Origin: Patescibacteria group bacterium | GTDB taxonomy: Bacteria > Patescibacteriota > Patescibacteriia > XYB2-FULL-38-15 | Direction of reading: 5' to 3' | Assembly: GCA_041650995.1 (NCBI GenBank) | Contig: JBAZJZ010000001.1 | Coordinates: forward strand, 491,302 to 555,301 | Length of the DNA: 64,000 nucleotides | Part shown: positions 1 to 64,000 of the stretch, in pieces | Numbering within the stretch: the stretch's first letter is position 1 | How the letters are laid out: each line of letters starts with the position of its first letter | Program-made: the position numbers and the translations under genes | Notes under the pieces: model-generated | Told to the model about the DNA's origin: nothing | The model's database searches: none | Seen by the model: the letters and a program-made list of their open reading frames with translations, nothing else

Positions 1-530
1 CCGGCTGACCGTAAAATTGAACCGAAAGAGAAAGCAAGCTCATCTCGCCGGGCGCGGCGCAAATCCGCTCGGCCACTTCCTTTTGCACCATCACCGTAAT
101 TTCCTCCGGCCGCGGCTCTTCGCTTAAAAATTTTCTAAATACTGCTGACGTAATTTGATATGGGAGGTTGGCGACAATTTTATATTCATAATTTTTAACT
201 CCCAATTCGTCATTGGCAATTTTTAAAATATCCTTTTCCACAACTTCTAAATTTTTTGGGATGTCTAAAATTTCTCCCAATATTTTCGCCATTTTTCTGT
301 CTGTCTCTACGGCCACAACTCTTTTCGCTCGCCCGATCAACTCTGCGGTCAACACGCCAAACCCGGGACCGATTTCCAAAACAGTATCATTATTTTTTAA
401 ATCGGCCGCCTGAACTATACTTTCCAAAACTTCGCGATCTATTAAAAAATTTTGCCCGTATTCCCGTGACGGACGGACGCCGTATTTTTTACAAAGCGAT
501 TTTATTACGGTAAGTGAATATAATTCCATA
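1..530 (-). CDS. rsmA: 16S rRNA (adenine1518/1519-N6)-dimethyltransferase KsgA/RsmA; the C-terminus runs off the window start
   Basis: Minus-strand translation from ATG at 530..528 reads MELYSLTVIKSLCKKYGVRPSREYGQNFLID... The GQNFL motif and the SAM-binding GPG motif are both present. The gene is absent from the ORF track because it is cut by the window edge. Confidence 0.85.
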
Positions 531-542
531 AAAACACATTAT

Positions 543-690
543 CGATGCGGTAGCCGCGGGCTTTAGCCCGCGCTCTATTTGACGACGCAGCCTAAAGGCT
601 GCGACTACCAAAATAAATAATCAATTATCACGGCTGGGGCTACCAAAATTAAATCATTCGCGCCGGTAGCCGCGGGCTTTAGCCCGCGAA
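543..690. repeat. Cluster of REP-like palindromic units. Each is a short GC hairpin (cgcgggc-ttta-gcccgcg or gcagcc-taaa-ggctgc) joined to a G(A/G)CTACC tail, in alternating orientations.
   Basis: There are perfect hairpins at 555-572, 587-602 and 671-688. The GGTAGCC/G(A/G)CTACC tail recurs at 549-555, 603-609, 637-644 and 665-671. The units lie immediately 3' of the transposase gene. Confidence 0.7.
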
Positions 691-1164
691 AATCCAATCA
701 TCAAAATTATACAGTGTAGAGCCCCTAAAAGGATACCCAAGCCAGTCACGCGCCAAACCTTTTCTTTGGACATTTTCCAGAATATATTTAACTTGTTTAA
801 TGATGTCTTCATCTCTTCTTAAAATATGATCGTAAAAATCTTTTTGCCACTTAACGCCAAATTTTGAACACGAAAACCAATAGCCTGATCTTTGCTTAAA
901 TTCCACAATACACTTATACAGATTGGAGGACTCTTGTTTCCCTTCTATCACGAAGTGACAGTGATCGGGCATGAAATAATAAATATGGGCCTCACAACAA
1001 ATTTTTTTTAGTGTGCTTAATAAAATATTCTCTAATTGATTAAAAACATCCGGAGAAACAAAAAACGGTTGTCTATCCTCCAAACAAATTGTGAAAGCGC
1101 AGATTATTTGGCCGATGTAAAGATCCCTTGGTAGCCGATGCTTTCGTTCGTTAATTTTAAACAT
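679..1164 (-). CDS. REP-associated tyrosine transposase (RAYT) / IS200-IS605 family TnpA-like HUH transposase
   Basis: The 161-aa product carries an HUH motif (PDHCHFVIEG) and a downstream Tyr in ...KYILENVQRKGL..., matching the Y1 transposase / Transposase_17 fold. It is flanked on both sides by REP-type hairpins. Confidence 0.7.
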   Translation of the reverse strand: MFKINERKHRLPRDLYIGQIICAFTICLEDRQPFFVSPDVFNQLENILLSTLKKICCEAHIYYFMPDHCHFVIEGKQESSNLYKCIVEFKQRSGYWFSCSKFGVKWQKDFYDHILRRDEDIIKQVKYILENVQRKGLARDWLGYPFRGSTLYNFDDWIFAG

Positions 1165-1183
1165 TGATTGCTCTTTTAACTCA

Positions 1184-1207
1184 GGCTATAAAGCCTGCGG
1201 CTACCTA
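1184..1207. repeat. REP-like hairpin unit (caggct-ataa-agcctg + cGGCTACC) on the 5' side of the RAYT gene
   Basis: It has the same hairpin-plus-GGCTACC architecture as the units at 543-690, so REP units bracket the transposase gene. Confidence 0.65.
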
Positions 1208-1215
1208 TATCAAAC

Positions 1216-2397
1216 CTACATCAACGCGTACAACGCTGTCATCGCCGCGCCCAAAATAAAAAGCGCGACCCAACTATCCGGAAAAAAGAAAAGAACAACA
1301 AGGGCAAGAACACTTACAATAAGTTTTCCTAAAACTAAAGCCATCTGAAGAAAAACAACTGAGTTCATCACACTGGTTTTTTTCGCTTCATCATAGATAA
1401 TCGCCGCGAGCGGAACGCCGACTGTTCGTCTTGAAACCCGATACAGCGAATCAGACATAAAAACGCCGACACCGGAAACCACCAAAACCCTCATAAGCCA
1501 AGTAAAAGCGGTAAAAATAACCCCTATTTTCAAAACCTCGTGCCTTGATTCTTCGTCAGTAATCCTTCCGATGTATAAAGTTAAAATTGTCGCCACAAAA
1601 ACTGAGGCGGAAACTAAAAATCCGATGGAGGCGTAAGCCGGAATCATTAAAAAAATAAAAATTGGCCAAAGGTAGCCAGCCAGATGTTCTTCGCCAAAAC
1701 CAAAATAAGAAAAAAGTCTCCGGCGATTTTCCGGCGCGACGAGCCGCTTCATGGAATCCTTATAAGAAAAAGGCACGGGCACAAATTTTTCCGGAGTGGT
1801 AAGAAGCGGAATGTTTGAAACTAAAATTAAAAAAGCGACGATAATAAATAAAACTTTAAATCCCATGGTCGCGATAACAACGCCGCCAAACGCCGGACCC
1901 AAAATCATAACTATGGAATCGAGCACCACTAAATTGGAAATTTCCCTGCCGCGCGATCCGTCTTTTCCGAAACGGGCAAAATCGGCGTGATAACCAGGCC
2001 AATAAAGAGTTTTTTGGATTGCCAGAGAAATAATCGCGCTTACAATAAAAAACGGGTGATAGGGAATGGCAAATAAAGACAAATAAAAAAGAATTAAAAA
2101 GGGCGTGGAAAAAAGAATCGCGTGTTCGTAGCCGCGGGCCCGGGCAAATTTTCCACCAAGCGGCACTAATAAAAAATACAACGCGTAAACGGCGATGTAA
2201 AAAACTAATATTTTAGATAAAGAAAATCCCAATGTGTAAAGATAAATGGGTTCAAAAACACCAACAGCAGAAATGGCAAAATCCAAAATTGCTGTTGACC
2301 AAAAAAGTTCTTTCAACTCCCGCGCCATGCCGTCGGCGAAATAACGATGAAAAATTTTTTGTAAAAACATCTGATTACGGCTCAATTTACGGCTCAA
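1216..2397 (-). CDS. MFS-type transporter (about 12 predicted transmembrane segments)
   Basis: The 393-aa product is strongly hydrophobic with a periodic TM pattern. A G-x-x-x-A-R-G loop follows TM2, as is typical of MFS transporters. Confidence 0.55.
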   Translation of the reverse strand: MSRKLSRNQMFLQKIFHRYFADGMARELKELFWSTAILDFAISAVGVFEPIYLYTLGFSLSKILVFYIAVYALYFLLVPLGGKFARARGYEHAILFSTPFLILFYLSLFAIPYHPFFIVSAIISLAIQKTLYWPGYHADFARFGKDGSRGREISNLVVLDSIVMILGPAFGGVVIATMGFKVLFIIVAFLILVSNIPLLTTPEKFVPVPFSYKDSMKRLVAPENRRRLFSYFGFGEEHLAGYLWPIFIFLMIPAYASIGFLVSASVFVATILTLYIGRITDEESRHEVLKIGVIFTAFTWLMRVLVVSGVGVFMSDSLYRVSRRTVGVPLAAIIYDEAKKTSVMNSVVFLQMALVLGKLIVSVLALVVLFFFPDSWVALFILGAAMTALYALM

Positions 2398-2417
2398 TTA
2401 TCAAATCCGATCTATTT

Positions 2418-3380
2418 TCAGCAACTTGCTTTTTTGTTTCCCTGAAACCACCTTACCGTCATCTCTAATCCTTCATCTAAATTTACGTTTGGCTTCCAGC
2501 CAAGTTCGCGACGAATTTTTGAAGAATCTAAAACGCTACGCATTTGTTCTCCGGCAACTTTGCCGGCGGCCTTGCCCTGCCCGACCGGCGCGCCAAAAAT
2601 TTCGGAAGCGCGGGAACCGGTTAATTTCTTTAAAGTTTTAAAAAGCTTTAGAACGCTTGTTTCGCGAGCCGTTCCAACATTAAAAGGTCCTACCTTTTTT
2701 GATCTCAACGCCAAAAGATTTGCCCGAACAACGTCACCGACGTAAATGTAATCTCTGGTTTGTTTGCCATTGCCAAAAATAACCGGCTGCTTTCCTTGGA
2801 GCATTTTATTGGTAAAAATGGCAACTACTCCGGCTTCGCCATGCGGCGATTGGCGCGGTCCATAAACATTGGCTAAACGCAGAGCAATATATTTCATGCC
2901 ATAAGTCTTCCAAAAATAATGCAAATACATTTCCGTGGAAAATTTTGCCGCGCCGTAAGGAGAGGCGGGCAAAGAAATTTTATCTTCCGGAGTCGGCAAA
3001 ACTGTCTCCTCGGAAGAAAGATTACCGCCGCTTGAAGCAAAAATTATTTTCTTCACGCCCGCATTAGCGGCATTCTGTAAAATATTTATTGACCCAAGCA
3101 CGTTTACTTCCGCGTCAAACATTGGATCGCGCGCCGAAGCCCGCGCATCTATTTGAGCGGCATAATGAAATACCGCCTGGGGCTTTTCCTTTTTAAAAAT
3201 GCTGCCAATTTTTTTATCACGAATATCAACTTTATAAAACTTTGCTTTTGGATTAAGATTTTCCTTTCTGCCTGTAGACAAATTATCAAGCACAACGACC
3301 TGGTGACCGCGTCCGACAAGCGCATCCACAATGTGAGAGCCGATGAATCCTGCGCCGCCAGTGACAATAATCTTTGCCAT
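2418..3380 (-). CDS. NAD-dependent sugar-nucleotide epimerase/dehydratase (extended SDR; GalE / UDP-glucuronate decarboxylase-like)
   Basis: The N-terminus carries the TGGAGFIGSH Rossmann motif. The YxxxK catalytic signature (YGAAK) is present. Length is 320 aa. Confidence 0.8.
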   Translation of the reverse strand: MAKIIVTGGAGFIGSHIVDALVGRGHQVVVLDNLSTGRKENLNPKAKFYKVDIRDKKIGSIFKKEKPQAVFHYAAQIDARASARDPMFDAEVNVLGSINILQNAANAGVKKIIFASSGGNLSSEETVLPTPEDKISLPASPYGAAKFSTEMYLHYFWKTYGMKYIALRLANVYGPRQSPHGEAGVVAIFTNKMLQGKQPVIFGNGKQTRDYIYVGDVVRANLLALRSKKVGPFNVGTARETSVLKLFKTLKKLTGSRASEIFGAPVGQGKAAGKVAGEQMRSVLDSSKIRRELGWKPNVNLDEGLEMTVRWFQGNKKASC

Positions 3381-3416
3381 AAATATAAATTTTCAATTTT
3401 TAAACTATATATAATT

Positions 3417-4526
3417 TTATTTATTATTCTGTTCCTTTTTCCATTTTAAATATGCCTCCATAAACTGTTCCAAATCTCCATTAAGCACCGCGTCTGTATC
3501 CGCTGTTTCAAGTTTTGTTCTGTGATCTTTAACCATTCGGTACGGCTGCAAAACATATGACCGAATTTGATTTCCCCACGCCGCCAAAACTCCGGCTCGT
3601 AATTTATCAATTTCCTTTGTTCGGGTCTCCTCCTGCAGATGTAAAATTTTTGCTTTCAAAATTTTTAGGGCGGTTTCTTTATTTTGAGCCTGTGAACGTT
3701 CGCGCTGGCAGCTTACGGTGAGACCCGTGGGAAGATGAACAACTCTAACGGCCGAATAAGTTGTCTGCACGCTTTGTCCGCCGTGTCCGCTTGATAGATA
3801 TGTGTCGATCCGCAAATCTTTCGAATCCAATTTTATTTCTGAGACATCGTCAATTTCCGGCAAAACTTCAACTAAAGCAAACGAAGTATGCCGCATTTTT
3901 TCCGCATCAAAGGGAGAAATACGGACTAAGCGATGAACACCGGATTCACTCCGAAGCCATCCATAAGCCATCCGACCGGTGACTCTTACTGTTATGCTCT
4001 TAATGCCCGCTTCAGAACCACGCGTTTCATCAATAATTTCTGTTTTCCATCCCTTCTTCTCGCAAAACCTAAAATACATTCTGAGAAGCATCTCTGCCCA
4101 ATCCTGGGCTTCAGTGCCGCCCGTTCCGGCATGAATACTCAAAATGGCGTTCGCTCGATCGTGCGGGCCGGAAAATAAAACAAAAAATTCCAACTTCCTA
4201 AATTGAACGAGAAGCTCATTATATTTTTTTTCAATCTCTTCGCGCAAAGAAACTTCTTTGTCCTTTTGATCGAGCTTGGCCAAATCCAAAATATCCCCCA
4301 CTTCTTTTTTTAATTTTTCCCAAACTTCAACCTCTTCTTTCAAATCATTCAATCTCTGGTTCGTTTCCTTCGCCGCTTCCTGATCTTTCCAAAACTCCGG
4401 CGCCAAAGTTAATTTTTCCAATTTGACGATTTCTTTTTTACTATTTCCTAACTTTAAAAGTTCAAAGGCCTTTTCTATCCTCTGCTCCAACTCTTCTATG
4501 CTTTTAACTAATTCGTCCATTTTCAT
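3417..4526 (-). CDS. prfB: Peptide chain release factor 2
   Basis: The SPF tripeptide and the GGQ motif (SGHGGQSVQTT) are both present. The gene is encoded as a single uninterrupted ORF with no programmed +1 frameshift site. Confidence 0.9.
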   Translation of the reverse strand: MKMDELVKSIEELEQRIEKAFELLKLGNSKKEIVKLEKLTLAPEFWKDQEAAKETNQRLNDLKEEVEVWEKLKKEVGDILDLAKLDQKDKEVSLREEIEKKYNELLVQFRKLEFFVLFSGPHDRANAILSIHAGTGGTEAQDWAEMLLRMYFRFCEKKGWKTEIIDETRGSEAGIKSITVRVTGRMAYGWLRSESGVHRLVRISPFDAEKMRHTSFALVEVLPEIDDVSEIKLDSKDLRIDTYLSSGHGGQSVQTTYSAVRVVHLPTGLTVSCQRERSQAQNKETALKILKAKILHLQEETRTKEIDKLRAGVLAAWGNQIRSYVLQPYRMVKDHRTKLETADTDAVLNGDLEQFMEAYLKWKKEQNNK

Positions 4527-4553
4527 AATTTACAACTAACCTCCCGATTAAAG

Positions 4554-5801
4554 TTATTCTTTATACTCGGCAAGTGTTACTCTCACATCTTTTTCTTCGC
4601 CTTTGTGCAAAACTTTCAAAGTTATTTCATCGCCCGGCTTAGATTTAGCAATTTCCTTGGCTAAAGGATGATCTTCGTCTATTTTTTGACCATTCATTTC
4701 CAAAATTATATCATTCTCAACCAAACCCGCTTTGTCGGCCGGTGAGCCGGGCACTATGGCTAAATCCGTCTGCTTTTGGCCGCGGACAATTAATGCCCCA
4801 TAATCTTTTTCCAATTGATTTTCCTTGGCTATTTCTTGATTAATCAAAACATAACGAACGCCGAGCCATGGCCGAATAATTTTTCCATTCATTTTTACGC
4901 TCTCTATATCCTGCTTGGCCGCATTAATCGGAATAGCAAAACCGATCAACTGTCCTTCCTGGTTCATCGCTGTGTTAATGCCAATAACCTGCCCAGCGAG
5001 ATTCACGAGCGGTCCGCCGGAATTTCCCGGATTTATAGCCGCGTCAGTTTGAAGCGCTTCTTCAATAACCTCTGAACCACCAAGTCGATCACTCGCCACG
5101 ATCCGTCGCCCTATGCCAGAAATTATGCCTTTAGTCACGGCATTTTTATATTCCCCGAGAGAATTACCGATGGCAATAACCGTCTGACCAATTTCAATTT
5201 TATCGGAATCTCCCAATTCCACGGTTGGCAAATCTTTGGCGTCAATTTTTAAGACGGCAATATCCAAAACCGGATCAGTGGCTAAAATTTTCGCGTCATA
5301 TCTTTGATCGTCATTTGTAATAACCGTATATTCCGCCGCTGTGTCTGAGACCACATGTTTATTAGTTAAAATCAACCCATCCGAAGAAATTATAAAGCCC
5401 GTTCCCCCGCCAATTTCCGTTTTGCCCGTGCCGCCACTATTACCGCCCGTGTTTGGCTGCTCAAAACCAAAAGGAAAATTAAAACCAAACAAATCGTAAG
5501 GAAAAGTATTTGAATTATTAATTTTACTTAAATCTTTAGAAATAATTATTGAAACAACGGCCGGAGCAACTTTTTTTACGGCGCTAATTGTTGCCGACTC
5601 CTCAATAACCGCCTGAGTAAACACTCTCTCACTTTCATCGTTTCCGATTACAACGTCTTCACCTAAAAAATTCTTTTGAAACCATGGAACAATATGGCTC
5701 TTACCATAAAGCCCGCCGAGCACACCACCCACTCCGCCAAAAATTAAGCCAACGAGCGCCGCAACAGCAATAATTTTTTGAAAAGATTTATCTTGAAACA
5801 T
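4554..5801 (-). CDS. htrA: HtrA/DegP-family periplasmic serine protease with a C-terminal PDZ domain
   Basis: There is an N-terminal TM anchor, a trypsin-like catalytic core with GNSGGPL around the active Ser, and a C-terminal PDZ-like region. Confidence 0.85.
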   Translation of the reverse strand: MFQDKSFQKIIAVAALVGLIFGGVGGVLGGLYGKSHIVPWFQKNFLGEDVVIGNDESERVFTQAVIEESATISAVKKVAPAVVSIIISKDLSKINNSNTFPYDLFGFNFPFGFEQPNTGGNSGGTGKTEIGGGTGFIISSDGLILTNKHVVSDTAAEYTVITNDDQRYDAKILATDPVLDIAVLKIDAKDLPTVELGDSDKIEIGQTVIAIGNSLGEYKNAVTKGIISGIGRRIVASDRLGGSEVIEEALQTDAAINPGNSGGPLVNLAGQVIGINTAMNQEGQLIGFAIPINAAKQDIESVKMNGKIIRPWLGVRYVLINQEIAKENQLEKDYGALIVRGQKQTDLAIVPGSPADKAGLVENDIILEMNGQKIDEDHPLAKEIAKSKPGDEITLKVLHKGEEKDVRVTLAEYKE

Positions 5802-5871
5802 AGGTTTGAAAATTCCTAATTGACCTAATTAACCTAACGTCTAAATAAATCACAGTATCCAATAACCAAAA

Positions 5872-5891
5872 CTTTAGACATTAGACATTTT
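5872..5891 (-). promoter_or_regulatory. Conserved 20-mer (rc AAAATGTCTAATGTCTAAAG; tandem TGTCTAA heptads) about 70-90 nt upstream of htrA
   Basis: The same motif in the same gene-relative orientation and at similar distance lies upstream of topA at 36440-36459. Neighbouring short motifs (TTTGGTCATTT, AGAAATT) are also shared. Confidence 0.4.
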
Positions 5892-5930
5892 AGCATTTGG
5901 TCATTTATTAAAAATTAGAAATTGGGTTAA

Positions 5931-6245
5931 TTATTTATTCATCCTTTTATTAAATCTATAAATTACTTGCGCAAAATTATTTATTTTATTTTTTCTGACC
6001 TCTATCCCCTCTTCTCCAAGCAGTTCTGCCTTTTTTCTGATTCCACCGGCATATCCACCCAAACTTCCATCTGCTTTTACCACCCGATGACAAGGAATTT
6101 TTATGGGATGAGGATTTTTATGAAGAGCATTTCCAACCGCCCGGGGGCTGGTCTTTAAAATTCGCGCGATTTCTCCATATGTCGAAACTTTTCCCTTCGG
6201 AATTTTTTTCACCAACAATAAAACTTTTTCCTGAAACGGAGTCAT
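5931..6245 (-). CDS. ogt: Methylated-DNA--protein-cysteine methyltransferase (Ogt/MGMT DNA-binding domain type)
   Basis: The PCHRVV active-site motif is present. The likely true start is the internal Met (MTPFQEKV...) at 6245; the longer track ORF to 6293 would read through the upstream terminator hairpin. Confidence 0.8.
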   Translation of the reverse strand: MTPFQEKVLLLVKKIPKGKVSTYGEIARILKTSPRAVGNALHKNPHPIKIPCHRVVKADGSLGGYAGGIRKKAELLGEEGIEVRKNKINNFAQVIYRFNKRMNK

Positions 6246-6282
6246 ATTAATTATAGCAAAAAAATGGGTAAAAGTTAATAAA

Positions 6283-6310
6283 AGAGAGAGCACCCTTTAC
6301 TGCTCTCTCT
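6283..6310 (-). terminator. Rho-independent terminator hairpin (AGAGAGAGCA / TGCTCTCTCT stem) followed by a T-run on the minus strand
   Basis: A perfect 10-bp inverted repeat with an 8-nt loop sits immediately downstream of the Cys-rich peptide ORF on the minus strand. The minus strand then reads TTTTATTAACTTTT. Confidence 0.6.
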
Positions 6311-6334
6311 CAAGGCTGACCTACCCCACACCGA

Positions 6335-6502
6335 CTAGCACTTGCAGTCGCAACTGCAATCGGCGCAATCGCAACAGTCGCAATTGCTGCGGTCGCCGGA
6401 GGTCTGTGGGCCTCTCGAAGTCCGCCGCAGGTCCTTCTTCGACAACGGCTTGGCAGCCGCCCTCTTGCCCTTGAGGGCACGGACCATTTGCACAGCGCTC
6501 AT
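6335..6502 (-). CDS. 55-aa Cys/Asp-rich candidate RiPP precursor peptide (MSAVQMVRALKGKRAAAKPLSKKDLRRTSRGPQTSGDRSNCDCCDCADCSCDCKC)
   Basis: Hand translation of the minus strand gives this peptide. Its ATG overlaps the TGA stop of the upstream radical SAM gene (ATGA), and an AAGGAGGT Shine-Dalgarno sits 6 nt upstream. It has a basic leader and a C-terminal core with 8 Cys and 6 Asp in 16 residues. It falls below the 60-aa cutoff of the ORF track. Confidence 0.7.
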   Translation of the reverse strand: MSAVQMVRALKGKRAAAKPLSKKDLRRTSRGPQTSGDRSNCDCCDCADCSCDCKC

Positions 6503-7602
6503 TCCTTTACCTCCTTTCTACTGATAATTTCCTCTGGGTCGAAATGAGTCCAGAGGAAAGGACAGCCTCCTACACACTTCCCCCAGTGACGACAGCCCTT
6601 ACACTTCTCGTGAGGATATCGCCATATCTCACGCCGGAAGACTCCGTGGATGCCCTTCCTGCCGTACCAGACCTTGGCAAAGTCTGTCGCGGTTTTTACG
6701 GATTGCTCGCTCAGGTTGAAGAGCGGCCGCCCGACGAAGTGAGTGCACGGCAGAACATTGCCGTTAGGTTCGAACACCGCACCCGAGCCATAGAAGATGT
6801 GACAGTGGACACCATCGGAGATGCAGCCGATGGTCATCATCTCGTCCAGCAACGATTGATCAAACAAGCACAACGGAATCGTCGCGAAGAACTTCACCTT
6901 GATTCCTTTCGCCTTTAACGCCAAATAGGCGTCGGTGACGATTTGAGCCGTATGGGCCGGAGACAAGGCGAAAGACTCAGTTTTCTCTTGGCTACCGCCA
7001 GCCGAAGGCAAACCAACGTTAAAGAGGATGTTAACCACTCCCATTTTGTGCATCAACTCAGCTAGCGGAATCACTTCTCCGAAGTTGTGTCTGCTGACAG
7101 TCAGCAGAGTGTTGAACGACAGACCAAGCCTGAGACAATTCTCCACGCCCGCCATCGTCTCTCGAAAACTCAAGGTTCTGGTCACCGCGTTGTGGACTTT
7201 GGCGCTAGATCCCTCTACAGAGATGCTAGCGTGCTTTAGCCCGACATCGACAAGCGACCGTATGTACAGAGGATTGGCTAGTCTGCGTCCGTTGGTCACC
7301 AACTTGAACTCGATGTCAAACTGACTGCCTGCGCGTATCAGTTCAGCCAATCGGGGGTAGAGTGTTGGCTCACCGCCGATCAACAAACAGTCAGACGCTC
7401 CCATCTCTTTCATCATTCCACAGATTCTGATAGCCTGGTCAAAATCCATTGGCCGATCAACGAACTGACTGTGTTCGGCATAGCAACCGGCGCAATGATT
7501 GTTGCAGCCATAAGTCAACGCCAACCAGAACGTCTTGATCTGCGGTCGTTCTGTCCTTCCCATTTTTCTCTCCTTGCTTCTTCGCCAAGAACTCACGTTC
7601 AT
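6499..7602 (-). CDS. Radical SAM enzyme with a C-terminal SPASM/twitch domain (peptide-modifying maturase type)
   Basis: The CX3CX2C motif is present (GCNNHCAGCYAE). The C-terminal Cys cluster (CISDGVHCH...PCTHF...CKGCRHWGKCVGGCPF) is typical of SPASM domains. GC content and codon usage are markedly higher than in neighbouring genes. Confidence 0.8.
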   Translation of the reverse strand: MNVSSWRRSKERKMGRTERPQIKTFWLALTYGCNNHCAGCYAEHSQFVDRPMDFDQAIRICGMMKEMGASDCLLIGGEPTLYPRLAELIRAGSQFDIEFKLVTNGRRLANPLYIRSLVDVGLKHASISVEGSSAKVHNAVTRTLSFRETMAGVENCLRLGLSFNTLLTVSRHNFGEVIPLAELMHKMGVVNILFNVGLPSAGGSQEKTESFALSPAHTAQIVTDAYLALKAKGIKVKFFATIPLCLFDQSLLDEMMTIGCISDGVHCHIFYGSGAVFEPNGNVLPCTHFVGRPLFNLSEQSVKTATDFAKVWYGRKGIHGVFRREIWRYPHEKCKGCRHWGKCVGGCPFLWTHFDPEEIISRKEVKE

Positions 7603-7622
7603 GTTACATTAGCGTATATTCG

Positions 7623-8297
7623 CTATGTCGTCAACACCTCAACTCCGTATTTAACTAACTGATTAAAATTCTTATTTTTTTGCCACAAAATTTCCAATTT
7701 TTTTCTAAAAGCCTGATGCAGATCATATCCCTTATCTTTTTGGCATAGATATTTTTTAAACTCATAATTTAAAATAACCGTGAGAGATTCCTTTAAATAC
7801 TCAAATTGCCGAGGAGAGAGATTTTTAACCGGCTGCTTATTTTTACAATAAGCAATAAATTGAAAGTGCAACAATTCGTGCAGGAACGTTCCTAAATAAC
7901 ATTTAGCTGACCATACCGCGCAAAGCCACACGTACCCTTTTTCATAGTTATAAGGACAACGCGGAAAAGTGGTTAAAAAACAAGTAAACTTTTTTCTGTA
8001 CAATTGTTTTCCGGTTATTTTTTCCATCAGGCTGCACGCTTCTTGGGCATTATCATCAAATAATTTTTGAGCCTCCGCCAAATTTTTCTCCAAAACTTTT
8101 TTATGTTCTTTATAATATTTTTTCAAATAAGGTATTAAAAATTTAAAAGCTTCTTTTTCGGTTTTGCCATAAATTTTTTTCCACAGACTCTCCCCTACTC
8201 TTTGTTTCCAATCAACGCCGTGGGAAATTTTATTGCAAGCATTCCACCAATTCCAGGCGTCTTTTTTAATGTCTAGCTTGATGTTTATAGTTACCAT
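7623..8297 (-). CDS. Hypothetical protein with an HExxH motif (FLHELLHFQF); possible zinc metallopeptidase
   Basis: The 224-aa ORF is AT-rich like the host genome. The only recognisable feature is the HELLH motif. It lies immediately upstream of, and co-directional with, the rSAM cassette. Confidence 0.4.
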   Translation of the reverse strand: MVTINIKLDIKKDAWNWWNACNKISHGVDWKQRVGESLWKKIYGKTEKEAFKFLIPYLKKYYKEHKKVLEKNLAEAQKLFDDNAQEACSLMEKITGKQLYRKKFTCFLTTFPRCPYNYEKGYVWLCAVWSAKCYLGTFLHELLHFQFIAYCKNKQPVKNLSPRQFEYLKESLTVILNYEFKKYLCQKDKGYDLHQAFRKKLEILWQKNKNFNQLVKYGVEVLTT

Positions 8298-8356
8298 AAG
8301 TATAAATCTTTTTTATTTAACTTCTATATCCGGCCTACTGTTTATGGTTAGACTGT

Positions 8357-9064
8357 TCACCCCCGCACTTCACAAATTTCAAAATTATCTTTTATTTCAT
8401 CACGCAATTTCTTTAAAAATTCTATTGAATACGGTTTTATTTCACGAAATTCCGGACTGAAAATTTTCTCGCCTGATCTAAATTGCTGCAAATAATATTT
8501 TTTTGCTCCCCTGATAAAATTCGCAAGGTCCAAAATATTTTCTTCATTATGCAGCCCCGGAACGACTGTGGTACGAAATTCATATTCTAAACCGCTTTGC
8601 ATAATAATGCCAATACTTTGTTTAATATTCTCTATATCCACTGTGGCGCCAGCAACTTTTTCATATGATTCTTTTTGCAATAAAGTTTTTATATCCATAG
8701 AAATATAATCAATCATTTTTTCCGCTATGAGCGCCTTAAGCATTTCCGGATTTGTTCCATTGGTATCTAATTTTACCAAAAAACCAAGAATTCTAATTTT
8801 TTTTATAAACTCCGGCAAATCTGGATGAAGAGTCGGCTCTCCTCCTGTGATGCAAACCCCGTCAAGCAAACCGTGGCGCGAATTTAAAAAATCAAAAAAA
8901 ACTTTTTCTTCAATAATTTCCGATAATTTAAATTCAGCCGGATCAATTAATTCCGGATTATGGCAAAAATGACAACGAAAATTACAACCGACAGTAAAAA
9001 CCGTGCAAGCAATTTTGCCGGGGTAATCAATCAAAGTTAGTTTTTGTAATCCACCGATAATCAT
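8357..9064 (-). CDS. nrdG: Anaerobic ribonucleoside-triphosphate reductase activating protein (radical SAM)
   Basis: An N-terminal CNFRCHFCHN radical SAM cluster is present. Size and gene neighbourhood (next to nrdD) fit NrdG. Confidence 0.8.
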   Translation of the reverse strand: MIIGGLQKLTLIDYPGKIACTVFTVGCNFRCHFCHNPELIDPAEFKLSEIIEEKVFFDFLNSRHGLLDGVCITGGEPTLHPDLPEFIKKIRILGFLVKLDTNGTNPEMLKALIAEKMIDYISMDIKTLLQKESYEKVAGATVDIENIKQSIGIIMQSGLEYEFRTTVVPGLHNEENILDLANFIRGAKKYYLQQFRSGEKIFSPEFREIKPYSIEFLKKLRDEIKDNFEICEVRG

Positions 9065-9135
9065 AGGGACATTTTATCACAAAACACGGCTCCCATCAAT
9101 GGAAAGCCGTGTTTTAAGATTTCATCATTTTTTAC

Positions 9136-9285
9136 TTAAACTTCTTCCAGCTGTTTATCATAAGTCTTTCTCTCTCCAAATTCCGCCTGCTTGCCATCGT
9201 TCCATTGACTTACCGGTCGAAGATAGCCGACGACGCGGGAATAAATTTCACACGCCTGCCGTTTTGATTGTTTTTCCTCCGTCAT
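9136..9285 (-). CDS. Stand-alone glycyl-radical domain minigene (49 aa: MTEEKQSKRQACEIYSRVVGYLRPVSQWNDGKQAEFGERKTYDKQLEEV)
   Basis: Hand translation shows the glycyl-radical loop consensus of class III RNR (YSRVVGY...RPV..WN.GK). The ORF lies about 30 nt downstream of the nrdD stop, in a different frame and with in-frame stops between. It is not in the ORF track (<60 aa). Confidence 0.6.
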   Translation of the reverse strand: MTEEKQSKRQACEIYSRVVGYLRPVSQWNDGKQAEFGERKTYDKQLEEV

Positions 9286-9317
9286 ATATTTATTGTTATT
9301 TATTATTTTGTGATTAA

Positions 9318-11348
9318 TTAATCTTTATAACCAATTTCTTCGTCACACTTCGGACAAAACGGATGTTCACCGGCAAGGTATCCATGTTTCGGACAGACAC
9401 TAAAAGTCGGGGTCAAAGAAAAATAAGGAAGATGAAATTGGCTCGCGATTTTTTTAACAAGTATTTTTGCCGCGTCACCAGAAGGCAATCTTTCTCCGAT
9501 AAATCCATGAAGCACTGTTCCTCCAGTATACCGCGTTTGCAGGTCGTCTTGCAAGCGCAAGGCTTCAAAATAATCATTAGTAAAGCCAACGGGCAGATGA
9601 GATGAGTTTGTGTAATAAGGAGTGGCGCCTTTTTCCCGATGAGCCTTTTCGTTGGCGACAATAATATCCGGATATTTTATTTTATCTTTTTTCACCAAAC
9701 TGTAGCTCGTGCCTTCTCCGGGAGTTGCTTCAAGATTATAAAGATTATTTGTTTCTAGTTGATAATCCATCAACCTTTCCCTCATAAAATCAAGAACGGA
9801 TTTGGCAAAATCATGGCCTTCCTCCGTAGTGATATTCCTACCCAAGAAATTGAGGCATGCCTCGTTCATACCAATCAAACCGATCGTGTTGAAATGGTTT
9901 CTCCAATATTCATTAAATCTTTCTTTTATTGGCGCGAGATAATGTCGGCAATAAGGATAAAGTCCTTTTCCGGTTAGAGTTTCCACAACTTCTCTTTTTA
10001 TTTCAAGACTCTTTTTGGCCAAATCCATTAAACGCGCCAATCTGTCAAAAAATTCTTTTCTTGTTTTTGAAAGATAACCGATGCGAGGCAAATTGATTGT
10101 TACAACGCCGATTGAACCGGTTAAAGGATTGGCCGCGAAAAGTCCGCCGCCGCGTTTTCTAAGTTCGCGGTTATCAAGGCGCAAGCGGCAACACATTGAT
10201 CGCGCGTCTTCAGCTTTCATATCTGAATTTACAAAATTGGCAAAATAAGGAATGCCGTACTTGGCCGTCATTTCCCAAATTGAATCCAACTCTTTCTTCT
10301 CCCAATTAAAATCTGGCGTGATATTATAGGTCGGAATTGGAAAAGAAAAAACTCTACCCTTCGCGTCACCAGAAATCATCACTTCGGCAAAGGCCTGATT
10401 AAACATATCCATTTCCGCCTGAAATTCTCCGTATTTTTCTTTTTGTGGCACTCCGCCAACAATCACTGCTTCATCCGCCATGTTTTTGGGCGGGGTAAGA
10501 TCCATAGTGACGTTGGTAAACGGCGTCTGAAAACCAACGCGAGTGGGAACATTAACATTAAAAACAAATTCCTGCATGGCTTGTTTCACATCTTTGTAGG
10601 ACAAACCATCATAGCGAATAAAAGGAGCAAGAAGCGTGTCAAAATTGGCAAACGCCTGCGCGCCCGCTACCTCTCCCTGAAGAGTATAAAAGAAATTAAC
10701 AATCTGCCCCAACGCGCTCCTCAAGTGTTTTGCCGGTTTTGATTCTATCTTTCCGGCAACTCCCCCAAAACCGCGCGTCAAAAGATCATGGAGATCCCAA
10801 CCGCAACAATAAGCCGCCAAAATTTGCAAATCATGAATATGAAAATCTCCATCCACGTAAGCATCTCTGATTTCGGGCGGATAAACCTTATTTAGCCAAT
10901 AATGAGAACTTATCGCTGAACTAATATGATTATTCAATCCTTGCAAAGAAAACGCCATGTTGCTGTTTTCTCGAACCAACCAATCCAATTTATCCAAATA
11001 ATTGCCCATTATCTGGTTTCCATCAACCAACGCATTCAGTTCGCGAATTTTTGCGTGCTGATCGCGGTAGAGAATATACGCTTTAGCCACCCTAATCTGT
11101 CTGGCTCTAATCAAAACTTCTTCTACAATATCCTGAATTTCTTCCACGGCCGGTATTGAACGATGATGAAATTTTTTATTTAAAATTTTCATCACCTGGT
11201 CAGAGAGCCGATTCGCTAATTTTTCGTCTTTTTCTCCGATTGCCTCTATTGCCTTTCCAACAGCTACCGTAACTTTTCCTTGGTCAAAATCAACAATGCG
11301 GCCATCTCTTTTTCTTATTTGGGTGACTTTATTTTGACTATAAATCAT
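9318..11348 (-). CDS. nrdD: Anaerobic ribonucleoside-triphosphate reductase (class III) catalytic body. It ends after the Zn-ribbon half-site and lacks the glycyl-radical loop.
   Basis: An N-terminal ATP-cone is present. The product has NrdD-like length and a C-terminal ...CPKHGY...CPKCD Zn-binding segment. The RVxGY Gly-radical motif is missing from this ORF. Confidence 0.8.
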   Translation of the reverse strand: MIYSQNKVTQIRKRDGRIVDFDQGKVTVAVGKAIEAIGEKDEKLANRLSDQVMKILNKKFHHRSIPAVEEIQDIVEEVLIRARQIRVAKAYILYRDQHAKIRELNALVDGNQIMGNYLDKLDWLVRENSNMAFSLQGLNNHISSAISSHYWLNKVYPPEIRDAYVDGDFHIHDLQILAAYCCGWDLHDLLTRGFGGVAGKIESKPAKHLRSALGQIVNFFYTLQGEVAGAQAFANFDTLLAPFIRYDGLSYKDVKQAMQEFVFNVNVPTRVGFQTPFTNVTMDLTPPKNMADEAVIVGGVPQKEKYGEFQAEMDMFNQAFAEVMISGDAKGRVFSFPIPTYNITPDFNWEKKELDSIWEMTAKYGIPYFANFVNSDMKAEDARSMCCRLRLDNRELRKRGGGLFAANPLTGSIGVVTINLPRIGYLSKTRKEFFDRLARLMDLAKKSLEIKREVVETLTGKGLYPYCRHYLAPIKERFNEYWRNHFNTIGLIGMNEACLNFLGRNITTEEGHDFAKSVLDFMRERLMDYQLETNNLYNLEATPGEGTSYSLVKKDKIKYPDIIVANEKAHREKGATPYYTNSSHLPVGFTNDYFEALRLQDDLQTRYTGGTVLHGFIGERLPSGDAAKILVKKIASQFHLPYFSLTPTFSVCPKHGYLAGEHPFCPKCDEEIGYKD

Positions 11349-11493
11349 AAATTAGGCGAATAAAATAACAAGATAACCTTAAAGAACATTGATTCGAGAA
11401 TCTGGCAATAAATTTTCAAAACCTGTCTAAATCCTCCTTCTCAAATCTGCTCTTGCTATCTTGCTATCGTATTATCTCTTATACTAAATTTAT

Positions 11494-12714
11494 TTACATT
11501 ATTTTTTTTCGAAGAAACGCGGGAATATCCAAATCTTCCGTTTCTCCCCCTTCAGCCGCGCCGACTTTCTTTGCGGAAAAATTTTTACCACCTGATTCTT
11601 TCTCGTCATTTCCGTCAATATCTCCGAACTCGGTAATTTTTTTCACCGGTCTTTTTTGAAATTGGCCGACAGATGATTTTTCGGCTTCTTTTGCCTTTCC
11701 AATAGTTGGAACGGAAAACGACCGTGGCGTCGGAGCTTCCGCGTCATAAGAAGATTTTCTTCTTTCCGTAAATCCTGTCGCAATAACAGTTATCCTTACG
11801 CTATCTTTCATGTTTTCATTTATCACCGCGCCGAAAATAACTTTAGCGTCAGGATCAGCTGAACCGGTAATAATTTTCGCCGCCTCGGCCACCTCATGCA
11901 TGCCCAAATTCGGACCGCCTGTAACTGTAAAAAGTATTCCTCGCGCTCCATCAATGGACATTTCCAAAAGCGGGGAAGAAATCGCAGCTTTAGCTGCTTC
12001 GTCGGCTCTACTTTCACCACCCGCCTCGCCGATTCCCATCATTGCCGTTCCCGCGTCTTTCATAATTGCCCGCACATCGGCAAAATCAACGTTAATCAAA
12101 CCGGGAATTGTAATTAATTCGGAAATTCCCTGAACGCCGTTTTTTAAAACCTCGTCGCAAGTCATAAAAGCGTCCAGAAGGGAAGTTTTTTTATCAATAA
12201 TTTGTAAAAGACGGTCATTCGGAATAGTAATCAATGTATCAACCTTATCTTCAAGTTCTTCGAGCGCCCGTTCAGCAATAGTCCGCCGTTGAGCCCCCTC
12301 AAAAGAAAAAGGTTTGGTCACAACTCCCACGGTTAAAGCTCCCTGGTCGCGCGCAAGCTGGGCAACAATCGGCGCCGCGCCCGATCCTGTGCCTCCGCCT
12401 AAACCGCAAGTCACAAAGACCATGTCCGCGCCTTTTAGGGCGTCTCTAATTTCATTTTGACTTTCTTCGGCAGAACGCCGACCAACTTCCGGATCCATAC
12501 CCGCTCCCAAACCGCGCGTGATAGTTTTTCCGATATGCAATCTTACGGGCGCTTCCGAATAATGAAGAGCCTGAACATCGGTATTGGCGGCAATAAATTC
12601 AACACCTCTTATTTTTGCTTTGACCATACGATTTACCGCCGATCCGCCCGATCCTCCGACGCCAACAACCTTGATCTTGGCAAAGGTTTCAATTTCTGGT
12701 TTTATTTCTGGCAT
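11494..12714 (-). CDS. ftsZ: Cell division GTPase FtsZ
   Basis: The tubulin signature [10 protein letters not shown] is present, and the gene sits next to ftsA. Confidence 0.95.
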
Positions 12715-12721
12715 AAAATTG

Positions 12722-12797
12722 GATTATAGATTATAGATTATAGATTTTGGCTATTTTATCTTTTATTTAAAATCTACAATCTATAATCTGAAATCTA
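12722..12797. repeat. Imperfect inverted repeat of about 20 bp (GATTATAGATTATAGATTTT / AAAATCTACAATCTATAATC) built from TTATAGA heptad direct repeats, between ftsA and ftsZ
   Basis: Three tandem GATTATA copies run from 12722 to 12742. An inverted copy at 12769-12797 has one mismatch, with an AT-rich 20-nt spacer between the arms. Confidence 0.6.
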
Positions 12798-14023
12798 TTA
12801 TGGCATCAAAGATTTAAACCACTTTTTGACTTGGCTTGTAACTTTATCAATACTTTTGAAACGAGAAGTAAATCCGCCGCTTCTTTCATCATATACTGCA
12901 TTGCCCCAAAGAACCAGTCCCAGGGCCGGTACAAACGACACATCATTAACCTTATCAACCACGCTTGTGATATTTTGAGGATAGCCCAAAGAAACCGGCA
13001 GACGCAATTTTCTCTTAGCGACATCTAAAATTCCCGGGAGCTTGGCGGTTGAACCGACAAGGATCACGCCTGAAGGCAAAAGGCCGCTGCGTCCAATTTT
13101 TTTCAATTCGTCATCAATTTTTTCAAAAATTTCCTCAACCCTGGCCTCAATAATTTCCGCAACGTATTTTTTAGAAATTAAAGTATTTTCCCCTGGCTCA
13201 TAATCACCAAGATTAAGCTCATCTTTTTTACTAATATCTTTTGGCAGAGCTGTGCCGTGTTCCAATTTTATTTTTTCCGCGGCATCAAGCGACGTGCGAA
13301 GGCCAATGGCGACATCCGACGTGATATGATCGCCGCCGAGTGGCAAAAAAGCCGTATGCATAACATCCCCGCCTTCAAAAACTGCGAGCTCTGTAGATGT
13401 CCGCCCGATATTGGCCACGGCTACACCCAATTCTTTCTGGCGAGGACTCGTAACCGCTTCTGATGCGGCGAGAATTGAAAAAACAACATCCTCAATATCC
13501 ACGCCCGTGCGATAAATGCATTTGGTTAAATTTTTTATATGTGAACTTAAACCTTGAATAATTTGAGTTTCTACTTCAAGCCTTACTCCGCTCATGCCGA
13601 TCGGATCGCGAATATTAACTTGACTATCGATAGAAAAAGTCCTGGGTATAACATGTAAAATTTCAAAATTGGGAGGAGTGGCAACGGCACGCGAAGCTTC
13701 GATTGATCTTTCCACGTCACCATCATCAATTTCACCGTTAGGCTTTGCCACGGCAATAACTCCTTTGCTTTTTTGGAAAATAATGTGATCACCGGAAATA
13801 CCAACCCAAACCCCGTCGACAGGAACGCCCGTGACTCGCTCAGCTGCTTCAAAAGCCGCCGCAATGCTTGAGGTGGCGTTTTCAACGCTCATGACCGTCC
13901 CGCGAGACATCCCCTCTGACGGCACCTCTATCGCAGCTAAAATTTTTGGCGCTCCGGCCAGATCCCGCTGCCCCACGACTACTCGCGCTGCAGTTGAGCC
14001 AAGGTCTAAACCGGTGATTATTT
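12798..14023 (-). CDS. ftsA: Cell division protein FtsA
   Basis: The actin-like ATPase opens with GLDLGSTAARVVVG. The track ORF begins at a TTG (14096); the first ATG (MRSEIITGLDLG...) is at 14023. Confidence 0.85.
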
Positions 14024-14177
14024 CACTTCTCATATATTGACGCTTATCTGTTCTTCGCAAGTCTTTTATTATAAATAATCCTGGAAAATTTTGCAACTTT
14101 GTTAAATTGCCACATTATTACTCTGCCAAATGGTTAATGACGTAATCAGCTTTTCACCCGAGACAACAACTTTAGGC

Positions 14178-14543
14178 TTAAAATAATTTAATCAGATACG
14201 GACCCAAAATCAGAACGCCAACTATAATCGCTCCGAGTGAGGAAAGCAAAACTACCGCGGCCATAATATCCTTGACCGTTTCAACATAAGGATGCATTCT
14301 CGGCTTCAAAACATCCACCACTCTTTCAAAAACGCTGTTGATTAACTCTAGCACCAAAACCATCATAATGACAAGCAAAAGAGCTACCGCCTCCCAAACT
14401 TTAACATTAAAAAATAAGGCTAAAATTAAAACCAGAAACCCCAGTAACACTTGAACGCGAAAACTTTGTTCTTCCTTGAAAACCCTGACCAATCCCCTGC
14501 CTGCGTAACGAAAACTTTTTATCAAACGGCTTAAACTAAACAT
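14178..14543 (-). CDS. dgkA: Diacylglycerol kinase / undecaprenol kinase family (DgkA)
   Basis: It is a 121-aa protein with three TM segments and the conserved DgkA-like N-terminal amphipathic segment (RLIKSFRYAGRGL). Confidence 0.7.
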   Translation of the reverse strand: MFSLSRLIKSFRYAGRGLVRVFKEEQSFRVQVLLGFLVLILALFFNVKVWEAVALLLVIMMVLVLELINSVFERVVDVLKPRMHPYVETVKDIMAAVVLLSSLGAIIVGVLILGPYLIKLF

Positions 14544-14585
14544 TGCCGCATTGTTATATTGTTACATTATTAAATTGCCAACAAT

Positions 14586-15011
14586 TTAACCATCTAACAA
14601 TTTAACCATTTTATTTTGTAAATTTTCCATCCTCCTGGATTCTCTTAAACTCTTTTCGTGATCATACCCCGCCAAATGCAGAACGCCGTGGATTAATAAC
14701 ATTTTTATTTCTTCCAACGCGGTGTGCTTTTGCTCCTTCGCCTGCCTCACTGCCTGCGGATAAGAAATTATTATTTCGCCCTCTACTCCCCCGCCAACTT
14801 TTGATTCGTAGATAAAACTCAAAACATCTGTTGTCTTATTTTTCCCACGATAAAAATTATTTAGCTTTTTTATTTCCGCATCGCCGACAAAGGCAAGTGA
14901 AATTTCCGCATTTTTAACTTTTACACTCTTAAAAACTAATTCTACAATTTTGCTGATCCATTTTTTATCTAACTTTCTACCGACACGCTGATTTATTTCA
15001 ATTTTAATCAT
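14586..15011 (-). CDS. ybeY: rRNA maturation endoribonuclease YbeY
   Basis: The zinc-binding motif HGVLHLAGYDH is present. Confidence 0.9.
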   Translation of the reverse strand: MIKIEINQRVGRKLDKKWISKIVELVFKSVKVKNAEISLAFVGDAEIKKLNNFYRGKNKTTDVLSFIYESKVGGGVEGEIIISYPQAVRQAKEQKHTALEEIKMLLIHGVLHLAGYDHEKSLRESRRMENLQNKMVKLLDG

Positions 15012-15030
15012 TTTTACATCCTTAAAAACT

Positions 15031-16014
15031 TTACAAACTCAACTTAAAACTTTTTATCATCATTTCAAAAGTACTTTTATAATTTATCTCTGTTTTACTT
15101 CCGACGCTATAACTAATTGCATAAATTTTATCTCCCGAGGCAAAGTAAGTCGTAAGTCCATCAGGGCTCTTTTTTCCCAAAAGACCGCTTTTTGTTGTAA
15201 TATCGGCAAGCTCAGAAGGATTTGTTTCCGGCGACTCAAACAAATACCAATCTAAAAGCGGCAGGCGGTTAAGATTCTCATCAACTATAACCTGAAAAAT
15301 CTCTCCCGTTGTTGAAGTAAGAAGTATTTCTCTTTCTGTTTCATCAAGGGCTCTTGCGATCCAAAGTGAAGGGTAAAAAATAGAATATTTATAAATTTGG
15401 TTGTCATAAATTTTTACTAGATTTGTTTCTTCAATTTTCTGTGGAGCAAGTCCTGTCGGATTGTATAAATTTATAATTTCCAGGGTGTCGGGATAACCAT
15501 CTCCATCTGTATCTGCTTTAGTCGGATCAGTGCTAAACAAAGTTTCCTCCACGTCTGTCATGCCATCTTGGTCTGTGTCTGTTGCCGAAGGTAGCGGAGT
15601 TGCTGGTTCAGGCAGTGGTGCGGGACAATCAGCAAGGCACGTAATGGAATTTTCTCCTGATTCACATATTCCATTACCACAAACCGGCGCAGGCGGTACA
15701 TTTACAGGCACGTTAACGGGAACATTAACAGGCGGTACATTTACAGGCACGTTCGTCACGACGTTGGTATTAGCCGGCAATGTAGTGGTTTTTGGTTCGT
15801 TGGTCAAACTTTGAGTGAAAAGATACGCCGCCACAGCCATCAAGCCAATAACAACAATCCCCACCACAATAATCAGGGTTGTTTTCGACCCGCCACCCTT
15901 CCCCTCTTTCGGCACTTTTACTTTTTTAAAATAAAACTGCTCTGGCATAGCCTTAATTTCCACGGGCGGCTCTTCGGCGATATTTATGGGTTTCGTTGAC
16001 TCTCCGTTTGACAT
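15031..16014 (-). CDS. Membrane-anchored surface protein with (NVPV)n repeats, a CGNGICE Cys motif and thrombospondin type-3-like Ca-binding D-x-D-x-DG repeats
   Basis: There is an N-terminal TM segment. The tandem NVPVNVPPVNVPVNVPVNVPP tract and DTDQDGMTDVEE...DTDGDGYPD motifs are present. Confidence 0.6.
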   Translation of the reverse strand: MSNGESTKPINIAEEPPVEIKAMPEQFYFKKVKVPKEGKGGGSKTTLIIVVGIVVIGLMAVAAYLFTQSLTNEPKTTTLPANTNVVTNVPVNVPPVNVPVNVPVNVPPAPVCGNGICESGENSITCLADCPAPLPEPATPLPSATDTDQDGMTDVEETLFSTDPTKADTDGDGYPDTLEIINLYNPTGLAPQKIEETNLVKIYDNQIYKYSIFYPSLWIARALDETEREILLTSTTGEIFQVIVDENLNRLPLLDWYLFESPETNPSELADITTKSGLLGKKSPDGLTTYFASGDKIYAISYSVGSKTEINYKSTFEMMIKSFKLSL

Positions 16015-16124
16015 AACAAATAAATTAAAAGTGTAAAGTTAAAAGTGAAAAATTACAGTTAAAAATTAAAAGTTACAAAATTAAAATCAAAACTTTACAC
16101 TTTTAATTTATAACTTTTAACTTT

Positions 16125-16769
16125 CTAGGGCTGTTCCAGTAATCTCCCCGGCCCTTTTGGATCATAGCCGTTTTCTACCTCACTACCATCTAAAAAGGTA
16201 TCTCCGTCCGTATCGGAATTTAAGGGATCAGTGAAATAAAAATTCACTTCCATACCATCATTTAATCCATCTTCGTCTGTATCAACCTTTGTCGGGTCAG
16301 TTCCAAGAGCTGCCTCTTCCGCGTCGGTTAAACCGTCATCATCTGAATCAATGCTTTCCGGCGGAGGAACGACAGGCGCGGTTTCAAGAACTGCGGGCGG
16401 TATTTCCACGGGAGTTTCGTTAACGATTGGTTCTATTTCGGCCGGGATATTTTCTGGAGGCAAGTTGGCATTAAAGTCAGCAACTACGGGAGTTTCAGTC
16501 TCTTCTGGCGCGGCAGAAAACTGCCGCCAGACAAGGTAACCTCCGCCGCCAAGAATTAAAACTAAAATTCCCGCGGCCAAAATTAAAAGTATTTTCTTCT
16601 TACCCGAACCCCCGCTCTCTTCTCCAACATCTTCTGGGGTTGCGCCAACCGGAGCGGCGCCTCCGGGCATGCCGGGCACGGTCGGCGAAAGAGCGCCAGA
16701 CGGTCTTAAGGTTTCGGGTTTTGTCGGCTCAACGCCGGCAAACATATCTTCTGGTTCTTTGTCAAACAT
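16125..16769 (-). CDS. Membrane-anchored surface protein with thrombospondin type-3-like Ca-binding repeats
   Basis: There is an N-terminal TM anchor. A Pro-rich linker is followed by DSDDDGLTDAEE...DTDEDGLNDGME...DTDGDTFLDGSE repeats. Confidence 0.6.
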   Translation of the reverse strand: MFDKEPEDMFAGVEPTKPETLRPSGALSPTVPGMPGGAAPVGATPEDVGEESGGSGKKKILLILAAGILVLILGGGGYLVWRQFSAAPEETETPVVADFNANLPPENIPAEIEPIVNETPVEIPPAVLETAPVVPPPESIDSDDDGLTDAEEAALGTDPTKVDTDEDGLNDGMEVNFYFTDPLNSDTDGDTFLDGSEVENGYDPKGPGRLLEQP

Positions 16770-16791
16770 AATTTTTAATATTAATTTTAAT

Positions 16792-19700
16792 TTATCTTAC
16801 GGTAAAGTAAATACTGCGTTCTCCGCCAATACTTTCGATTGGCGGCGCTGGTGCCGGAATAACTGGTGAGGAATCAAGTCCAAAGTCAACCGTACCGTCT
16901 AAATTATAAGTAACATTATAATTACCACTCGGCGTTCCACTCACATAAACAATTCTGAGATGATGCCGGCCTCTTGATAAGGTGTTTACTGCTGCAAACG
17001 TTGATCGACAAACTTCATCACCCCACGCACAAACTCTCCACTGGACAACTTTATGATTATCAATGTAAACGTCGAAAATATCATCGTCGACGCCAGTGAC
17101 GCGTAAATTTACTGTCGCACAATTTGTCTCGCCGTCCATACAACCATCAACATTACTATTATCATTTGGATCGCAAGCGTCAATTATTCCGTCATTATCA
17201 GCATCCGGATTTCTCGCACCGCTAGGCCCATATTTTCTATTGTCGCAAGCTTGGCCAGCGGCGCAAGTGATAGCACAAGATGCCGGACTACAAGTCGGCG
17301 CGGCTAAATCATATGGTTTTGCCCAAGGATTTGAAGTATCAACGCAGATCCAATTCGCGGGATAGGCCGGTAAATGGCTATCGCACTGCTCTGTTCCATT
17401 AACTGTACCATCGCCGCAAGTCGGACCGCTTGCAGTTCGCAAGGTGCATTCGCGGCTGCAATAATTGCAAGTTGAACCATATGGCGCCGTGCACGGCGTG
17501 CCATTGACCGCATCTCCGGAATCGCACGCCTCTATTCCGGCTCTTGTAAACCCGTCGCCGCAACGGGAACTTTGACAATTAACGCAAGCATCAGTATTTA
17601 TGTCATTACCATCGTCACATTGTTCGCCACCCTGCACAATTCCGTCACCACATTCCCCTGTCACGGTGCAAGAGCTCCAGCCTTCGTCTTGCCAACGGCA
17701 TTGTCTTATATCACCAGGTATTTCACAATTTAAAGTTCTGACCCTTGGATAACCCGTTCCTGTCTCTGGGGCACATAACAGACATTCCTCACCTGACCCG
17801 CAATCCGCGTTACTTTCACAAATTACAGTATAATAGCTAGGAAGGATTGGACTTTCTGGACTTAAATATTCCTCAACCGGAACACAAACACCTCTTGAGG
17901 AAATTTGATTTCTATCACACTCCTCTTGCGGTTCATCCACCACTGTATTCCCACAATATGGCGCCGAGCCAACACAACCCGCGGCGCAATACGGCGTGCC
18001 GTCAGGTTTTTTTCCATATCGGCCATTATCCGCTCCATCGTCGCACCGTTCACCGTAAGCACTTTGCAAAATTCCATCACCACAATAACCGCCGCTCATT
18101 CGGCAAACCGTGGAGCACTGATATTGATTTGTCGGCAATGTCCCGCCACCCGGAATTCTTCCCCCTCCCGGTCCGCGGTCGCAGGCTTCGCCAGTATCAA
18201 TAATTCCATTACCACAAGTGGCAAGACATGTCCCCCAATCATTCCAGCGGCAAGTAGCTAAATTACAAGTACGGCTTTGGCGGCCGTTTGCGCCGCTCGA
18301 GGCGGTACAAACTTGTTCGTTAACGCGGCATGTTCCGCCGCCACAATCCGCGTCAGTCCGGCAAGAAATTGTCGGATCATTAGAGCACGTATTTGCCAAA
18401 CTTGGTTCGCATTCTTCGCTGGCGTTAATTATTCCGTCGCCGCAAATTCCGCCCACGCTGTAAATTGTGTTATTGCAAACGTCTTCATATTGGATTCTTG
18501 ACGGATGCGCTGCCCGGAACCAATGCCAGCTTGGATTTGTTTCCGGAGGAATCATGTATTCTAAATCACTACCAATATTATAAAATCCCGTTTCTGACTC
18601 ATAACGATATTGATAAATATGCGATAAGCCTGGGCAAACGTAAGACTCTCCACTTGTATTCCAGCAAGTATCGGCGCTGTAAGGATCCAGACAACCTTGA
18701 AATTTATTTAATGGGTCAGTCGGCAAGCCGCCGCCGAGCTCCTGGCCAAGGGTTGCCCAAGAGTCCCATTTGCTAGTGGAAATCCCGCGGACATACGAAC
18801 CCGCTTCCAATTTTGGCGGATAGCCTCGCATGGCCATATATCTTTCCACTGCCTCTTTAATTTTATCCAAATCAGATAAACGCTGGACATCGCGCGCCAG
18901 TTTATCTTTTGGCGAATCACATAAAAATTGTGTCGGAGTTTGTGGACAATCTAAATCCGCTGAACAAGAAATTACCGCGCCATCCGCATCTCGCGCCACG
19001 ACTCCCTCGGCGTTACGGCACACTTTGTTGTTCGCCAAATTAATATTAAATTTCCAATTATCCACTAACTGATTATAAATATCAATCGTGTCTTGGCTCG
19101 CGCCTTCATTATATGAAATTAAATAAACATTTGTATAAATATCCGGTTCGGAACCAGAACCGTCCGCACCTCTCGGTTGATTGGCCGCTGAAACATAAAT
19201 CGTCCGGCCGTCTTCCGCCGCTTGATATTGGTCAATTGTTTTTCCGCCCGAAGCTGATGGCCTGAATCCCTGAGCTAAATACCAATCAAACAAAGCCAGG
19301 TGATTTTTGTTTGTGTAAATTCTAATGCCAATCGCGTCAGACGAGCTTTGACATGAGCCGCCCCCTGGGGCGCAAGGACTTTCCGTGTTGCAAGGAAGTT
19401 TGGAAAGAGTGCAGTAACTTCCGCCGACAAACAAGAAATATTCCCTGAGCAAAAAATCTGTCGAGCCGACAGGCGCGGGCGGATTATTTACAACCGGCGG
19501 ATCGCTAATTGTCGGCAAATCGTCGCCAAAACCAATTTCTCCCCTATCCTGACAATAATATGTTTCAAAGTTATATGTTTCATCAATCAATGCTTCCCCG
19601 GTCACACCAAACCTGTCTGGCCACGGATTTTCACAAAGGAAAACTGTTATGTCGGCTCCGCTGCTTATAACTTTCCCCACGGTGCGCGGCGACAAAACTG

Positions 19701-22700
19701 TATCCGTCGTAATTTTTGCCGAAACCAAAATTCTTGCTTCGCCATTTTTATTTTGCGCTGTCGCTGTCTGGCGCTCGCTAAATTGGCAAATACCCCCTGA
19801 ACCACAATCACTATTTCTATTACATCTAGTTCCTGTTTCAACGCAAGATCCCTCGGGAACCAAGTCAACTACAGTTAAATCGTTGGACAACCAATCCTGC
19901 CATTCCCAGTAATAAACATCCGGAAGGCGAGAAAGCATTCTCCCTCGCGCGTCACGGGCCGTGGCAAGAAATTCATGAGTTTCTTCGCTTCGCGTAAAGA
20001 CATAAGAAGCGGGAGAAACTACTACTTGGCTCAAAGCACAAATACTGCTTCCAGTTTCAAAATCCCACCGATAAATTTCCCTGCCACTATAAGCTTCTGG
20101 ATATTCACCATACAACCTTCCGCCTCCCAAAGCCACACCTTTTGAATTTCTAATTCCTTTAATTTCCGGCGATCCGGGATTATCACCTAAAAGTAAAACT
20201 CTATACCTGCGTCCGCCGTCAAAAGCTTTAGTCGGGCTAAAGCTTGCTTCGGTCACCAAATCACTGCCCTTACTTACAACTGTAGATGACGCCGTTCCTG
20301 GCCAGACACACCATGGAGAGGGCGGAGCGGCGCTCACTGGCCGGCCAAACAATGCTTGGCTTAACTGGTTAATTACATTTTTAACTTGACTCAAAATTTC
20401 TAAATCTTTTTCTATTTTGGAAATCGGCTTGATTAATAATCTCGCGATCGGCACTGGCAGCCATTTTTTTATTTTTTGAACAAAGTGGAAACCACCCGTT
20501 TCTTCTCCGGTCCACAAAGCCAGAGAAGTTGTCCCCTCAGGGCACGCGCCGCCGTAATCGCCAACCACTAAAATATTCCCTGTTATGCTTGCCGTTTCCA
20601 TTATTTGATCAAAAGTCACGGAAATTTTAGCATTGCGGCAGACATCAACCGCTCCGGATTCACAAGCAGTTGCGCCATCCCGAGTAGGATCGCAGTTTGC
20701 TACTTTCGGTTTAAAATAGCAGCAAGTATTCCGACCCACTCCTAGCACACAATCAGCATCACTTGTGCAGGTTTGCGAAGTCGTCCCCTCGCACACATGA
20801 GATGGCATACATGACAAATGAATCGCTCCACAATCTTGTCCGCCGCAGCGCAAAGTTAAATCACCGCTATCAGATTTTCCTTCGGTCTCAGCAAAAATTT
20901 CCGTAGTGCTGGAATTTACTCCGGCAGCCACAGCTTCTGGCGCAAGATCAATTGCTGTTGCCGTTTGGTATGGATCAATTCTCGTATCTCTAACTGTTCC
21001 CTCGTTTAAACAAGTTACGCTGCAACCATCACCAGAAACCGCGTTCCCGTCATCACAATCTTCGCCGCGTTCTACTGAACGATTTCCGCAAACTCCCCCG
21101 CCGGCTACAGATCCTTCGTGCTGACAGATATTATTACATCCGTCGCCCGAACGAGTATTTCCGTCGTCGCAGTCCTCGCCCACGTCAATAACTCTATTGC
21201 CACAATGAGTTGATCCTTCATTTAAACAAGCTCCCGCTCCGCCGCAGGGCGTACCAATTCCTGGCGGACAGCCAGTGCACCCGTCGAGAGAAACTGTGTT
21301 GCCGTCATCACAATCTTCGCCAAATTCTTTTACACTATTTCCGCAAGACGGATAATTATTGTTATTTGTAATCGTCGCTACTCCCGGATCGGCCGAAGTC
21401 CATCTCCAATTGTAGTCCATAACAGAAAGACGCTGACCGATCGGACTGCAAAGATCTGGATTACTAAAAGGCGTGGAAGAATAATTTTGTGTTTCGCCGA
21501 TAAAATTTAAAATTGCATTTTGCGGATTAACCACGACACGATCCACAGTGCAAGGATTGGTATCATCTTTAGTCTTGAAAGACCAAGAGTATGAATTTGG
21601 ACTCCCGACCGGATAATTTAAATCAGTCAAATGAACACCGCTTGCTGATGTTACATCATCGGAAATTACCGCGCGATAAAAAGTATTGGGTAAAAATAGT
21701 GTGCCTGCGGGTGGAGCAATTATTAATTTCTTTGTCGTATCATTATAAGAAAGACCCAAAGGAAGAACTTCTGTCAACGGCCGTGTCCCTTCATTTAAAC
21801 AAGTTATTGTGTTACAACCTGCGGGAAATGGCGAACCATCACAATCCTCACCCTCTTCAATAATTCCATTGCCACAATTTGGTCCGAGATTTCCCTCATT
21901 TAAACAGGTTACGCGATTACAACGCTCCGGAAACGGCACGCCATCGCAATCTTCTCCTGTCTCCCGGCGGTCATTACCGCAATATGATCCATAACGCGCG
22001 TTTGATCCTTCATTTAAACAAGTCTCACTGCAACCATCACCAGAAACCGCATTCCCGTCATCACAATCTTCGCCTGGCTCAAGCACACCATTACCACATT
22101 TCCAAATATAAAGATGAACATTCGCCGCGCTCTCCACGCTCGCCCGATTCATATTTGTATTAAATTCCGCGCCGATTTCCGCGTTAATACAAGCGTCGCT
22201 GCAATTCGGCCAACTATCTTTTACCTTTGGATCAGTAAAATCTATGGTCAAATTTCCCGAGCCAGACTTTATTTCACTCGGAATCTCGCCAGTAATCCGA
22301 ACCGGCGAGCCAACTTCTGTTTCTGCCCGAGCTGTAGCAATGGTACGCGGAGTCGCACTGATTGCAACTACTGCCCTTATAATATCTGATGAAGTCCAGC
22401 GCCAATCATACGGACTACAGTCAATAGTTAGACAAACATCACCGGCGGCGTAACAAAGGCCATTATAATCTTGCGTCGCGTCAACACTCGTCAATGTCAT
22501 TTCATAAGGCAAAACTCCCACCAAACCAATCGCGCAAGTTTCGTCACTGTCGCGAGTTTTAAATTGCCAAACATAGTCCCCGCCTTCCACACCGTCTCGA
22601 TCGCCGTCCAAGAAAAATCCTCCGTCCGGACATCCGACGCCGCCGAGACAACTTTTTATTCCTGTGCCTGCAGCCACATCACTTTTTAAAGTTACTTGAT

Positions 22701-25512
22701 ACCAAGTATTTCGCGCCCAGCTGGTTGCAGGTTGAAAAACAAAACCATCCCGATCAGAAGAAATGGCCTCATGTTGAGGATAAAGCGCTCGCGCGGGTTT
22801 TATAGTTCTGGCTACACATGTTTGGTCAGCGCACTCTTCTACTAAAATATTTTCACTATTTATTGACGCTGAATTTATTTTTGTCGTAAAATGAGCTCTA
22901 ACCTCGGCGTTAACACAAACCCGGTCTCCGCCATCTCGTCCAATCCAGGGCGAGGGAGAAGGCGGTGGCGGTGGCGGATTACTACAACTTTCCACCACTT
23001 GCGGATAAATCGGAAGCTGACCAGTAGAAAATTGCCAGAAATAATATCCTCTACCAGCGGCAGCCGCGCAAGCCACGGCGCAACTGCCATCGCGGCAGCA
23101 TTGCTCCCCCGAAGGACAAGCCGCGCCCGCGCGGCAATCTTGAACTATAAAATTAACGCTATTACCCGTGGCTCCCCCGGAAGTAATATTAACCGGACCA
23201 GTTTGGGCTCCTGTTGGCACGGCCGTAGAAATCTCTGTGCCATCAATCGGCGTAACCGTCGCGGGAGTCGCGCGATAAAAATTAACTAAAGCGGACGCTC
23301 CAAATCTCTCTCCATCAATTCTCACCGGTAAATCAATCGGCCCGTTATCTAGAGTAATTTTACAAATGCCCGGCCCGGCCGTCCCTATATCAACCGTAAA
23401 ATCTGAGGTGGTTAAATCACTTGTATCATCAGACTGGCCGCCCGCGGTTCCCGCGGTTGTAATTTTCAAAACATCTGTTACCGCACCGGCCGGTACCTTT
23501 ACAATAATTTGATCATTTTTCCACCAATCTGCGCCGCAAGCCGCGGGAAAATCAGTCGCGGCTAAAATATCCGCGCCCAAAGCGTTCTTAAAAAATACCT
23601 GACCAGTCGCGTCCCCGAAATTGGCGCCGAAAATCGTCACATACTCGCCCACCGGTCCGTGCGTCGGAGAAAAACTTAAAATTCTCGGAGCGGCGGCCGT
23701 CGCGACAACTCTAAAATTAATTGGATTGCTATTTTGTCCGCCAACCACGACCTGAGCCGGAATGGTCGCCGGAGCAATTAAAGGGACAACCGCGCCAATA
23801 CTTGTGGCCGTCCAAAGAATAACTCGTTCGGCTCGCGTACCGCCAAAAAGAATTTCACTTGTTCCTTGTGTTCCGCCAAATTGTGTGCCGGCAACAACGA
23901 CTTCGAAACGGGGTTCTCCGCTGTCTGGCGTGATGGAACAAATTCCCGGCCGGCTTGTATCATTCACATCAAAATTCGGCAAAACCGGACCGCGTTCATC
24001 ATCAGTTTGGTCAGTGTAGTCGGCCGCAGTCGCGCCGGTTGGCGGTGGAACAACAACTTTAATCGGACCATCAGTCGCACCCGCGGGCACAACCACAATA
24101 ATCTGATTATTTTGCCATGTGGCTGAAGCGGGACAAGCAGGCGACCCAGCTAATACAGTATTAAAATAAACCTGTCCGAGGACATCGCCAAAACCTTCCC
24201 CATAAATTGTCACATAATTTCCCACTGCGCCGTCATTTGGCAAAACCGCGGTAATTGTAGGCAATGTTCGGCAAACCCCGCCAATGCACGTGCCGCTTCG
24301 GCAGTCGGCGCCGCTCGTGCAAGATCCTCCATCACAAGTTCCGCAATCAGCTCCGCCGCAATCAAGTCCGGTTTCGTCTCCATCTTGGCTACCATTAAAA
24401 CAATGTGCCGCTCGGACAATAACATCCACGCCGCCGGAAGTCGTATTATTTGAATCAATATCAAAAGCTTTAGCAGTTAAAGTATGCCGCGAACCAGCCA
24501 CGATGCCGGTCGTATCCCAGTCAAAAATTGAAGAATAATCACGCGGCGTTGGGCCACTTGGCGCGTCTGTGCCGAGCGTTCCGCCATTTGAAAAATATTC
24601 CAAATAAGAAACTCCCGCATCATCAGTGGCGTGCGCTTCAATTGAAACTATTACGTCCGCGGAAACCGATTGCCCCGGATCAGGATAAGTAATTCTCACT
24701 TCCGGTCCGGTCACGTCAACTAAATTTCCTGTTGTAAAATTGGCAATACAATTTGGCGCGAGCCCGCCGCAAACCAAATTTCTGCCATCAGCGCTTCTGA
24801 GCCCTGTTGTCGCTTCCACGGTAAATTCCGTATCCCCATCAAAACACTTTCTATCTTCATTCGGCGCCGGACAATTAGCGCTCGGAGTAAATTCCACGAC
24901 CGTGCCGGAAGCACTCGCCGTTCCGTCCACCAAACTTCCGTCAGTCGTTTTTTTCACGGTTAAATTTCCAGTTAAAGTTGTCGCGTCAACATCTTTATTA
25001 AAGACAACCCGCACAACAACATTACGAATTGGAATCGCGCCATTCGGCTGAATACCGCGAATAACAAAAGAGTCTGAAGGCAAACCACCGCCGCCTCCGC
25101 CTCCACCGCCGCCTCCGCCTCCACCGCCGGGAGTTATGCCAGTCGCTTCCATTAATCTATTTAAAACAAACTGGGTAATCCCAAAAGAAAAAATAATAAT
25201 AATCAAACCAATCACGCCGTTTACCAAAATCTTTTTTGCCTTACTGATTCTTTCTTCATTGCCGGCTGCCGTCATCCAAACAAAACCGCCGTATAAAACA
25301 ATGGCCACAGCCACAATTCCCAAAAACCCAAGCGCCACGCGAATAATCTGCGCTGCGACAACTCGAGGATCTTGGGTTGGCAAAGCGATTTCATTCCCCA
25401 CTTCGTTCACGCCAAAATCCTGGGCAAAAATCGTTGTAGCAAATAAAAATCCACTTGTGATTAAAAACAAGGTGAAAAGGATTTTTAAAATTTTTCTCTC
25501 GTGTGGTTTCAT
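16792..25512 (-). CDS. Giant (2906 aa) cell-surface protein. It has a signal peptide plus two-helix membrane module, a 15-residue poly-Gly linker, IPT/Ig-like domains and more than 10 Myxococcus-type cysteine-rich repeats (CGNGxxExGExCDDGN...DGC).
   Basis: It is a single uninterrupted 8.7-kb ORF. Cys-rich repeats include CGNGVLEPGEDCDDGNAVSGDGCSETC, CGNRVIDVGEDCDDGNTRSGDGC and CGDGIVQGGEQCDDGNDINTDAC. IPT-like segments include ITAVLPNDGAVGNYVTIYGEGFG. The N-terminal module is shared with the ORF at 26494-28383. Confidence 0.85.
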   Translation of the reverse strand: MKPHERKILKILFTLFLITSGFLFATTIFAQDFGVNEVGNEIALPTQDPRVVAAQIIRVALGFLGIVAVAIVLYGGFVWMTAAGNEERISKAKKILVNGVIGLIIIIFSFGITQFVLNRLMEATGITPGGGGGGGGGGGGGGGLPSDSFVIRGIQPNGAIPIRNVVVRVVFNKDVDATTLTGNLTVKKTTDGSLVDGTASASGTVVEFTPSANCPAPNEDRKCFDGDTEFTVEATTGLRSADGRNLVCGGLAPNCIANFTTGNLVDVTGPEVRITYPDPGQSVSADVIVSIEAHATDDAGVSYLEYFSNGGTLGTDAPSGPTPRDYSSIFDWDTTGIVAGSRHTLTAKAFDIDSNNTTSGGVDVIVRAAHCFNGSQDGDETGLDCGGADCGTCDGGSCTSGADCRSGTCIGGVCRTLPTITAVLPNDGAVGNYVTIYGEGFGDVLGQVYFNTVLAGSPACPASATWQNNQIIVVVPAGATDGPIKVVVPPPTGATAADYTDQTDDERGPVLPNFDVNDTSRPGICSITPDSGEPRFEVVVAGTQFGGTQGTSEILFGGTRAERVILWTATSIGAVVPLIAPATIPAQVVVGGQNSNPINFRVVATAAAPRILSFSPTHGPVGEYVTIFGANFGDATGQVFFKNALGADILAATDFPAACGADWWKNDQIIVKVPAGAVTDVLKITTAGTAGGQSDDTSDLTTSDFTVDIGTAGPGICKITLDNGPIDLPVRIDGERFGASALVNFYRATPATVTPIDGTEISTAVPTGAQTGPVNITSGGATGNSVNFIVQDCRAGAACPSGEQCCRDGSCAVACAAAAGRGYYFWQFSTGQLPIYPQVVESCSNPPPPPPSPSPWIGRDGGDRVCVNAEVRAHFTTKINSASINSENILVEECADQTCVARTIKPARALYPQHEAISSDRDGFVFQPATSWARNTWYQVTLKSDVAAGTGIKSCLGGVGCPDGGFFLDGDRDGVEGGDYVWQFKTRDSDETCAIGLVGVLPYEMTLTSVDATQDYNGLCYAAGDVCLTIDCSPYDWRWTSSDIIRAVVAISATPRTIATARAETEVGSPVRITGEIPSEIKSGSGNLTIDFTDPKVKDSWPNCSDACINAEIGAEFNTNMNRASVESAANVHLYIWKCGNGVLEPGEDCDDGNAVSGDGCSETCLNEGSNARYGSYCGNDRRETGEDCDGVPFPERCNRVTCLNEGNLGPNCGNGIIEEGEDCDGSPFPAGCNTITCLNEGTRPLTEVLPLGLSYNDTTKKLIIAPPAGTLFLPNTFYRAVISDDVTSASGVHLTDLNYPVGSPNSYSWSFKTKDDTNPCTVDRVVVNPQNAILNFIGETQNYSSTPFSNPDLCSPIGQRLSVMDYNWRWTSADPGVATITNNNNYPSCGNSVKEFGEDCDDGNTVSLDGCTGCPPGIGTPCGGAGACLNEGSTHCGNRVIDVGEDCDDGNTRSGDGCNNICQHEGSVAGGGVCGNRSVERGEDCDDGNAVSGDGCSVTCLNEGTVRDTRIDPYQTATAIDLAPEAVAAGVNSSTTEIFAETEGKSDSGDLTLRCGGQDCGAIHLSCMPSHVCEGTTSQTCTSDADCVLGVGRNTCCYFKPKVANCDPTRDGATACESGAVDVCRNAKISVTFDQIMETASITGNILVVGDYGGACPEGTTSLALWTGEETGGFHFVQKIKKWLPVPIARLLIKPISKIEKDLEILSQVKNVINQLSQALFGRPVSAAPPSPWCVWPGTASSTVVSKGSDLVTEASFSPTKAFDGGRRYRVLLLGDNPGSPEIKGIRNSKGVALGGGRLYGEYPEAYSGREIYRWDFETGSSICALSQVVVSPASYVFTRSEETHEFLATARDARGRMLSRLPDVYYWEWQDWLSNDLTVVDLVPEGSCVETGTRCNRNSDCGSGGICQFSERQTATAQNKNGEARILVSAKITTDTVLSPRTVGKVISSGADITVFLCENPWPDRFGVTGEALIDETYNFETYYCQDRGEIGFGDDLPTISDPPVVNNPPAPVGSTDFLLREYFLFVGGSYCTLSKLPCNTESPCAPGGGSCQSSSDAIGIRIYTNKNHLALFDWYLAQGFRPSASGGKTIDQYQAAEDGRTIYVSAANQPRGADGSGSEPDIYTNVYLISYNEGASQDTIDIYNQLVDNWKFNINLANNKVCRNAEGVVARDADGAVISCSADLDCPQTPTQFLCDSPKDKLARDVQRLSDLDKIKEAVERYMAMRGYPPKLEAGSYVRGISTSKWDSWATLGQELGGGLPTDPLNKFQGCLDPYSADTCWNTSGESYVCPGLSHIYQYRYESETGFYNIGSDLEYMIPPETNPSWHWFRAAHPSRIQYEDVCNNTIYSVGGICGDGIINASEECEPSLANTCSNDPTISCRTDADCGGGTCRVNEQVCTASSGANGRQSRTCNLATCRWNDWGTCLATCGNGIIDTGEACDRGPGGGRIPGGGTLPTNQYQCSTVCRMSGGYCGDGILQSAYGERCDDGADNGRYGKKPDGTPYCAAGCVGSAPYCGNTVVDEPQEECDRNQISSRGVCVPVEEYLSPESPILPSYYTVICESNADCGSGEECLLCAPETGTGYPRVRTLNCEIPGDIRQCRWQDEGWSSCTVTGECGDGIVQGGEQCDDGNDINTDACVNCQSSRCGDGFTRAGIEACDSGDAVNGTPCTAPYGSTCNYCSRECTLRTASGPTCGDGTVNGTEQCDSHLPAYPANWICVDTSNPWAKPYDLAAPTCSPASCAITCAAGQACDNRKYGPSGARNPDADNDGIIDACDPNDNSNVDGCMDGETNCATVNLRVTGVDDDIFDVYIDNHKVVQWRVCAWGDEVCRSTFAAVNTLSRGRHHLRIVYVSGTPSGNYNVTYNLDGTVDFGLDSSPVIPAPAPPIESIGGERSIYFTVR

Positions 25513-25574
25513 AATCTGGCCACACTAAAAATTATTGATAACCTGAAACTTTAAACTTTTTTGTTATTCTAAAT

Positions 25575-26474
25575 CTATTTTAATGTGAATGTCTTAATAA
25601 TCTGTTTGATTTCATCGGCAATCACAGACCATTTTTGGTTCTCCATCCCCGGCGCTCCTGCAAAATCTCCCGCGCCCTGGTAATAAAATGCGTATTGATT
25701 ATTTTCTTTAATAAAAGTATGAGGATAATCAATATTTTCCGGATCATTTTTGTCTTCCAATCTTACAATATCAATTTTTATCCAACGATCTTTGTTTATT
25801 TTGGAAACGAGATCCATCGCCTTCACAATTTTATCCGCCCCAAGATTTAGGACATCTTTTTCTTCAATCGCTCCCCACTCCACGGGAAAAACCAATGAAA
25901 ATCCATATTCACTATTTGTATAGGTGGTGGGTGTCGTAGCTGGTTTTAAAGTTAACTTAAAAGAATCGCTCTTTGCTTCATCCGGGGCGCAAAATACGCC
26001 GTTTACCCAACTCAATTGATATTCTTGATTTTCATCAAGCGAAACCACGACAAACTCGCTCGGCCAACTTTCCATCTCACCTGTCGGTTCATAAATGATT
26101 TCAAAATTTCCGCCAGCATCAACTTTATCTCCTCCGGTCAAATTTGACGCCATACTCAAACAACTCGGATCCATTTCGGAAACTGGAAATAGCCAAACTG
26201 TATAATTCGGCGTAGCTTTTCCCGTAATTTTTATACCTTCCGGAGAATTTTCCACTGTTGCTCCGCTTAACGGTGAAGTTACAGTCGGTTTAACAATTGT
26301 GGTTTGGACCGAAGCCGATTCTGGCACAGTTGGCTCGGCTTCTTTTGATTCCATATTTTGCCACCAATAAACTCCCCCGCCGACGATAAGAGCCGTGAGA
26401 ACCACGGAAATTAACACCGCAATGACGGGAAATTTTTTAGGACTGGCTGGCTGCGTGATCGGCTGGTTTTCCAT
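25575..26474 (-). CDS. Hypothetical membrane-anchored extracellular protein (299 aa)
   Basis: An N-terminal TM segment is followed by a Thr/Ser/Pro-rich linker. It sits between the two paralogous surface proteins on the same strand. Confidence 0.5.
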   Translation of the reverse strand: MENQPITQPASPKKFPVIAVLISVVLTALIVGGGVYWWQNMESKEAEPTVPESASVQTTIVKPTVTSPLSGATVENSPEGIKITGKATPNYTVWLFPVSEMDPSCLSMASNLTGGDKVDAGGNFEIIYEPTGEMESWPSEFVVVSLDENQEYQLSWVNGVFCAPDEAKSDSFKLTLKPATTPTTYTNSEYGFSLVFPVEWGAIEEKDVLNLGADKIVKAMDLVSKINKDRWIKIDIVRLEDKNDPENIDYPHTFIKENNQYAFYYQGAGDFAGAPGMENQKWSVIADEIKQIIKTFTLK

Positions 26475-26493
26475 AAAATTTTAAATTATAAAT

Positions 26494-28383
26494 TTATTCT
26501 ATTGGCCACGTGCAACCCGCGCCAGTTGGGTCAGTACAACTTGTTCCCCCGGCCGGGCCAATTGGCTCATAAAAACAATTTTGATAAATATCTTTTATTC
26601 TATGCGTTGCCCGCGGAAAATATCTTACAAGCCGCTCAAGAACATCTTCCCCATCGCAAGTCGGCGCCGGAGCGGGCGCCACGGTACTTTCAATAAAATT
26701 TCCATGGTAAATTATGGCTTTGTGTTTTTCCGGCGTTCCTCCACGCGGTGTGGGCGTGCCAAGAGCGTCTGTCCCCTCTCCCCCCAAAGTAAACCAAATC
26801 GCGCATTTTTCTTGCTCGTTGTCGTCCAAAATAATATTCTCCGAAGAAAAACTTGTCACACTCATTTGTTTGCTAAACTGCATTTCAACAGGCGCATCGA
26901 GCGGGACATCGCCTACCTCCGCCGGCACATTGGGCGGACCGGGTTTTACCGCTTCAATCCGCGGCGGAATTAAATCAATTGTATTATTGGTAGAAAAATC
27001 CCAAGGATAATTATCAGCGGTCGGTCCTTCGGCCGTGCCGTTTCCATTGCCATCCAAAGAATTGCCGACGACATCGGTCGTGCCGGTGTAGGGCATTTCC
27101 GCTTCCGGCGGAGTTGTGCCAAGCCGCGCGGCTTTTACGGTCACGGCAATATCCGCATCAGAGGGCAAACAGAAAACATCGCCGCCGCAAGAATTTGTTC
27201 CGCACCGAAAATCCGTTGTAAATTCTATTGTTTTATATTGATTGCCAATTGCCCAAGTACCGGCAACCGGCCCGGGAACTGGCACTCCGTCGGCCAAAAC
27301 TTCAATTTTATCAAATCCTTCTGAAGTTTTTCCGGCCACGGTCGTTGGATCCATGGCTTCATCAAAATTTACTTGTACTAAAATATTTCTGGCATTTTCT
27401 GTCCCATCTCCCGGAATCACGCTTTCCACTTTTGGCGGCGTAACATCAACAAAAGTGCTTACTTCAAAATCCCAGGCGTATCCATCGCCAAACGCGCCGG
27501 TGAACGCATCGCCTCCGTCGGCCTTTTTCAATCCAGGTTTCAATGCTACCGTATACCAAATATTTTCCGACGGACTTCCTAAAAGTTCCGCGGGATCAAA
27601 AGTGAAATTTTTCAAATCAGTGGTAAAACCGACTCTTGCCTGATTTGGCTGCAAAAAATTCTCTGGTTGTGGCGCGCCCGGCGTCGGCGGCGTACCGTAT
27701 TCACCTTGAAGTGATTGATAAATTCTGATATTTTCACTTTTTATCGGTAAAATCGTAGCTGACGTAATAAGTACTCCCCCGAGCGTGTCATCACCAGGAT
27801 TGGCTGGATCGTTAATTTCATAACCTTCAATAATCGTATCCAATGCCATCGGTTCTTTAAAAGTAATAATTACTTTCGTATTTCTCGCGATGCCCGTGCC
27901 GCCGCGCGGCGGATAATGACTTTCAATAATGCTGTTGCCGAGCGCTCCGCTGTAACGGCCCACTGCCGGCGGACCAGTCGGCCCTCCTCCGGGACCACCT
28001 CCGCCCGTAAGCGCACCTATTAAAGTATTTAAAACAAATTGCGTAATGCCAAAAGCCATTAAGATAATAACTAAACCAATTATTCCGTTCGTCAAAATCT
28101 TTTTGGCCGTGGCAATTTTTTCTTCATTCCCGGCCGAGGTCATCCATACAAATCCGCCGTAAAGAACAATGCCCACCGCGATGATTCCCAAAAAACCGAG
28201 CGCCACTCTTACGATTTTAGCGGCGATAACTCGAGGATCGCCTTCTACTAAATTAATCTGATTACCCACTTCATTCAAACCAAAATTTTGAGCTAAAGCT
28301 ATTTGGACAAATAAAAGACTGACCGCGAGGACGGCTAAACAAGCTAAAATCTTTAACGCTTTTTTAACTTGCATGTGCGGCAA
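26494..28383 (-). CDS. Surface protein paralog (629 aa). It carries the same N-terminal signal-plus-two-helix module and Gly/Pro linker as the giant protein, followed by Ig-like beta-rich domains.
   Basis: N-terminal residues about 30-130 are roughly 75% identical to the giant protein (QNFGLNEVGNQI...GFVWMTSAGNEEKI...FGITQFVLN). A GGGGPGGGPTGPP linker follows. Confidence 0.8.
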   Translation of the reverse strand: MPHMQVKKALKILACLAVLAVSLLFVQIALAQNFGLNEVGNQINLVEGDPRVIAAKIVRVALGFLGIIAVGIVLYGGFVWMTSAGNEEKIATAKKILTNGIIGLVIILMAFGITQFVLNTLIGALTGGGGPGGGPTGPPAVGRYSGALGNSIIESHYPPRGGTGIARNTKVIITFKEPMALDTIIEGYEINDPANPGDDTLGGVLITSATILPIKSENIRIYQSLQGEYGTPPTPGAPQPENFLQPNQARVGFTTDLKNFTFDPAELLGSPSENIWYTVALKPGLKKADGGDAFTGAFGDGYAWDFEVSTFVDVTPPKVESVIPGDGTENARNILVQVNFDEAMDPTTVAGKTSEGFDKIEVLADGVPVPGPVAGTWAIGNQYKTIEFTTDFRCGTNSCGGDVFCLPSDADIAVTVKAARLGTTPPEAEMPYTGTTDVVGNSLDGNGNGTAEGPTADNYPWDFSTNNTIDLIPPRIEAVKPGPPNVPAEVGDVPLDAPVEMQFSKQMSVTSFSSENIILDDNEQEKCAIWFTLGGEGTDALGTPTPRGGTPEKHKAIIYHGNFIESTVAPAPAPTCDGEDVLERLVRYFPRATHRIKDIYQNCFYEPIGPAGGTSCTDPTGAGCTWPIE

Positions 28384-28418
28384 AGTTAAATTTTTTACTT
28401 TTGCGTTTTTGTTTTGGT

Positions 28419-28883
28419 TTACTTTTTCTCTAAAAATTCTTTCACCATTTTACTTACCGCGTCTCCGCTTGCTCTTCCGCCGGCCGCCTTCATCACCGCG
28501 CCCATTACTTTTCCAAAATCTCCCGGGCCAGAAGCGCCGAGCTCTTTAATTTTTTCTTCAACGATTTTTCTGAGCTCATCTTCCGGAAGTTCTGCCGGCA
28601 AATATTTTGCCAAAATTTCCATTTCTGATTTTTCTTTTGACGCTAGCTCAGCCCGCCCGCCTTTTTCGTAATCAGCGATCGAGTCTTTGTGTTTTTTGAC
28701 TTCGGAATTTATGACCTTTATTACTTCATCATCTCCAAATTCTTTTCTTCCGCCGGCAATTTCCGCGTTCAAAATCGCGGCCCGAAGCAGGCCGAGGGTG
28801 GAAACCACGGCTTCATTCTTTTCTTTTCGGGCACCAACAAAATCTTTTTCGATTTGTTCTTTCAAAATCATGGTAGAGAACAA
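28419..28883 (-). CDS. GatB/YqeY domain protein
   Basis: The product aligns with the YqeY family (…LGLLRAAILNAEIA… …DFGKVMGAVMK…). Confidence 0.75.
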   Translation of the reverse strand: MFSTMILKEQIEKDFVGARKEKNEAVVSTLGLLRAAILNAEIAGGRKEFGDDEVIKVINSEVKKHKDSIADYEKGGRAELASKEKSEMEILAKYLPAELPEDELRKIVEEKIKELGASGPGDFGKVMGAVMKAAGGRASGDAVSKMVKEFLEKK

Positions 28884-28885
28884 AC

Positions 28886-29137
28886 TTACCTTCTAAATTT
28901 ATTTCTTGTTTCAAACTCGTCTTTGAGTTTGCCGATTTTTTTCAAGTATTCGCGTTTTTTTTTGATTTCCTCGCGGCGAAGCGCTGAAGCGCGCTGCAAA
29001 TTGCGGCTTTTTCCTGATGTATGGAATCTGATTTTTTTCGCTTGCAATAATTTTCCGCTTTGCTGAACGCGACGGCTAAATCTCCTCATCATGCTTTCAA
29101 AAGTTTCTCCCCTTTTTCTTTTTACTTCTTGAGCCAT
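28886..29137 (-). CDS. rpsU: 30S ribosomal protein S21
   Basis: It is a small basic protein whose N-terminus resembles S21 (…RRFSRRVQQSGKL…). Confidence 0.65.
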   Translation of the reverse strand: MAQEVKRKRGETFESMMRRFSRRVQQSGKLLQAKKIRFHTSGKSRNLQRASALRREEIKKKREYLKKIGKLKDEFETRNKFRR

Positions 29138-29191
29138 TCTTTCACCTCTCTTTCTTAAGATTATGATTATTTTATTATATGATAAATTTAA

Positions 29192-30574
29192 TTATTTGAC
29201 CACACCGTTTGTTAATTTCTTTTTCATTTCCTGAACAATCTTAACAAAATCCACGATTTCTTGAGAACCACCCTCCATATCCCTAATGATAATTGTGCCA
29301 TCAAGCACTTCTTTTTGACCTAAAAGCAACGCGTACTTCGCGCCAAGCTTATTGGCAATTTCAAGCTGCTTTTTTAATCCCTCTTTAGTCAAGCCATGAG
29401 TAATATAAAATCCGGCACGACGCAAATCCTCAATCAGGGCAAAACTTTTCTTTCTCGCTTGTTCACCAAGCTGCGCCAAGAAAATATCCGGAACGGTAAG
29501 TGGAGGAACTTCAATGTTGTTTTCTTTTATTTTCAAAATCAACCGTTCCACGCCGAGCGCCACGCCGCAAGCCGGAGTAGGTCGACCACCCAAAATCTCA
29601 ACCAGGTTGTCATATCTCCCCCCTCCACCCAAAGCTTCTAATTTTTGGTCCGTAGCCTGATTTTCTTCAGAAAAAAATTCAAAAACGGTTTTAGTGTAAT
29701 AATCCAGGCCGCGCACAAGATATGGGTTCAAATTATAAGGAACAGCCGCGTCGTCAAGATATTCCAAAACTCGAACAAAATGATTTTTACAATCATCACA
29801 AAGATAATCAACAATTTGCGGCGCACCTTCTTTCAACGGCTCACAACCCGCTTCTTTACAATCTAAAATGCGCAAAGGATTTTTAATTAATCTTTTTTTA
29901 CATTCTTCGCAAAGCGAGCTCCGGCGCTCGCGATAATAATTTACTAATTTATTTTTATAAGACTCACGGCACTTGGAGCAACCAATGCTATTTATCTGAA
30001 CATTAATTTTTAATCCCAAAGACTGGATCAAGTTGTAGGTTAAAAAAATTATTTCCGCGTCAATCACAGCATTGCCATCACCCAAAGATTCAAAGCCAAA
30101 CTGATGGAACGATCGAAGCCGGCCAGCTTGCGGACGTTCATGGCGAAACATCGGACCAAAATAAAAGAATTTTACCGGTTGCGGAAGATTTATCATGCCA
30201 TGCTGAACATAAGCTCTCGCGATAGAAGCCGTTGCTTCGGGCCGCAGACATACATTTTCTCCGCCGCGATCAGTAAAGGTAAACATTTCCTTGCCAACAA
30301 TGTCTGTTTCTCCGCCAACCGCCCGGTTAAATAAAGCTGTTTCTTCCAAAATCGGCGTCTCAATAAATTCATAACCGTAATTATTAGAAAAATTTTCCGC
30401 CCGAGTTTTAACTAAATGCCAATACTTATATTCTCCCGGCAAAAGATCTTTCATCCCCCGAAGCGTCTGAAAAACTCTTGTTTTTTGCGGACCAACAGCT
30501 TTACCTTTTTTCTGCTTTTTAACCGCTACTCGCGGCTTTTTTGCTTTTTTTTGAATTTTTACTTTTTTTGCCAT
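29192..30574 (-). CDS. hisS: Histidyl-tRNA synthetase with a roughly 35-aa Lys-rich N-terminal extension
   Basis: The class II aaRS motifs and the HisRS-specific RGMKD motif are present, along with a C-terminal anticodon-binding domain. The N-terminus begins MAKKVKIQKKAKKPRVAVKKQKKGK. Confidence 0.9.
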   Translation of the reverse strand: MAKKVKIQKKAKKPRVAVKKQKKGKAVGPQKTRVFQTLRGMKDLLPGEYKYWHLVKTRAENFSNNYGYEFIETPILEETALFNRAVGGETDIVGKEMFTFTDRGGENVCLRPEATASIARAYVQHGMINLPQPVKFFYFGPMFRHERPQAGRLRSFHQFGFESLGDGNAVIDAEIIFLTYNLIQSLGLKINVQINSIGCSKCRESYKNKLVNYYRERRSSLCEECKKRLIKNPLRILDCKEAGCEPLKEGAPQIVDYLCDDCKNHFVRVLEYLDDAAVPYNLNPYLVRGLDYYTKTVFEFFSEENQATDQKLEALGGGGRYDNLVEILGGRPTPACGVALGVERLILKIKENNIEVPPLTVPDIFLAQLGEQARKKSFALIEDLRRAGFYITHGLTKEGLKKQLEIANKLGAKYALLLGQKEVLDGTIIIRDMEGGSQEIVDFVKIVQEMKKKLTNGVVK

Positions 30575-30580
30575 ACTTAA

Positions 30581-31216
30581 TTACTGATTATACTCGGGTG
30601 TTTCAAAAACTTTTAACTTATTGAATGGCCAACCCCTAAACCACACCTTACCAACAATACTTTCTCTTTTAATCGGGCCAAAACTTCTTGAATCAAAACT
30701 CGCCAGACGGTTGTCGCCCATTATAAAATACTCGTCCATACCAAGAGAAATCGTCCGATCACCAAAAGTTTTAACATCATCATCTAAATAGTCTTCTTCA
30801 AGGCGTAATCCTTCTCGATTTTCGCTGTTAAAAACCGTAATTTTTCCGTCTTTTATTTCCAGCGTCTCGTTAGGTAAACCAAGAATTCTTTTTATAAAAT
30901 ACTGGCTCGGGTCCCGCGGATATTTGAAAACCACAATATCTCCCCTTTCCGGTTCGTTAAAGCGATAACTTATTTCATTAATAATCAAATATTCATGATC
31001 GAAAAAATTCGGCTCCATGGACGCGCCCTTGACGTAAAACGGCTGGATTAAAAAATATCGCACCGGCACGATGATGGCCAGAGAAATCAAAATCACCTTT
31101 ATTATTTCCAACGTATACTCTGTAAAACGCTTTATAGTATTTTCTTTTTTAATTTGATTTCCGGATTCTACCGGCGGTTCAGCTTGTTCGGGTAAATTTT
31201 TATTTAATATTGGCAT
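30581..31216 (-). CDS. lepB: Signal peptidase I
   Basis: S26 motifs are present: GASMEPNF (catalytic Ser), and GDNR..S.DSR near the C-terminus. Confidence 0.85.
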   Translation of the reverse strand: MPILNKNLPEQAEPPVESGNQIKKENTIKRFTEYTLEIIKVILISLAIIVPVRYFLIQPFYVKGASMEPNFFDHEYLIINEISYRFNEPERGDIVVFKYPRDPSQYFIKRILGLPNETLEIKDGKITVFNSENREGLRLEEDYLDDDVKTFGDRTISLGMDEYFIMGDNRLASFDSRSFGPIKRESIVGKVWFRGWPFNKLKVFETPEYNQ

Positions 31217-31253
31217 AATTTATTAACGTTAAATTAATATCAGGAAATTTTTT

Positions 31254-31330
31254 TGGTGGACGATGGAGGATTCGAACCTCCGACCTTTCGAATGTGAATC
31301 GAACGCTCTAACCAGCTGAGCTAATCGTCC
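31254..31330 (-). tRNA. tRNA-Val (anticodon CAC)
   Basis: It folds into a 77-nt cloverleaf by hand: acceptor GGACGAT/ATCGTCC, anticodon loop TTCACAT, T-loop TTCGAAT, with CCA encoded. Confidence 0.85.
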
Positions 31331-31546
31331 GCAAGGGACGAAGTAACAAAATTTAAGCAAGACTCTCTTGCCTTTACCAAATTTATATTTTAATATCCAC
31401 ATTATAGCACGCGAACTTTATAAAAGCAAGTTATTTTTTATACCCGAAATATAGTCGATTTTAACTTAAAAAATATTAAAATTTCGCCTTTTACTGATTT
31501 TGTTATATAATGGAAAAATACCAAATAATTTTTACCTCAAAAAATA

Positions 31547-32992
31547 ATGAAGATAAATCTCCTGGAAAAAAATCTAGCGCCAACTCCCAAAAAGGGTCTG
31601 TCTATTTTCTGGAAATCGGCGATTGCCTGCGCGGTTATCGCCCCGCTTTTTTTGGTTCAGACAACTTTCTTAAAAGGAAATTTCAATCCCTTTTTAAAAA
31701 TTGGCGCGGCGCTGCAAACTTTTGAATTTAGCAACATTACCGAGTGGGTTAGCCAGATTGGAAAGTTAATCAGAAGCGAAGATAAAATTTTAAATGGAGA
31801 AAAAGACGGCCGAATAAATTTTTTACTGCTGGGCATGGGCGGGGCGGGACACGATGGCGCGTATCTTACCGACACAATGATTGTTGCCAGCTTCCAGCCC
31901 AAAGAAAAAAAAGTTGCCATGATTTCCATCCCCCGCGATTTAGCTGTTCCCATGTCTGGCTACGGCTGGCGGAAAATAAATAATGTTAACGCTTTTGCCG
32001 AAGCCAAAGAAAAAGGCAGCGGCGGTGAAGCTGCTATGGCGGTTGTAAGTGAAGTATTGGATATTCCTATACATTATTATATACGAGCCGATTTCCAGGG
32101 CTTTGAAACTTTAATTGATAAACTGGGTGGAGTTTCTGTATATGTTGACCGATCTTTCACTGACTACAAATATCCGACTGCCGACGAAAAATATCAAACT
32201 CTTACCTTTGAAGAAGGCTGGCAAACAATGGACGGCGATACGGCTTTAAAATTCGTCCGCTCCCGCCATGGCACGAATGGCGAAGCATCAGATTTCGCTC
32301 GAAGCAGGCGCCAGCAAAAAATTCTCGTGGCCTTAAAAGAAAAAATTCTTTCTTTCAGCACACTTTTAAATCCCATTAAAATCCAAAGTATTTTTGACGC
32401 AGTAAAAAATTCCATTGATACAAATATGGAAATGTGGGAAATTGTGCGAATGAGCCACTTGGCGCGCGACGTTGATACGGAAAAAATTATCCATCAAGTT
32501 TTAACCGCCGATCAAGAAGGACTGCTTGTGGCCGCGAACATTGACGGCGCCTATGTCCTGGAACCGCGGGCGGGAAATTTCAGTGAAATACAATTTTTAG
32601 TAAAAAATATTTTTAATGTCGCCTCTGAAATAAATTTTGAAGATAAACCCAAACCAACTTACCTTGAAATTCAAAATGGAACAAAGATAGCTGGCTTAGC
32701 TTCACGCACTGCTGAAATGCTCAAAAAATTTGATTACAAAATATCAAAAGTAAGTAACGCCGCCGAACAAAACCATGAAAAGACCATTATTTACGATCTG
32801 ACCGAAGGGGCAAAAAATGACAACCTGAATTTTTTAAAAGAAAAATTAAACGCTGAGGTTTCTCTTTCTATTCCCTCATGGCTTACAAATTCAACTACTC
32901 CTGGAGAAATCGCCCTTTTTGATTCTTCTACAACGGCGGCAAATAATTCAACTGACTTTTTAATTATCCTTGGTAAAAACGTCACTTTCTAA
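31547..32992 (+). CDS. LytR-CpsA-Psr (LCP) family cell-envelope phosphotransferase
   Basis: There is an N-terminal TM anchor. The LCP core motif region reads YLTDTMIVASF...ISIPRDLAV. Confidence 0.8.
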   Translation: MKINLLEKNLAPTPKKGLSIFWKSAIACAVIAPLFLVQTTFLKGNFNPFLKIGAALQTFEFSNITEWVSQIGKLIRSEDKILNGEKDGRINFLLLGMGGAGHDGAYLTDTMIVASFQPKEKKVAMISIPRDLAVPMSGYGWRKINNVNAFAEAKEKGSGGEAAMAVVSEVLDIPIHYYIRADFQGFETLIDKLGGVSVYVDRSFTDYKYPTADEKYQTLTFEEGWQTMDGDTALKFVRSRHGTNGEASDFARSRRQQKILVALKEKILSFSTLLNPIKIQSIFDAVKNSIDTNMEMWEIVRMSHLARDVDTEKIIHQVLTADQEGLLVAANIDGAYVLEPRAGNFSEIQFLVKNIFNVASEINFEDKPKPTYLEIQNGTKIAGLASRTAEMLKKFDYKISKVSNAAEQNHEKTIIYDLTEGAKNDNLNFLKEKLNAEVSLSIPSWLTNSTTPGEIALFDSSTTAANNSTDFLIILGKNVTF

Positions 32993-32998
32993 ATAACC

Positions 32999-34360
32999 AT
33001 GAAATTTACTGTTGCTATTGTTGGCCGAGCCAACGTGGGAAAATCAACCCTCTTTAATCGCCTGCTTGAACGGCCGAAAGCAATTGTCTCCCCCCTGGCC
33101 GGAACAACTCGCGATCGAAATTACGGTCAAGCTCGTTGGCGCGGCCGTGATTTTGAAGTTGTTGATACCGGCGGTCTGGAAGCTGCGGAATTTTTTTCTG
33201 GAGGCATAAAAAAACAAGTGGATATTGCCATCCAAAAAGCCGACCTGGCGCTTTTTTTGGTTGATTTAAAAGATGGCCTTATGCCTCAAGACCGCGCCAT
33301 CGCGAAATTTTTAAAAAAATTAAAAAAACCTGTTCTCCTGGTTGGCAACAAAGCTGATACACCGAAACTTTTTGACGAAGTAGAAAATAAAGAATGGTTA
33401 AAACTTACTTTCGGAAAACCCCTGGCCGTTTCCGCCGCGAATGGCGCCGGAACGGGAGATCTGCTTGATAAAATTTTTAAATTTTTAAAAAAAGAAAAAT
33501 TTGACGAAAAAACACCTGAAGAAATCTCCGCCGTGACACCGATTAAAGTGGCAATTGTGGGAAAACCAAACGCCGGAAAATCTTCGCTTCTAAACTCACT
33601 TTTGGGAGAAGAGAGAGTTCTCGTCAGTGAAGTTCCTTTTACCACCCGCGAACCGCAGGATATGATTTTGCTTTATCGAGATCAACCATTTCTTTTAATT
33701 GACACTGTGGGAATGAGAAAGAAGGCGCGAATTGATCCTGGCTTGGAAAAAGTTGGTGTCCGAAGAAGCATTGCCGCCCTGGATCGGGCTGATGTTATTC
33801 TTTTTATCACTGAAGCTCAAGAACAAATGACCTCGCAAGATAAACATCTCTCCGAATTGATTTTAGAAAAAAATGCCGGTCTCATCATTGTTGCCAATAA
33901 ATGGGATTTGGTAAAAAAAGAAGGACCGAAAACCATGAATCTTTTTGTGGACTACTACCATCGCTTCTTCCCCTACCTCGATTGGGCGCCCGTCGTTTTT
34001 GTGTCGGCGAAGACCGGAGAAAAAGTTGGAAAAATTCTTGACCTTGTTCTTGAAATAAAAAATAAGAGAGAAAAATTTATCAAATCTGAAGATTTAAAAA
34101 AATTTCTAAAAGAAACTTTAGCCAAGCACTGGACAATTATTCATCGCCGAAAAAAATCCGGCGCGGGCGCGCGGCCAAAACTAATCAATCTTGTCCAGGA
34201 AGGGATAAACCCCCCGAAATTTCATCTCGTCACTACTTCTAAAGCAGAGCTGCCTGAAGGTTTTATAAAATTTATTGAAAAAAAATTCCGCGAACGTTTT
34301 GATTTTACCGGCACGCCAATAAAATTGGGCGTAAGACATATCAAAAAAAATAAAGAATAA
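32999..34360 (+). CDS. der: Ribosome biogenesis GTPase Der (EngA), two tandem GTPase domains
   Basis: Two P-loops (GRANVGKST and GKPNAGKSS) are followed by a KH-like C-terminal domain. Confidence 0.9.
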   Translation: MKFTVAIVGRANVGKSTLFNRLLERPKAIVSPLAGTTRDRNYGQARWRGRDFEVVDTGGLEAAEFFSGGIKKQVDIAIQKADLALFLVDLKDGLMPQDRAIAKFLKKLKKPVLLVGNKADTPKLFDEVENKEWLKLTFGKPLAVSAANGAGTGDLLDKIFKFLKKEKFDEKTPEEISAVTPIKVAIVGKPNAGKSSLLNSLLGEERVLVSEVPFTTREPQDMILLYRDQPFLLIDTVGMRKKARIDPGLEKVGVRRSIAALDRADVILFITEAQEQMTSQDKHLSELILEKNAGLIIVANKWDLVKKEGPKTMNLFVDYYHRFFPYLDWAPVVFVSAKTGEKVGKILDLVLEIKNKREKFIKSEDLKKFLKETLAKHWTIIHRRKKSGAGARPKLINLVQEGINPPKFHLVTTSKAELPEGFIKFIEKKFRERFDFTGTPIKLGVRHIKKNKE

Positions 34361-34367
34361 TAATTTT

Positions 34368-34940
34368 ATGAAAATTATTGTCGGCCTGGGAAATCCTGGG
34401 GAAAAATACGAGAACACGCGGCATAACGCTGGCTTCTTTATAATTGAAAATTTAAAACTAGAGAATGAAAATTTTTCCGGATGGAAATTAAATAAAAAAT
34501 TCAACGCGGAAATTTCCGAAGGAAAGATTGGCGGGGGAAAAATTGTTTTGCTAAAACCCCTCACTTTTATGAATAACTCTGGACAAACCGTTGCCGCCGC
34601 CGCGCATTTTTACAAAATAAAACCGGATAATATTTTAGTAATCCACGACGACATCGATTTGCCGCTCGGGAAAATTAGAGTAAAAAAAGACGGGTCGTCT
34701 GGCGGCCACCGCGGCGTGGAATCGATTATTACGGCGCTCAATTCGGAAAATTTTTCCCGATTAAAAATCGGCGTCGGACCAAAGGAACGTCCAAAAAATT
34801 TTGACGCGGCAAATTTTGTTTTAAAAAAATTTAGCAAAAGCGAAGAAAAAACCGCCGGCGATATTACCAAAAAAGCAACCGAGGCGGTCGCTATGATTTT
34901 GGCCGAGGGAGTTAGCGCGGCGATGAATAAATTTAATTAA
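34368..34940 (+). CDS. pth: Peptidyl-tRNA hydrolase
   Basis: The N-terminus reads MKIIVGLGNPGEKYENTRHNAGF. Confidence 0.9.
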   Translation: MKIIVGLGNPGEKYENTRHNAGFFIIENLKLENENFSGWKLNKKFNAEISEGKIGGGKIVLLKPLTFMNNSGQTVAAAAHFYKIKPDNILVIHDDIDLPLGKIRVKKDGSSGGHRGVESIITALNSENFSRLKIGVGPKERPKNFDAANFVLKKFSKSEEKTAGDITKKATEAVAMILAEGVSAAMNKFN

Positions 34941-34953
34941 AAAAATAATCCCG

Positions 34954-34990
34954 CAGTACTGCGGGATACCAAAATTTTTAATTTTTCGTT
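34954..34990 (+). terminator. Rho-independent terminator (CCCGCAGT/ACTGCGGG perfect palindrome followed by a T-rich stretch) after pth
   Basis: An 8-bp perfect stem is followed by ATACCAAAATTTTTAATTTTT. Confidence 0.6.
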
Positions 34991-35262
34991 TTTAACTTTT
35001 AATTTGAGGAGTGTGACGACGATTTTGTCCGTAACACTGCCTGCAAGCGTAAAGTCTATTCCGAAAACGGAAAAAACTTTAACTTATGGTTACTTGCTAG
35101 ATCAGGAGGGGTGATCATCGCGTTCACCGCTCACAGGCAGAGGCACAAACACAATCTCAAATATCTTGATATCTTAACAGAAATTGCTGTTTTTTGTCAA
35201 GACTCAAGCTTCGAGATTTTACAACGGTTTTCATACTCTATCTGGAAATAAAATATCCTTCC

Positions 35263-36363
35263 ATGAACTCCCAAGACGACTTAAAATACTGGGTCGCTAT
35301 CTCCAAATATCCGAAAATTGGCGCAATCCGCCTCATGAAACTTTTTAATTTTTTCCATTCCATGAAAGAAGCCTGGGCGGCTTCTTTTTCTGATCTGCGA
35401 AGAGCCGGACTTGATGAAAATATTATCCATGATTTTCTGGCTCAAAAAATGATCATTAATCCTGACGCTGAATGGGAAAAGCTGGTTAAAGAAAACATCT
35501 CCATCCTAACAATAAACGATCCCGGATATCCAAAATTACTAAAAGAAATCTGGAATCCGCCCGCGATTTTATATGTTAAAGGCACTCTACCGGCTGATGA
35601 TGAATTTAACTTAGCCGTTGTTGGCACAAGAAAAATTAGCACATACGGCCGACAATTAACCTCACTTTTAACCGGCGAATTAGTACAAAATGGTTTTAAT
35701 ATTATAAGCGGCCTGGCTTTGGGAGTTGACGCGCTTGCCCATCAAACAACCGTGCGGCTCGGCGGGAAAACCGTGGCCGTGCTCGGTTCTGGCATTGATA
35801 GTGAAAGTATTTATCCAACAGGAAATAGATTTCTGGCTTCGGAAATTATAAAAACCGGCGGAGCCATAATTTCTGAATATCCCCTGGGTACTGTTGCTCT
35901 GCCGGGAAATTTTCCCCACCGAAATCGCATCGTTTCTGGACTCTCTCTTGGCACGCTTGTAATTGAAGCGGCCGAAGAATCCGGCGCCCTAATCACTGCT
36001 CAATGCTCCTTGGAACAAAATCGCGAAGTTTTCGCCGTGCCTGGCAGTATTTTTAACCCCACTTCTGTTGGACCGAATAAATTGATAAAACTGGGTGCCA
36101 AAGCTGTAACGGAAGTCCGCGATATTTTGGAGACACTGAATTTAGTCCAAGCGGCCGATTTTACCCAAAATAAAAAAATTCTCCCCTCCTCCCCAGAAGA
36201 AGAGAAAATTTTATCAAATCTCTCGGCCGAACCGACTCACGTTGATAAGCTTATCGCCGCCTCAGGCCTTGACACAGCCAAAGTTGGTGCTATACTAACC
36301 CTTATGGAAATGAAGGGAATGGTAAAAAATTTGGGCGGAATGAACTATGTGCTCGGCAAATAA
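35263..36363 (+). CDS. dprA: DNA processing protein DprA (Smf)
   Basis: A Rossmann-like DprA core is present (…LAVVGTRKISTYG…GLALGVDALAH…). The likely start is the internal ATG (MNSQDDLKYW...). Confidence 0.8.
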   Translation: MNSQDDLKYWVAISKYPKIGAIRLMKLFNFFHSMKEAWAASFSDLRRAGLDENIIHDFLAQKMIINPDAEWEKLVKENISILTINDPGYPKLLKEIWNPPAILYVKGTLPADDEFNLAVVGTRKISTYGRQLTSLLTGELVQNGFNIISGLALGVDALAHQTTVRLGGKTVAVLGSGIDSESIYPTGNRFLASEIIKTGGAIISEYPLGTVALPGNFPHRNRIVSGLSLGTLVIEAAEESGALITAQCSLEQNREVFAVPGSIFNPTSVGPNKLIKLGAKAVTEVRDILETLNLVQAADFTQNKKILPSSPEEEKILSNLSAEPTHVDKLIAASGLDTAKVGAILTLMEMKGMVKNLGGMNYVLGK

Positions 36364-36439
36364 ACATTAAAAATCAAAAAATAGTTTAGGCCAAAATTAC
36401 TAATGCCTAATTCCTAATTTCTAATAAATGTCCAATGAC

Positions 36440-36459
36440 AAAATGTCTAATGTCTAAAT
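36440..36459 (+). promoter_or_regulatory. Conserved 20-mer AAAATGTCTAATGTCTAAAT about 60-80 nt upstream of topA; a second copy of the htrA upstream motif
   Basis: It matches the reverse complement of 5872-5891 at 19 of 20 positions. TTTGGTCATTT follows in both places. Confidence 0.4.
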
Positions 36460-36519
36460 TTGGTCATTTGAAATTTGGGATTTGTTTAGAAATTAGATAT
36501 TAGAAATTAAAAATTAATT

Positions 36520-38733
36520 ATGAATCTAGTCATTGTCGAATCTCCGACAAAGGCAAAAACTATCAGTAAATTTTTGAGTAAAGACTTCGTAGTTAAGTCT
36601 TCTTTTGGTCATCTTCGCGATCTGCCACAAAAAGAAATGGGCATTGATATTGAACATGATTTCGCGCCCCATTATGTCGTGCCGAGAAAAAATCAGAAGA
36701 CAGTTACTGATTTAAAAAAATCCGCCGCGAAAGCTAAATTCATTTACTTCGCGTCTGACGAAGACCGCGAAGGAGAAGCCATCTCTTGGCACTTAACTCA
36801 AATATTAAAGCCGAAAACCGGACAGGCTCGCCGGATTGCTTTTCATGAAATTACCAAAGATGCGATCTTAAAAGCCCTAGAAAATCCCCGCGACCTTGAT
36901 TTAAATATGGTTGATGCCCAGCAAGCCCGTCGGGTTTTGGATCGCCTGGTTGGCTATGAACTCTCCCCCTTTCTCTGGAAAAAAGTCGCCAAAGGTTTAT
37001 CCGCCGGCCGCGTCCAATCTGTCGCCGTCCGTTTAATTGTTGAACGCGAACGGGAAATTCAAAAATTTGTTCCTGAAGAATATTGGAATATTGAAGGCGA
37101 TTTTCAGAAAGATGATGGTAAGGAAAAATTTTCCGCGAAATTGAATAAAATTAATAACAAAGTTTTAGAAAAATTTTCAATTAAATCAAAAAATGAAGCC
37201 GATAAAATTTTAAAAGATTTGGCAGGTCGGAATTATCGCGTGGTCAATATTGAAGAAAAAGAGACAAAACGCACTCCCCCGCCGCCTTTTATCACTTCAA
37301 CCTTGCAACAAGATGCCAACCGCCGTTTAGGTTTTTCGGCGAAACAAACAATGCTCATTGCCCAACAATTATACGAAGGTGTGGATTTAGGCAACGAAGG
37401 TTCGGTTGGTTTGATTACCTATATGAGAACTGATTCAGTCAATCTCGCAGAAAAATTTCTGTCTGAATCGCGAGCATTCCTTAAAAAATCTTTTGGCGAA
37501 AAATATTTGGCTCCGAGTTCGCGGCGCTTTACAACCAAATCAAAACTCGCGCAAGAAGCTCACGAAGCAATACGCCCGACCGACGCCGCTCGCGATCCAG
37601 AATCCGTCCGGCCTTATTTAGATGATCACCAATTCAAACTTTATAATCTGATCTGGCGGCGGGCTATGGCTTCGCAAATGTCCGACGGGGCGCTTATTGG
37701 CACAGCTATAGACATTGAAGCAGAAAAATCCAGCGCAAAAATTTCTTATACTTTCCGCGCCAACGGCTTGACTATAAAATTTGATGGCTTCTTAAAAGTT
37801 TATGGCACAAGCCAAGAAACAATTTTACCTGTTTTCAAAATAAAAGAATTATTGGAATTATTAAAGTTAAATCCGAATCAGCATTTCACCGAACCGCCGG
37901 CCCGATATTCTGACGCTTCGCTTGTCAAAACGCTTGAAGAATATGGAATCGGCCGGCCATCAACTTACGCCCCAACAATTTCCACAATTATTGATCGCGG
38001 TTATGTTGAAAAAATTGAAGGACGAAGATTAAAACCAACTGAAATTGCCTTCACGGTGAACGATTTATTGGTGGAACATTTTCCAAATATTGTTGATTTT
38101 AAATTCACGGCTCGCATGGAAGACGACCTGGACGAAATTGCCGAAGGAAAAAAGAAATGGGTCCCGGTAATTAAAGAATTTTATATGCCATTCAAGGAAA
38201 ACCTTGACCAAAAATACAAAGATGTCAGCAAGGCCGAAGAACCGACTGAAGAAGTTTGCGAAAAATGCGGATCGCCTATGGTTATTAAAACGGGACGTTA
38301 TGGAAAATTTTTAGCTTGCAGCGGATTTCCCAAATGTCGAAATATCAAATCGCTCAGCGGCCAAACTGACGGCGGCCCGGCCGAACCGGAAACAACTGAC
38401 GAAGTTTGCGACAAATGCGGCGCGCCCATGGTCATAAAACACGGACGCTTCGGAAAATTTTTATCTTGTTCAAAATATCCTGAATGTAAAAACATGAAGC
38501 CGCTCGTGAAGTCCACGGGCGTTGCCTGCTCCGAATGTGGCAAGGGAGAAATTGTGGAACGGCGTTCAAAGAGAGGAAAAACTTTCTATTCCTGCAACCG
38601 TTATCCTGACTGTAAATTCGCTCTCTGGTCAAAACCGACCGGAGAAAAATGTCCAAAGTGCGGAAGTTTATTGGTCTACGGAAAGGGCGACACCGTTACT
38701 TGTTCCAGTAAAGAATGCGATTATAAAAAATAA
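36520..38733 (+). CDS. topA: DNA topoisomerase I with C-terminal Zn-ribbon repeats
   Basis: A Toprim N-terminus is followed by the topo IA core and four C-terminal Cys4 ribbons (CEKCGSPMV...CSGFPKC). Confidence 0.95.
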   Translation: MNLVIVESPTKAKTISKFLSKDFVVKSSFGHLRDLPQKEMGIDIEHDFAPHYVVPRKNQKTVTDLKKSAAKAKFIYFASDEDREGEAISWHLTQILKPKTGQARRIAFHEITKDAILKALENPRDLDLNMVDAQQARRVLDRLVGYELSPFLWKKVAKGLSAGRVQSVAVRLIVEREREIQKFVPEEYWNIEGDFQKDDGKEKFSAKLNKINNKVLEKFSIKSKNEADKILKDLAGRNYRVVNIEEKETKRTPPPPFITSTLQQDANRRLGFSAKQTMLIAQQLYEGVDLGNEGSVGLITYMRTDSVNLAEKFLSESRAFLKKSFGEKYLAPSSRRFTTKSKLAQEAHEAIRPTDAARDPESVRPYLDDHQFKLYNLIWRRAMASQMSDGALIGTAIDIEAEKSSAKISYTFRANGLTIKFDGFLKVYGTSQETILPVFKIKELLELLKLNPNQHFTEPPARYSDASLVKTLEEYGIGRPSTYAPTISTIIDRGYVEKIEGRRLKPTEIAFTVNDLLVEHFPNIVDFKFTARMEDDLDEIAEGKKKWVPVIKEFYMPFKENLDQKYKDVSKAEEPTEEVCEKCGSPMVIKTGRYGKFLACSGFPKCRNIKSLSGQTDGGPAEPETTDEVCDKCGAPMVIKHGRFGKFLSCSKYPECKNMKPLVKSTGVACSECGKGEIVERRSKRGKTFYSCNRYPDCKFALWSKPTGEKCPKCGSLLVYGKGDTVTCSSKECDYKK

Positions 38734-38838
38734 TTTTCCCCTCCTGCCTGAGGAGGGGTTAGGGGTGGTGGGAGAAAAACATAATAGGACACAAAAAACA
38801 CCTCGGCCTCCGCCGGGTGTTTTTATTATAATCAAAAT

Positions 38839-39138
38839 TTATCTAAGTTCTTTGAGCTGTGATAGAGCCTGGCTCAACGCTGTAGTTAATTCTTCCAAGC
38901 CACTGATCAATTTTCGCTTTTTTTCTTCACTGTCTTTCTCTCTTTCGACAACGTTCATCAACTTCTCAAGACTGCCCTGATGGCGAATTAATATAGCCAG
39001 GGATTCCGTTGCTTCTTCCGGAGAAAAACCAAACCTATCTCCCCCGTGTTCAAGAATCCATTGCTGATCTCTTAGCGCCCGCATTTTTTCTTTACCGCCC
39101 TCCTCCATTATAACTGGAGACTCTCTGCCCTCTGTCAT
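38839..39138 (-). CDS. Hypothetical acidic 99-aa protein
   Basis: The ORF is flanked by hairpin terminators. No recognisable motif was found. Confidence 0.4.
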   Translation of the reverse strand: MTEGRESPVIMEEGGKEKMRALRDQQWILEHGGDRFGFSPEEATESLAILIRHQGSLEKLMNVVEREKDSEEKKRKLISGLEELTTALSQALSQLKELR

Positions 39139-39476
39139 AAATTTAAAAAATTAATAATTAATTCCTCCACTTCCTATAGTACTCTCTCTGATTTTGTCAA
39201 AAATAAAAAAGACAGGGCCGAGACGGACCGTAACCCCTAAACCTATGGTGATGCTAGGGTGGTTGCTCGGACCCCGCCAATTTTATTAAAACATAAAAAA
39301 GAATAAAAATAAACACCCCGCCTTGCGGCGGGGTGTTTTGATTTGGGGTTGGTCCTCTATTTCACGAAGTGGAACAAAGGACTTACCTAGCATCACAAAG
39401 ATATCATAGCATAGTTTCTGTCATTTTGTCAAGGGTTATTTACAAATTCCCCGTTTTAATCTAAAATTAATTTGTT

Positions 39477-40958
39477 ATGATAACGATTGACGATTTAATC
39501 CAAAAAATTAAATTCTACGCGCCAAATGCCGACCTAGATTTGGTGCGCTTAGCTTTTGATTACGCCAAAAAAGCGCACAACGGACAAAAGCGACTTTCCG
39601 GCGAACCATATATTAATCACCCGCTTGCCACGGCCATGAATTTAGCGGAAATGAAATTACATCAAGATATTATCATCGCCGGTCTCCTGCACGATATCCC
39701 CGAAGAAACTCGTCCGGAAAACCCGGAAATCTCTATCCGAGAAATAAAACACAACTTTGGCGAAGAAGTGGCTTTCATGGTCCGCGGAATTACTAAACTA
39801 GGAAAAATAAAATATCGCGGCATGGAACGGTATTTAGAAAATTTGCGCAAAATGTTTATAGCTATGGCCGAAGATGTCCGAGTGATTTTCATCAAATTCG
39901 CTGATCGGCTGCATAATTTGGAAACGCTTGAAGCCCAGCCATCGGCAAAACAAAAACGCATTGCCATGGAAACAATGGAAATTTATGCCCCAATCGCAAA
40001 CCGTCTCGGTATGGGTGAAATAAAAGGTCGTCTCGAAGATCTATCTTTTCCCCACCTTTATCCTAAAGATTTTGAAAAATTAAGAAAAGAAGTTGCGCCG
40101 CGCTACAAAGCCAAAGAAGAATATTTGAAAAAAATAAGGGTAAAACTTTTAAAAACCATTGCCAATTTTTCTTTAGGCGCACCAGGAGAAAAGAGCAGTG
40201 AACAGCGGATTAAAGTTTATTCGATCCACGGCCGAACCAAGCGTCTTTGGAGTATACATAAAAAATTACAGCAAAAAGGATATGACGATCTTTCAAAAAT
40301 TTATGATTTAGTCGCCCTTCGAGTGATTGTGGAAACAGTGGCTGAATGCTACACGGTCTTGGGTATTATTCACCAATTATGGAAACCATTAAAAGGACGC
40401 ATCAAGGACTATATCGCTCAACCAAAACCAAACGGCTATCAATCTCTTCACACTACAGTTTTTTGCGATGACGGTGAAATCGTGGAATTCCAAATCAGAA
40501 CGAAAAAAATGCACGAAGAAGCCGAATTTGGTATTGCTTCGCACTGGTATTATGACGAAAAAGGATCAATGCCCGTTGCAAAAGATTTAAAATGGGTTAA
40601 AGAACTGACAAGGTGGAAAAAAGAATTTGAAGAGAATCAAAGATATTTAGAATCTTTAAAAATTGATGTTTTCCAAAACAGAATTTTTGTTTTCACGCCA
40701 AAAGGCGATGTTATTGATTTACCAGAAAATTCCACGCCGGTTGATTTCGCCTATACCCTACACTCTGATCTTGGAGACAAATGCGCTGGCGCTAAAATTA
40801 ATGAGCAAATGACAAAACTTGATACAAAATTACAAAGTGGCGACGTCGTGGAAATTATAATTGATAAAAATAGAAAAACTCCTTCGTCCGATTGGCTGAA
40901 ATTTGTAAAAACCAACGCCGCCCGGCATAAAATTAAAAGCCGACTGAAAACAAAGTAA
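39477..40958 (+). CDS. (p)ppGpp synthetase/hydrolase, RelA/SpoT family (HD + synthetase + TGS domains; no ACT domain)
   Basis: An HD motif is present (GLLHDIPEE). The synthetase region reads …DLVALRVIV…, and a TGS-like region follows (VFTPKGDVIDLPENSTPVDFAY). Confidence 0.85.
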   Translation: MITIDDLIQKIKFYAPNADLDLVRLAFDYAKKAHNGQKRLSGEPYINHPLATAMNLAEMKLHQDIIIAGLLHDIPEETRPENPEISIREIKHNFGEEVAFMVRGITKLGKIKYRGMERYLENLRKMFIAMAEDVRVIFIKFADRLHNLETLEAQPSAKQKRIAMETMEIYAPIANRLGMGEIKGRLEDLSFPHLYPKDFEKLRKEVAPRYKAKEEYLKKIRVKLLKTIANFSLGAPGEKSSEQRIKVYSIHGRTKRLWSIHKKLQQKGYDDLSKIYDLVALRVIVETVAECYTVLGIIHQLWKPLKGRIKDYIAQPKPNGYQSLHTTVFCDDGEIVEFQIRTKKMHEEAEFGIASHWYYDEKGSMPVAKDLKWVKELTRWKKEFEENQRYLESLKIDVFQNRIFVFTPKGDVIDLPENSTPVDFAYTLHSDLGDKCAGAKINEQMTKLDTKLQSGDVVEIIIDKNRKTPSSDWLKFVKTNAARHKIKSRLKTK

Positions 40959-41010
40959 AAAAATTAAAATAAAAATCACCCGCCGATTTGGCAGGTGGTT
41001 TTTTTGTATG

Positions 41011-41871
41011 TTATCTTTTGGAAATTTTTTTAATTATATCACTATATTCTTCATCACTATAAAAATGAATTATTATTTGGCCTTTCGCGCCTCTTTTCTT
41101 TATTTCCACCTTTGTCCCGAAAACACCGCGTAATAATTCTTCTTTAGCCGCGAGTGCCGGATCAACTTTTCTTTGTCTCACTCCTTTTACTTTTTTTACC
41201 GCGCTCTCTGTGTCGCGGACAGTCATTTCATTTTTCAAAATTTTAGAAAAATATTTTAATTGTGATTTCTCGTCGGGTAAAGACAAAAGTGTGCGACCGT
41301 GGCTTTCTTTTATCTTTCCACTTCGGAGCGCTTGTAAAATTTCTTCCGGCAAACTAAGCAAACGCAAAGTATTGGCAATAACTGGCCGACTTTTACCAAC
41401 TCTTACTGCTACTTCTTCCTGTGTTAAATTAAATTCATCCATCAATCTTTGAAATGCCCTGCCCTCTTCAATCGGATTTAAATTTTTCCGTTGGATATTT
41501 TCAATTAAAGCCAGCTCTAATTTTTCCTGATCCTTGGCTGTCCGGACAATCGCCGGTACAGTTTTCAAATTCAAAAATTTCGCGGCGCGGTAACGGCGTT
41601 CGCCGGCGATTAACTCATAGTTTTCTGCGTCAATTTTTGTGACGACAAGGGGCTGCAAAATCCCATGTTCCTTGATGGAATTTATCAAATCCTCCAAATC
41701 CTGATAGCCAAAATCTTCGCGCGGCTGTTTCGGATTCGGCCGGATGTTTTTCACAGGAACGTCAACGAGGCGAACACCCTGTGGCGCCGCTTCAGCTCCG
41801 GAAGAAAACGCTTGAACTATTCTTTTTGGAGGAATTAATGAATTTAGTCCTCTGCCCAGACCATATGACAT
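41011..41871 (-). CDS. parB: Chromosome partitioning protein ParB/Spo0J
   Basis: The ParB box reads LIAGERRYRAAKFLNL. Confidence 0.9.
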   Translation of the reverse strand: MSYGLGRGLNSLIPPKRIVQAFSSGAEAAPQGVRLVDVPVKNIRPNPKQPREDFGYQDLEDLINSIKEHGILQPLVVTKIDAENYELIAGERRYRAAKFLNLKTVPAIVRTAKDQEKLELALIENIQRKNLNPIEEGRAFQRLMDEFNLTQEEVAVRVGKSRPVIANTLRLLSLPEEILQALRSGKIKESHGRTLLSLPDEKSQLKYFSKILKNEMTVRDTESAVKKVKGVRQRKVDPALAAKEELLRGVFGTKVEIKKRGAKGQIIIHFYSDEEYSDIIKKISKR

Positions 41872-41889
41872 ATATATAATTTAAATTTT

Positions 41890-42654
41890 TTAAAATTTAA
41901 TTTCCAAAATTTCTCGCGCCAATCTTTCATATGCTTTAGCTCCCTTGCTTTTATCATCATAATGCAAAATCGTTAAACCATGAGATGGGGCCTCGGCTAA
42001 TCTGACGTTTCTCGGAATAACCGACCGAAAAATTTTATTTGGAAAATATTGATACAGCTCTTTTAAAATTGCGTCCGAAAGTCCGACGCGGCTATCAAAC
42101 ATAGTAATGACCGCGCCCAAAATTTTTAAATCCGGCTTGAGGTTATCTTGGACCAATTTAATTGTTTCAAGTAATTGACCAAGCCCTTCCAGGGCGTAAT
42201 ACTCCGCCTGAACTGGGATAAAAACATGATCGGCCGCGGTTAAACTATTTATTGTCAAAAGCCCAAGCGACGGCGGGCAATCAATAATGATGTAATCAAA
42301 ATCATTGCGTGCTTCAAGCAAAGCGTCATATAGACGAAATTCCCGCCTATCAGCACCAACAAGTTCCACGTTCGCTCCGGCCAAAGAAACCGTGGCTGGA
42401 GCAACTTTATAACCCTGAACAGGAGTATTTACAATAATATTTCTAAATGGTGATGCCCCGGCAATGGCTTCATATACACCCTTTTCTAAATTGCGATGAT
42501 CAATACCAAGCCCAGAGGTAGCATTGGCCTGCGGATCCATGTCCACGAGAAGAACAAATTTTCCAAGGTGTGCCAAATAAGCGCCCAAATTTACGGCAGT
42601 CGTCGTTTTGCCCACTCCGCCTTTTTGGTTGACAATAGAAATAATTTGAGCCAT
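41890..42654 (-). CDS. parA: Chromosome partitioning ATPase ParA/Soj
   Basis: A deviant Walker A motif is present (KGGVGKTTTAVNLGA). Confidence 0.9.
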   Translation of the reverse strand: MAQIISIVNQKGGVGKTTTAVNLGAYLAHLGKFVLLVDMDPQANATSGLGIDHRNLEKGVYEAIAGASPFRNIIVNTPVQGYKVAPATVSLAGANVELVGADRREFRLYDALLEARNDFDYIIIDCPPSLGLLTINSLTAADHVFIPVQAEYYALEGLGQLLETIKLVQDNLKPDLKILGAVITMFDSRVGLSDAILKELYQYFPNKIFRSVIPRNVRLAEAPSHGLTILHYDDKSKGAKAYERLAREILEIKF

Positions 42655-42732
42655 AATAAATTATCTGCTCCTTAAGATTTAATCATTATACCCAACTATT
42701 GCTTTTTTGACAACTTTGTCGTAAAATAAGAC

Positions 42733-42816
42733 TAAACTGACGCCGATGTGGCGGAACTGGCATACGCGTGCGACTCAAAATCGCATTCCCTTACGGGATT
42801 GTGGGTTCAACTCCCA
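42733..42816 (+). tRNA. tRNA-Leu (anticodon CAA), long variable arm; CCA not encoded
   Basis: It folds by hand: acceptor GCCGATG/CATCGGC, anticodon loop CTCAAAA, a 14-nt variable arm, and T-loop TTCAACT. Confidence 0.75.
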
Positions 42817-42876
42817 CCATCGGCACTTTGACAAAATATTATATATTAGTTATTCTAATATATAATATAAAATTAT

Positions 42877-42951
42877 AGCGGGGTGGAGAAGTAGCATCTC
42901 GCCTGGCCCATAACCAGGAGATCGCCGGTGCAAATCCGGCCCCCGCAACCA
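42877..42951 (+). tRNA. Initiator-type tRNA-Met (anticodon CAT) with non-canonical features
   Basis: It aligns to the bacterial tRNA-fMet consensus (GCGGGGTGGAG...CCCATAACC...AAATCCGGCCCCCGCAACCA) with an unpaired 1:72 position. It also has C33 in place of U33, and a D-loop lacking the GG dinucleotide. Confidence 0.6.
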
Positions 42952-43036
42952 AAAAATAATTGAATTATATAAAGCCGGGTTTGTAGGAAAGGGGTCGGGA
43001 AAACGTAGTTTTCCCGATTTGCGGAAATATTAAAAC

Positions 43037-43090
43037 CGCGGGGTTTTAAAGAGCGAGGCGATAAATCCGGCCCCCGCAACCAAGTTTTTT
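43037..43090 (+). repeat. Truncated duplicate of the initiator tRNA (5' CGCGGGG stem plus the 3' 20 nt AAATCCGGCCCCCGCAACCA)
   Basis: There is an exact 20-nt repeat of the tRNA 3' end 115 nt downstream of the full copy. The D and anticodon arms are missing from this copy. Confidence 0.6.
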
Positions 43091-43121
43091 TGTCTTTTTT
43101 AAATAAATCCAACGGTAGCGA

Positions 43122-43198
43122 GGCTGGGTAGCTCAGTTGGTTAGAGCGAGGGACTCATAAGCCCTAGGTCGTCGGTTCGATCCCGACCCCAGCCACCA
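43122..43198 (+). tRNA. Elongator tRNA-Met (anticodon CAT; tRNA-Ile2 not excluded)
   Basis: It forms a 77-nt cloverleaf with a G1-C72 pair, anticodon loop CTCATAA and T-loop TTCGATC, and CCA is encoded. Confidence 0.8.
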
Positions 43199-43205
43199 AA
43201 GTTTT

Positions 43206-43667
43206 ATGCTCTTAACAGTCCACGCTACAACCGGCGCCTTAATCGGCCAACAAGTAAATAATCCAATTTTAGCTTTTGTTTTAGGGTTCATATCTCATTT
43301 TGTTTTAGATATGATTCCTCACGGCGATCAAGATTGGATTGAAGAATATAAGAGCGACCAAAAGTCCAAAGCTAGAAAAATCATCTGCATTGTAGCCATA
43401 GATGCAATAATTTTATTTACTTTATTGGTTTCGCGATATTTCTACGGCGACTCCTTTGCTCCGAGTTTAAGTATCGCTTCAGGAATTCTCGGTGGCATTC
43501 TTCCTGATTTCATAGTCGCTTGCCATGAATTATCCGATAGACTCTTTAAAAATTTCTATCGATTCCATTTTATTGTCCATGATTTAATTAAAGTCAAACC
43601 AACAACTGCTCAAGGCCTAGCTTTTCAAGCCATTGTTACTGCCATTCTTTTATTAAATTTTATTTAG
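43206..43667 (+). CDS. Hypothetical integral membrane protein, possibly a YdjM-like metal-dependent hydrolase
   Basis: It is hydrophobic with a conserved-looking H..LD..PHGD pattern. The call rests on weak similarity. Confidence 0.35.
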   Translation: MLLTVHATTGALIGQQVNNPILAFVLGFISHFVLDMIPHGDQDWIEEYKSDQKSKARKIICIVAIDAIILFTLLVSRYFYGDSFAPSLSIASGILGGILPDFIVACHELSDRLFKNFYRFHFIVHDLIKVKPTTAQGLAFQAIVTAILLLNFI

Positions 43668-43711
43668 ACAAAAACCCGACCTTGCGGTCGGTTTTTTTAA
43701 TTTATTTTTTA

Positions 43712-44923
43712 TTAAACGTTTGCGACTTCTCCGTAAACTTTAAGTGTTTCCTCAGCGCATTTCTTCCAGTTAAATTTTTCAGCCTGGATTATCCCTTTTT
43801 TACTAAGTTCTTCCCGTAAATTCCGATCCACTAAAATTTTTTCTAACGCACTGGAAATTTCTAAAACTTTTTCTGGATTAATAAGTATGGCAGCTTGACC
43901 GGCAATCTCTGGCAGAGAGGATTTATTTGATGTAATTGTCGGAACTCCAAGAGACAATGCCTCAAGCACTGGCAAACCAAATCCTTCATAGAAAGATGGA
44001 AAAATAAAACAAGCGGCACCTTTCATTAAAGAAAATTTTTCGCGACCGGGAACATAGCCAATATATTTTATCTCTCCGCTTTCCCCTAACTTTTTTTGGC
44101 ACGCCTCAATTTCTTTAAAAACATTTTTATACTTCCATCCTCTAACCCCAGCTAAAATGAGCTGGTATTTTTTTTCTAAATTTTTATTTTTATAAATTAA
44201 ACCGCAAAACGCCTGAACTAAGGCAACGATGTTTTTCCTCGGCTCAATCGTCCCTAAAAATAGGGCGTAATCATCTTTAAGGCCGTATTTTACCTTTAAA
44301 TCTTCAAAACAAATTTCTGACTCTACGCCGCAGGCGGTTTCTTTTTTCGAAGGCAAATTTCTAAACTCCACCCCCTCATAAATCACTTCTACTTTCCCGG
44401 GATTTATTTTGAAAATTTCCGTAATATCTTTTTTGGTATTTTTTGAAACAGCGATAATTTTTTCTGCCTTTTTTAAACTTTTCGGAACCAACGTTTTAGT
44501 TGAAAAATTTTGACCTATCAAAAATTTTTTTGGAAACCACTCGGGATTTTTATATATAGCAAGATCATGAACCGTTACAACGGACTTTCCCTTGTAAGCC
44601 AAGGGCAAAGTATAGGCCGGCGAGTGGAAAACATCCAACTTTTCTTTCTCAATGGCGTTTGCCGTTAAAAGATGAGAAAAGGCAAAAGGTAGATAATGTT
44701 TATATTGATGAAATGGAAAAAATTTTATTTTTACATTTGGTGCGCCAACAATCATTTCTTCGGCGGCGTCTTTGGAAAGTAAATTATCAAAAAAAAGAAC
44801 GTACTCGTTCTTTTTATCTATCTTCAGGAGATTTTTTATCAAAAAAAATGTGTAATGTCCAACGCCGGCAGCTTCTCCATAACCCGGATTTAAAATTGTT
44901 CTACAGTCAATGCCAATGCGCAT
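43712..44923 (-). CDS. Glycosyltransferase family 4 (GT-B, group 1)
   Basis: A C-terminal EGFGLPVLEA motif and typical GT4 architecture are present. Confidence 0.8.
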   Translation of the reverse strand: MRIGIDCRTILNPGYGEAAGVGHYTFFLIKNLLKIDKKNEYVLFFDNLLSKDAAEEMIVGAPNVKIKFFPFHQYKHYLPFAFSHLLTANAIEKEKLDVFHSPAYTLPLAYKGKSVVTVHDLAIYKNPEWFPKKFLIGQNFSTKTLVPKSLKKAEKIIAVSKNTKKDITEIFKINPGKVEVIYEGVEFRNLPSKKETACGVESEICFEDLKVKYGLKDDYALFLGTIEPRKNIVALVQAFCGLIYKNKNLEKKYQLILAGVRGWKYKNVFKEIEACQKKLGESGEIKYIGYVPGREKFSLMKGAACFIFPSFYEGFGLPVLEALSLGVPTITSNKSSLPEIAGQAAILINPEKVLEISSALEKILVDRNLREELSKKGIIQAEKFNWKKCAEETLKVYGEVANV

Positions 44924-44942
44924 AATATAATATTGTATGATT

Positions 44943-45911
44943 TTACCATTGATAATTTACAAATGCCCAATCAACCAAACCCTTAATTTCTTTAAATCTG
45001 TCTTCCGCAGTCGCACTGCCTAAAACCACGGCAATTATTTTATGTCCTCCGCGCATAACTTCCACCGCTAAATTATACCCCGATTCTTCTATATAACCAG
45101 TTTTTCCCCCAATAAAATTATATGGTTCATCATTTAAAAAACTCCAAAGTAATTCATCTGTACTTTTTACATAATAAGTTTTCCCACTTCCGATCGGGTT
45201 GAAGACATATCTTTTTTGCAATGTTGCTGACCTGACCTCTTCCCGCGCCAAGGCCGTAGCAACAAGTTTTGCCACATCACGAGCCGTTCCCTGATTTTCT
45301 GGCAAAAGGCCCGTTGGATCAACAAAAATTGTATCTTTTAAGCTAAGCTCCTCTGCTTTTTTATTCATTTCCGCGACAAAATCTTTTTGCTCCAAACCGG
45401 TGGAGCGCGCCAGGGCAATCGCGGCGTTATTAACTGACCCAACTAAAGCCATATTAAACAAATCCTTAACAGTCACTTCTTCCGGCGAACGAGCGTAAAC
45501 AATGCCACCTTCACGATCGTCCGCTCTTGTCAAACGAATTACCTTATCCCAATCTGGGTCTTGATCCAAAAAAACCAAAACAGTCATCAGCTTGGTCAAA
45601 CTGGCCAAAGGTGTTTTTTCCTGAGGATTTTTTGCAAATAAAACTGTACCCGTACCTTCGTCAAAAACCAATACTGATTTAGCCGTTGTTAAAATTCCAA
45701 TACTCCGGCTATCTTCTTTCTTCCAAGGAGCGCGAGGTTCAGCTCTTGGTAAGCTAAATTGCTGGCCATCACCTTCACTTTGTGTATGGAGCGCCTCTTC
45801 CGCAATAATTTCGTCTGTTAAATCCGAAACAGTCGTCTCGGTGCTCCCTGGGGAATACGCAACAAACGGAGTAAAAATTAAGATTATACTTAGAATGATG
45901 GAAAACATCAT
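44943..45911 (-). CDS. D-alanyl-D-alanine carboxypeptidase (peptidase S11, PBP5-like)
   Basis: There is a signal peptide, and the SxxK motif appears in ASLTKLMT. The SxN-like and KTG-like (GKTG) motifs are also present. Confidence 0.75.
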   Translation of the reverse strand: MMFSIILSIILIFTPFVAYSPGSTETTVSDLTDEIIAEEALHTQSEGDGQQFSLPRAEPRAPWKKEDSRSIGILTTAKSVLVFDEGTGTVLFAKNPQEKTPLASLTKLMTVLVFLDQDPDWDKVIRLTRADDREGGIVYARSPEEVTVKDLFNMALVGSVNNAAIALARSTGLEQKDFVAEMNKKAEELSLKDTIFVDPTGLLPENQGTARDVAKLVATALAREEVRSATLQKRYVFNPIGSGKTYYVKSTDELLWSFLNDEPYNFIGGKTGYIEESGYNLAVEVMRGGHKIIAVVLGSATAEDRFKEIKGLVDWAFVNYQW

Positions 45912-46480
45912 ACAGTAACTTTATCTTGCGACGGCGCGTCGGTTGATAAATTTAAAATTTTATCTAAAATTTCGCTCTTTGATAATTTATCATAATCAGG
46001 CAATTCACTTTGTTTAGTAATTCCGAGATAACGCATGAAGTCGAAAGTAATATTGAAAAGTGGCTCTCCGCCTTTGTCGGAATTTTTTGATTCCGCCAAC
46101 CCCTTTATCATGAGGTTTCGTAAAATTAAACTGCAATTAACTCCGCGTATTTGTTCAAGATCGGATTTCGCGATTGGTCCACGATAAGCAATAATTGTTA
46201 ACGTCTCAAGCGCCGGACGAGTCAATTCCCCAGTCATTTCATCTTTTAAAAAATCTTTTACCATTTTTGAAGAATCCCCACGGGTGGCCATTTGATATTC
46301 ACCATCAATTTCCATGATTTGCACTCCTCTTTTATTATTTTCGCAATCGTCCGCCAAATCTGCTAATAATTTTTTAACCTCTTCTTTTTCCCCACCGACC
46401 TGCTCACATATTTTTTTCAAACTTAGGGGCCGACTCGCCACAAAAAGCAAACTTTCTATTTTTGATTTCAAATTAGCCAT
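45908..46480 (-). CDS. scpB: Segregation and condensation protein B
   Basis: The winged-helix ScpB pattern is present, and the gene sits next to scpA. Confidence 0.8.
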   Translation of the reverse strand: MANLKSKIESLLFVASRPLSLKKICEQVGGEKEEVKKLLADLADDCENNKRGVQIMEIDGEYQMATRGDSSKMVKDFLKDEMTGELTRPALETLTIIAYRGPIAKSDLEQIRGVNCSLILRNLMIKGLAESKNSDKGGEPLFNITFDFMRYLGITKQSELPDYDKLSKSEILDKILNLSTDAPSQDKVTV

Positions 46481-46487
46481 AAATAAA

Positions 46488-47198
46488 TTATATTTTTATA
46501 CTATCTCCTTTTTTAATATTAATTTCACCAAACATTTCCTCTTGTCGAACAACAATGTGTCTATGCTTTAAAAGTTCCAGTACGGCTAAAAAATGAACAA
46601 TGATTTCTACCTTATCTTTTGCTTTAGAAATTATGGTATGAAATCTAACTTCAAGATTTTTTTGGATTAGATCTCTGATGTGCTGTATTTTCTCTTGGAT
46701 AGAAATAGCGCTTTTAACTACGCCGCGCGGCAAACGAACAATCGGTTCAAGGTCTTCTATAATTTCGCGCATCACTAAGATTAATTTTTCTTTCGTAAGC
46801 CAGGCCGGTGGATTAAATAATATATCCCCCGCTCCAAGCGACGGCCGCTCACGGACAAAAGCAAAATGTTTTTTTAAAATCATTTTATGAATTACAAGCG
46901 ATGCGTCGCGGTATTCTTTATAAATTTTAAGTTGTGCGGCCAAATCTGACCCATCACCTCCTTCAGGTTCGAGCGAAGGAAAAAGAGCTTTTGATTTTAT
47001 CCAAAGAAGTTTTGCAGCCACCACCAAAAAATCTGCCATCTCTGCCGGATTAAGATTATCCATCCGCTCAATATATTCAACAAATTGATCGGCAATATAA
47101 GCGAGAGAAATATCCGTGATATTCATCTCCTCTTTCTCGATCATCTGTAGAAGAAGGTCGAACGGACCTTCAAATTTTTCTATTTTTACCTTATACAT
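46488..47198 (-). CDS. scpA: Segregation and condensation protein A
   Basis: The N-terminus reads FEGPFDLLLQMIEKEE. Confidence 0.8.
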   Translation of the reverse strand: MYKVKIEKFEGPFDLLLQMIEKEEMNITDISLAYIADQFVEYIERMDNLNPAEMADFLVVAAKLLWIKSKALFPSLEPEGGDGSDLAAQLKIYKEYRDASLVIHKMILKKHFAFVRERPSLGAGDILFNPPAWLTKEKLILVMREIIEDLEPIVRLPRGVVKSAISIQEKIQHIRDLIQKNLEVRFHTIISKAKDKVEIIVHFLAVLELLKHRHIVVRQEEMFGEINIKKGDSIKI

Positions 47199-47216
47199 TT
47201 TTTAATAAACTCCTTC

Positions 47217-47684
47217 TTATTTTTTCTTCCCAAAAACTCCCATAATTCCACTTGTTGCTTTAAGAAAATTTTTTGCTGTCATTGCAACTGATTCTTCAAA
47301 TGTTCCCGCTCCTGCAATGATCTGTTTTGCCCTAAGAATAGTTTTATCTATATAAACCGGAACTTTATAAATTTGGCCAAAGGGCGTTACGGCGCCAGGC
47401 TTAATTTTAAATACTTTTTTCATTATTCCTTCTCTGGTAATCTCGATTTTTTTCGCTTTAACTATTTTTTTTAACTTTCCTAGATCTAACTTATGCGAAG
47501 CCGGCAAAACCGCCAAAAGATAAATTTTATCCGCCTTTATCACCAAAGTTTTAGCAATTTCACCAAGCTTCACGCCAAGCGTCTGGGCCGCGTCATAAGC
47601 CGTATAAACAGTTTTGTGTCTAACTATTTTATACTTAATTTTAGCTTTGTCAAGATAACTCAAGAGTTTTTTTGGTATGGCCAT
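47217..47684 (-). CDS. YbaK/ProX-type aminoacyl-tRNA deacylase
   Basis: The size and the Gly-rich motif region (…KPGAVTPFG… …IAGAG…) fit this family. Confidence 0.55.
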   Translation of the reverse strand: MAIPKKLLSYLDKAKIKYKIVRHKTVYTAYDAAQTLGVKLGEIAKTLVIKADKIYLLAVLPASHKLDLGKLKKIVKAKKIEITREGIMKKVFKIKPGAVTPFGQIYKVPVYIDKTILRAKQIIAGAGTFEESVAMTAKNFLKATSGIMGVFGKKK

Positions 47685-47688
47685 ATTT

Positions 47689-49110
47689 TTACTTTTTTTT
47701 ATTTTTTCTTAAACGTGAAATCTGCCAAACCATAACTCCAATCATCGCGGCCGTAAAAATAATCCAAACAACACTAATCGCCGCCGCCATACTTGAATCA
47801 TAAATTGTCCCCGTCCAATAATCAGCTCTATACGCCGACCATCCTAAAAAGAGAAGCGCGCCCAAAGAAACTGTAGTCAAAAGGGCTAAACTCTGAAGAA
47901 TCCAGGCGACAATTTTGACGACCTTATGTTTAGAAAAAAACTGCAGCAAGGCGCAAAGAATAAAAACCAAACCAACGGGCGAGAGCACCCCTATCACAAC
48001 AGAAATACTAAGAATTATTAAGAAAAGTAAAATGCCTGTCAAAACATTTTCCCAATCTGCTTCTGGTACTCCGATTTCATCGTTGTCATCCGCGTCACGA
48101 AAATACAAATCGTAAGTCATTTCTGACGGCTGCATATAACGCGATAATTTTGTCAGATAATATTTTCCCTCTTCTGGCTGGATCCAATAATCACCATTTG
48201 ATTCAACTGCCAATTTTTCGATATCTTTTGATTTGATCCAACTGGCATAATTCGTAGTAAATCCAGGCAAATCTTTTTTATGGTCAGAAAAAACGTAAAG
48301 AAGAATATTCACGCCCGGCTGCCGTGGATAGTAGTAATCCGTAACCGGATAAGCTTCAACTGTGGCAGTATTCGCACCGACCGCAACACCCGCGCTCGCA
48401 CTTCCGGCCTCGCCACTTTCCATCATGAGCGGAGTTGGTTCGGGATTAGGATATTTAAAATATTCAGCAATGCCGGAAATTTTTAAAGGAAAAACAATTT
48501 TTGAAGAAGCAAAAATAAACTTAAGCGGCACGGCATGGCCCTGTCTCAATTGCGCTTCAACTCCCCCGCTTATTGATTCAGTATCAAGTTTAATCGCGGT
48601 AAAATACCATTTATTATTAATGTAATCATCAAACAAATATTTCCCCTCTTCTGGAAATTGGTAATTATTATCTTTAAGCCATTTTGTTAAGGCCTCGGGA
48701 TCATCAGCTTCAAGAACAGTGATGTCATAATACTCCACCTTTTTTGTTTCAAGAACCACTACGCCACCTTCAGCTGTTGCCGCGTCCCGCGCCGCGCCAC
48801 TATACATCGGCGTAACCCGATAACTATATTCTGGAGCCGTTAATTTGTCCAAGGCGGTAAAAAGTTCATCAGTAGATTTAGAAACTTCGGGACGGGAAGG
48901 CGTGGGAACAATCCAGCTAAAATTTTCCGCGTCTCCTCGGAAAGTTACGGAAAGAATCATTGTTTCCGTGTTTTCATTGTGAAAAATCACGGCTTTTTGA
49001 TCTGTTTCTTGAATCCAATAATCTGGCGGCGGAAAAATAGCGCCGTCGGCGGAGACAGCTGTCGGCATTACAAGAAGGATGAGGCTGATCGCGAGAATGA
49101 TTTTTTTCAT
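47689..49110 (-). CDS. Hypothetical secreted/membrane protein (signal peptide; C-terminal triple TM)
   Basis: It has an N-terminal signal sequence, a large extracytoplasmic domain and three C-terminal TM helices. Confidence 0.5.
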   Translation of the reverse strand: MKKIILAISLILLVMPTAVSADGAIFPPPDYWIQETDQKAVIFHNENTETMILSVTFRGDAENFSWIVPTPSRPEVSKSTDELFTALDKLTAPEYSYRVTPMYSGAARDAATAEGGVVVLETKKVEYYDITVLEADDPEALTKWLKDNNYQFPEEGKYLFDDYINNKWYFTAIKLDTESISGGVEAQLRQGHAVPLKFIFASSKIVFPLKISGIAEYFKYPNPEPTPLMMESGEAGSASAGVAVGANTATVEAYPVTDYYYPRQPGVNILLYVFSDHKKDLPGFTTNYASWIKSKDIEKLAVESNGDYWIQPEEGKYYLTKLSRYMQPSEMTYDLYFRDADDNDEIGVPEADWENVLTGILLFLIILSISVVIGVLSPVGLVFILCALLQFFSKHKVVKIVAWILQSLALLTTVSLGALLFLGWSAYRADYWTGTIYDSSMAAAISVVWIIFTAAMIGVMVWQISRLRKNKKK

Positions 49111-49137
49111 AAATTAATAAAATAAAATCGTTAATTA

Positions 49138-51501
49138 TTATTTACTAAGGATTAATTGTTTTCCCATTGCCGCCCTTAACACATCATCCACGTCTTTGGC
49201 AAAAATAAATTTTAAATCTTTTCTAACATTATTTGGAAGCTCTTCCAAATCTTTTTCATTATCTTTTGGCAAAACTATCGTTTTGATGTCAGCCCGATGC
49301 GCAGCCAAAACTTTTTCCTTAACGCCGCCGATTTCCATAGCTCTGCCGCGGAGAGTCACTTCGCCGGTCATGCCAACATCTTTTTTAATAGGTCTTCCGG
49401 TCAGAACTGAAATAATTGCCGTAGCCATAGCCACGCCGGCCGAGGGACCGTCTTTCGGAATAGCCCCTGCAGGAACATGGATATGGATATCCGAATCTTT
49501 ATAAAATTTATCTTTGATCCCGAAAACCTTAGCGCGTGAGCGAGCATAAGAATAAGCCGCTTGGGCCGACTCCTGCATCACTTTGCCCAATTGGCCGGTC
49601 AAAATTAACTGCCCCTTGCCCGGCATTTTAGTCGCTTCAATCAAAAGTATTTCTCCGCCAGCCTGTGTCCAGGCAAGCCCGGTTGCCACGCCAACTTCAT
49701 CCTTTTTCTCGGCCATAGTCGTGTGATATTTGGCTGGCCCCAAGAATTGATGGAGATCGGAAATACCGACCTTATAATTTTTATGATCACCCTCGGCAAT
49801 TTTTCGCGCCACCTTTCGGCAAACGGCGGCAATATTTCTTTCAAGTTCACGAACGCCAGCTTCCCGCGTATATTCTCTGATAATCGTCTTTAAAGCTGGT
49901 TCGGTAATTATCAATCTGCTACCGTTCTCGAGCCCATTTTCTTTTAATTGTTTTGGGAGTAAAAATTTTTCCGCGATATGAAATTTTTCTTCCTCAATAT
50001 ATCCAGGAAATTCAATCATCTCCATGCGGTCGCGGAGCGCCGGCGGGATTGTGTCTAAAATATTAGCCGTGGTAATAAACATCACATCCGATAAATCAAA
50101 GGGAACTTCAAGATAATGATCAGAAAAAGAATAATTTTGTTCCGGATCAAGCGCTTCTAATAATGCCGCTGATGGATCGCCGCGAAAGTCCGCGCCAACT
50201 TTATCAATTTCATCAAGCATAAAAACCGGATTTTTTGTACCAGCCGTATTTATCCCCTGGATAATCCTTCCGGGCAGAGCGCCAACATAAGTTCGGCGAT
50301 GGCCGCGAATTTCAGCTTCATCGCGAATACCGCCGAGCGACATTCTAAAAAATTTTCTGCCAAGAGCTTTGGCGATAGCTTTACCGATTGAAGTTTTGCC
50401 TGTCCCCGGCGGACCGGAAAAACAAAGAATCGGGCCTTTTATTTTTCCCACTAATTTTTGCACTGCTAAATACTCAAGCACTCTTTCTTTAACTTTGTCT
50501 AAACCATAATGGTCGTCATCCAAAATATTTTTAGCTTTTTTAATATCAACTTTACTTTCGGTTTTTCTTGACCACGGTAACATAGCCAACCAATCCAAAT
50601 AAGTTCTGATGTAAGAAATTTCCGGACTAAAGGAAGGCATTTTTTCAAGACGAGCCAACTCTTTTAAGGCTTGCTCTTTTGCCTCGGAAGGCATTCCCGC
50701 CTTTTCTATTTTTGCTTTTAACTCCTCAACTTCTGTTCGGCCGCCGGCCATCCCCAATTCCTTTTCAATCGTTTTCATCTGTTCACGCAAAAACATTTCT
50801 TTTTCCATTTTTCCCAATTCCTTTCCGGTTTCCGCCTGAATTTTTTGGGCCATGCGCAAAACTTTCAATTGCCGACCGATAGATTCCCCTAATTTTCCTA
50901 ACTTCCCCTCAATGTTATCGGCCTCAAGAATTTCCTGCTTCTCTTCCACTTTAAAATCCAAATTTATGGTCATCAAATCCGCTAACTCCCAAGGATCGGT
51001 AATATTTAAAATTACTAAAAGTACATCAAACGGAACTGTCGCGCCGAGAGAAATACATTCCTTAAATTGATTAATCAGGCTATACATCAAGGCTTCAATC
51101 CGTTCGGTTTTTTTAACCATTGGTTCCGGCGCCGGTTCAACTTTAACTCTAACAAACGGATCAAATGATAAAAATTCCGTAATTTTTGCACGCATCATTC
51201 CTTCAACCACGATTCGGACAGAACCATCGGGCTGTTTTGTAATTTCCCTTATTTTAGCAAGCGTGCCGATGGAATAAAGATCGTCTTGGGTGATTTTGTC
51301 TCCCACGTCTCTTTTTTCCGCGACACAAACCGCTATTTGATCATGCTGCATGGCGTAGTCCAACGCCTTCATGGTCTTTTCCTTTTTAACTATCAAGGTC
51401 AATGCAACTCTCGGAAAAACAACAACGTCAACCAGCGGGATGACTGCTAATTCCTTTTTTGCCTTACTATCCATCGTGCCTGAAAATTTTTCTGCCTCCA
51501 T
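49138..51501 (-). CDS. lon: ATP-dependent Lon protease
   Basis: The AAA+ Walker A motif (GPPGTGKTS) is present. The S16 protease active-site region reads DGPSAGVAMA. Confidence 0.95.
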   Translation of the reverse strand: MEAEKFSGTMDSKAKKELAVIPLVDVVVFPRVALTLIVKKEKTMKALDYAMQHDQIAVCVAEKRDVGDKITQDDLYSIGTLAKIREITKQPDGSVRIVVEGMMRAKITEFLSFDPFVRVKVEPAPEPMVKKTERIEALMYSLINQFKECISLGATVPFDVLLVILNITDPWELADLMTINLDFKVEEKQEILEADNIEGKLGKLGESIGRQLKVLRMAQKIQAETGKELGKMEKEMFLREQMKTIEKELGMAGGRTEVEELKAKIEKAGMPSEAKEQALKELARLEKMPSFSPEISYIRTYLDWLAMLPWSRKTESKVDIKKAKNILDDDHYGLDKVKERVLEYLAVQKLVGKIKGPILCFSGPPGTGKTSIGKAIAKALGRKFFRMSLGGIRDEAEIRGHRRTYVGALPGRIIQGINTAGTKNPVFMLDEIDKVGADFRGDPSAALLEALDPEQNYSFSDHYLEVPFDLSDVMFITTANILDTIPPALRDRMEMIEFPGYIEEEKFHIAEKFLLPKQLKENGLENGSRLIITEPALKTIIREYTREAGVRELERNIAAVCRKVARKIAEGDHKNYKVGISDLHQFLGPAKYHTTMAEKKDEVGVATGLAWTQAGGEILLIEATKMPGKGQLILTGQLGKVMQESAQAAYSYARSRAKVFGIKDKFYKDSDIHIHVPAGAIPKDGPSAGVAMATAIISVLTGRPIKKDVGMTGEVTLRGRAMEIGGVKEKVLAAHRADIKTIVLPKDNEKDLEELPNNVRKDLKFIFAKDVDDVLRAAMGKQLILSK

Positions 51502-51536
51502 AGTATAAATATTCTTTAATATTTAATACGAAATTT

Positions 51537-51920
51537 TTATTTAAATGGTAACACCGCTTGTTTACCCCGCAGACTTCTCGCCGCCTTTCTTCCGGCCGCT
51601 GTTAATTTTATTTCTTTAATAAACCACTTTTTAGGCGTCCGGACTCCGTAGCCAATAAGAAAACCCTTGTCAATTAATCTTTCCAGGGATTTTGTGACAA
51701 TATTTACTCTATCATCCAGCTTGGGCGGCCGTTTTTGTTTGTCGTAAAACCTTAAAATTTTTCCACGGCCAAATTTGTCTTTTTCCGCGTAACCCAAGCC
51801 CAAAACATACCTTTGGAGATGGGATATTTTCATATATTTATGATAGCAAAAAAATGGCTTAATGTAAAATAAAAAAACGGCCATTTTGGCTGCTGATTTT
51901 ACGCTTAACTTACTATTCAA
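51537..51920 (-). CDS. Hypothetical small basic protein; the true start is probably the internal MKISHLQRYV...
   Basis: It is an ORF with no recognised motif. Confidence 0.35.
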   Translation of the reverse strand: MNSKLSVKSAAKMAVFLFYIKPFFCYHKYMKISHLQRYVLGLGYAEKDKFGRGKILRFYDKQKRPPKLDDRVNIVTKSLERLIDKGFLIGYGVRTPKKWFIKEIKLTAAGRKAARSLRGKQAVLPFK

Positions 51921-52341
51921 TTTTACTTAAATCTCCCTCTAAAACAATCGGCTGCATGGCGATGATTTCATCTTTATAGCCCATTTCTGGAATTGGATTT
52001 AAAAGAAAAATTTCTTTATTCAAAACATGAGCAAAACCCATTTCAAGTAATGAATTTCCGCCAATATAATTTGGAATACCATGACGTTCATTATTCAAAA
52101 CCAAAATTGCATCACCACCCTTTATTTCATCAAAATAATAACGGATAAGCCCATGCTTTATTTTGTTGGCAGCTGATTCGCGATGCACTATTTCAGATGT
52201 CCCCATATCAGCATAATCGTATGTAAATTTTGGCAGGATAACTTCGTGACCATACTTCCGTAATTCTTTTTCCGCCGCCACCATTTCCTTGGCGAAAGTC
52301 ATACTGCCGCAAATAACGATTTTCATATTATTTTTCCACAA
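51913..52341 (-). CDS. Nucleoside 2-deoxyribosyltransferase-like protein
   Basis: The N-terminus reads MKIVICGSM, and the flavodoxin-like size and pattern fit. The call is tentative. Confidence 0.35.
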   Translation of the reverse strand: MWKNNMKIVICGSMTFAKEMVAAEKELRKYGHEVILPKFTYDYADMGTSEIVHRESAANKIKHGLIRYYFDEIKGGDAILVLNNERHGIPNYIGGNSLLEMGFAHVLNKEIFLLNPIPEMGYKDEIIAMQPIVLEGDLSKIE

Positions 52342-53719
52342 TTTTAATGTGCGCTTCTTTCAATTGCTGCTCCGGCAAATCCGACGGGGCCCCCATCATT
52401 AAATCGCGGGCATCGGAAGTTTTTGGGAAAGCCATCACTTCACGAATATTTGGTTCGCCGGCAAAAATCATCGCCAACCGATCAAGCCCCGGAGCAATAC
52501 CGCCATGTGGCGGCGCGCCATAAGTAAAGGCTTCAAAGATATGGCCAAAACGCGCTTCGGCGTCATCTTTACCAACGCCAAGCAATCGGAAAATTTTTGA
52601 CTGCAACGTTCGGTCATGAATTCTGATACTTCCTCCTCCAACTTCATAACCATTTAAAACCAAATCATAAGCATAAGCGCGAACATCAAGCGGATGTTCC
52701 TCTAAATCATCCATATCTTCCTTGTGCGGCATAGTAAATGGATGGTGGGAAGAAACCAATTTTTTTTCCGACTCAGACCATTCAAAAAGTGGAAAATCAA
52801 TCACCCAACAAAAAGCTAATTCATTAGAATTTTTTTTATCTTCACGCAAATCCGGCTTGTCGGTTTTATATTTTTTCATTGCCTCGTCATAAGTCAAAAC
52901 TGGAAAAGGCATCTTTTTAATTTTTTTATCCGGCACCACGGTTTTTGCCAAATGGATCATCAATTCTTCGGTTAATTTCATCACGTCCTCCTGTTCCGCA
53001 AAAGACATTTCCATATCAAGCTGAGTAAATTCCGGCTGGCGGTCGCCGCGCTGATCTTCATCGCGAAAACATCTGGCAATTTGAAAATATTTTTCAAAAC
53101 CAGCGACCATCAATAACTGTTTAAATTGCTGTGGTGATTGTGGCAGAACATAAAATTTTCCGGCATGTAAGCGCGCCGGCACAATATATTCACGCGCGCC
53201 CTCTGGCGTGCCTTTGGTAATGTAGGGCGTTTCTATTTCTGCGAAATTACGCTCGTGCAAAAATTTTCTTATTTCATCAAGCATTTTGCTCCGCAATAAA
53301 ATATTTGTTTTCATCCGCTCGCTTCGTAAATCAAGATATCTATATTTCATACGTAATTCTTCGCTGACGGGTGTTGTATCTTTATCAATTTCAAAAGGCA
53401 GCGTTTTTGATTCATTTAAAATCTCCAAATTTTTTGCTTCAAGTTCTACTGTGCCAGTTAACATTTTTGGGTTGATCATTTTCTCCGGACGTTTATTCAC
53501 TTTCCCGGTAATGGCTACAACAAATTCTGACCGCAACTTGTCGGCTAACGTCATAAATTCTTTATCTTTGGAAGCAAAAACTATCTGAATTAAACCACTC
53601 GTATCACGAAGATCAATAAAAATAATTTTGCCCATATCTCGCCGGACATGAACCCAACCCTTAAGAATAACTTCTTCGCCAATTTTTGAAACTGTGTCTT
53701 TTATAAGCGTGCGAGTCAT
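52328..53719 (-). CDS. aspS: Aspartyl-tRNA synthetase, short form lacking the GAD insertion domain
   Basis: An N-terminal OB fold is followed by a class IIb core carrying GGGSIRIH and FPKT...DLMMGAPS motifs. Length is 463 aa. Confidence 0.75.
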   Translation of the reverse strand: MTRTLIKDTVSKIGEEVILKGWVHVRRDMGKIIFIDLRDTSGLIQIVFASKDKEFMTLADKLRSEFVVAITGKVNKRPEKMINPKMLTGTVELEAKNLEILNESKTLPFEIDKDTTPVSEELRMKYRYLDLRSERMKTNILLRSKMLDEIRKFLHERNFAEIETPYITKGTPEGAREYIVPARLHAGKFYVLPQSPQQFKQLLMVAGFEKYFQIARCFRDEDQRGDRQPEFTQLDMEMSFAEQEDVMKLTEELMIHLAKTVVPDKKIKKMPFPVLTYDEAMKKYKTDKPDLREDKKNSNELAFCWVIDFPLFEWSESEKKLVSSHHPFTMPHKEDMDDLEEHPLDVRAYAYDLVLNGYEVGGGSIRIHDRTLQSKIFRLLGVGKDDAEARFGHIFEAFTYGAPPHGGIAPGLDRLAMIFAGEPNIREVMAFPKTSDARDLMMGAPSDLPEQQLKEAHIKIVEK

Positions 53720-53728
53720 AAATAATTT

Positions 53729-55021
53729 TTATGGTCTTAATCTATTAATCATTCTTGGAAAAGGGATCGTTTCGCGAACATGATGAATGCCGCACATCCA
53801 GCCGGTGATGCGCTCCAACCCGTAACCAAAGCCTGAGTGAGGAACCGAGCCGTATTTTCTTAAATCTAAATACCATTGAAAATCTTCAAGCAGCATTTTT
53901 TCTTCTTTCATTCGCGCAAGCAATAAATCATAATTGTCTTCACGCTCCGAGCCACCGATGATTTCTCCGTGGCCTTCCGGCGCGATTAAATCTGAACCCA
54001 AAACCAGTTCGGGATTTTTTGGATCGCGTTTCATATAAAAAGCTTTAATTTGCCGTGGCCACTTTTCCACAAAAATCGGTACGTCGGAATCTTGAGTCAG
54101 CAAAGTTTCATCGTCAGCACCCAAATCTTCGCCATCTTTAATATCAGACCCTAACGCTTGAACTTTTTTAACCGCTTCATGATAAGTCATTCGCCCAAAG
54201 GGAGCTTGAACTTTTTCTAATTTGGAAATATCTCGTTCCAAAATTTCCAATTCTTTTCTATTTTTTTCTAAAACTTTTTTCACGATATGGCAGATCAATT
54301 CTTCCTGAATTTTCATATTGCCCTCGTGATTAACAAAAGCCGCCTCGGCGTCCATCATCCAAAATTCCGTTAAGTGTCGGCGAGTTTTTGATTTTTCCGC
54401 CCGGAAAGTCGGGCCAAAGTCAAAGCATCGGCCAAAACTCATTGCCGCGGCTTCAAGATAAAGTTGACCTGACTGCGCAAGATAAGCTTTTCCTAAATCA
54501 AAATACGGAACTTCAAAAAGGGTCGTTGTTCCCTCGCAGGCGGTCGGGGTCAAAATCGGCGTGTCAATTTTTATAAAACCATTCTGATTAAAATATTCAT
54601 AAGTCGCGTTGATGACAGTATTTCTAACGCGAAGCGCCGCCCATTGTTTTGATGAGCGAAGCCAGAGGTGTCTTTGATCTAACAAAAAATCCGGGCCATG
54701 TTCTTTTTTTCCAATCGGGTACTCTTCAGCAATTTGAAGTATTTTTAAATTTTTAACTTGAAGTTCATACTCTTCTTTTTTGGGATGTTTACTGACAGTT
54801 CCGGAAATTTCTATCGAACTTTCTATAGTTATTTTTTCGCAAGCTTCCCAGATTTCTGGAGCTACTTCTTTTTTAGAAACAATCGCCTGGACAAAGCCTG
54901 AACCGTCACGAACTTGTAAAAAGAAAATGCTACCCGAGGAACGAAAATTAAAAATCCAGCCGCGAATCGCGACTTCCTGGCCTAAATATTGGCTAATATC
55001 TTTCAATAAAATCGTCTGCAT
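53729..55021 (-). CDS. asnS: Asparaginyl-tRNA synthetase
   Basis: It is a class IIb enzyme. The motif region reads GEIIGGSERE, and the C-terminus reads …PHSGFGYGLERI…IPFPR. Confidence 0.7.
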   Translation of the reverse strand: MQTILLKDISQYLGQEVAIRGWIFNFRSSGSIFFLQVRDGSGFVQAIVSKKEVAPEIWEACEKITIESSIEISGTVSKHPKKEEYELQVKNLKILQIAEEYPIGKKEHGPDFLLDQRHLWLRSSKQWAALRVRNTVINATYEYFNQNGFIKIDTPILTPTACEGTTTLFEVPYFDLGKAYLAQSGQLYLEAAAMSFGRCFDFGPTFRAEKSKTRRHLTEFWMMDAEAAFVNHEGNMKIQEELICHIVKKVLEKNRKELEILERDISKLEKVQAPFGRMTYHEAVKKVQALGSDIKDGEDLGADDETLLTQDSDVPIFVEKWPRQIKAFYMKRDPKNPELVLGSDLIAPEGHGEIIGGSEREDNYDLLLARMKEEKMLLEDFQWYLDLRKYGSVPHSGFGYGLERITGWMCGIHHVRETIPFPRMINRLRP

Positions 55022-55104
55022 ATAATTGTTTAATTATAGATTATTTACCCAACAAAATCAAGATAAAAAGACCGACCAGTCGCTGCTGATCGGCGTACAT
55101 ACTC

Positions 55105-55419
55105 TCACTCCCTTCCTTCCGCGACTCGACCATCTTCGCCGCGGTCATTCTGCGCCTTGATGACTGCGAGTTCTTGTTTGAACTCACGCCACCATCGATT
55201 GAACTTGAAACTCGCCTTTGCAACTAAGATAAACCAAACGCCGAGGAAAGTGAGAGGCAGCGCGATGCTTAAGAATACCCACCCGCTCATTCCTCCGGCG
55301 ATGTAATCCCAGTTCACGATGCCGATACACACCCAGACGAGCGCGGCCAGAAAGATTGCTAACCATGACGGAAAAGTCGCGCCGATGTTTAGTTCGGCGT
55401 TCTCTTTCTCGTTTTCCAT
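55105..55419 (-). CDS. Small two-TM protein with a charged C-terminal tail (104 aa) in a GC-rich insert
   Basis: The translation is MENEKENAELNIGATFPSWLAIFLAALVWVCIGIV...WFILVAKASFKFNRWWREFKQELAVIKAQNDRGEDG. Confidence 0.45.
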   Translation of the reverse strand: MENEKENAELNIGATFPSWLAIFLAALVWVCIGIVNWDYIAGGMSGWVFLSIALPLTFLGVWFILVAKASFKFNRWWREFKQELAVIKAQNDRGEDGRVAEGRE

Positions 55420-55531
55420 CTCGCCCTCCTTCTGCCTCAACTTTATCATAAAACCAAAAAACGTCAATTTATTTTATAAAAAAGCCGATCCAGAATATTT
55501 TTCTGAATCGGCGAGAACGTTGGAACTGCTC

Positions 55532-56212
55532 CTATCTGTCAAGGAACAGCCGGCGGCGACAGGAAGGCACACCGCGGTCTTCTCTCCGACTATCCAACTG
55601 GCTAAAGTTCTGTGTCGGACCGCCAGAACTAAGCCAAAGTTCTGGCACGCATTGCCGGCGAATGCCGTTTCCTGACCACGGTTCACTCTGGTAGTCCGCA
55701 TCAATCAACGCGAAGGCGTGATGAATGAGCGATTCCGGTGAGTGGAGAGCGAGAGCGATCGCTTCTTCCATAATGAGGCCGTGCCGGCAAGCGCGTTTGA
55801 TCTCGCCCGTAACTTCGCCCGTAGTCCGGCCCACATTCCCAGCGCCGTCGTCCACGTCGCAAATGAGATGGGGCGATTTCGACTCACCGATTCCCTCGGG
55901 ATTCCACAATTTGTCACACTCGAGACTCGAATAACCGTGCTTCTTTGCCACGACGAGCAGTTCCATTTGCTTCGCGACAGAAAGCATGGCGTGAGGAATC
56001 ACGACAAGAAACGGGGTACGCTCGGGAATCGTCTCGCCGACCGCATGAAGAAGGCCCGTGGGCGAATCGGCGAGCATGGAAAGATAGAGTCGAAGATCTC
56101 TCTCTGCCCACCCGAGCGCCGTATGCCAACCACCTGCGACGAGTCGCTCCACCTGCCGATCAAACACCTGCCGAAGCAGAGTTCCTTCATCCGGACAACT
56201 CATCGGAAGCAT
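55532..56212 (-). CDS. Hypothetical protein (226 aa) in a GC-rich insert
   Basis: It is the most protein-like of several overlapping frames in this GC-rich stretch. No recognised motif was found. Confidence 0.35.
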   Translation of the reverse strand: MLPMSCPDEGTLLRQVFDRQVERLVAGGWHTALGWAERDLRLYLSMLADSPTGLLHAVGETIPERTPFLVVIPHAMLSVAKQMELLVVAKKHGYSSLECDKLWNPEGIGESKSPHLICDVDDGAGNVGRTTGEVTGEIKRACRHGLIMEEAIALALHSPESLIHHAFALIDADYQSEPWSGNGIRRQCVPELWLSSGGPTQNFSQLDSRREDRGVPSCRRRLFLDR

Positions 56213-56224
56213 TTACTCCTTCCT

Positions 56225-56265
56225 CCCAATTCCTTGGGTACAAAAAAACGGCGGAGGATTCCTCC
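56225..56265 (-). terminator. Rho-independent terminator (GGCGGCGGAGGAGG-AATC-CTCCGCCG + TTTTTTTG on the minus strand) after recO
   Basis: A perfect GC-rich hairpin is followed by a T7 run on the minus strand. Confidence 0.7.
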
Positions 56266-56302
56266 TCCGCCGCCCCCTTTCAACGTTCTGAAATTGAGTT
56301 TA

Positions 56303-57064
56303 TCAAATCTTTAATGTTTTGGTCAAATAGTTTATCCACATAAGGCTTTTTAGCTCTCTATCCCGATGAACCTCGGTAAAAATATCAATAATTTTTGCCA
56401 ACTCCCCGACATGCGCTTTGGTAATTTTAAGCACCACTATTTTTTTAAAATTATTTTCTAAAACAAAACGTGAAATTTTTATCGCCGCAGTGGAAATCGG
56501 TAGCTCACCCCCGCCACACTGACCGCAAGTTAGTCCTCCTCTCCCCGCGTCAAAAAAATTTCTGCTCGGGGTAATTTTATTTTTACATTTAACGCAAGTA
56601 TAAAGTTCTGGCATCCAACCGAGAATGGTTAATAATTTTAAAACAAAAAATTTTGATAAGATATATAATTTTAAAAAACTTTTAATTTTCACCTCATTAA
56701 AAATTTCTAAAATTTCCAAAAGCAATTCATAGATTTTTAAATCCGGATGATCAGTTTTAGTAAAAACATCCACTATTTCTAGACAAAAACTTGCAAGCAC
56801 GGTTTTTCCTAAATCACTTTTGATATTTAAAAAATTTTTTTCTCTGGCAGCACCAGCAATTTGATAGTTTGTTTTCCCTGGTGCCACCATTAAATCAATC
56901 ACGGAAAATAGTTCCAGGTGCCCAGCCATTTTACTTTTTATTTTTCGTACGCCCTTTGCCACCGCGGAAATTTTACCGAGCTCGTCGGTATAAATTACAA
57001 AAAGACGATCGCTTTCACGATAGTCTTGTTTTCTTAAAATTATACCTCGGACAAGACGCGTCAT
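56303..57064 (-). CDS. recO: DNA repair protein RecO
   Basis: An N-terminal OB fold (…ILRKQDYRESDRLFVI…) is followed by a C-terminal Cys4 zinc motif. Confidence 0.8.
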   Translation of the reverse strand: MTRLVRGIILRKQDYRESDRLFVIYTDELGKISAVAKGVRKIKSKMAGHLELFSVIDLMVAPGKTNYQIAGAAREKNFLNIKSDLGKTVLASFCLEIVDVFTKTDHPDLKIYELLLEILEIFNEVKIKSFLKLYILSKFFVLKLLTILGWMPELYTCVKCKNKITPSRNFFDAGRGGLTCGQCGGGELPISTAAIKISRFVLENNFKKIVVLKITKAHVGELAKIIDIFTEVHRDRELKSLMWINYLTKTLKI

Positions 57065-57453
57065 TTTTTTCTATCAAAAAAACTCTGCAAAATAATCATC
57101 GCCGCCACGGCGTCGCGTTCTTTCACGCCGGATTCTGCCATCAGTTTATCCACCATGGCGCTTGAAAATCTTTCATCTTCCATTTCTGTTGGCACCGCTA
57201 AATTATTTTTTAAAAAATCCACAAAACGCATAATTTCTTCTGCTTGCGGTCCGGTCTCGCTCGCCATGGTGAGCGGCAGACCGACTACAATTTTTCCAAT
57301 ATTTTCTTCAACACAAACTCTTTTAATCTCTGCCAATAAAAAATCTCTTCCCTTGTTTTCTAAAACGAAAAACGGCGAGGCTATTTTTGTCTCATCACTG
57401 CCGGTGGCAAACCCAACTCTTTTTTCACCGTAATCAATTCCTAAATAATTCAT
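57061..57453 (-). CDS. ruvX: Holliday junction resolvase-like RuvX/YqgF
   Basis: The N-terminus reads LGIDYGEKRVGFA. Confidence 0.85.
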   Translation of the reverse strand: MNYLGIDYGEKRVGFATGSDETKIASPFFVLENKGRDFLLAEIKRVCVEENIGKIVVGLPLTMASETGPQAEEIMRFVDFLKNNLAVPTEMEDERFSSAMVDKLMAESGVKERDAVAAMIILQSFFDRKK

Positions 57454-58238
57454 AATCTCGTCAAAACTTCATGGCCATTTTTAGTTACAGCTATAGTGTG
57501 TTCAAAATGGGCCGCAAGACTGCGGTCGGAGGTAACTACAGTCCATTCATCGTCTAAAGTTTCAACTTCCGCTCCGCCGGCGCAAACCATTGGTTCCGGG
57601 CAAATCGTCATGCCTTCCCGTAATTCAACTGGTTTATAAAAACGATCCAAAAAATTAGGAACATAAGGGGGTTCATGCACGCGTTTTCCGACACCATGCC
57701 CGACAAGGTCGCGCACTACAGAAAAATCATTTTTCTCAACATGCCCTTGAATGGCTCCGGCTATATCAGAAACAAAATTTCCCGGCTTGATTTGGGCGAT
57801 CCCGGCTTCTAACGCTTCAGCTGTCACTCGAACTAATTTTTCTTTTTCGTCACTAATTTCACCTACAGCTACGGTAATCGCCGCATCAGTAAAAAGCCCT
57901 TCTGATCCGGCGGGATATTTCACTCCCAAATCAAGGCTAATAATATCACCTTCTTTTAAAACTCGTGATGGCAGCGCCGGCGCGTGAATAACTTCGTCAT
58001 TAATTGAAGTGCAAAGTGTTGTTGGGAACGGAGTTGAGTTTGAATTTGACTGGTAATGTTTAAACGCTGGCACTGCTCCGTGCTCGGAAATTAATTTCTC
58101 GGCTAAAGAATTAAGCTCTCCGGTCGTTATGCCTGGACGAACCGCCTTACGCAATTCTTCCAAAACCATCGCTAAAATTCTGCCGCTTTGCCGCATAATT
58201 TTTATTTCTTCTGAAGTTTTTATGATTATTTTTTCCAT
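57450..58238 (-). CDS. map: Methionine aminopeptidase type I
   Basis: The pita-bread fold and its metal-binding His/Asp/Glu pattern are present. Confidence 0.9.
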   Translation of the reverse strand: MEKIIIKTSEEIKIMRQSGRILAMVLEELRKAVRPGITTGELNSLAEKLISEHGAVPAFKHYQSNSNSTPFPTTLCTSINDEVIHAPALPSRVLKEGDIISLDLGVKYPAGSEGLFTDAAITVAVGEISDEKEKLVRVTAEALEAGIAQIKPGNFVSDIAGAIQGHVEKNDFSVVRDLVGHGVGKRVHEPPYVPNFLDRFYKPVELREGMTICPEPMVCAGGAEVETLDDEWTVVTSDRSLAAHFEHTIAVTKNGHEVLTRL

Positions 58239-58242
58239 GAAT

Positions 58243-58890
58243 TTATTTAACTTTTTCTTCGAGTTTATTATCTATTTCCGCAAAAACTTTTTCAATGGGG
58301 CCAACCCCGTTTACCCTAATAATTTTTTCTTTTTTGCCATAATAATTTATAATAGGCTCTGTTTCCGCGTGATAAATTTGAAGCCTCTTCGCAATCGCTT
58401 CTGGCTTGTCGTCGTCGCGCGCTGTAAGTTTTTCTCCACAAACATCGCAAAGTTCATCCCGATGCGGAGGTTTATTTAAAATATTATAAATCGCACCGCA
58501 TTTTGGGCAAACTCTCCGGCTGGCCAACCTTTTTTGAACTTCATCATCGTTTATTTCAAGTAAAATCGCCCAATCCAAACCAATATTTTTTTCCAAAACC
58601 GCCAGTTGATTCATATTCCGCGGATAGCCATCTAAAATAAACCCATGTTGATATTTTGAAGTAGCAAGTTCTCCGAGAACAATTTTATCCGTAATCTCAT
58701 CGGGAACCAATTGTCCTTTATTAATTAACGCGGCAGCCAACCTACCAAGTTCTGTTTGTTTTTTAATTTCCTGGCGAAAAACCTCTCCGGTTGATAAAAT
58801 TTCTAGGTTATATTTTTTTGCCAGCATTTCCGCCTGCGTGCCCTTTCCGGATCCTTGCGAGCCAAAAAGCGCTAATTTTAATTTTCCCAT
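58243..58890 (-). CDS. adk: Adenylate kinase with a Zn-binding lid
   Basis: The P-loop (GSQGSGKGTQ) is present, and the lid region contains CPKCG...CDVCG. Confidence 0.9.
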   Translation of the reverse strand: MGKLKLALFGSQGSGKGTQAEMLAKKYNLEILSTGEVFRQEIKKQTELGRLAAALINKGQLVPDEITDKIVLGELATSKYQHGFILDGYPRNMNQLAVLEKNIGLDWAILLEINDDEVQKRLASRRVCPKCGAIYNILNKPPHRDELCDVCGEKLTARDDDKPEAIAKRLQIYHAETEPIINYYGKKEKIIRVNGVGPIEKVFAEIDNKLEEKVK

Positions 58891-59056
58891 ACCCCGTTAA
58901 AAATCTGACAATTTAATTTTGAGTAATTGTCAGAGTTAAAAATATTAATAAACTATAATGCGCCGCTATTTTATGCAGAAAAATTTTAATAATTTTTCTA
59001 CCAAAGATTTCTAACGGGGCATAAATTCAGAAAACCCACACTAAAAACTGTGTGGG

Positions 59057-59341
59057 TTATTTGTAAATTAAATTTTTTAATTTTTGATAATCAACCGAAG
59101 AAATTTTTCCGGCTTTTACCATTCTAGAAAGTTCCGGTAGAACATGCAACCGATATTCTTCAACCGTTACTCCGCCAGACCCCATAAATCTTACAATAAT
59201 GCTTTTTACGAACAACCGCTGTTCTTGATTCAAAGTTCCGATACGGAAAAGTGTTTTTTCTACCTCAATTGAAGTAGTAAAAAGCATTCCTTGCTTTTTA
59301 GCTCTACCGTTACTGCCGAAAATAATGTCTAAAAAACCCAT
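59057..59341 (-). CDS. Hypothetical 94-aa protein inserted between secY and adk
   Basis: It is an ORF with no recognisable motif. Confidence 0.35.
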   Translation of the reverse strand: MGFLDIIFGSNGRAKKQGMLFTTSIEVEKTLFRIGTLNQEQRLFVKSIIVRFMGSGGVTVEEYRLHVLPELSRMVKAGKISSVDYQKLKNLIYK

Positions 59342-59385
59342 ACGATTTTAATTTAGATTTTAGACTATATTTTCCAAACTATAAA

Positions 59386-60657
59386 TTACAACCCATCATA
59401 CTCCCGCATAGTAAGCTGAGAATCAATTTGTCTGATAGTTTCAAGCACAACAGAAACAACAATCAAAACGCTTGTTCCGCCAAATTGCAAAACTTGCACG
59501 CCGGTAATTTGTTGTAAAATCATCGGCAAAACCGCGATAATCGCGAGAAATAGCGCTCCGGCCAGAATAATTCTTGAAGTCGTCGCACTAAGATACTGGG
59601 CAGTTGGCGCTCCCGGCCTTATGCCTGGGATAAAGCCTCCATTTTTTTGAAGATTATCGGCAATTTGCTGCGGATGAAAAATAACTGCTGTATAAAAATA
59701 GGTAAAACCAAAGACTAAAATAAAATAAAGCAAGCCATAAATAAATTGATTACGAAAAATATCAATCACCCATTGTGCTCCTCCGGCAATCCAAGCCGAC
59801 TTAGCTTGCACAAAAAATTGAGCAACCATCGGCGGGAGAAGAATCAGGGAAATTGCAAAGATAATCGGAATTACACCAGCCATATTAACCCGAAGAGGCA
59901 AATGCGTTGAAGCGCCGCCATACATTTTTGTCCCGCGCACCTGTTTGGCGTAAGAAACCGGAACCTGCCGTTGACCCTCGGTAATAATTACTACTCCGAC
60001 AATCGTGACTATCGCAATGATCGCAAAAATTATAAAGTTAAAAACTTGAGAAGCATCAAACACTACCAAAGCCTGCTGCACGGCGGCTGGCAAACCGCTT
60101 ACAATTCCAGCAAAAATCAAAAGTGAAATACCATTTCCAATTTTTTTCTCGGAAATCAATTCACCTATCCACATCAGAAAAATCGTACCAGTGGTAATGG
60201 TCATAACCGTGCTAAAAAGGCGCCAAGGAGAAACGTCCGTAATAATAGGATTCGCTGATTGGCGAAGCATCGCAATCATGCTATAAGCTTGCAATGCCGC
60301 GAGCGGCACAGCTAAAATTCTTGTCCACTGATTTATTTTTTGTCTGCCATATTCTTCTTTCCCGAGTTCCTCCAAACGAGGGATAATCATCATTAATAAC
60401 TGAAAAATAATTGATGCCGTGATGTACGGAGCAACGCCCAACATCACTACGGAAAAATTTTCCATGCTTCCGCCGGAAAAAACATTCAACAAACCAAGAA
60501 TCTGGTTTGATTCAAAAAATTTTTTTAAATTTTCAAGGTCAACTCCCGGAACCGGAATATGCGCGGCTAAACGAAAAATGCCCAACATCAGAAGGACAAA
60601 AAGAATATTTTTGCGTAAATCAGGAATTTTCCAAATTTGGATAAATTTTTGCCACAT
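59386..60657 (-). CDS. secY: Preprotein translocase subunit SecY
   Basis: It has 10 TM segments and conserved SecY segments. Confidence 0.95.
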   Translation of the reverse strand: MWQKFIQIWKIPDLRKNILFVLLMLGIFRLAAHIPVPGVDLENLKKFFESNQILGLLNVFSGGSMENFSVVMLGVAPYITASIIFQLLMMIIPRLEELGKEEYGRQKINQWTRILAVPLAALQAYSMIAMLRQSANPIITDVSPWRLFSTVMTITTGTIFLMWIGELISEKKIGNGISLLIFAGIVSGLPAAVQQALVVFDASQVFNFIIFAIIAIVTIVGVVIITEGQRQVPVSYAKQVRGTKMYGGASTHLPLRVNMAGVIPIIFAISLILLPPMVAQFFVQAKSAWIAGGAQWVIDIFRNQFIYGLLYFILVFGFTYFYTAVIFHPQQIADNLQKNGGFIPGIRPGAPTAQYLSATTSRIILAGALFLAIIAVLPMILQQITGVQVLQFGGTSVLIVVSVVLETIRQIDSQLTMREYDGL

Positions 60658-60681
60658 ATTAATGATTGGACAATATAACTA

Positions 60682-61122
60682 TTATTGAATGATTTTTCCG
60701 CCTGCCTTTTCTATTTTTTCTTTGGCACTCCCAGAGACAGAACAATCCTTGATGATCAATTTCTTTTTTATTTCCCCACTACCTAAAATTTTCACCGCTA
60801 CTTTCATTTTACCAACTAATCCTTTTTCTAACAATGTTTTCGGCGTAACACGTTCCCCGTCATTAAATTTCTTTTCCAAGTCTTTAACATTTACGGCAAT
60901 CATTTTAGGATAAGGACTATTAAAACCGCGCAACTTCGGGGTGGACATAATAATCCTTCTCATACCCAAAATTTTGAGGCCTTTTCTACCACCTGATCTT
61001 GCGCGCTGCCCCTTCTGTCCCCTGCCACTATATGTGCCCGTGCTTCCAAGACCTCTCCCAACTCGCTTTACTTTTTTCCTTGATCCCGAAGATGATTTAA
61101 TTGTGTGTAATGTTAACGCCAT
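60682..61122 (-). CDS. rplO: 50S ribosomal protein L15
   Basis: The basic Gly-rich motif region reads GRGLGSTGTYSGRGQKGQRARSGG. Confidence 0.9.
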   Translation of the reverse strand: MALTLHTIKSSSGSRKKVKRVGRGLGSTGTYSGRGQKGQRARSGGRKGLKILGMRRIIMSTPKLRGFNSPYPKMIAVNVKDLEKKFNDGERVTPKTLLEKGLVGKMKVAVKILGSGEIKKKLIIKDCSVSGSAKEKIEKAGGKIIQ

Positions 61123-61126
61123 AAAT

Positions 61127-61621
61127 TTATTTTCGCAATTCTAATTTCAACTTGCCTAAAGCATTAATCGTCGCTCTGCTATTATTAATTTTATTTTTTG
61201 ATCCTAAAATTTTTCCAACTACGTTCGGCACGCCAGCCAATTCAAAAACATTCCGCATGGCTCCGCCCGCTTTAACACCCGTGCCTTTTGGCGCAGGTTT
61301 CAAAAGAACAACCGCTGCTCCGAATTTTTCTTTAATTTCGTAAGGAATCGTTTCGTTTTTTAACGGCACGGTTACTAAATTTTTTTCAGCCTTGATCCCT
61401 GCTTTAGCCACTGCTTGCGTCACATCTGATCCTTTAGCTACAGACATGCCGACGCGGCCTTTTTTGTCACCAACAATAACGCAGGCGCGAAATTTCATTC
61501 TTTTTCCGCCCGCCGTTACTCTCGTAACACGCGCTATCTCAAGAATTTTTTGTTCAAATTCTTTTTCCTTGTCAAATCCTTTTTCTCTTCTTTTTCCCTG
61601 GCCTCTTTTGTTAGGCATCAT
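61127..61621 (-). CDS. rpsE: 30S ribosomal protein S5
   Basis: The S5 dsRBD region reads …RVTRVTAGGKRMKFRA…. Confidence 0.9.
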   Translation of the reverse strand: MMPNKRGQGKRREKGFDKEKEFEQKILEIARVTRVTAGGKRMKFRACVIVGDKKGRVGMSVAKGSDVTQAVAKAGIKAEKNLVTVPLKNETIPYEIKEKFGAAVVLLKPAPKGTGVKAGGAMRNVFELAGVPNVVGKILGSKNKINNSRATINALGKLKLELRK

Positions 61622-61639
61622 ATATTAGACTTTATAAAA

Positions 61640-62053
61640 TTAAAATTTAATTCCACCTTCTCTCGCGCCATCAGCGACCGCTTTTATTCTGCCATGATAG
61701 GCAAAACCGCCTCTATCAAAAATCACTGTTTCAATTCCTAATTTTTTTGCTTTTTCCGCAATTAATTTTCCTATCTCAAAAGCAATCGCAACTTTATTGG
61801 TTTTATCGCCAAGATTTTTCGGCGCAACCGGAACAACTCTCTTATTTTTACCCACCGCCTTTTTCCCCAAAGCAAAATCAGAAGCAGAGGCGAGCGTCTT
61901 ACTATTAACATCATCTATCAGCTGGGCACTTATATGTTTGTCACTTCGAAAAACTGCGAGCCTTGGTCTTTTTTGGTCACCAAAAATTTTTGCCCTGACG
62001 CGTGACTGGCGTCTTGCTCTTTTTTTCTCTTTTATTTGCTGTAAATTTTTCAT
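61640..62053 (-). CDS. rplR: 50S ribosomal protein L18
   Basis: The L18 N-terminal pattern and conserved gene order support the call. Confidence 0.85.
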
Positions 62054-62076
62054 ATCTCTAAAATTCTAAATTATTT

Positions 62077-62631
62077 TTATGCTCCAGCGCCGGCCGCTTT
62101 GGCCGCTTTTCCAGCTTTCTTAACAATCACTTCATCAACATATTTTATACCTTTTCCCTTATATGGTTCCGGTGGTTTTAATGCCCTGATCTCTGAAGCT
62201 ACCGCCCCGACCAATCGTTTATCAATTCCGCTGATGGAAATAATATTTTTATCAATTCCTGCGGCGATACCCTTGGGGAGGGGAAAATCTACCGGATGAG
62301 AAAAACCGAGATTTAAAACAATTTTTTCTCCACTTAAAGCTGCTTTATAACCAACTCCGTTTATTTCTAATTTTTTTTCAAAACCAACTGTCACACCTAT
62401 AATCATATTTTTTATCAAGCTACCATAAAGACCCCAAAGCGCTTTATCCGACTTCAATTCTGGATCTTTAACGGTTATTTTCAACTCATTATTTTCCAAA
62501 ACAATAGACACTCGCGGATGGATAGTTTCTTTAAGTTCTCCCTTCGGCCCTTTGACCAAAACAAAAGCTTGCTCGATTTTTACCTCGACTCCCTTTGGAA
62601 CTGGAATTAATTTTTTACCTATTCGAGACAT
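62077..62631 (-). CDS. rplF: 50S ribosomal protein L6
   Basis: The N-terminus reads MSRIGKKLIPVPKGVEV. Confidence 0.9.
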   Translation of the reverse strand: MSRIGKKLIPVPKGVEVKIEQAFVLVKGPKGELKETIHPRVSIVLENNELKITVKDPELKSDKALWGLYGSLIKNMIIGVTVGFEKKLEINGVGYKAALSGEKIVLNLGFSHPVDFPLPKGIAAGIDKNIISISGIDKRLVGAVASEIRALKPPEPYKGKGIKYVDEVIVKKAGKAAKAAGAGA

Positions 62632-62652
62632 TATCGCTTAAATTAATTTTAA

Positions 62653-63036
62653 TTAATATATTTCACAAAGCACTTCTCCGCCCAATCCTCGCTTCCTGGC
62701 TTCAGCAGCGGTTAAAAGTCCGGACGACGTGGAAATAATCGCGACACCAATCCCTCCCAAAACTCTTGGCAAATCCGCTTTTGACGCGTAAACTCTTTTG
62801 CCCGGCTTGCTCACTCTTTTCAAACTTCTAACAGCAGGCGCACCATCTGTATCATATCTTAAAATAATTTTCATTTGCCTTTCTTTTTCCAAAACTTCTA
62901 TCCCACCTACAAATTTTTCTGCTTCCATTATTTTGGCAATTTCAAACTTAATCCTTGAAAAAGGGATCTTAACCTCGTCCTTTTTTACAAGAACGGCGTT
63001 TCTAATTCTGGTAAGCATGTCTGAAATTGGATCCAT
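62653..63036 (-). CDS. rpsH: 30S ribosomal protein S8
   Basis: The N-terminus reads MDPISDMLTRIRNA. Confidence 0.95.
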   Translation of the reverse strand: MDPISDMLTRIRNAVLVKKDEVKIPFSRIKFEIAKIMEAEKFVGGIEVLEKERQMKIILRYDTDGAPAVRSLKRVSKPGKRVYASKADLPRVLGGIGVAIISTSSGLLTAAEARKRGLGGEVLCEIY

Positions 63037-63083
63037 AGTATTGATGCGATGTTTAATTTGTGTTTTTAAATAATTAACCGATT

Positions 63084-63269
63084 CTACCAGCTCGATTTCG
63101 TCACACCAGGAAGCTCTCCGCGATTGGCAAGTTCCCTAAAACATATCCTGCATAACTCAAATTTTCTCATATATCCCCTCTTTCTTCCACAACGCCAACA
63201 TCGCCGAACTTCGCGTGTTTTAAATTTCGGTTTTTTAAGGGATTTGGAAATTTGTGCTTCAGTAGCCAT
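63084..63269 (-). CDS. rpsZ: 30S ribosomal protein S14 type Z (zinc-binding)
   Basis: It is 61 aa with a CxxC...CxxC arrangement. Confidence 0.9.
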
Positions 63270-63281
63270 ATTTTGTTTATT

Positions 63282-63833
63282 CTATGCTTCCTGCATGGGA
63301 AAACCCATCAATTTTAATAAAGTTAATCCTTTTTCTCTGTTCCGCGCTGTGGTTTTAATTGTCACTTGCAAACCATGGATTTTCTCAATTTCTTCTGATC
63401 TAATTTCAGGAAAAGAAATGTTTTCCCTGAAACCAACTGATAAATTTCCTTCTTTGTCTAAAAATTTTTGAGAAATTCCACGGAAATCGCGAACTCGAGG
63501 GAAAGTAATGTTAATTAATTTATCAACAAAGTCATACATTCTCTGGCCGCGCAATGTCACAACTATACCGACCGGCATTCCTTTTCTTATCTTAAAATTA
63601 GAGATTGATTTTTTTGCTAAGGTTTTAACGGGTTTTTGTCCCGTGATTTTTCTTAAAGTGTCTTCAACAATATCCAAAAATTTAGCGTCTTTCAGCCCAG
63701 CGGATAATCCGGCAGTCACCACTACTTTTTCTATTTTAGGCACGGCTAAATTGTTTTTATAACCAAAAAGCTTCTTCATTTCCGGAATAACTTCTTTGGT
63801 ATATTTTGTTTTAATCCTTGATTCGTTTTCCAT
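63282..63833 (-). CDS. rplE: 50S ribosomal protein L5
   Basis: The L5 N-terminus reads MENESRIKTKYTKEVIPEMKKLFGYKN. The track ORF starts at an upstream TTG. Confidence 0.9.
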   Translation of the reverse strand: MENESRIKTKYTKEVIPEMKKLFGYKNNLAVPKIEKVVVTAGLSAGLKDAKFLDIVEDTLRKITGQKPVKTLAKKSISNFKIRKGMPVGIVVTLRGQRMYDFVDKLINITFPRVRDFRGISQKFLDKEGNLSVGFRENISFPEIRSEEIEKIHGLQVTIKTTARNREKGLTLLKLMGFPMQEA

Positions 63834-63852
63834 ATATTTAATTAATCTCGAT

Positions 63853-64000
63853 TTATTCAATTACCTCTTTGCATTTCTTGCACATTCTTATTTTTTTACC
63901 ATTCTCCAAAATTTTATAACTAACCCGCGTCAATTTATTACATTTACTACAAATCAACATCACGTTCGAAGCGCGAAACGGTGCTGGAAACTGAATACGC
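63853..64000 (-). CDS. rplX: 50S ribosomal protein L24, C-terminal part; the N-terminus lies beyond the window end
   Basis: Hand translation gives ...[43 protein letters not shown]. It was not in the ORF track because it is cut by the window edge. Confidence 0.8.

Follow-up and report, generated by a model that had tools for sequence, protein, structure and literature searches.

RAYT Proteins and Their REP Sequences

Insertion sequences of the IS200/IS605 type are multicopy elements with co-oriented subterminal hairpins, often accompanied by tnpB. REP-associated tyrosine transposases (RAYTs) and their REPs have, to our knowledge, been studied almost entirely in proteobacteria. In these hosts, the RAYT/REP systems have been described as vertical, lineage-specific partnerships that occur preferentially in larger genomes (PMC5581495, PMC6006769, bioRxiv 10.1101/2021.07.10.451892). 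The published pattern for the gene is that of a single copy kept in a fixed extragenic slot and inherited by vertical descent (PMC5581495; bioRxiv 10.1101/2021.07.10.451892). REPtrons in species without dispersed GTAG repeats have also been reported (PMC3733652).

In the REPtron of E. coli K-12, which comprises TnpAREP (YafM/RayT; PDB 4ER8) together with Y and Z2 REPs and BIMEs, residues W94, Q95, E100, H101 and R104 have been reported to contact the GTAG head of the repeat (PMC6006769). The motifs by which RAYT proteins are recognized are W[QE], a downstream [ED]H..R that contacts GTAG, and Y-x3-N-P (PMC6006769). On the side of the repeats, a REP flanking such a gene is a hairpin that carries a 5' GT[AG]G head at its foot, and a REPIN is a doublet of inverted REPs whose arms pair into one long hairpin. 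Di Nocera et al. 2013 describe 24 families of GTAG-tagged REPs, arranged as HH, TT or HT dimers. Patescibacteria are not among the host phyla named in the abstract and two sections of that paper, and a literature search joining RAYT terms with Patescibacteria or CPR terms gave no linking paper among the 10 results listed.

The window analysed here is a stretch of 64,000 nucleotides (64 kb) from a 567-kb contig of a Patescibacteria genome. Close to its start lies a region that can be identified with high confidence as a REPtron, that is, a single-copy RAYT (TnpAREP) gene within a small cluster of cognate REPs. For the window itself this is an ordinary element, and the initial annotation, made from the sequence alone, had interpreted it rightly. 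The wider interest of the locus could come from the near-identity of its REP across phyla and from the apparent absence of a dispersed REP population in a streamlined genome.

The RAYT Gene and Its Predicted Product

The RAYT gene, of the TnpAREP-like HUH-Y1 kind, occupies positions 679..1164 on the minus strand and is apparently intact. The initial annotation had pointed to a 161-aa ORF with an HUH motif (DHCHFV) and a downstream tyrosine; both are found within this ORF of 161 aa, as MPDHCHFVIEG and as KYILEN with Tyr127. The key residues are H68-C-H70 (HUH), W106 and Q107, D112 and H113, R116, the catalytic Y127, and N131. The proposed assignment to the RAYTs also holds, since the best NCBIfam model is NF047646 (REP_Tyr_transpos), with 66.8 bits, and the suggested search for a Y1_Tnp domain gave a Pfam match of 30 bits, above the cut-off of 23. 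The NF047646 score stays below the 80-bit equivalog cut-off, which points to a divergent subfamily rather than to a different family. A protein of identical sequence has been recorded as 'transposase' of a Patescibacteria MAG, and several homologues are already labelled RayT by JGI.

Comparison with the E. coli protein supports the same assignment. While the RAYT alone matches 4ER8 weakly (22.9 bits, E = 5e-4), a profile built from 47 homologues matches it with 46 bits (E = 3.6e-11). In the alignment to 4ER8, H68-C-H70 falls on the HUH motif and Y127 on the catalytic tyrosine, and all of these are invariant in the 47 homologues. The counterparts of E. coli W94, Q95, E100, H101 and R104 are W106, Q107, D112, H113 and R116, and that of N119 is N131, four residues after the tyrosine. 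W106, Q107, D112, H113, Y127 and N131 are likewise invariant in this set, R116 is at least 90% conserved, and every invariant column of the family alignment is kept in this RAYT. The motifs specific to RAYTs are present as WQKDFYDHILR and YILEN. The family consensus of the latter is YILxNP, and residue 132 is Val here, in place of the Pro of the NP that is found in the family as well as in every RAYT subclass described. The alignment thus shows a predicted intact HUH/Y1 enzyme in which the GTAG-contact and catalytic residues of E. coli TnpAREP are conserved.

The two proteins have in common the HUH/Y1 core, the WQ motif, Y-x3-N and the GTAG-contacting residues. They differ in the HuH motif (DHCH here, DHLH in E. 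coli), in the W motif, given as WQ here and as WE in E. coli, and in the Y motif, YILEN(V/P) here and YIHYNP in TnpAREP. A closer resemblance is found with the RAYTs of Pseudomonas and Xanthomonas, which form Bertels group 3, equivalent to subclass 2.5 of Quentin et al. 2018. These are of similar size (~151 aa, as against 156-161 aa in this family) and also combine a DHxH HuH motif, WQ, an Asp in the place of E100 and short REPs that form inverted doublets. Nevertheless, they have DH[LF]H instead of DHCH and YI[VI]ANP instead of YILxNP, and their hosts are gammaproteobacteria rather than uncultured phyla. Compared by the motifs of the table in Quentin et al. 2018, the combination DHCH/WQ/YILxNP, with ~157 aa and short REPs, has no exact row there, and subclass 2.5 is the nearest.

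It could also be argued that the ORF is the TnpA of an autonomous IS200/IS605-type insertion sequence that moves as a whole unit, with the hairpins as its subterminal ends. This explanation is highly improbable. IS608 and ISDra2 TnpA do share the HUH/Y1 fold and the recognition of DNA hairpins in single-stranded DNA (PMC6006769), and the common catalytic fold is apparent in the Y1_Tnp match and in a weak match of the 47-homologue profile to ISDra2 TnpA (22 bits, E ~9e-4). However, the same profile scores 46 bits with 4ER8, and the NCBIfam IS200 model NF033573 gives the ORF 15.7 bits against a cut-off of 55, 51 bits behind REP_Tyr_transpos. The Y motif ends in N (Y-x3-N), in contrast to the Y-x3-Q of IS200 transposases (PMC6006769). 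In addition, no tnpB-like ORF was found near the RAYT and no further RAYT copy in the window, so that the element, as far as the window extends, is not multicopy. The arrangement of the flanks and the inheritance of the locus, described below, bear on the same question.

REP Units and Their Layout at the Locus

The gene is placed between an MFS transporter gene upstream (1216..2370, minus strand) and ksgA downstream, which encodes an rRNA adenine dimethylase (1..529, minus strand) and extends past the start of the window. Four complete REP units and one half unit surround it, each complete unit consisting in general of a GGTAGYC head, a GC-rich stem of 6-7 bp and a TTTA-type loop. The count of at least five hairpin units in the initial annotation has to be amended accordingly: four are complete, but the fifth, U3, contains only the head and one arm.

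On the strand of the gene, the order is U5 (head, then hairpin), RAYT, U4 (hairpin, then head), the partial U3, the dimer U2/U1, and ksgA. U5 (1182-1205, minus strand), with the sequence GGTAGCCG-CAGGCT-TTAT-AGCCTG, lies upstream of the RAYT, 18 nt from its start codon, and has its head directed away from the gene. U4 (665-688, plus strand) has the same sequence as U1 and lies at the 3' end of the RAYT, also with the head away from the gene, and U5 and U4 therefore bracket the RAYT with heads outward. The stop codon of the RAYT (679-681) is located inside the U4 hairpin loop, and the U4 stem encodes the final three codons. Overlap of REPs with the 3' end of a RAYT is among the features described by Di Nocera et al. 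2013.

U1 (549-572, plus strand; GGTAGCC-GCGGGC-TTTA-GCCCGC-G) belongs to the GCGGGC stem subtype and is situated upstream of ksgA, at a distance of 20 nt from its start codon. U2 (586-609, minus strand; GGTAGTC-GCAGCC-TTTA-GGCTGC-G) belongs to the GCAGCC stem subtype. U1 and U2 constitute the left and right halves of a head-outward (HH) dimer at 549..609, which resembles a BIME or REPIN. Its two units are inverted and of different stem subtypes, as in BIME Y/Z pairs; they are separated by a spacer of 13 nt, with a GTAG head-to-head distance of 58 nt and, over 24 nt, 79% complementarity between the arms. The partial unit U3 (629-644, minus strand; GGTAGCCCCAGCC) is a head and one stem arm without a hairpin. 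Since U3 and U2 have the flank CCAAAAT in common, U3 looks like a remnant of a local duplication. A single-stranded DNA fold of 540-700 pairs the identical palindromes of U1 and U4 with each other and, for this reason, is uninformative on the U1/U2 dimer.

This layout, with two stem subtypes in alternating orientation, is BIME-like and supports the REP/BIME array in both orientations that had been proposed for the locus, with a GTAG head at the foot of each GC hairpin and the same organization at the loci of homologues (80/80, see below). It recalls the E. coli REPtron, in which a single-copy, chromosomally fixed gene (background in PMC6006769) likewise stands between inverted GTAG-headed hairpins and two REP subtypes alternate in orientation. 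The REPs described here are short, with a perfect stem of 6-7 bp and a 4-nt loop, while those of E. coli are long and bulged. In this respect, they are similar to the GTAG-tagged REPs of Di Nocera et al. 2013, for which a terminal GTAG beside a stem of 6-9 bp, a predominance of HH dimers, and some families common to distant species are described. The unit GTAGCCGCAGGCTTTAGCCTGCG was likened to the 24 families by these described features. For the insertion-sequence explanation, hairpins on both sides of the RAYT gene would be expected, and they are present; but the flanking units are inverted, not co-oriented as in IS200/IS605, and they carry a GTAG head.

It can scarcely be maintained that the hairpins serve the neighbouring genes as ordinary terminators or as stem-loops that stabilise mRNA, and happen to lie beside a transposase-like ORF. 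U1 does score terminator-like on the plus strand, and a secondary action of REPs at the RNA level is known (PMC3733652). Nevertheless, the three local genes all run on the strand opposite to that terminator-like site, and a promoter and terminator scan of 400-1400 gave sites no more numerous than in shuffled sequence. Furthermore, the same headed hairpin occurs at all 80 homologue loci considered below, and its unpaired GTAG head is conserved, although a terminator could dispense with it.

Apparent Confinement of the Repeat to the RAYT Surroundings

GGTAGCC is present 8 times in the 64-kb window, where 2.5 copies would be expected; none of 100 shuffles gave as many as 8. Of the 8 copies, 5 fall within 549-1205. 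The exact 13-nt pattern of head plus arm finds the four complete units only, and there is no head-joined hairpin elsewhere in the window. According to the initial remark, the GC-rich palindromes stand out sharply in an AT-rich genome; the window, with 41.8% GC, is only moderately AT-rich.

Two further matches in the window were considered as REPs and rejected. The GGTAGCC at 1130-1136 encodes R-L-P of the N-terminal HRL motif of the RAYT, in which H and R are invariant and L is at least 90% conserved. The near-match CGTAGCCGCGGGC at 2127-2139 falls within GKFARARGYEH, a conserved motif of the MFS gene, where comparison with the orthologues reveals no inserted sequence. As both are in conserved codons, they are regarded as chance matches.

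The source genome was searched over 82 kb of the 567-kb contig (the window together with L001 and L207), and these 82 kb contain no REP unit apart from those of the locus, which is a difference from the E. coli REPtron with its dispersed copies. In the 82 kb read, the REP population of this small genome appears to be confined to the surroundings of the RAYT. The dispersal expected by the initial annotation, which is the 'repetitive' side of the REP definition, therefore fails for this part of the source genome, but the same REP family is dispersed in many other genomes.

Pairing of Protein and Repeat at Homologue Loci

The association between this protein family and its repeat was examined on JGI metagenome contigs, which were scanned with the family alignment. 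At least 402 relatives were confirmed, and 80 loci with 44-60% amino acid identity were kept. GTAG-headed GC hairpins are located within 300 nt of the RAYT homologue at 80 of the 80 loci, with the unit consensus GTAGCCGCAnnCTTYAGnnTGCG. Beyond 300 nt of the gene, the mean at homologue loci is 0.27 units per kb. Heads-outward is the commonest arrangement of the nearest units (28 of 80 loci), and the heads stand at median distances of 39 and 37 nt from the gene. Many of these loci also display two stem subtypes in alternating, BIME-like orientation.

The stem of the unit is supported by covariation. In a set of 99 distinct units, chosen solely on head and loop so that structure did not enter the selection, and scored over a 7-bp stem, the covariation score was 0.407, compared with 0.143 +/- 0.014 in shuffles (0 of 500 shuffles reach 0.407). 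Cells changed on both sides number 109, against 38 expected. Sliding the partners abolishes the signal, except in the +1 register, which corresponds to the 5-nt-loop class.

At one of the loci (L176, 1533-2054), three REP units lie inside a RAYT homologue match that is ~55 nt longer than usual. This may represent a REP insertion into the RAYT gene, as described for subclass 2.4 (PMC6006769).

Vertical Inheritance and Local REP Turnover

The locus was compared with two further genomes, L203 (P0002) and L204 (P0004), in which the order epimerase-MFS-RAYT-KsgA is common. The slot MFS-RAYT-KsgA is the same in these two and in the source genome. At the amino acid level, the RAYT is 88% identical to its orthologue in L203 and 69% to that in L204, in comparison with 91% and 73% for MFS, 82% and 66.5% for KsgA, and 76% and 59% for the epimerase. 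The divergence of the RAYT tracks that of its neighbours and, by this sequence comparison, its inheritance is to be read as vertical within the sampled lineage. The dN/dS of 0.14 against the 88%-identical orthologue (L203) shows, as estimated from the aligned codons, a RAYT under purifying selection. The occupation of the same slot in three diverged genomes, with divergence in step with the neighbours, is a further argument against an autonomous insertion sequence. The locus fits the single-copy, fixed-slot, vertical-descent pattern of RAYTs.

In contrast to the REP sequence, which is kept among the three genomes despite near-saturated synonymous sites, the number of REP units varies. The source genome has one unit upstream of the RAYT, and downstream of it three that are complete and one half unit. 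L203 has three upstream and three downstream, and L204 has more units still, one of them beyond ksgA. These differences in unit number show local REP turnover at the RAYT locus. A head-outward unit is found at the place equivalent to U5 in both orthologous loci, and the overlap that puts the stop codon in the hairpin loop, as at U4, is also present in L203.

The Repeat Family in Other Genomes

An exact-pattern scan was carried out on one genome per GTDB species, and the figures given here are those of the matches listed, which comprise at least 120 stretches. At least 138 units were found in these species-representative genomes, among the matches listed, 127 of them being perfect hairpins. The dominant variant among the matches listed is GGTAGCCGCAGGCTTTAGCCTGCG, to which compensatory variants are added. 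Near-identical 24-nt units occur in at least ~87 assemblies whose record names span ~20 phylum-level groups, again among the matches listed; these include Nitrospirota, Desulfobacterota, Planctomycetota, Acidobacteria, Omnitrophota, Aerophobetes, Firestonebacteria and Patescibacteria. Even a distant RAYT match is present in only 1 of 120 blocks among the matches listed, which indicates that the units in these blocks are dispersed and do not flank the gene. Head-outward dimers account for 42 of the 56 neighbouring pairs in the same set; their outer distance is most often 51-57 nt, compared with 58 nt for the U1/U2 dimer of the window.

Intergenic GTAG hairpins were also seen in other Patescibacteria MAGs (L074, L089 and L093). 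In L074 (JBDRLV01), three types of GTAG-headed hairpin are distributed over three intergenic gaps, at 2014, 3762 and 5436-5646, and no RAYT was found in the 8-kb block. The presence of these hairpins in a block without a RAYT suggests that CPR genomes can host dispersed REPs of several families.

The breadth of this distribution raises the question of how the family spreads. It has to be considered that the REPtron family is transferred horizontally between phyla as a unit and that the Patescibacteria copy is a relatively old, fixed import and not an ancient system of vertical descent; this is a serious possibility, to which we give somewhat less than an even chance. The 24-nt unit is almost identical in the at least ~87 assemblies and ~20 named phylum-level groups mentioned above, and homologues whose source is named as Zixibacteria, WOR-3 or Stahlbacteria are 56-58% identical to this RAYT. 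A patchy distribution and horizontal transfer of tnpAREP have likewise been inferred in PMC6006769 and PMC5581495. However, the pattern within the sampled lineage is vertical, and no plasmid, phage or integrase context was seen adjoining the RAYT. Binning errors in MAGs may inflate the taxonomic breadth, and strong constraint exerted by the protein on its binding site could equally hold the REP sequence constant. A horizontal origin is plausible; it concerns where the element came from and is compatible with its identification as a REPtron.

A more far-reaching proposal goes beyond the REPtron as such. According to it, the motif combination DHCH/WQ/YILxNP (~157 aa) would define an undescribed RAYT subclass, and a REP nearly unchanged across ~20 named phylum-level groups would reflect repeated cross-phylum transfer of the RAYT-REP pair, with purifying selection acting on a gene that stays in a fixed slot of streamlined Patescibacteria genomes in which no dispersed REP population is evident. 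This composite proposal is tentative and, on the whole, doubtful. If it were true, the RAYT would be maintained by selection for something other than the upkeep of a genome-wide REPIN population.

Proposed Activity of the REPtron

The preferred identification of the region remains that of a REPtron. Elements of this kind are already known; the RAYT gene of this one looks domesticated. By analogy with E. coli TnpAREP and IS608, the RAYT would bind the hairpin in DNA exposed as a single strand, as at the replication fork, then read the GTAG head and cut beside the unit, with Tyr127 forming a 5'-phosphotyrosine link. On the same models, rejoining of the DNA would lead to the duplication, deletion or movement of REP units, and not of the RAYT itself.

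The locus adds an intact, selected REPtron in an ultra-small Patescibacteria genome. The finding of a RAYT family and a near-invariant 24-nt REP under ~20 phylum-level names would make the question of vertical or horizontal transmission testable on a wider taxonomic scale. There is also a gain for annotation, as the repeat family GTAGCCGCAnnCTTYAGnnTGCG can be named together with its cognate protein family.

Other Features of the Window and Its Surroundings

Several features unconnected with the REPtron were observed. At 56249-56272 of the window, CGGCGGAGGA-ttcc-TCCTCCGCCG forms a GC-rich hairpin with a perfect stem of 10 bp; it has no GTAG head and is unrelated to the REP family. One tRNA-Leu(CAA) gene is clustered with two for tRNA-Met(CAT) at 42742-43198; the central gene of the three (42877-42951) was called by ARAGORN and not by Rfam at the gathering score. 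GC skew is negative throughout the window except at 32-40 kb, where it is about zero and AT skew turns positive; this change at 32000-40000 is probably due to a gene block encoded on the opposite strand.

Outside the window, ~1.2 kb beyond its start, a small ORF with the PF05635 domain (23S_rRNA_IVP) is present in L001 (12365-12754). Another PF05635 23S_rRNA_IVP ORF, with a weak bAvd match, lies at 5138-5527 of L204. The 23S_rRNA_IVP ORF is followed by a giant ORF, of 2781 aa in L001, and this pairing is kept in the syntenic L204.

Follow-up and report, generated by a model that had tools for sequence, protein, structure and literature searches.

A GC-rich maturase-precursor pair in a Patescibacteria genome as part of a candidate three-gene RiPP cassette, probably recombined between related strains and holding two histories

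Introduction

In the ranthipeptide systems, among them PapA/PapB (freyrasin) and SCIFF/CteB, a radical SAM (rSAM)/SPASM enzyme forms non-alpha-carbon thioethers that run from Cys to Asp, Glu or Thr. PapB itself forms Cys-Xn-Asp thioethers for n = 0-6 (PMC9413430). The locus that we describe here is like these systems in that an rSAM/SPASM maturase gene adjoins the gene for a short precursor made up of a leader and, at the C-terminus, a Cys-rich core, and this core abounds in the Cys-Xn-Asp spacings that PapB accepts (PMC9413430). It is unlike the ranthipeptide and SCIFF systems in that, of the curated maturase and precursor models (e.g., TIGR03974 / TIGR03973), none is matched above its cutoff by the enzyme and none at all by the peptide, and the cassette has no detectable RRE/PqqD domain. 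The core, moreover, is built almost wholly from Cys and Asp residues (unit CDCxDCx), the cassette partner is a predicted compact gluzincin peptidase, and the hosts are Patescibacteria and DPANN. With the sactipeptide maturases (SkfB, AlbA, ThnB) the enzyme shares a radical SAM core followed by an auxiliary-cluster domain, and SkfB is its best solved-structure sequence match (3.8e-22), but that match is limited to the radical SAM core (residues 10-171) and the precursor does not resemble known sactipeptides. Compared with M1- or thermolysin-type gluzincins, including the lanthipeptide leader peptidase EryP/AplP, the partner protein is short (224 aa) and has no accessory domains, and at a sequence identity of about 10-15% the likeness is one of predicted fold. 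Our literature search for this cassette family in CPR/Patescibacteria found nothing.

Taken as a compositional island, the locus is unremarkable, being a small accessory segment whose codon use looks foreign. Like other small compositional genomic islets it has atypical GC, GC3, codon and tetranucleotide use and sharp boundaries at gene ends, is absent from its sister genome and congeners, and carries a self-sufficient accessory function. It departs from them in having no integrase, transposase, tRNA site or direct repeats, in a presence or absence that appears to be made by homologous recombination in flanking core genes, and in the mosaic nature of the variable unit, which joins one host-like gene to two foreign-looking ones.

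Results

A two-change-point likelihood fit to the window (the whole 64-kb stretch of DNA analyzed) delimited a GC-rich segment on the minus strand at 6284-7586 (53.7% GC, LLR 57), with 39.1% and 35.9% GC on its two sides, a near-exact match to the island that the original prediction had drawn from 6283 to about 7602-7620. The GC content is strongly raised, as had been predicted, but the true figure is 53% rather than about 55%: 6300-7620, which has the highest GC of any 1321-bp interval across the 64 kb, has 53.2% compared with 41.5% in the remainder. The two genes named as AT-rich flanks, ogt and a gene encoding a protein with an HExxH motif, are indeed so (36 and 33% GC, respectively). The segment contains an rSAM gene, a precursor gene and a terminator. 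Where the mean GC3 over 56 genes is 0.38 (sd 0.09), the rSAM and peptide genes reach 0.63 and 0.79, respectively, and relative to the other genes of the window their synonymous codon use, the most deviant of the 64 kb, has z-scores of -5.9 and -5.3; for instance, the codon fractions in the island and the background are 0.67 and 0.18 for AAG, 0.70 and 0.17 for ATC, and 0.71 and 0.15 for TTC. The sliding GC and tetranucleotide profiles that had been proposed as a check made the segment the top outlier of the 64 kb, with 6301-7600 ranking first of 627 windows by tetranucleotides (z 7.1 raw, z 6.3 normalized for base composition). The atypical composition by which genomic islets are recognized is thus present in GC, codon use and oligonucleotides, and the 1.3-kb stretch is compositionally foreign on every measure applied.

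The foreignness extends beyond synonymous sites. Codon positions 1 and 2 of the rSAM gene agree with the gene-family regression on GC3 (z -1.3 and +0.3), from which the gene looks equilibrated at about 50-56% GC, and the amino-acid composition of the pair (GC1, GC2, Arg/Lys) moves together with GC3. As GC1 lies slightly under the GC3 prediction, the lag of GC1 and GC2 behind GC3 by which amelioration would date the arrival of the gene is absent. Translational selection for high expression was rejected as a source of the codon use, since codon use in the ribosomal-protein genes of the window is unexceptional and a preference for AAG/GAG, as in the island, is no expression signature. The GC-rich stretches at 17-28 kb do not qualify as islands of this kind, as their GC derives from the second codon positions of a 2906-aa ORF whose GC3 is ordinary. 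The sole comparable compositional outlier in the window is a second island at 55105-56212.

The rSAM gene (6499-7563, minus strand) encodes a putative radical SAM/SPASM peptide maturase of 354 residues, identified by Pfam, conserved cysteines and solved relatives. Its start is the ATG at 7563, which is preceded by the ribosome-binding site AAGGAG and corresponds to M14 of a longer ORF, where the source annotation also begins; the ATG of that longer ORF at 7602, near which the gene had been predicted to start, is probably not used. The protein matches Pfam Radical_SAM with an E-value of 3.8e-23 and Pfam SPASM at 21.1 bits, slightly below the cutoff of 21.5. Across 42 homologues the cysteines of the CX3CX2C radical SAM cluster motif (C20, C24, and C27) are invariant and those of the SPASM auxiliary clusters are conserved (C254-X13-G-X4-C273 and C321-X2-C324-X5-C330-X3-C334), in agreement with the pattern CX9-15GX4C ... 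CX2CX5CX3C that we used as the criterion. The top solved-structure relatives are SkfB, PqqE, SuiB, anSME, and CteB. No NCBIfam model was matched above its cutoff (best about 73 bits, cutoffs 268-650), and searches with Pfam, NCBIfam and alignment gave no PqqD or RRE match; the radical SAM core begins about 13 residues into the protein. The proposed search for the neighbors of the enzyme in a database of 5.8 billion protein clusters yielded no protein more than 63% identical, and all relatives were from Patescibacteria or DPANN. The nearest of them (55-63% identity) occur in both low-GC and high-GC contexts, and high-GC carriers of the gene exist (L006/L092, 55%; L010, 61%) but are not the closest. 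A clade of GC-rich rSAM genes was considered as the donor lineage and rejected, as it had 1% bootstrap support in a tree whose inner topology is star-like.

The precursor gene (6335-6502, minus strand) encodes a 55-residue peptide, MSAVQMVRALKGKRAAAKPLSKKDLRRTSRGPQTSGDRSNCDCCDCADCSCDCKC, which we identified from the ORF itself, homologous ORFs and a conserved ribosome-binding site, and its C-terminal end is the Cys/Asp-rich sequence CDCCDCADCSCDCKC. Its ATG overlaps the rSAM stop codon (ATGA), the ribosome-binding site AAGGAGG lies upstream, and other assemblies annotate it as a gene. More than 25 related loci have a homologous Cys/Asp-rich ORF directly 3' of their rSAM gene; the enzyme is thus accompanied by what is expected of a peptide maturase, a co-oriented, adjacent short precursor with a conserved core. 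The NCBIfam search with the peptide gave no match and, as far as such family models reach, the cassette belongs to no curated RiPP family. As most host genes have no strong ribosome-binding site, we considered those of the pair as a signature of the donor; the site of the peptide gene, AAAGGAGG, is conserved across cassettes whatever the host, however, which makes it intrinsic to the cassette and not diagnostic of a donor.

The HExxH gene (7623-8297, minus strand) encodes a 224-residue protein that is predicted from its conserved motif and modeled fold to be a compact gluzincin-fold zinc peptidase. H140, E141, H144, and E170, that is, the HExxH motif and a downstream Glu ligand, are invariant in 50 homologues, and the structure model has a thermolysin-like, gluzincin catalytic-domain fold; searches found no Pfam or NCBIfam family and no PDB sequence match. 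The gene has host-like codon use (z +2.1) and no ribosome-binding site. It had been taken for a mere host flank of a self-contained two-gene cassette, but it adjoins the rSAM gene in 26 of the 52 related loci with usable flanks, and the order HExxH, rSAM, peptide recurs in L085/L086, L087, L088, L101, L102, and L165, which are among the cassettes closest to that of the window. Comparison of these loci indicates that the partnership of the HExxH gene with the rSAM-peptide pair is conserved in Patescibacteria as well as DPANN.

At the 3' end of the cassette, the predicted terminator was confirmed by RNA folding as a hairpin with an 11-bp stem followed by UUUUAUU (6282-6311, minus strand). It was missed by a terminator scan but formed in direct folding, and sits at the edge of homology with relatives that have no cassette. 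The comparison with syntenic regions, also suggested beforehand, bore out absence from the nrdG-ogt interval of the sister genome (L167) and two congeners (L168/L169 and L170/L171), although the absent block is not the pair but all three genes, a 2083-bp segment at 6276-8358 that blastn breakpoints, gene maps and junction alignments delimit. L167 has 15 nt in its place, while its nrdG is 94% and its ftsZ 100% identical to those of the window and its flanks about 94-96% identical at the nucleotide level. All three relatives have the gene order nrdD-nrdG-ogt-htrA-prfB with 5-43 nt between nrdG and ogt. Absence from the same site in close relatives, the second mark of genomic islets, therefore holds for a block of three genes. 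No mobility gene, integrase or transposase ORF or tRNA was found near the segment, and the junction alignments gave no clear case of a target-site duplication or direct repeat.

Both edges of the segment bear traces of recombination. Next to it, the ogt promoter (TTAACT-17-TATAAT, 6278-6250) and the 5' half of ogt form a hyper-divergent tract (6100-6275, minus strand), seen in sliding identity and a four-way alignment. Identity to L167 is 98.2% over the 3' half of ogt but 78.1% over the 5' half, which is as distant from L167 as from other species; the alignments place one recombination breakpoint near 6100, inside ogt. At the other edge, the last four nrdG codons, GTGCGGGGGTGA (8357-8368, minus strand), which the alignments mark as the probable left recombination boundary, resemble GTGCGGGAATGA of the congener L172, whose allele bears the HExxH gene, and not GTAAGGGAGTAG of the sister genome. 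The 59-nt spacer between nrdG and the HExxH gene (8298-8356, minus strand) is homologous to that of L172, and 8596-7645 of the window is collinear with L172 at 78.5% DNA identity.

Discussion

We consider the best explanation, at a probability of roughly 0.6, to be that the window holds a three-gene RiPP cassette that was recombined between related strains and has two histories inside it. The GC-rich 1.3 kb would be the maturase gene, precursor gene and terminator of the cassette, the neighboring low-GC HExxH peptidase gene its third member, and the 2,083-bp whole a piece of accessory DNA with nrdG on one side and ogt on the other. The difference from the sister genome would have arisen by homologous recombination with an allele from a diverged congener, one crossover falling within the final codons of nrdG and one in ogt near 6100, whether as a gain in the window genome or a loss in the sister. 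By the ogt 5' segment, window and L167 are equally distant from L170 and L168; we favor a gain because there are three empty relatives and no close relative of the rSAM gene. The pair most likely came from a GC-richer, Patescibacteria-type lineage and would have been joined to a resident-type peptidase gene, either within this genus or earlier in the history of the cassette. The original prediction is therefore partly supported: foreign composition and absence from relatives agree with the horizontal acquisition that it proposed, but the visible mechanism is allele replacement and not a direct high-GC insertion.

As to function, translation of the precursor is probably coupled to that of the maturase, and the rSAM/SPASM enzyme, with no detectable RRE domain, would cross-link the core. 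By analogy the likeliest chemistry is the formation of Cys-to-Asp thioethers of the PapB/ranthipeptide type, the Cys-Xn-Asp spacings of the core being compatible with a thioether from the Cys sulfur to a non-alpha carbon. The gluzincin-fold HExxH protein, a predicted peptidase, may remove the leader.

That the rSAM-peptide pair has a history separate from that of the HExxH gene is most likely. L172 has the HExxH gene at the same site without the pair, and its homology to the window stops at about 7600, at the composition switch. With 100% bootstrap support, the HExxH gene of the window clusters with that of L172 (76% protein identity; the DNA identity given above includes the spacer), the divergence of the two resembles that of the neighboring nrdG, and at other loci of the family (L004/L164) the rSAM tree conflicts with the HExxH tree at 99-100% bootstrap support.

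It is possible, if distinctly less probable, that the three genes arrived as one mobile cassette that already carried the GC step, the L172 allele being a remnant that lost the pair; the HExxH gene would look host-like because it was already AT-rich. Movement of this kind is indicated in the CDCVN clade, in which sequence comparison finds the three genes moving as a unit with the internal step (rSAM GC3 about 0.48, HExxH GC3 about 0.21-0.29), as loci whose flanks are unrelated share a 1.9-kb rSAM-peptide-HExxH cassette at 78-93% DNA identity. From these cassettes it follows that a GC boundary need not be a transfer boundary, and that the HExxH gene of the window could have come with the pair and L172 could have lost it. 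The indel relative to L167 also spans all three genes, their order is common, and both genes are similarly diverged from those of L165, L101, L086, L088, and L102. The same low-GC HExxH/high-GC rSAM step occurs in the distant L165 and L101, whose cassettes are only about 60-65% identical, which is hard to reconcile with the neutral decay of one old chimera; together with the CDCVN cassettes, it makes the predicted "recent" arrival and "higher-GC donor" uncertain. Transfer as a unit leaves the origin of the step unexplained, however, as HExxH genes follow host GC in high-GC hosts and are therefore not intrinsically AT-rich, and the HExxH gene groups with that of a congener at nrdG-like divergence while the rSAM gene lacks any relative among the congeners. 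None of the contigs examined held a whole high-GC three-gene cassette: the high-GC rSAM contigs L006, L010, and L092 begin immediately upstream of the rSAM gene, and L178, a high-GC contig with the HExxH gene, breaks off right behind that gene, which leaves none visible whole.

Somewhat more doubtful is the strict form of the original prediction, a recent and direct insertion of two genes from a higher-GC donor between ogt and a resident HExxH gene. The composition boundary at 7586 does coincide with the end of homology to L172, which has nrdG and the HExxH gene without the pair, and the codon use of the HExxH gene and its want of a ribosome-binding site are what a resident gene would have. 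HExxH genes also stand alone in other Patescibacteria, other members of the family show the pair reshuffled with respect to the HExxH gene, and the database contains no close orthologue of the rSAM gene from a congener. Against this, the sister genome lacks the HExxH gene as well, the junctions point to homologous recombination with a low-GC congener allele that included the 5' half of ogt, and no pre-insertion allele with the order nrdG-HExxH-ogt was found; an order and spacing like those of L165, L101, L086, L088, and L102 would have to be coincidence. We prefer recombination of a three-gene cassette with two histories to either of these models.

We regard it as quite improbable that there was no transfer and that selection or biased repair keeps the GC3 of the rSAM and peptide genes high (e.g., for mRNA stability or the tuning of operon expression), although the step recurs in L165, L101, L007, L009, L089, and L093, GC1 of the rSAM gene is slightly under prediction, and cassettes conserve the strong ribosome-binding site before the peptide gene. 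Family-wide, rSAM GC3 minus host GC3 averages -0.01 (sd 0.11) and deviates both ways, many members being more AT-rich than their hosts, which fits frequent transfer; GC1, GC2, and Arg/Lys shift with GC3, the ribosomal-protein genes in the window have no such bias, and the sister genome has no cassette. An assembly or binning chimera with a GC-rich piece of another organism, which the sharp composition switches and the many metagenomic contigs of the family that stop immediately upstream of the rSAM gene or immediately past the HExxH gene might suggest, has next to no probability, as two other assemblies exclude an artefact, with junctions identical base for base in a 567-kb contig, a 99.9-kb ENA contig (ERZ27247363) and a 4.7-kb Logan contig (SRR8542065), the ATGA overlap, the operon layout and the terminator fit together, and homologous cassettes share the layout.

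Patescibacteria have tiny genomes with few mobile elements, and the locus offers a base-resolved example of gene-content change in them: homologous recombination between species of the same genus would have added or removed a cassette of 2 kb. Composition-based island-calling should allow for GC boundaries that fall inside a transferred unit. The cargo is an uncharacterized candidate RiPP system, with an RRE-less rSAM/SPASM enzyme, a Cys/Asp core and a predicted gluzincin peptidase that has no curated family. A further reading, which we offer tentatively and as a whole, is that the rSAM-precursor pair is an independently exchangeable module that has repeatedly been swapped in beside a resident gluzincin gene, in a cross-domain RiPP pool of ultrasmall episymbionts (Patescibacteria and DPANN archaea), and that its product is a new RiPP class, a leaderless Cys/Asp core of about 15 residues (CDCxDCx) that is densely cross-linked or metal-binding and made by an RRE-free maturase. 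If the product were thioether-knotted or metal-binding, it could bear on the interaction of episymbionts with their hosts or competitors, and the enzyme would add a small, portable cross-linking catalyst to the RiPP toolbox. Some homologues of the HExxH protein are fused to transglutaminase or NUDIX domains.

The Variable Unit Between nrdG and ogt

Three minus-strand genes lie between nrdG and ogt in this Patescibacteria MAG, encoding a 224-residue HExxH protein (7623–8297), a 354-residue radical SAM (rSAM)/SPASM protein (6499–7563) and a 55-residue precursor, MSAVQMVRALKGKRAAAKPLSKKDLRRTSRGPQTSGDRSNCDCCDCADCSCDCKC (6335–6502). The original prediction confined the acquired unit to the rSAM and precursor genes, but the relatives, a graded series found by an nrdG search, place its boundaries elsewhere. 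In the sister genome, L167 (flanks 94–96% identical in DNA; protein identities of 100% for ftsZ, 99% for ftsA and 98% for htrA), and in the further congeners L168/L169 and L170/L171, the order ybeY-dagK-ftsA-ftsZ-nrdD-nrdG-ogt-htrA-prfB is found with 5–43 nt between nrdG and ogt, which upholds absence from relatives. The L167 alignment breaks exactly at window positions 8359 and 6275, and 15 nt in L167 stand for 6276–8358 (2083 bp, all three genes); what sets the window apart from L167 is therefore the three-gene cassette rather than the two-gene GC island.

In ogt, the 3′ half (5931–6099) is 98.2% identical to L167, whereas identity falls to 78.1% in the 5′ half (6100–6245), a divergence equal to that from L170 and L168. 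The last four codons of nrdG are GTGCGGGGGTGA in the window, GTAAGGGAGTAG in L167 and GTGCGGGAATGA in a fourth congener, L172, in which a 59-nt spacer homologous to the window's comes next and then, in the same place, a HExxH gene of 76% identity; window positions 8596–7645 are collinear with L172 at 78.5%. The drop in ogt identity and the L172-type end of nrdG thus mark the difference between the window and L167 as an allele replacement through homologous recombination with an allele of a diverged congener; one crossover lies at the end of nrdG and the other near 6100 in ogt. As the window and L167 are equidistant from other species in the 5′ segment of ogt, this segment gives no polarity; gain of the cassette in the window lineage is favored by the three empty relatives and the lack of any closely related rSAM orthologue in the database. 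The locus neatly illustrates how recombination changes gene content in Patescibacteria.

A 49-residue ORF (9136–9285, minus strand) between nrdD (9318–11348) and nrdG (8357–9064) contains ...CEIYSRVVGYLRPVSQW..., which resembles the NrdD glycyl-radical motif. Because of this resemblance, and because the equivalent 49-residue ORFs of L168–L171 match Pfam NRDD, this genus seems to encode the C-terminal glycyl-radical segment of its anaerobic ribonucleotide reductase in a small ORF of its own. The ogt-htrA intergenic region (5809–5933) matches the ybeY-dagK intergenic region of L172 (532–656) at 76% over 129 nt; this is either an intergenic repeat in dispersed copies or a small structured element. 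In L170, a 268-residue protein with a SPASM-domain match (77–883), upstream of the syntenic block, occupies the place of a TSP3-repeat protein in other relatives.

Composition of the GC-Rich Segment

The predicted GC-rich island was recovered at nearly the same coordinates. Positions 6300–7620 are 53.2% GC, the highest of all 1321-bp windows in the 64 kb scanned (whole-window GC, 41.8%), and a two-change-point likelihood fit over 4500–10000 delimited a segment at 6284–7586 of 53.7% GC versus 39.1% and 35.9% on either side (LLR 57). The contrast sits mainly at synonymous sites, with GC3 of 0.63 in the rSAM ORF and 0.79 in the 55-residue ORF compared to a 56-ORF mean of 0.38 (sd 0.09), and codon-use z-scores of −5.9 and −5.3, respectively (per-codon likelihood under background synonymous usage). 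Codon fractions in the island versus the background were 0.67 versus 0.18 for AAG, 0.70 versus 0.21 for GAG, 0.70 versus 0.17 for ATC and 0.71 versus 0.15 for TTC. By tetranucleotide distance, 6301–7600 ranked first of 627 windows (z 7.1 raw, 6.3 normalized for base composition). Two other assemblies match the region base for base, and the island is not an assembly artefact. As a feature type, it is ordinary.

The GC-rich stretches at 17–28 kb were ruled out as comparable islands, as their GC3 is ordinary and their GC comes from a giant ORF, at its second codon positions. This ORF (2906 residues; 16792–25512, minus strand) has high second-position GC and an Arg/(Arg+Lys) of 0.66; giant ORFs without a Pfam match also occur on relatives' contigs (2948 and 2758 residues in L167, 2743 in L170). 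The only other stretch in the window that behaves like a GC island, 55105–56212 (minus strand), lies between asnS (53729–55021) and recO (56303–57064) and is probably another foreign insert. It encodes a 226-residue DUF5701 protein (GC 57%, GC3 0.60, Arg/(Arg+Lys) 0.75) with a strong ribosome-binding site, GGGAGGAAGGAG, and a 120-residue ORF without a family (GC3 0.64); codon-use z-scores are −4.9 and −5.9 and the tetranucleotide z is 4.1.

The Cassette Family and Its Proposed Function

The annotated rSAM start at 7563 is preceded by an AAGGAG ribosome-binding site, so translation probably does not begin at 7602, where a longer ORF starts. The precursor ATG and the rSAM stop codon overlap (ATGA), with AAGGAGG upstream; 3′ of the gene, the predicted terminator hairpin is present at 6282–6311 (minus strand), followed by UUUUAUU. 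Shine-Dalgarno motifs are almost absent from host genes, whose leaders are A/T-rich (9 of 56 window genes have any GGAG-like match, about four of them strong), while those of the rSAM, peptide and DUF5701 genes are strong. The CX3CX2C motif and SPASM cysteines of the rSAM protein are all kept in 42 homologues, and its best solved relatives are SkfB, PqqE, SuiB, anSME and CteB. No curated NCBIfam model came near its cutoff for this protein, in which an RRE/PqqD domain was not detectable, and the cassette holds no transporter or immunity gene.

The rSAM family comprises ~80 proteins at E < 1e-40, none of them above 63% identity to the window's protein, and a description of it was not found in Pfam, NCBIfam, PDB or by full-text literature searching. 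Genome and metagenome scans yielded 160 loci, mostly in Patescibacteria (Parcubacteria, Uhrbacteria, Veblenbacteria, and others) and DPANN archaea. A short ORF with a Cys/Asp-rich C-terminal core adjoins the rSAM gene in more than 25 loci; one precursor clade, which includes the window's, ends in ...CCDCxDCSCDCKC and a second in ...CCDCxDCSCDCVN, and more distant precursors have plain CDCxDCx repeats. The HExxH gene, originally taken for a flanking host gene, is a conserved neighbor of the rSAM gene, adjoining it in 26 of the 52 loci whose flanks were usable. L085/L086, L087, L088, L101, L102, and L165, which rank among the nearest cassettes to the window's, have the order HExxH, rSAM, peptide, and the order in the CDCVN clade is rSAM, peptide, HExxH. 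Some HExxH homologues (P0273, P0282, P0284, P0315, P0325, P0289) carry a fused transglutaminase-core domain (PF01841) or NUDIX domains, so the peptidase module also has functions outside the rSAM cassette.

We infer that the cassette is a RiPP operon, and its cargo represents a hitherto undescribed variant among rSAM RiPP systems. The precursor would be translated in coupling with its maturase, the rSAM/SPASM enzyme would cross-link the Cys/Asp core, and the HExxH protein, of predicted gluzincin fold, would take off the leader. In CX3D motifs, the ranthipeptide maturase PapB links Cys sulfur to Asp C-beta by a thioether, and it accepts Cys-Xn-Asp for n = 0–6 (PMC9413430); the CDCxDCx unit of the cassette offers many of these spacings. 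Alternatively, the core may carry sactionine-type links or give a metal-binding product.

Histories of the HExxH Gene and the rSAM-Peptide Pair

In L172, nrdG and the HExxH gene are followed by an aromatic-lyase gene and hisS, without the rSAM-peptide pair or ogt, and homology to the window stops at ~7600, at most 15 nt from the compositional change point. The HExxH gene looks resident: it has host-like codon use (z +2.1), lacks a ribosome-binding site, as do most host genes, groups with that of L172 (100% bootstrap) and has a divergence resembling that of its neighbors nrdG (69%) and ybeY (61%). Nor are HExxH genes intrinsically AT-rich, as their GC3 is 0.59–0.60 in hosts of 54–56% GC. The rSAM gene looks foreign: GC1 and GC2 fall on the family's own regression for its GC3 (z −1.3 and +0.3), and its amino-acid composition therefore fits a ~50–56% GC background, not a synonymous-only shift. 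Elsewhere in the family, rSAM and HExxH modules have been shuffled, with CDCKC-type rSAM genes (99% bootstrap) paired with CDCVN-clade-type HExxH genes (100% bootstrap) in L004 and L164. Together, the L172 arrangement, the signs of HExxH residency, the rSAM composition and the module shuffling support the central point of the original prediction, a separate, GC-richer origin of the rSAM-peptide pair.

The GC step, from a low-GC HExxH gene to a high-GC rSAM gene, is also found in other cassettes. In L165, whose genomic context is unlike the window's, rSAM GC3 is 0.59 versus 0.38 for HExxH (host GC3 0.40; identities to the window of 63 and 65%, respectively), and in L101 the values are 0.57 versus 0.30. 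In the CDCVN clade, a 1.9-kb rSAM-peptide-HExxH cassette is 78–93% identical in DNA between flanks that share almost nothing, with rSAM GC3 near 0.48 and HExxH GC3 of 0.21–0.29. A three-gene cassette thus can move as a unit carrying an internal GC step, so a change in GC does not have to mark the limit of a transfer. The GC-rich rSAM genes are not a clade (1% bootstrap), and the branch leading to the window's is long and unresolved. Across the family, subtracting host GC3 from rSAM GC3 gives a mean of −0.01 (sd 0.11) and outliers in both directions, the largest being +0.25 in the window; this spread fits frequent transfer among hosts of differing GC and argues against a universal selective bias.

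The original prediction of a recent, self-contained two-gene cassette from a higher-GC donor is partly supported. Foreign origin is upheld by the composition, the amino-acid fit and the lack of any relative above 63% identity. Direct acquisition from a high-GC donor is not established, since no donor is found among those relatives, the junctions point to recombination with a congener allele, and L165 and L101 have the same step. That step, carried also by the mobile CDCVN cassettes, likewise leaves a recent arrival not established, and self-containment conflicts with the absence of all three genes from L167 and the frequent HExxH-rSAM adjacency.

Many of the family's metagenomic contigs start ~30–300 nt upstream of, or inside, the rSAM gene (L006, L007, L010, L089, L091, L092, L098, L105, L146) and that of L178 ends just past the HExxH gene, perhaps because assembly graphs break where a junction varies between strains. 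The L165 cassette, the closest to the window's, is probably a decaying copy: its rSAM ORF (3978–4946) is N-terminally truncated and without the CX3CX2C motif, with GC3 still 0.59, and downstream there is a convergent DHH gene instead of a precursor ORF.

What the first reader, a model, noticed from the sequence alone, without database searches (positions are those of the whole stretch)
6335..7602. Radical SAM/SPASM enzyme translationally coupled to an unannotated 55-aa Cys/Asp-rich peptide: a candidate ranthipeptide-like RiPP pair
The rSAM gene (CX3CX2C plus a SPASM Cys cluster) ends in a TGA that overlaps the ATG of a small minus-strand ORF (ATGA). A strong AAGGAGGT Shine-Dalgarno sits 6 nt upstream of that ATG. 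The ORF encodes MSAVQMVRALKGKRAAAKPLSKKDLRRTSRGPQTSGDRSNCDCCDCADCSCDCKC, a basic leader plus a core with 8 Cys and 6 Asp in 16 residues. A terminator hairpin follows. SPASM-type rSAM enzymes next to Cys-rich precursors are the hallmark of sactipeptide/ranthipeptide (SCIFF-type) maturation, where Cys sulfur is crosslinked to Asp/Glu or other carbons. The alternating C-D core is unusually compact and does not obviously match the named families I know. The peptide is absent from the ORF track (<60 aa).
Basis: partly seen in the sequence, partly recalled or inferred. Interest (0 to 1): 0.9.

Follow-up and report, generated by a model that had tools for sequence, protein, structure and literature searches.

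The report
Uncharacterised Cys-Asp peptide maturation operon
A tiny-genome (Patescibacteria) bacterium carries a real, evolutionarily conserved operon in which a radical-SAM enzyme is paired with a 55-residue peptide ending in Cys-Asp-Cys repeats, often with a zinc-protease-like partner. This is an undescribed branch of the modified-peptide (RiPP) systems, shared with DPANN archaea, and its chemistry is still unknown.

Summary
A 354-aa radical SAM/SPASM gene (6499-7563, minus strand) ends in an ATGA overlap with a 55-aa ORF (6335-6502). The ORF has its own AAGGAGGT ribosome-binding site, and a terminator hairpin follows.

The peptide is a genuine gene. In 11 related loci the core DCCDC[ASN]DCSCDC is kept, while all 12 third-codon positions vary (286 synonymous against 41 non-synonymous pairwise codon differences). 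Adjacent peptides with at least 6 Cys in 16 residues occur in 34% of 165 homologous loci, against 0.9% of control windows.

The enzyme has CX3CX2C plus a 7-Cys SPASM region and no RRE domain. Its model resembles SuiB, anSME and CteB, yet it reaches no curated NCBIfam family, and neither does the peptide.

The upstream 224-aa "hypothetical" (7623-8297) is an HExxH zincin-fold protein, linked to the rSAM in 43 of 84 non-redundant loci, including DPANN archaea.

Most likely this is an RRE-less RiPP-type system that installs Cys-derived crosslinks, probably thioethers to Asp, in a CDC-repeat core. The zincin may remove the leader. The chemistry is inferred, not shown. I rate it a new variant of a known kind, of moderately high interest.

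The parts
7623..8297 (-). 224-aa HExxH zincin-fold protein (putative gluzincin-type peptidase; candidate leader peptidase), first gene of the operon
7866..7880 (-). HELLH metal-binding motif (H140-H144) of the zincin-fold protein; the invariant Glu170 codon lies at 7788-7790
   Evidence: Invariant columns in alignment A2. The motif lies on helix 131-151, and E170 on the next long helix 162-179 of the model, as in gluzincins.
6499..7563 (-). Radical SAM/SPASM maturase, 354 aa (the mechanical ORF extends to 7602); no RRE domain
   Evidence: Pfam Radical_SAM E=3.8e-23; SPASM 21.1 bits against a cut-off of 21.5. No NCBIfam family comes near its cut-off. It is 100% identical to P0001, 'radical SAM protein [Patescibacteria group bacterium]'. 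The AF2 model has pLDDT 93. Its full-length structural matches are SuiB (TM 0.71), anSME (0.68) and CteB (0.65).
7483..7506 (-). CX3CX2C radical-SAM cluster motif (C20, C24, C27 of the 354-aa form)
   Evidence: Invariant in 50 homologs.
6562..6870 (-). SPASM region with 7 conserved Cys: C232, C254, C273, then C321-X2-C324-X5-C330-X3-C334
   Evidence: These Cys are invariant or at least 90% conserved in A1. The CX2CX5CX3C spacing is the SPASM signature (established knowledge, TIGR04085/PF13186).
6509..6516 (-). Shine-Dalgarno AAGGAGGT of the precursor gene, inside the 3' end of the rSAM gene
   Evidence: Read directly; 6-nt spacer to the ATG at 6502.
6335..6502 (-). Precursor peptide gene, 55 aa plus stop; ATGA overlap with the rSAM stop
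   Evidence: It is conserved next to the rSAM in relatives. Codon-position test: 2, 2 and 12 variable columns at positions 1, 2 and 3, and 286 synonymous against 41 non-synonymous pairwise codon differences; the other five frames do far worse.
6383..6502 (-). Leader region (residues 1-40): N-terminal hydrophobic-periodic segment ending in L-K-G, then A-x-P, then a variable linker
   Evidence: A leader signature (hydrophobic pair, x2-3, hydrophobic, K, G ... A, P, hydrophobic) recurs across the superfamily's predicted precursors. The anchoring is partly circular.
6338..6382 (-). Core CDCCDCADCSCDCKC (8 Cys, 4 Asp in 15 residues)
   Evidence: DCCDC[ASN]DCSCDC is conserved in 11 loci. Across the superfamily, cores are 30% Cys and 19% Asp, CXC is the commonest Cys spacing, and X is Asp in 118 of 242 cases.
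6271..6310 (-). Intrinsic-terminator-like hairpin (10-bp perfect stem, 8-nt loop) plus T-rich tail, closing the operon
   Evidence: -22.1 kcal/mol; inverted repeat I7. The energy z-score is only -1.6, and the consensus scan did not flag it.

Best explanation
This is a small RiPP-type operon on the minus strand: an HExxH zincin-fold protein, then a radical SAM/SPASM maturase, then a translationally coupled precursor peptide, then a terminator.

The proposed mechanism has four steps.

1. The precursor has an N-terminal leader with a conserved '...LKG...AxP' signature and a C-terminal core made of Cys-Asp-Cys units.
2. The maturase is a minimal enzyme of about 350 aa: a radical SAM barrel plus a SPASM domain with two auxiliary Fe-S clusters, and no RRE/PqqD domain. 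It binds the leader directly.
3. Using 5'-deoxyadenosyl radicals, it modifies the core several times at or next to the Cys residues. Most probably it makes intramolecular thioether bridges from Cys sulfur to a carbon of the interleaved Asp (or other) residues, as sactipeptide and ranthipeptide synthases do. The product would be a very compact, multiply bridged peptide.
4. The linked zincin-fold protein most probably removes the leader.

**Shown here:** gene anatomy and coupling; coding conservation of the peptide; co-inheritance of peptide and enzyme (and of the zincin in about half of loci) across CPR bacteria and DPANN archaea; the radical SAM and SPASM motifs and fold; the zincin fold and metal-ligand motif; absence from all curated families searched.

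**Inferred:** that the peptide is the enzyme's substrate (about 0.8); that the modification is a thioether (about 0.45); that the zincin is the leader peptidase (about 0.4).

The product's biological role is unknown. Signalling, antagonism and metal binding in an episymbiotic lifestyle are all possible.
For: - **Anatomy.** ATGA overlap, Shine-Dalgarno site and terminator.
- **Peptide under purifying selection in this frame only**.
- **Cys-rich small ORFs are strongly enriched beside homologous rSAMs.** At least 6 Cys in 16 residues in 56 of 165 loci against 0.9% of 1112 control windows; at least 5 Cys in 52% against 4.5%.
- **Core type tracks enzyme relatedness.** CDCCDCxDCSCDC accompanies 43-63%-identity enzymes; other CDC/CXC cores accompany 26-40% enzymes.
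- **Shared leader signature**.
- **Enzyme motifs and fold.** CX3CX2C and the 7-Cys SPASM region are invariant. The fold is nearest to the peptide-modifying SPASM enzymes SuiB, CteB and SkfB, and to anSME.
- **Neighbourhood.** Only two gene families are conserved near the peptide: the rSAM (84 of 84 loci) and the HExxH protein (43 of 84). No transporter, RRE protein or sulfatase is conserved.
- **Zincin fold and ligands**.
- **Chemical precedent.** A radical SAM enzyme, PapB, links Cys S to Asp C-beta and accepts spacings from directly adjacent to six residues (PMC9413430).
Against: - No experiment or mass-spectrometry data exists, so the chemistry rests on analogy.
- The enzyme matches none of the curated thioether-synthase models, and sequence similarity to any characterised enzyme is remote.
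- Asp is frequent but not universal between the Cys. Ala, Ser, His, Asn, Lys and Val also occur, so Asp may not be the acceptor.
- Thioethers between neighbouring residues would make unusually small rings; PapB processes CX0D only poorly.
- The HExxH protein is found without any rSAM in 6 of 6 look-ups on long contigs, including the closest relative at the same chromosomal position.
- Its GC3 (0.35) differs sharply from the rSAM's (0.63). It may therefore be a general housekeeping peptidase that is merely adjacent.
- No exporter or immunity gene is present.
Confidence: 0.55

Rival explanations
1. The pairing is the same but the chemistry or purpose differs. The peptide is the precursor of an intracellular metal-binding peptide or peptide-derived cofactor (PQQ- or mycofactocin-like logic, or a metallothionein-like chelator). 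The rSAM then performs another Cys-centred reaction, for example Cys to formylglycine or dehydro-residue, C-S/C-C chemistry other than sacti/ranthionine bridges, or cluster or metal insertion.
For: - CXC repeats with 30% Cys, 19% Asp and 10% Gly resemble metal-chelating sequences.
- No exporter, immunity gene or other tailoring gene is conserved.
- The best (sub-threshold) HMM similarities are to cofactor-type SPASM enzymes: NirJ2, AhbD, PqqE, MftC and MoaA.
- The hosts are metabolically minimal CPR and DPANN organisms.
- The size and RRE-less architecture match anSME (TM 0.68).
Against: - All those HMM scores are 5-8 fold below the family cut-offs.
- Precursors carry a conserved leader plus a hypervariable core, typical of RiPP natural products rather than cofactors.
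- Core length and repeat number vary widely, from 2 to more than 12 Cys, which is unusual for a cofactor.
- The distribution is patchy, and GC3 discordance suggests accessory, laterally moving genes.
Confidence: 0.25
2. The functional unit is only the two-gene rSAM-peptide cassette. The HExxH protein is an unrelated resident housekeeping gene, next to which the cassette tends to land or be retained.
For: - Six of six HExxH homologs on long contigs lack any rSAM nearby and sit in varied contexts.
- The 76%-identical homolog in L165 keeps the FtsZ-NrdD-NrdG-HExxH order without the cassette.
- GC3 is 0.35 against 0.63 within one operon.
- Clostridia, Bacilli and many CPR loci have peptide and rSAM with no HExxH gene.
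Against: - Adjacency is seen in 43 of 84 non-redundant rSAM loci.
- It occurs in two different gene orders, with 5-35 nt spacing in DPANN archaea.
- It persists at only 25-34% identity across two domains of life.
- No other gene family shows any such linkage.

Chance or a shared insertion hot spot is therefore unlikely.
Confidence: 0.3
3. The HExxH partner is not a protease. It is an alpha-ketoglutarate/Fe(II) HExxH oxygenase that hydroxylates Asp (or cleaves the backbone oxidatively), as ChlH, BpmH and PflC do in other RiPP pathways.
Against: - No NCBIfam model was hit by the window protein or two of three homologs scanned; the third gave only a sub-threshold YydH/LiaK hit, so no alpha-KG-HExxH model was matched if the library holds one.
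- An invariant Glu 26 residues after the motif fits the gluzincin third ligand.
- The host encodes anaerobic ribonucleotide reductase next door, and the partner enzyme is an oxygen-sensitive rSAM. This argues, by inference, against O2-dependent chemistry.
Confidence: 0.07
4. The small ORF is a chance or alternative-frame artefact, and the rSAM is a stand-alone enzyme such as an anaerobic sulfatase maturase.
For: The ORF is short and of low complexity, and two other ORFs overlap it in other frames (6310..6480 on the minus strand, 6342..6524 on the plus strand). No NCBI source lists the peptide, although the neighbouring genes are in the NCBI record.
Against: - The third-codon-position variation pattern (2/2/12) and 286:41 synonymous to non-synonymous differences hold only in the Cys/Asp frame.
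- The peptide is conserved in at least 11 close loci and about 100 wider loci.
- It shows 38-fold enrichment over control windows.
- anSME scores 47 bits against 349.
- No sulfatase is conserved nearby.
Confidence: 0.01

Closest known systems
SCIFF / thermocellin systems (precursor TIGR03973 with maturase TIGR03974; CteA/CteB, Tte1186)
   Same: A compact cassette of a roughly 45-55-aa precursor with a Cys-rich C-terminal core and one SPASM radical SAM enzyme, with no dedicated transporter. The CteB structure is a full-length structural match (TM 0.65).
   Different: Neither the peptide nor the enzyme hits the SCIFF models. There is no N-terminal RRE-like domain: the enzyme is about 350 aa and CX3CX2C starts at residue 20. 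The core is CDC repeats rather than the SCIFF motif. The hosts are CPR bacteria and DPANN archaea. An HExxH partner is frequent.
Freyrasin PapA/PapB (ranthipeptide)
   Same: The core is built from repeated Cys and Asp. PapB forms Cys-S to Asp-C-beta thioethers and tolerates spacings from adjacent to six residues (PMC9413430). This is the best chemical precedent for a Cys/Asp core.
   Different: PapA uses CX3D units. Here the conserved unit is CXC with Asp between the Cys. CX3D occurs twice by position in this core but is not the conserved spacing. No close sequence relationship was found.
QhpD/QhpC (quinohemoprotein amine dehydrogenase gamma-subunit maturation)
   Same: A SPASM radical SAM enzyme makes several Cys-to-Asp/Glu thioethers in a small Cys-rich polypeptide (established knowledge).
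   Different: QhpD is not among the 25 best HMM hits. There are no qhp dehydrogenase genes nearby. The product there is an enzyme subunit.
Anaerobic sulfatase-maturating enzyme (anSME)
   Same: The same minimal architecture (about 370 aa, RRE-less, radical SAM plus SPASM) and a full-length structural match (TM 0.68). It acts on a Cys in a peptide substrate.
   Different: HMM score is 47 bits against a cut-off of 349. No sulfatase is linked. A dedicated small precursor is co-inherited instead.
Gluzincin metallopeptidases (M1 aminopeptidase and thermolysin catalytic domains) and RiPP HExxH leader peptidases such as YydH/LiaK
   Different: It meets no Pfam or NCBIfam peptidase model. The only trace is YydH/LiaK at 14 bits against 225, for one homolog. 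It is a stand-alone 224-aa soluble domain, widespread in CPR genomes outside any RiPP context.

Membership tests
Radical SAM superfamily (PF04055) | CX3CX2C motif binding the SAM-cleaving [4Fe-4S] cluster; match to the Pfam model above its gathering score | tested here: met
   C20-X3-C24-X2-C27 is invariant in 50 homologs. PF04055 scores 82.9 bits against a cut-off of 29.5.
SPASM subfamily (PF13186 / TIGR04085) | C-terminal extension with 7 Cys, including CX2CX5CX3C, for two auxiliary [4Fe-4S] clusters | tested here: met
   C232, C254, C273 and C321-X2-C324-X5-C330-X3-C334 are conserved. Full-length structural matches to the SPASM enzymes SuiB, anSME and CteB have TM 0.65-0.71.
SPASM subfamily (PF13186 / TIGR04085) | Pfam SPASM model at or above its gathering score | tested here: inconclusive
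   21.1 bits against a cut-off of 21.5. Some homologs carry the precomputed PF13186 hit (P0003, P0070).
SCIFF system | Precursor matches TIGR03973 and maturase matches TIGR03974 at their cut-offs | tested here: not met
   The peptide hits no NCBIfam family at E<=1. The maturase model is not among the 25 best hits, all of which are at most 73 bits.
Ranthipeptides (class) | Thioether from Cys sulfur to a non-alpha carbon (C-beta or C-gamma) of the acceptor residue | not testable with these tools
   Needs mass spectrometry and NMR of the modified peptide. Only the Cys/Asp composition and the PapB precedent bear on it.
Sactipeptides (class) | Thioether from Cys sulfur to the alpha carbon of the acceptor residue | not testable with these tools
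   The sactisynthase SkfB is the best PDB sequence hit but only over the radical SAM core (E=1e-22). StsB scores 57.6 bits against 625.
RRE-dependent RiPP maturases | N-terminal or separate PqqD-like RiPP recognition element | tested here: not met
   CX3CX2C begins at residue 20, and the model has no winged-helix domain before the barrel. There is no PF05402 hit. No conserved third small gene of that kind occurs in 84 loci.
Anaerobic sulfatase maturase (TIGR03942) | Match to the equivalog model; linkage to a sulfatase substrate | tested here: not met
   47 bits against a cut-off of 349.45. No sulfatase lies among the window neighbours or conserved neighbours.
PapB/freyrasin type | Repeated CX3D (or CX3E) units in the core | tested here: not met
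   The commonest Cys spacing is CXC (242 of the spacings counted), with Asp as X in 118. CX3D occurs only incidentally in this core (C1-D5, C4-D8).
Gluzincin metallopeptidases (for the 224-aa partner) | HExxH on one helix plus a Glu ligand on the following helix; zincin fold | tested here: met
Named peptidase families (Pfam M1, M4 etc.; NCBIfam YydH/LiaK NF058609) | Match to the family model at its cut-off | tested here: not met
   No Pfam family at E<=0.001. No NCBIfam family for the window protein; one homolog gives 14 bits against 225 for NF058609.
Alpha-KG-dependent HExxH beta-hydroxylases (IPR026337) | Match to the family model; Fe/alpha-KG-dependent hydroxylation | tested here: inconclusive

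The most novel reading that the evidence does not exclude
This is the founding example of a large, undescribed RiPP (or peptide-cofactor) superfamily. Its features would be: CDC/CXC-repeat cores; a shared 'LKG...AP' leader read without an RRE by a minimal roughly 350-aa SPASM enzyme; and a dedicated minimal gluzincin. It would be exchanged between the ultra-small CPR bacteria and DPANN archaea. Its product would carry a crosslink pattern not yet seen, for example a ladder of very small Cys-Asp thioether rings or a new Cys-derived metal-binding motif, possibly used in episymbiont-host interaction.
Probability: 0.3. Interest if true: 0.85.

Novelty: new variant of a known kind. Interest (0 to 1): 0.66.

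Why it matters
Radical SAM/SPASM enzymes beside Cys-rich peptides are a known theme, but this branch is absent from the curated libraries searched (Pfam, NCBIfam). No description turned up in eight literature searches.

The branch is large. At least 150 clusters at 50% identity score E<=5e-69, and 1,442 score E<=1e-30.

It has three unusual features:
- the most Cys-dense alternating core seen here, with CDC units;
- leader recognition without an RRE;
- a linked minimal zincin.

It is concentrated in CPR bacteria and DPANN archaea. These organisms have tiny genomes and few accessory pathways, and almost nothing is known about their secreted or signalling molecules. The cassette is two or three small genes, so its chemistry is directly testable by heterologous co-expression. 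That could yield a new crosslink type or a compact thioether-stapling enzyme useful for peptide engineering.

Tried and rejected
- **Named SPASM families (SCIFF, CcpM, QhpD, anSME, PqqE, MftC, NirJ, HxsC).** All are far below cut-off or absent from the top 25. Representatives of five other sub-clades also hit nothing at cut-off.
- **Named precursor families.** Nothing for this peptide or 10 relatives at E<=10.
- **Defence-system models (PADLOC).** Only a partial generic viperin-type radical SAM similarity.
- **Mobile-element borders for the GC-rich cassette.** No convincing direct or inverted repeats at 6300 or 7620, and no integrase nearby.
- **Gain versus loss of the cassette relative to L165.** By eye the HExxH-rSAM intergenic region looked similar. 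A local alignment scored 20 against a shuffle mean of 15.2 +/- 2.2 (maximum 26), which is not significant, so the idea was dropped.
- **A sigma-70 promoter between the HExxH and rSAM genes.** None passed the scan. Co-transcription with the HExxH gene is assumed, not shown.
- **Terminator.** The consensus scan missed it; the fold and the inverted-repeat search found it.
- **PDB sequence search with the HExxH profile.** Nothing significant; only fold comparison identified it.
- **Literature.** Searches for ranthipeptide or radical SAM RiPPs in Patescibacteria, CPR or DPANN, and for CxC/HExxH combinations, gave no description of this family.
- **AFDB fold search.** The library was unavailable.
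- **Cys threshold.** A cut-off of at least 4 Cys in 16 residues proved too loose (21% of control windows), so thresholds of 5 and 6 are used for the enrichment claim.
Full report
**1. The observation**

On the minus strand, ORF 6499..7602 encodes a protein with a CX3CX2C motif. Its TGA stop overlaps the ATG of ORF 6335..6502 (ATGA). That ORF translates to MSAVQMVRALKGKRAAAKPLSKKDLRRTSRGPQTSGDRSNCDCCDCADCSCDCKC.

- AAGGAGGT (6516-6509) lies 6 nt upstream of the peptide ATG.
- A perfect 10-bp hairpin with a T-rich tail follows the stop (6310-6283; -22 kcal/mol). The consensus terminator scan did not report it.
- Two corrections apply. The 15-residue core has 8 Cys and 4 Asp, and 6 Asp is the total for the whole peptide. 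The enzyme probably starts at ATG 7563 (354 aa, AAGGAG 6 nt upstream), as in the identical database protein P0001 from a Patescibacteria MAG and as in its homologs.
- No other small ORF in the 64-kb window is comparably Cys-dense.

**2. The peptide is a real gene**

In 11 related loci the core DCCDC[A/S/N]DCSCDC is preserved. All 12 third-codon positions vary, against 2 first and 2 second positions. This includes Ser AGT/AGC to TCC/TCG switches. Pairwise codon differences are 286 synonymous against 41 non-synonymous in this frame. The other five frames give 0-252 synonymous against 111-373 non-synonymous.

Database searches add four more called peptides with the same core (P0242-P0245).

Across 165 loci encoding relatives of the enzyme, an adjacent same-strand small ORF with at least 6 Cys in 16 residues is present in 56 (34%). 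The rate in 1112 control windows from the same loci is 0.9%. For at least 5 Cys the figures are 52% against 4.5%.

**3. The enzyme**

- Pfam finds Radical_SAM (E=3.8e-23) and a borderline SPASM match (21.1 bits against 21.5).
- In 50 homologs the radical SAM Cys triad is invariant. Seven further Cys are conserved: C232, C254, C273 and C321-X2-C324-X5-C330-X3-C334. This is the SPASM arrangement.
- An AlphaFold2 model (pLDDT 93) matches SuiB (TM 0.71), anSME (0.68) and CteB (0.65) over its full length. BlsE, SkfB and MoaA match over the core. The PDB sequence search gives the same remote set.
- There is no N-terminal RRE: the cluster motif begins at residue 20.
- Against NCBIfam the best score is 73 bits (NirJ2, cut-off 500). 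anSME scores 47 against 349. SCIFF maturase, CcpM and QhpD are not in the top 25.
- Representatives of other sub-clades also meet no curated family.
- The family is large. Of the 1.84 billion 50%-identity representatives, 1,442 score E<=1e-30. The best 150 all score E<=5e-69, and most are 330-365 aa.

**4. Relatives and their precursors**

Scans of GTDB species genomes and JGI metagenomes returned 160 loci. Look-ups by exact protein returned ten more: four around rSAM homologs (L161-L164, included in the locus statistics) and six around HExxH homologs.

| Enzyme identity to window | Hosts | Precursor position and core |
|---|---|---|
| 43-63% | CPR: Parcubacteria, Uhrbacteria, Veblenbacteria | Immediately downstream; ...CDCCDCxDCSCDC(KC/VN) |
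| 31-38% | Mostly DPANN archaea: Woese-, Pace- and Nanoarchaeota | Upstream; e.g. ...DCCYGADCGDCDCGGYCIDSECD |
| 26-31% | Clostridia, Bacilli, Saccharibacteria, other CPR | Downstream; e.g. CPCKCQCQCDC, or repeats of HCSSDDCxxCYxC |

Minimal cores also exist...NCDCKK and ...CDCRGCD...

Over 94 non-redundant cores the composition is 30% Cys, 19% Asp and 10% Gly. The commonest Cys spacing is CXC, and X is Asp in 118 of 242 cases.

Leaders share a signature: a hydrophobic pair, then hydrophobic-K-G, then hydrophobic-x-A-P-hydrophobic. The anchoring used to show this is partly circular. The window peptide has ...VRALKGKRAAAKPL.

**5.

The 224-aa 'hypothetical' ORF directly upstream (7623-8297) recurs beside the rSAM and peptide. 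It is 49-65% identical in close CPR loci, where it sits either upstream of the rSAM or downstream of the peptide. It is 25-34% identical in DPANN loci, 5-35 nt downstream of the rSAM.

Clustering all ORFs within 3 kb in 84 non-redundant loci (at least 30% identity) found only two conserved families: the rSAM (84 loci) and this protein (43 loci). No transporter, RRE protein or other tailoring enzyme is conserved.

There are caveats.
- The family is broader than the rSAM association. Six of six homologs looked up on long contigs have no rSAM nearby.
- One of these is a 76%-identical homolog in the same FtsZ-NrdD-NrdG-HExxH context without the cassette (L165).
- Those loci carry no Cys-rich ORF.

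**6. Composition**

The rSAM and peptide form a GC island of 51-58%, against 32-42% around them. GC3 is 0.63 for the rSAM and 0.35 for the adjacent HExxH gene. Similar discordance occurs in L164 and L004-L008, but not in the DPANN loci.

This fits lateral arrival of the two-gene cassette next to a resident HExxH gene. However, no border repeats or recombinase were found. Gain versus loss relative to L165 could not be resolved.

**7. Mechanism**

The shown and inferred steps are as follows.
- **Shown:** the operon anatomy, translational coupling, and co-inheritance of the parts.
- **Inferred (about 0.8):** the peptide is the substrate of the rSAM.
- **Inferred (about 0.45):** the modification is multiple Cys-derived thioether bridges. 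This rests on what SPASM enzymes do to Cys-rich cores (sacti- and ranthipeptide synthases, QhpD). It also rests on PapB, which links Cys S to Asp C-beta and accepts spacings from directly adjacent to six residues, though adjacent ones poorly (PMC9413430).
- **Inferred (about 0.4):** the zincin removes the leader.

Several points argue against a simple Cys-Asp ranthionine model.
- Asp is not universal between the Cys.
- The rings would be very small.
- No curated thioether-synthase model is matched.

The main rival (0.25) is a different Cys-centred chemistry or an intracellular metal-binding or cofactor role. This is suggested by the metallothionein-like CXC pattern, the absence of export genes, and the cofactor-type enzymes among the weak HMM hits.

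**8. Comparison with known systems, and novelty**

It works most like SCIFF/thermocellin, freyrasin (PapA/PapB) and QhpC/QhpD. Architecturally it resembles anSME.

It fails the membership tests for SCIFF, anSME, PapB-type CX3D cores, RRE-dependent maturases and named peptidase families. It meets those for the radical SAM superfamily, the SPASM subfamily (motif and fold) and the gluzincin signature.

Literature searches found only generic antiSMASH-type mentions of ranthipeptide clusters in these phyla. None describes this family.

I classify it as a new variant of a known kind: a real, sizeable, uncurated rSAM-RiPP branch. Its distinctive features are the CDC-repeat core, RRE-less recognition, a linked minimal zincin, and a CPR/DPANN-centred distribution. 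Interest is 0.66. The chemistry and the biological role remain to be determined experimentally.

Noticed in passing
window 6300-7600 versus 7623-8297 and flanks: GC3 is sharply discordant inside one apparent operon: rSAM and peptide 0.63, HExxH gene 0.35, flanks about 0.40 GC. The same pattern occurs in several related loci (L164, L004-L008) but not in DPANN loci. This suggests repeated lateral arrival of the two-gene cassette next to a resident gene, though no mechanism was seen.
   Followed up: partly
L165 (CAZYOM010000016.1) 1-7684: A close relative has the same FtsZ-NrdD-NrdG-HExxH order (its HExxH protein is 76% identical) but lacks the rSAM and peptide. An aromatic-amino-acid lyase and HisRS follow instead. 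Gain versus loss is unresolved: the intergenic similarity is not above shuffles.
   Followed up: partly
window 8357-11348 (-): Anaerobic ribonucleotide reductase NrdD (676 aa, with ATP-cone) and an NrdG-like radical SAM activase (235 aa) lie directly upstream of the operon. FtsZ (11494-12714) and FtsA (12798-14096) lie beyond. This indicates an anaerobic host.
   Followed up: no
proteins P0153, P0162, P0164, P0195, P0205, P0169; locus L166 3020-4202: Some members of the HExxH family are fused to a transglutaminase-core (cysteine-protease-like) domain or to a NUDIX domain. In L166 a separate Transglut_core gene ends 4 nt before the HExxH gene. This hints at a broader proteolytic role for the family.
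   Followed up: no
L018 3800-5660 versus L016, L019, L022: A contig binned as 'Patescibacteria group bacterium' carries the same precursor (...ASDCCYGADCGDCDCGGYCIDSECD), rSAM and HExxH genes as Woesearchaeota contigs. This is either a binning error or a recent CPR-DPANN transfer.
   Followed up: no
L146, L148, L150, L153-L160 (Bathyarchaeia and metagenome contigs), about 400-600 nt upstream of the rSAM match: Precursor-like ORFs ending ...CVCACHACACACACVSCACACAGGGAR (alternating Cys with Ala or Val, no Asp) lie near a more distant SPASM enzyme (28-30% identity). The alternating-Cys theme therefore extends beyond Asp-containing cores.
   Followed up: no
proteins P0259, P0265, P0277, P0279, P0301, P0317, P0325, P0376: Proteins of about 920-1320 aa contain 3-4 tandem matches to this rSAM family. 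They may be fused multi-maturase proteins or mis-joined gene calls.
   Followed up: no
L009/L084 1261-1392; L086 3210-3344; L025 4828-4944: Relatives at 36-43% enzyme identity have precursors with very short cores (...NCDCKK; ...GCDCRGCDKD; ...SCDCRGCDNS). A single CDC unit may be the minimal modification site.
   Followed up: partly
L164 3978-4946: The closest rSAM homolog with long flanks (63% identity, HExxH gene upstream) is shorter (322 aa) and has no detectable Cys-rich ORF on either side. The cassette may be decaying there.
   Followed up: partly
window 42742-43198 (+) and 31254-31330 (-): There is a tRNA cluster of Leu(CAA), Met(CAT) and Met(CAT), plus tRNA-Val(CAC). ARAGORN reports four tRNAs, whereas Rfam at gathering threshold reports three; the Met tRNA at 42877-42951 is missed.
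   Followed up: no
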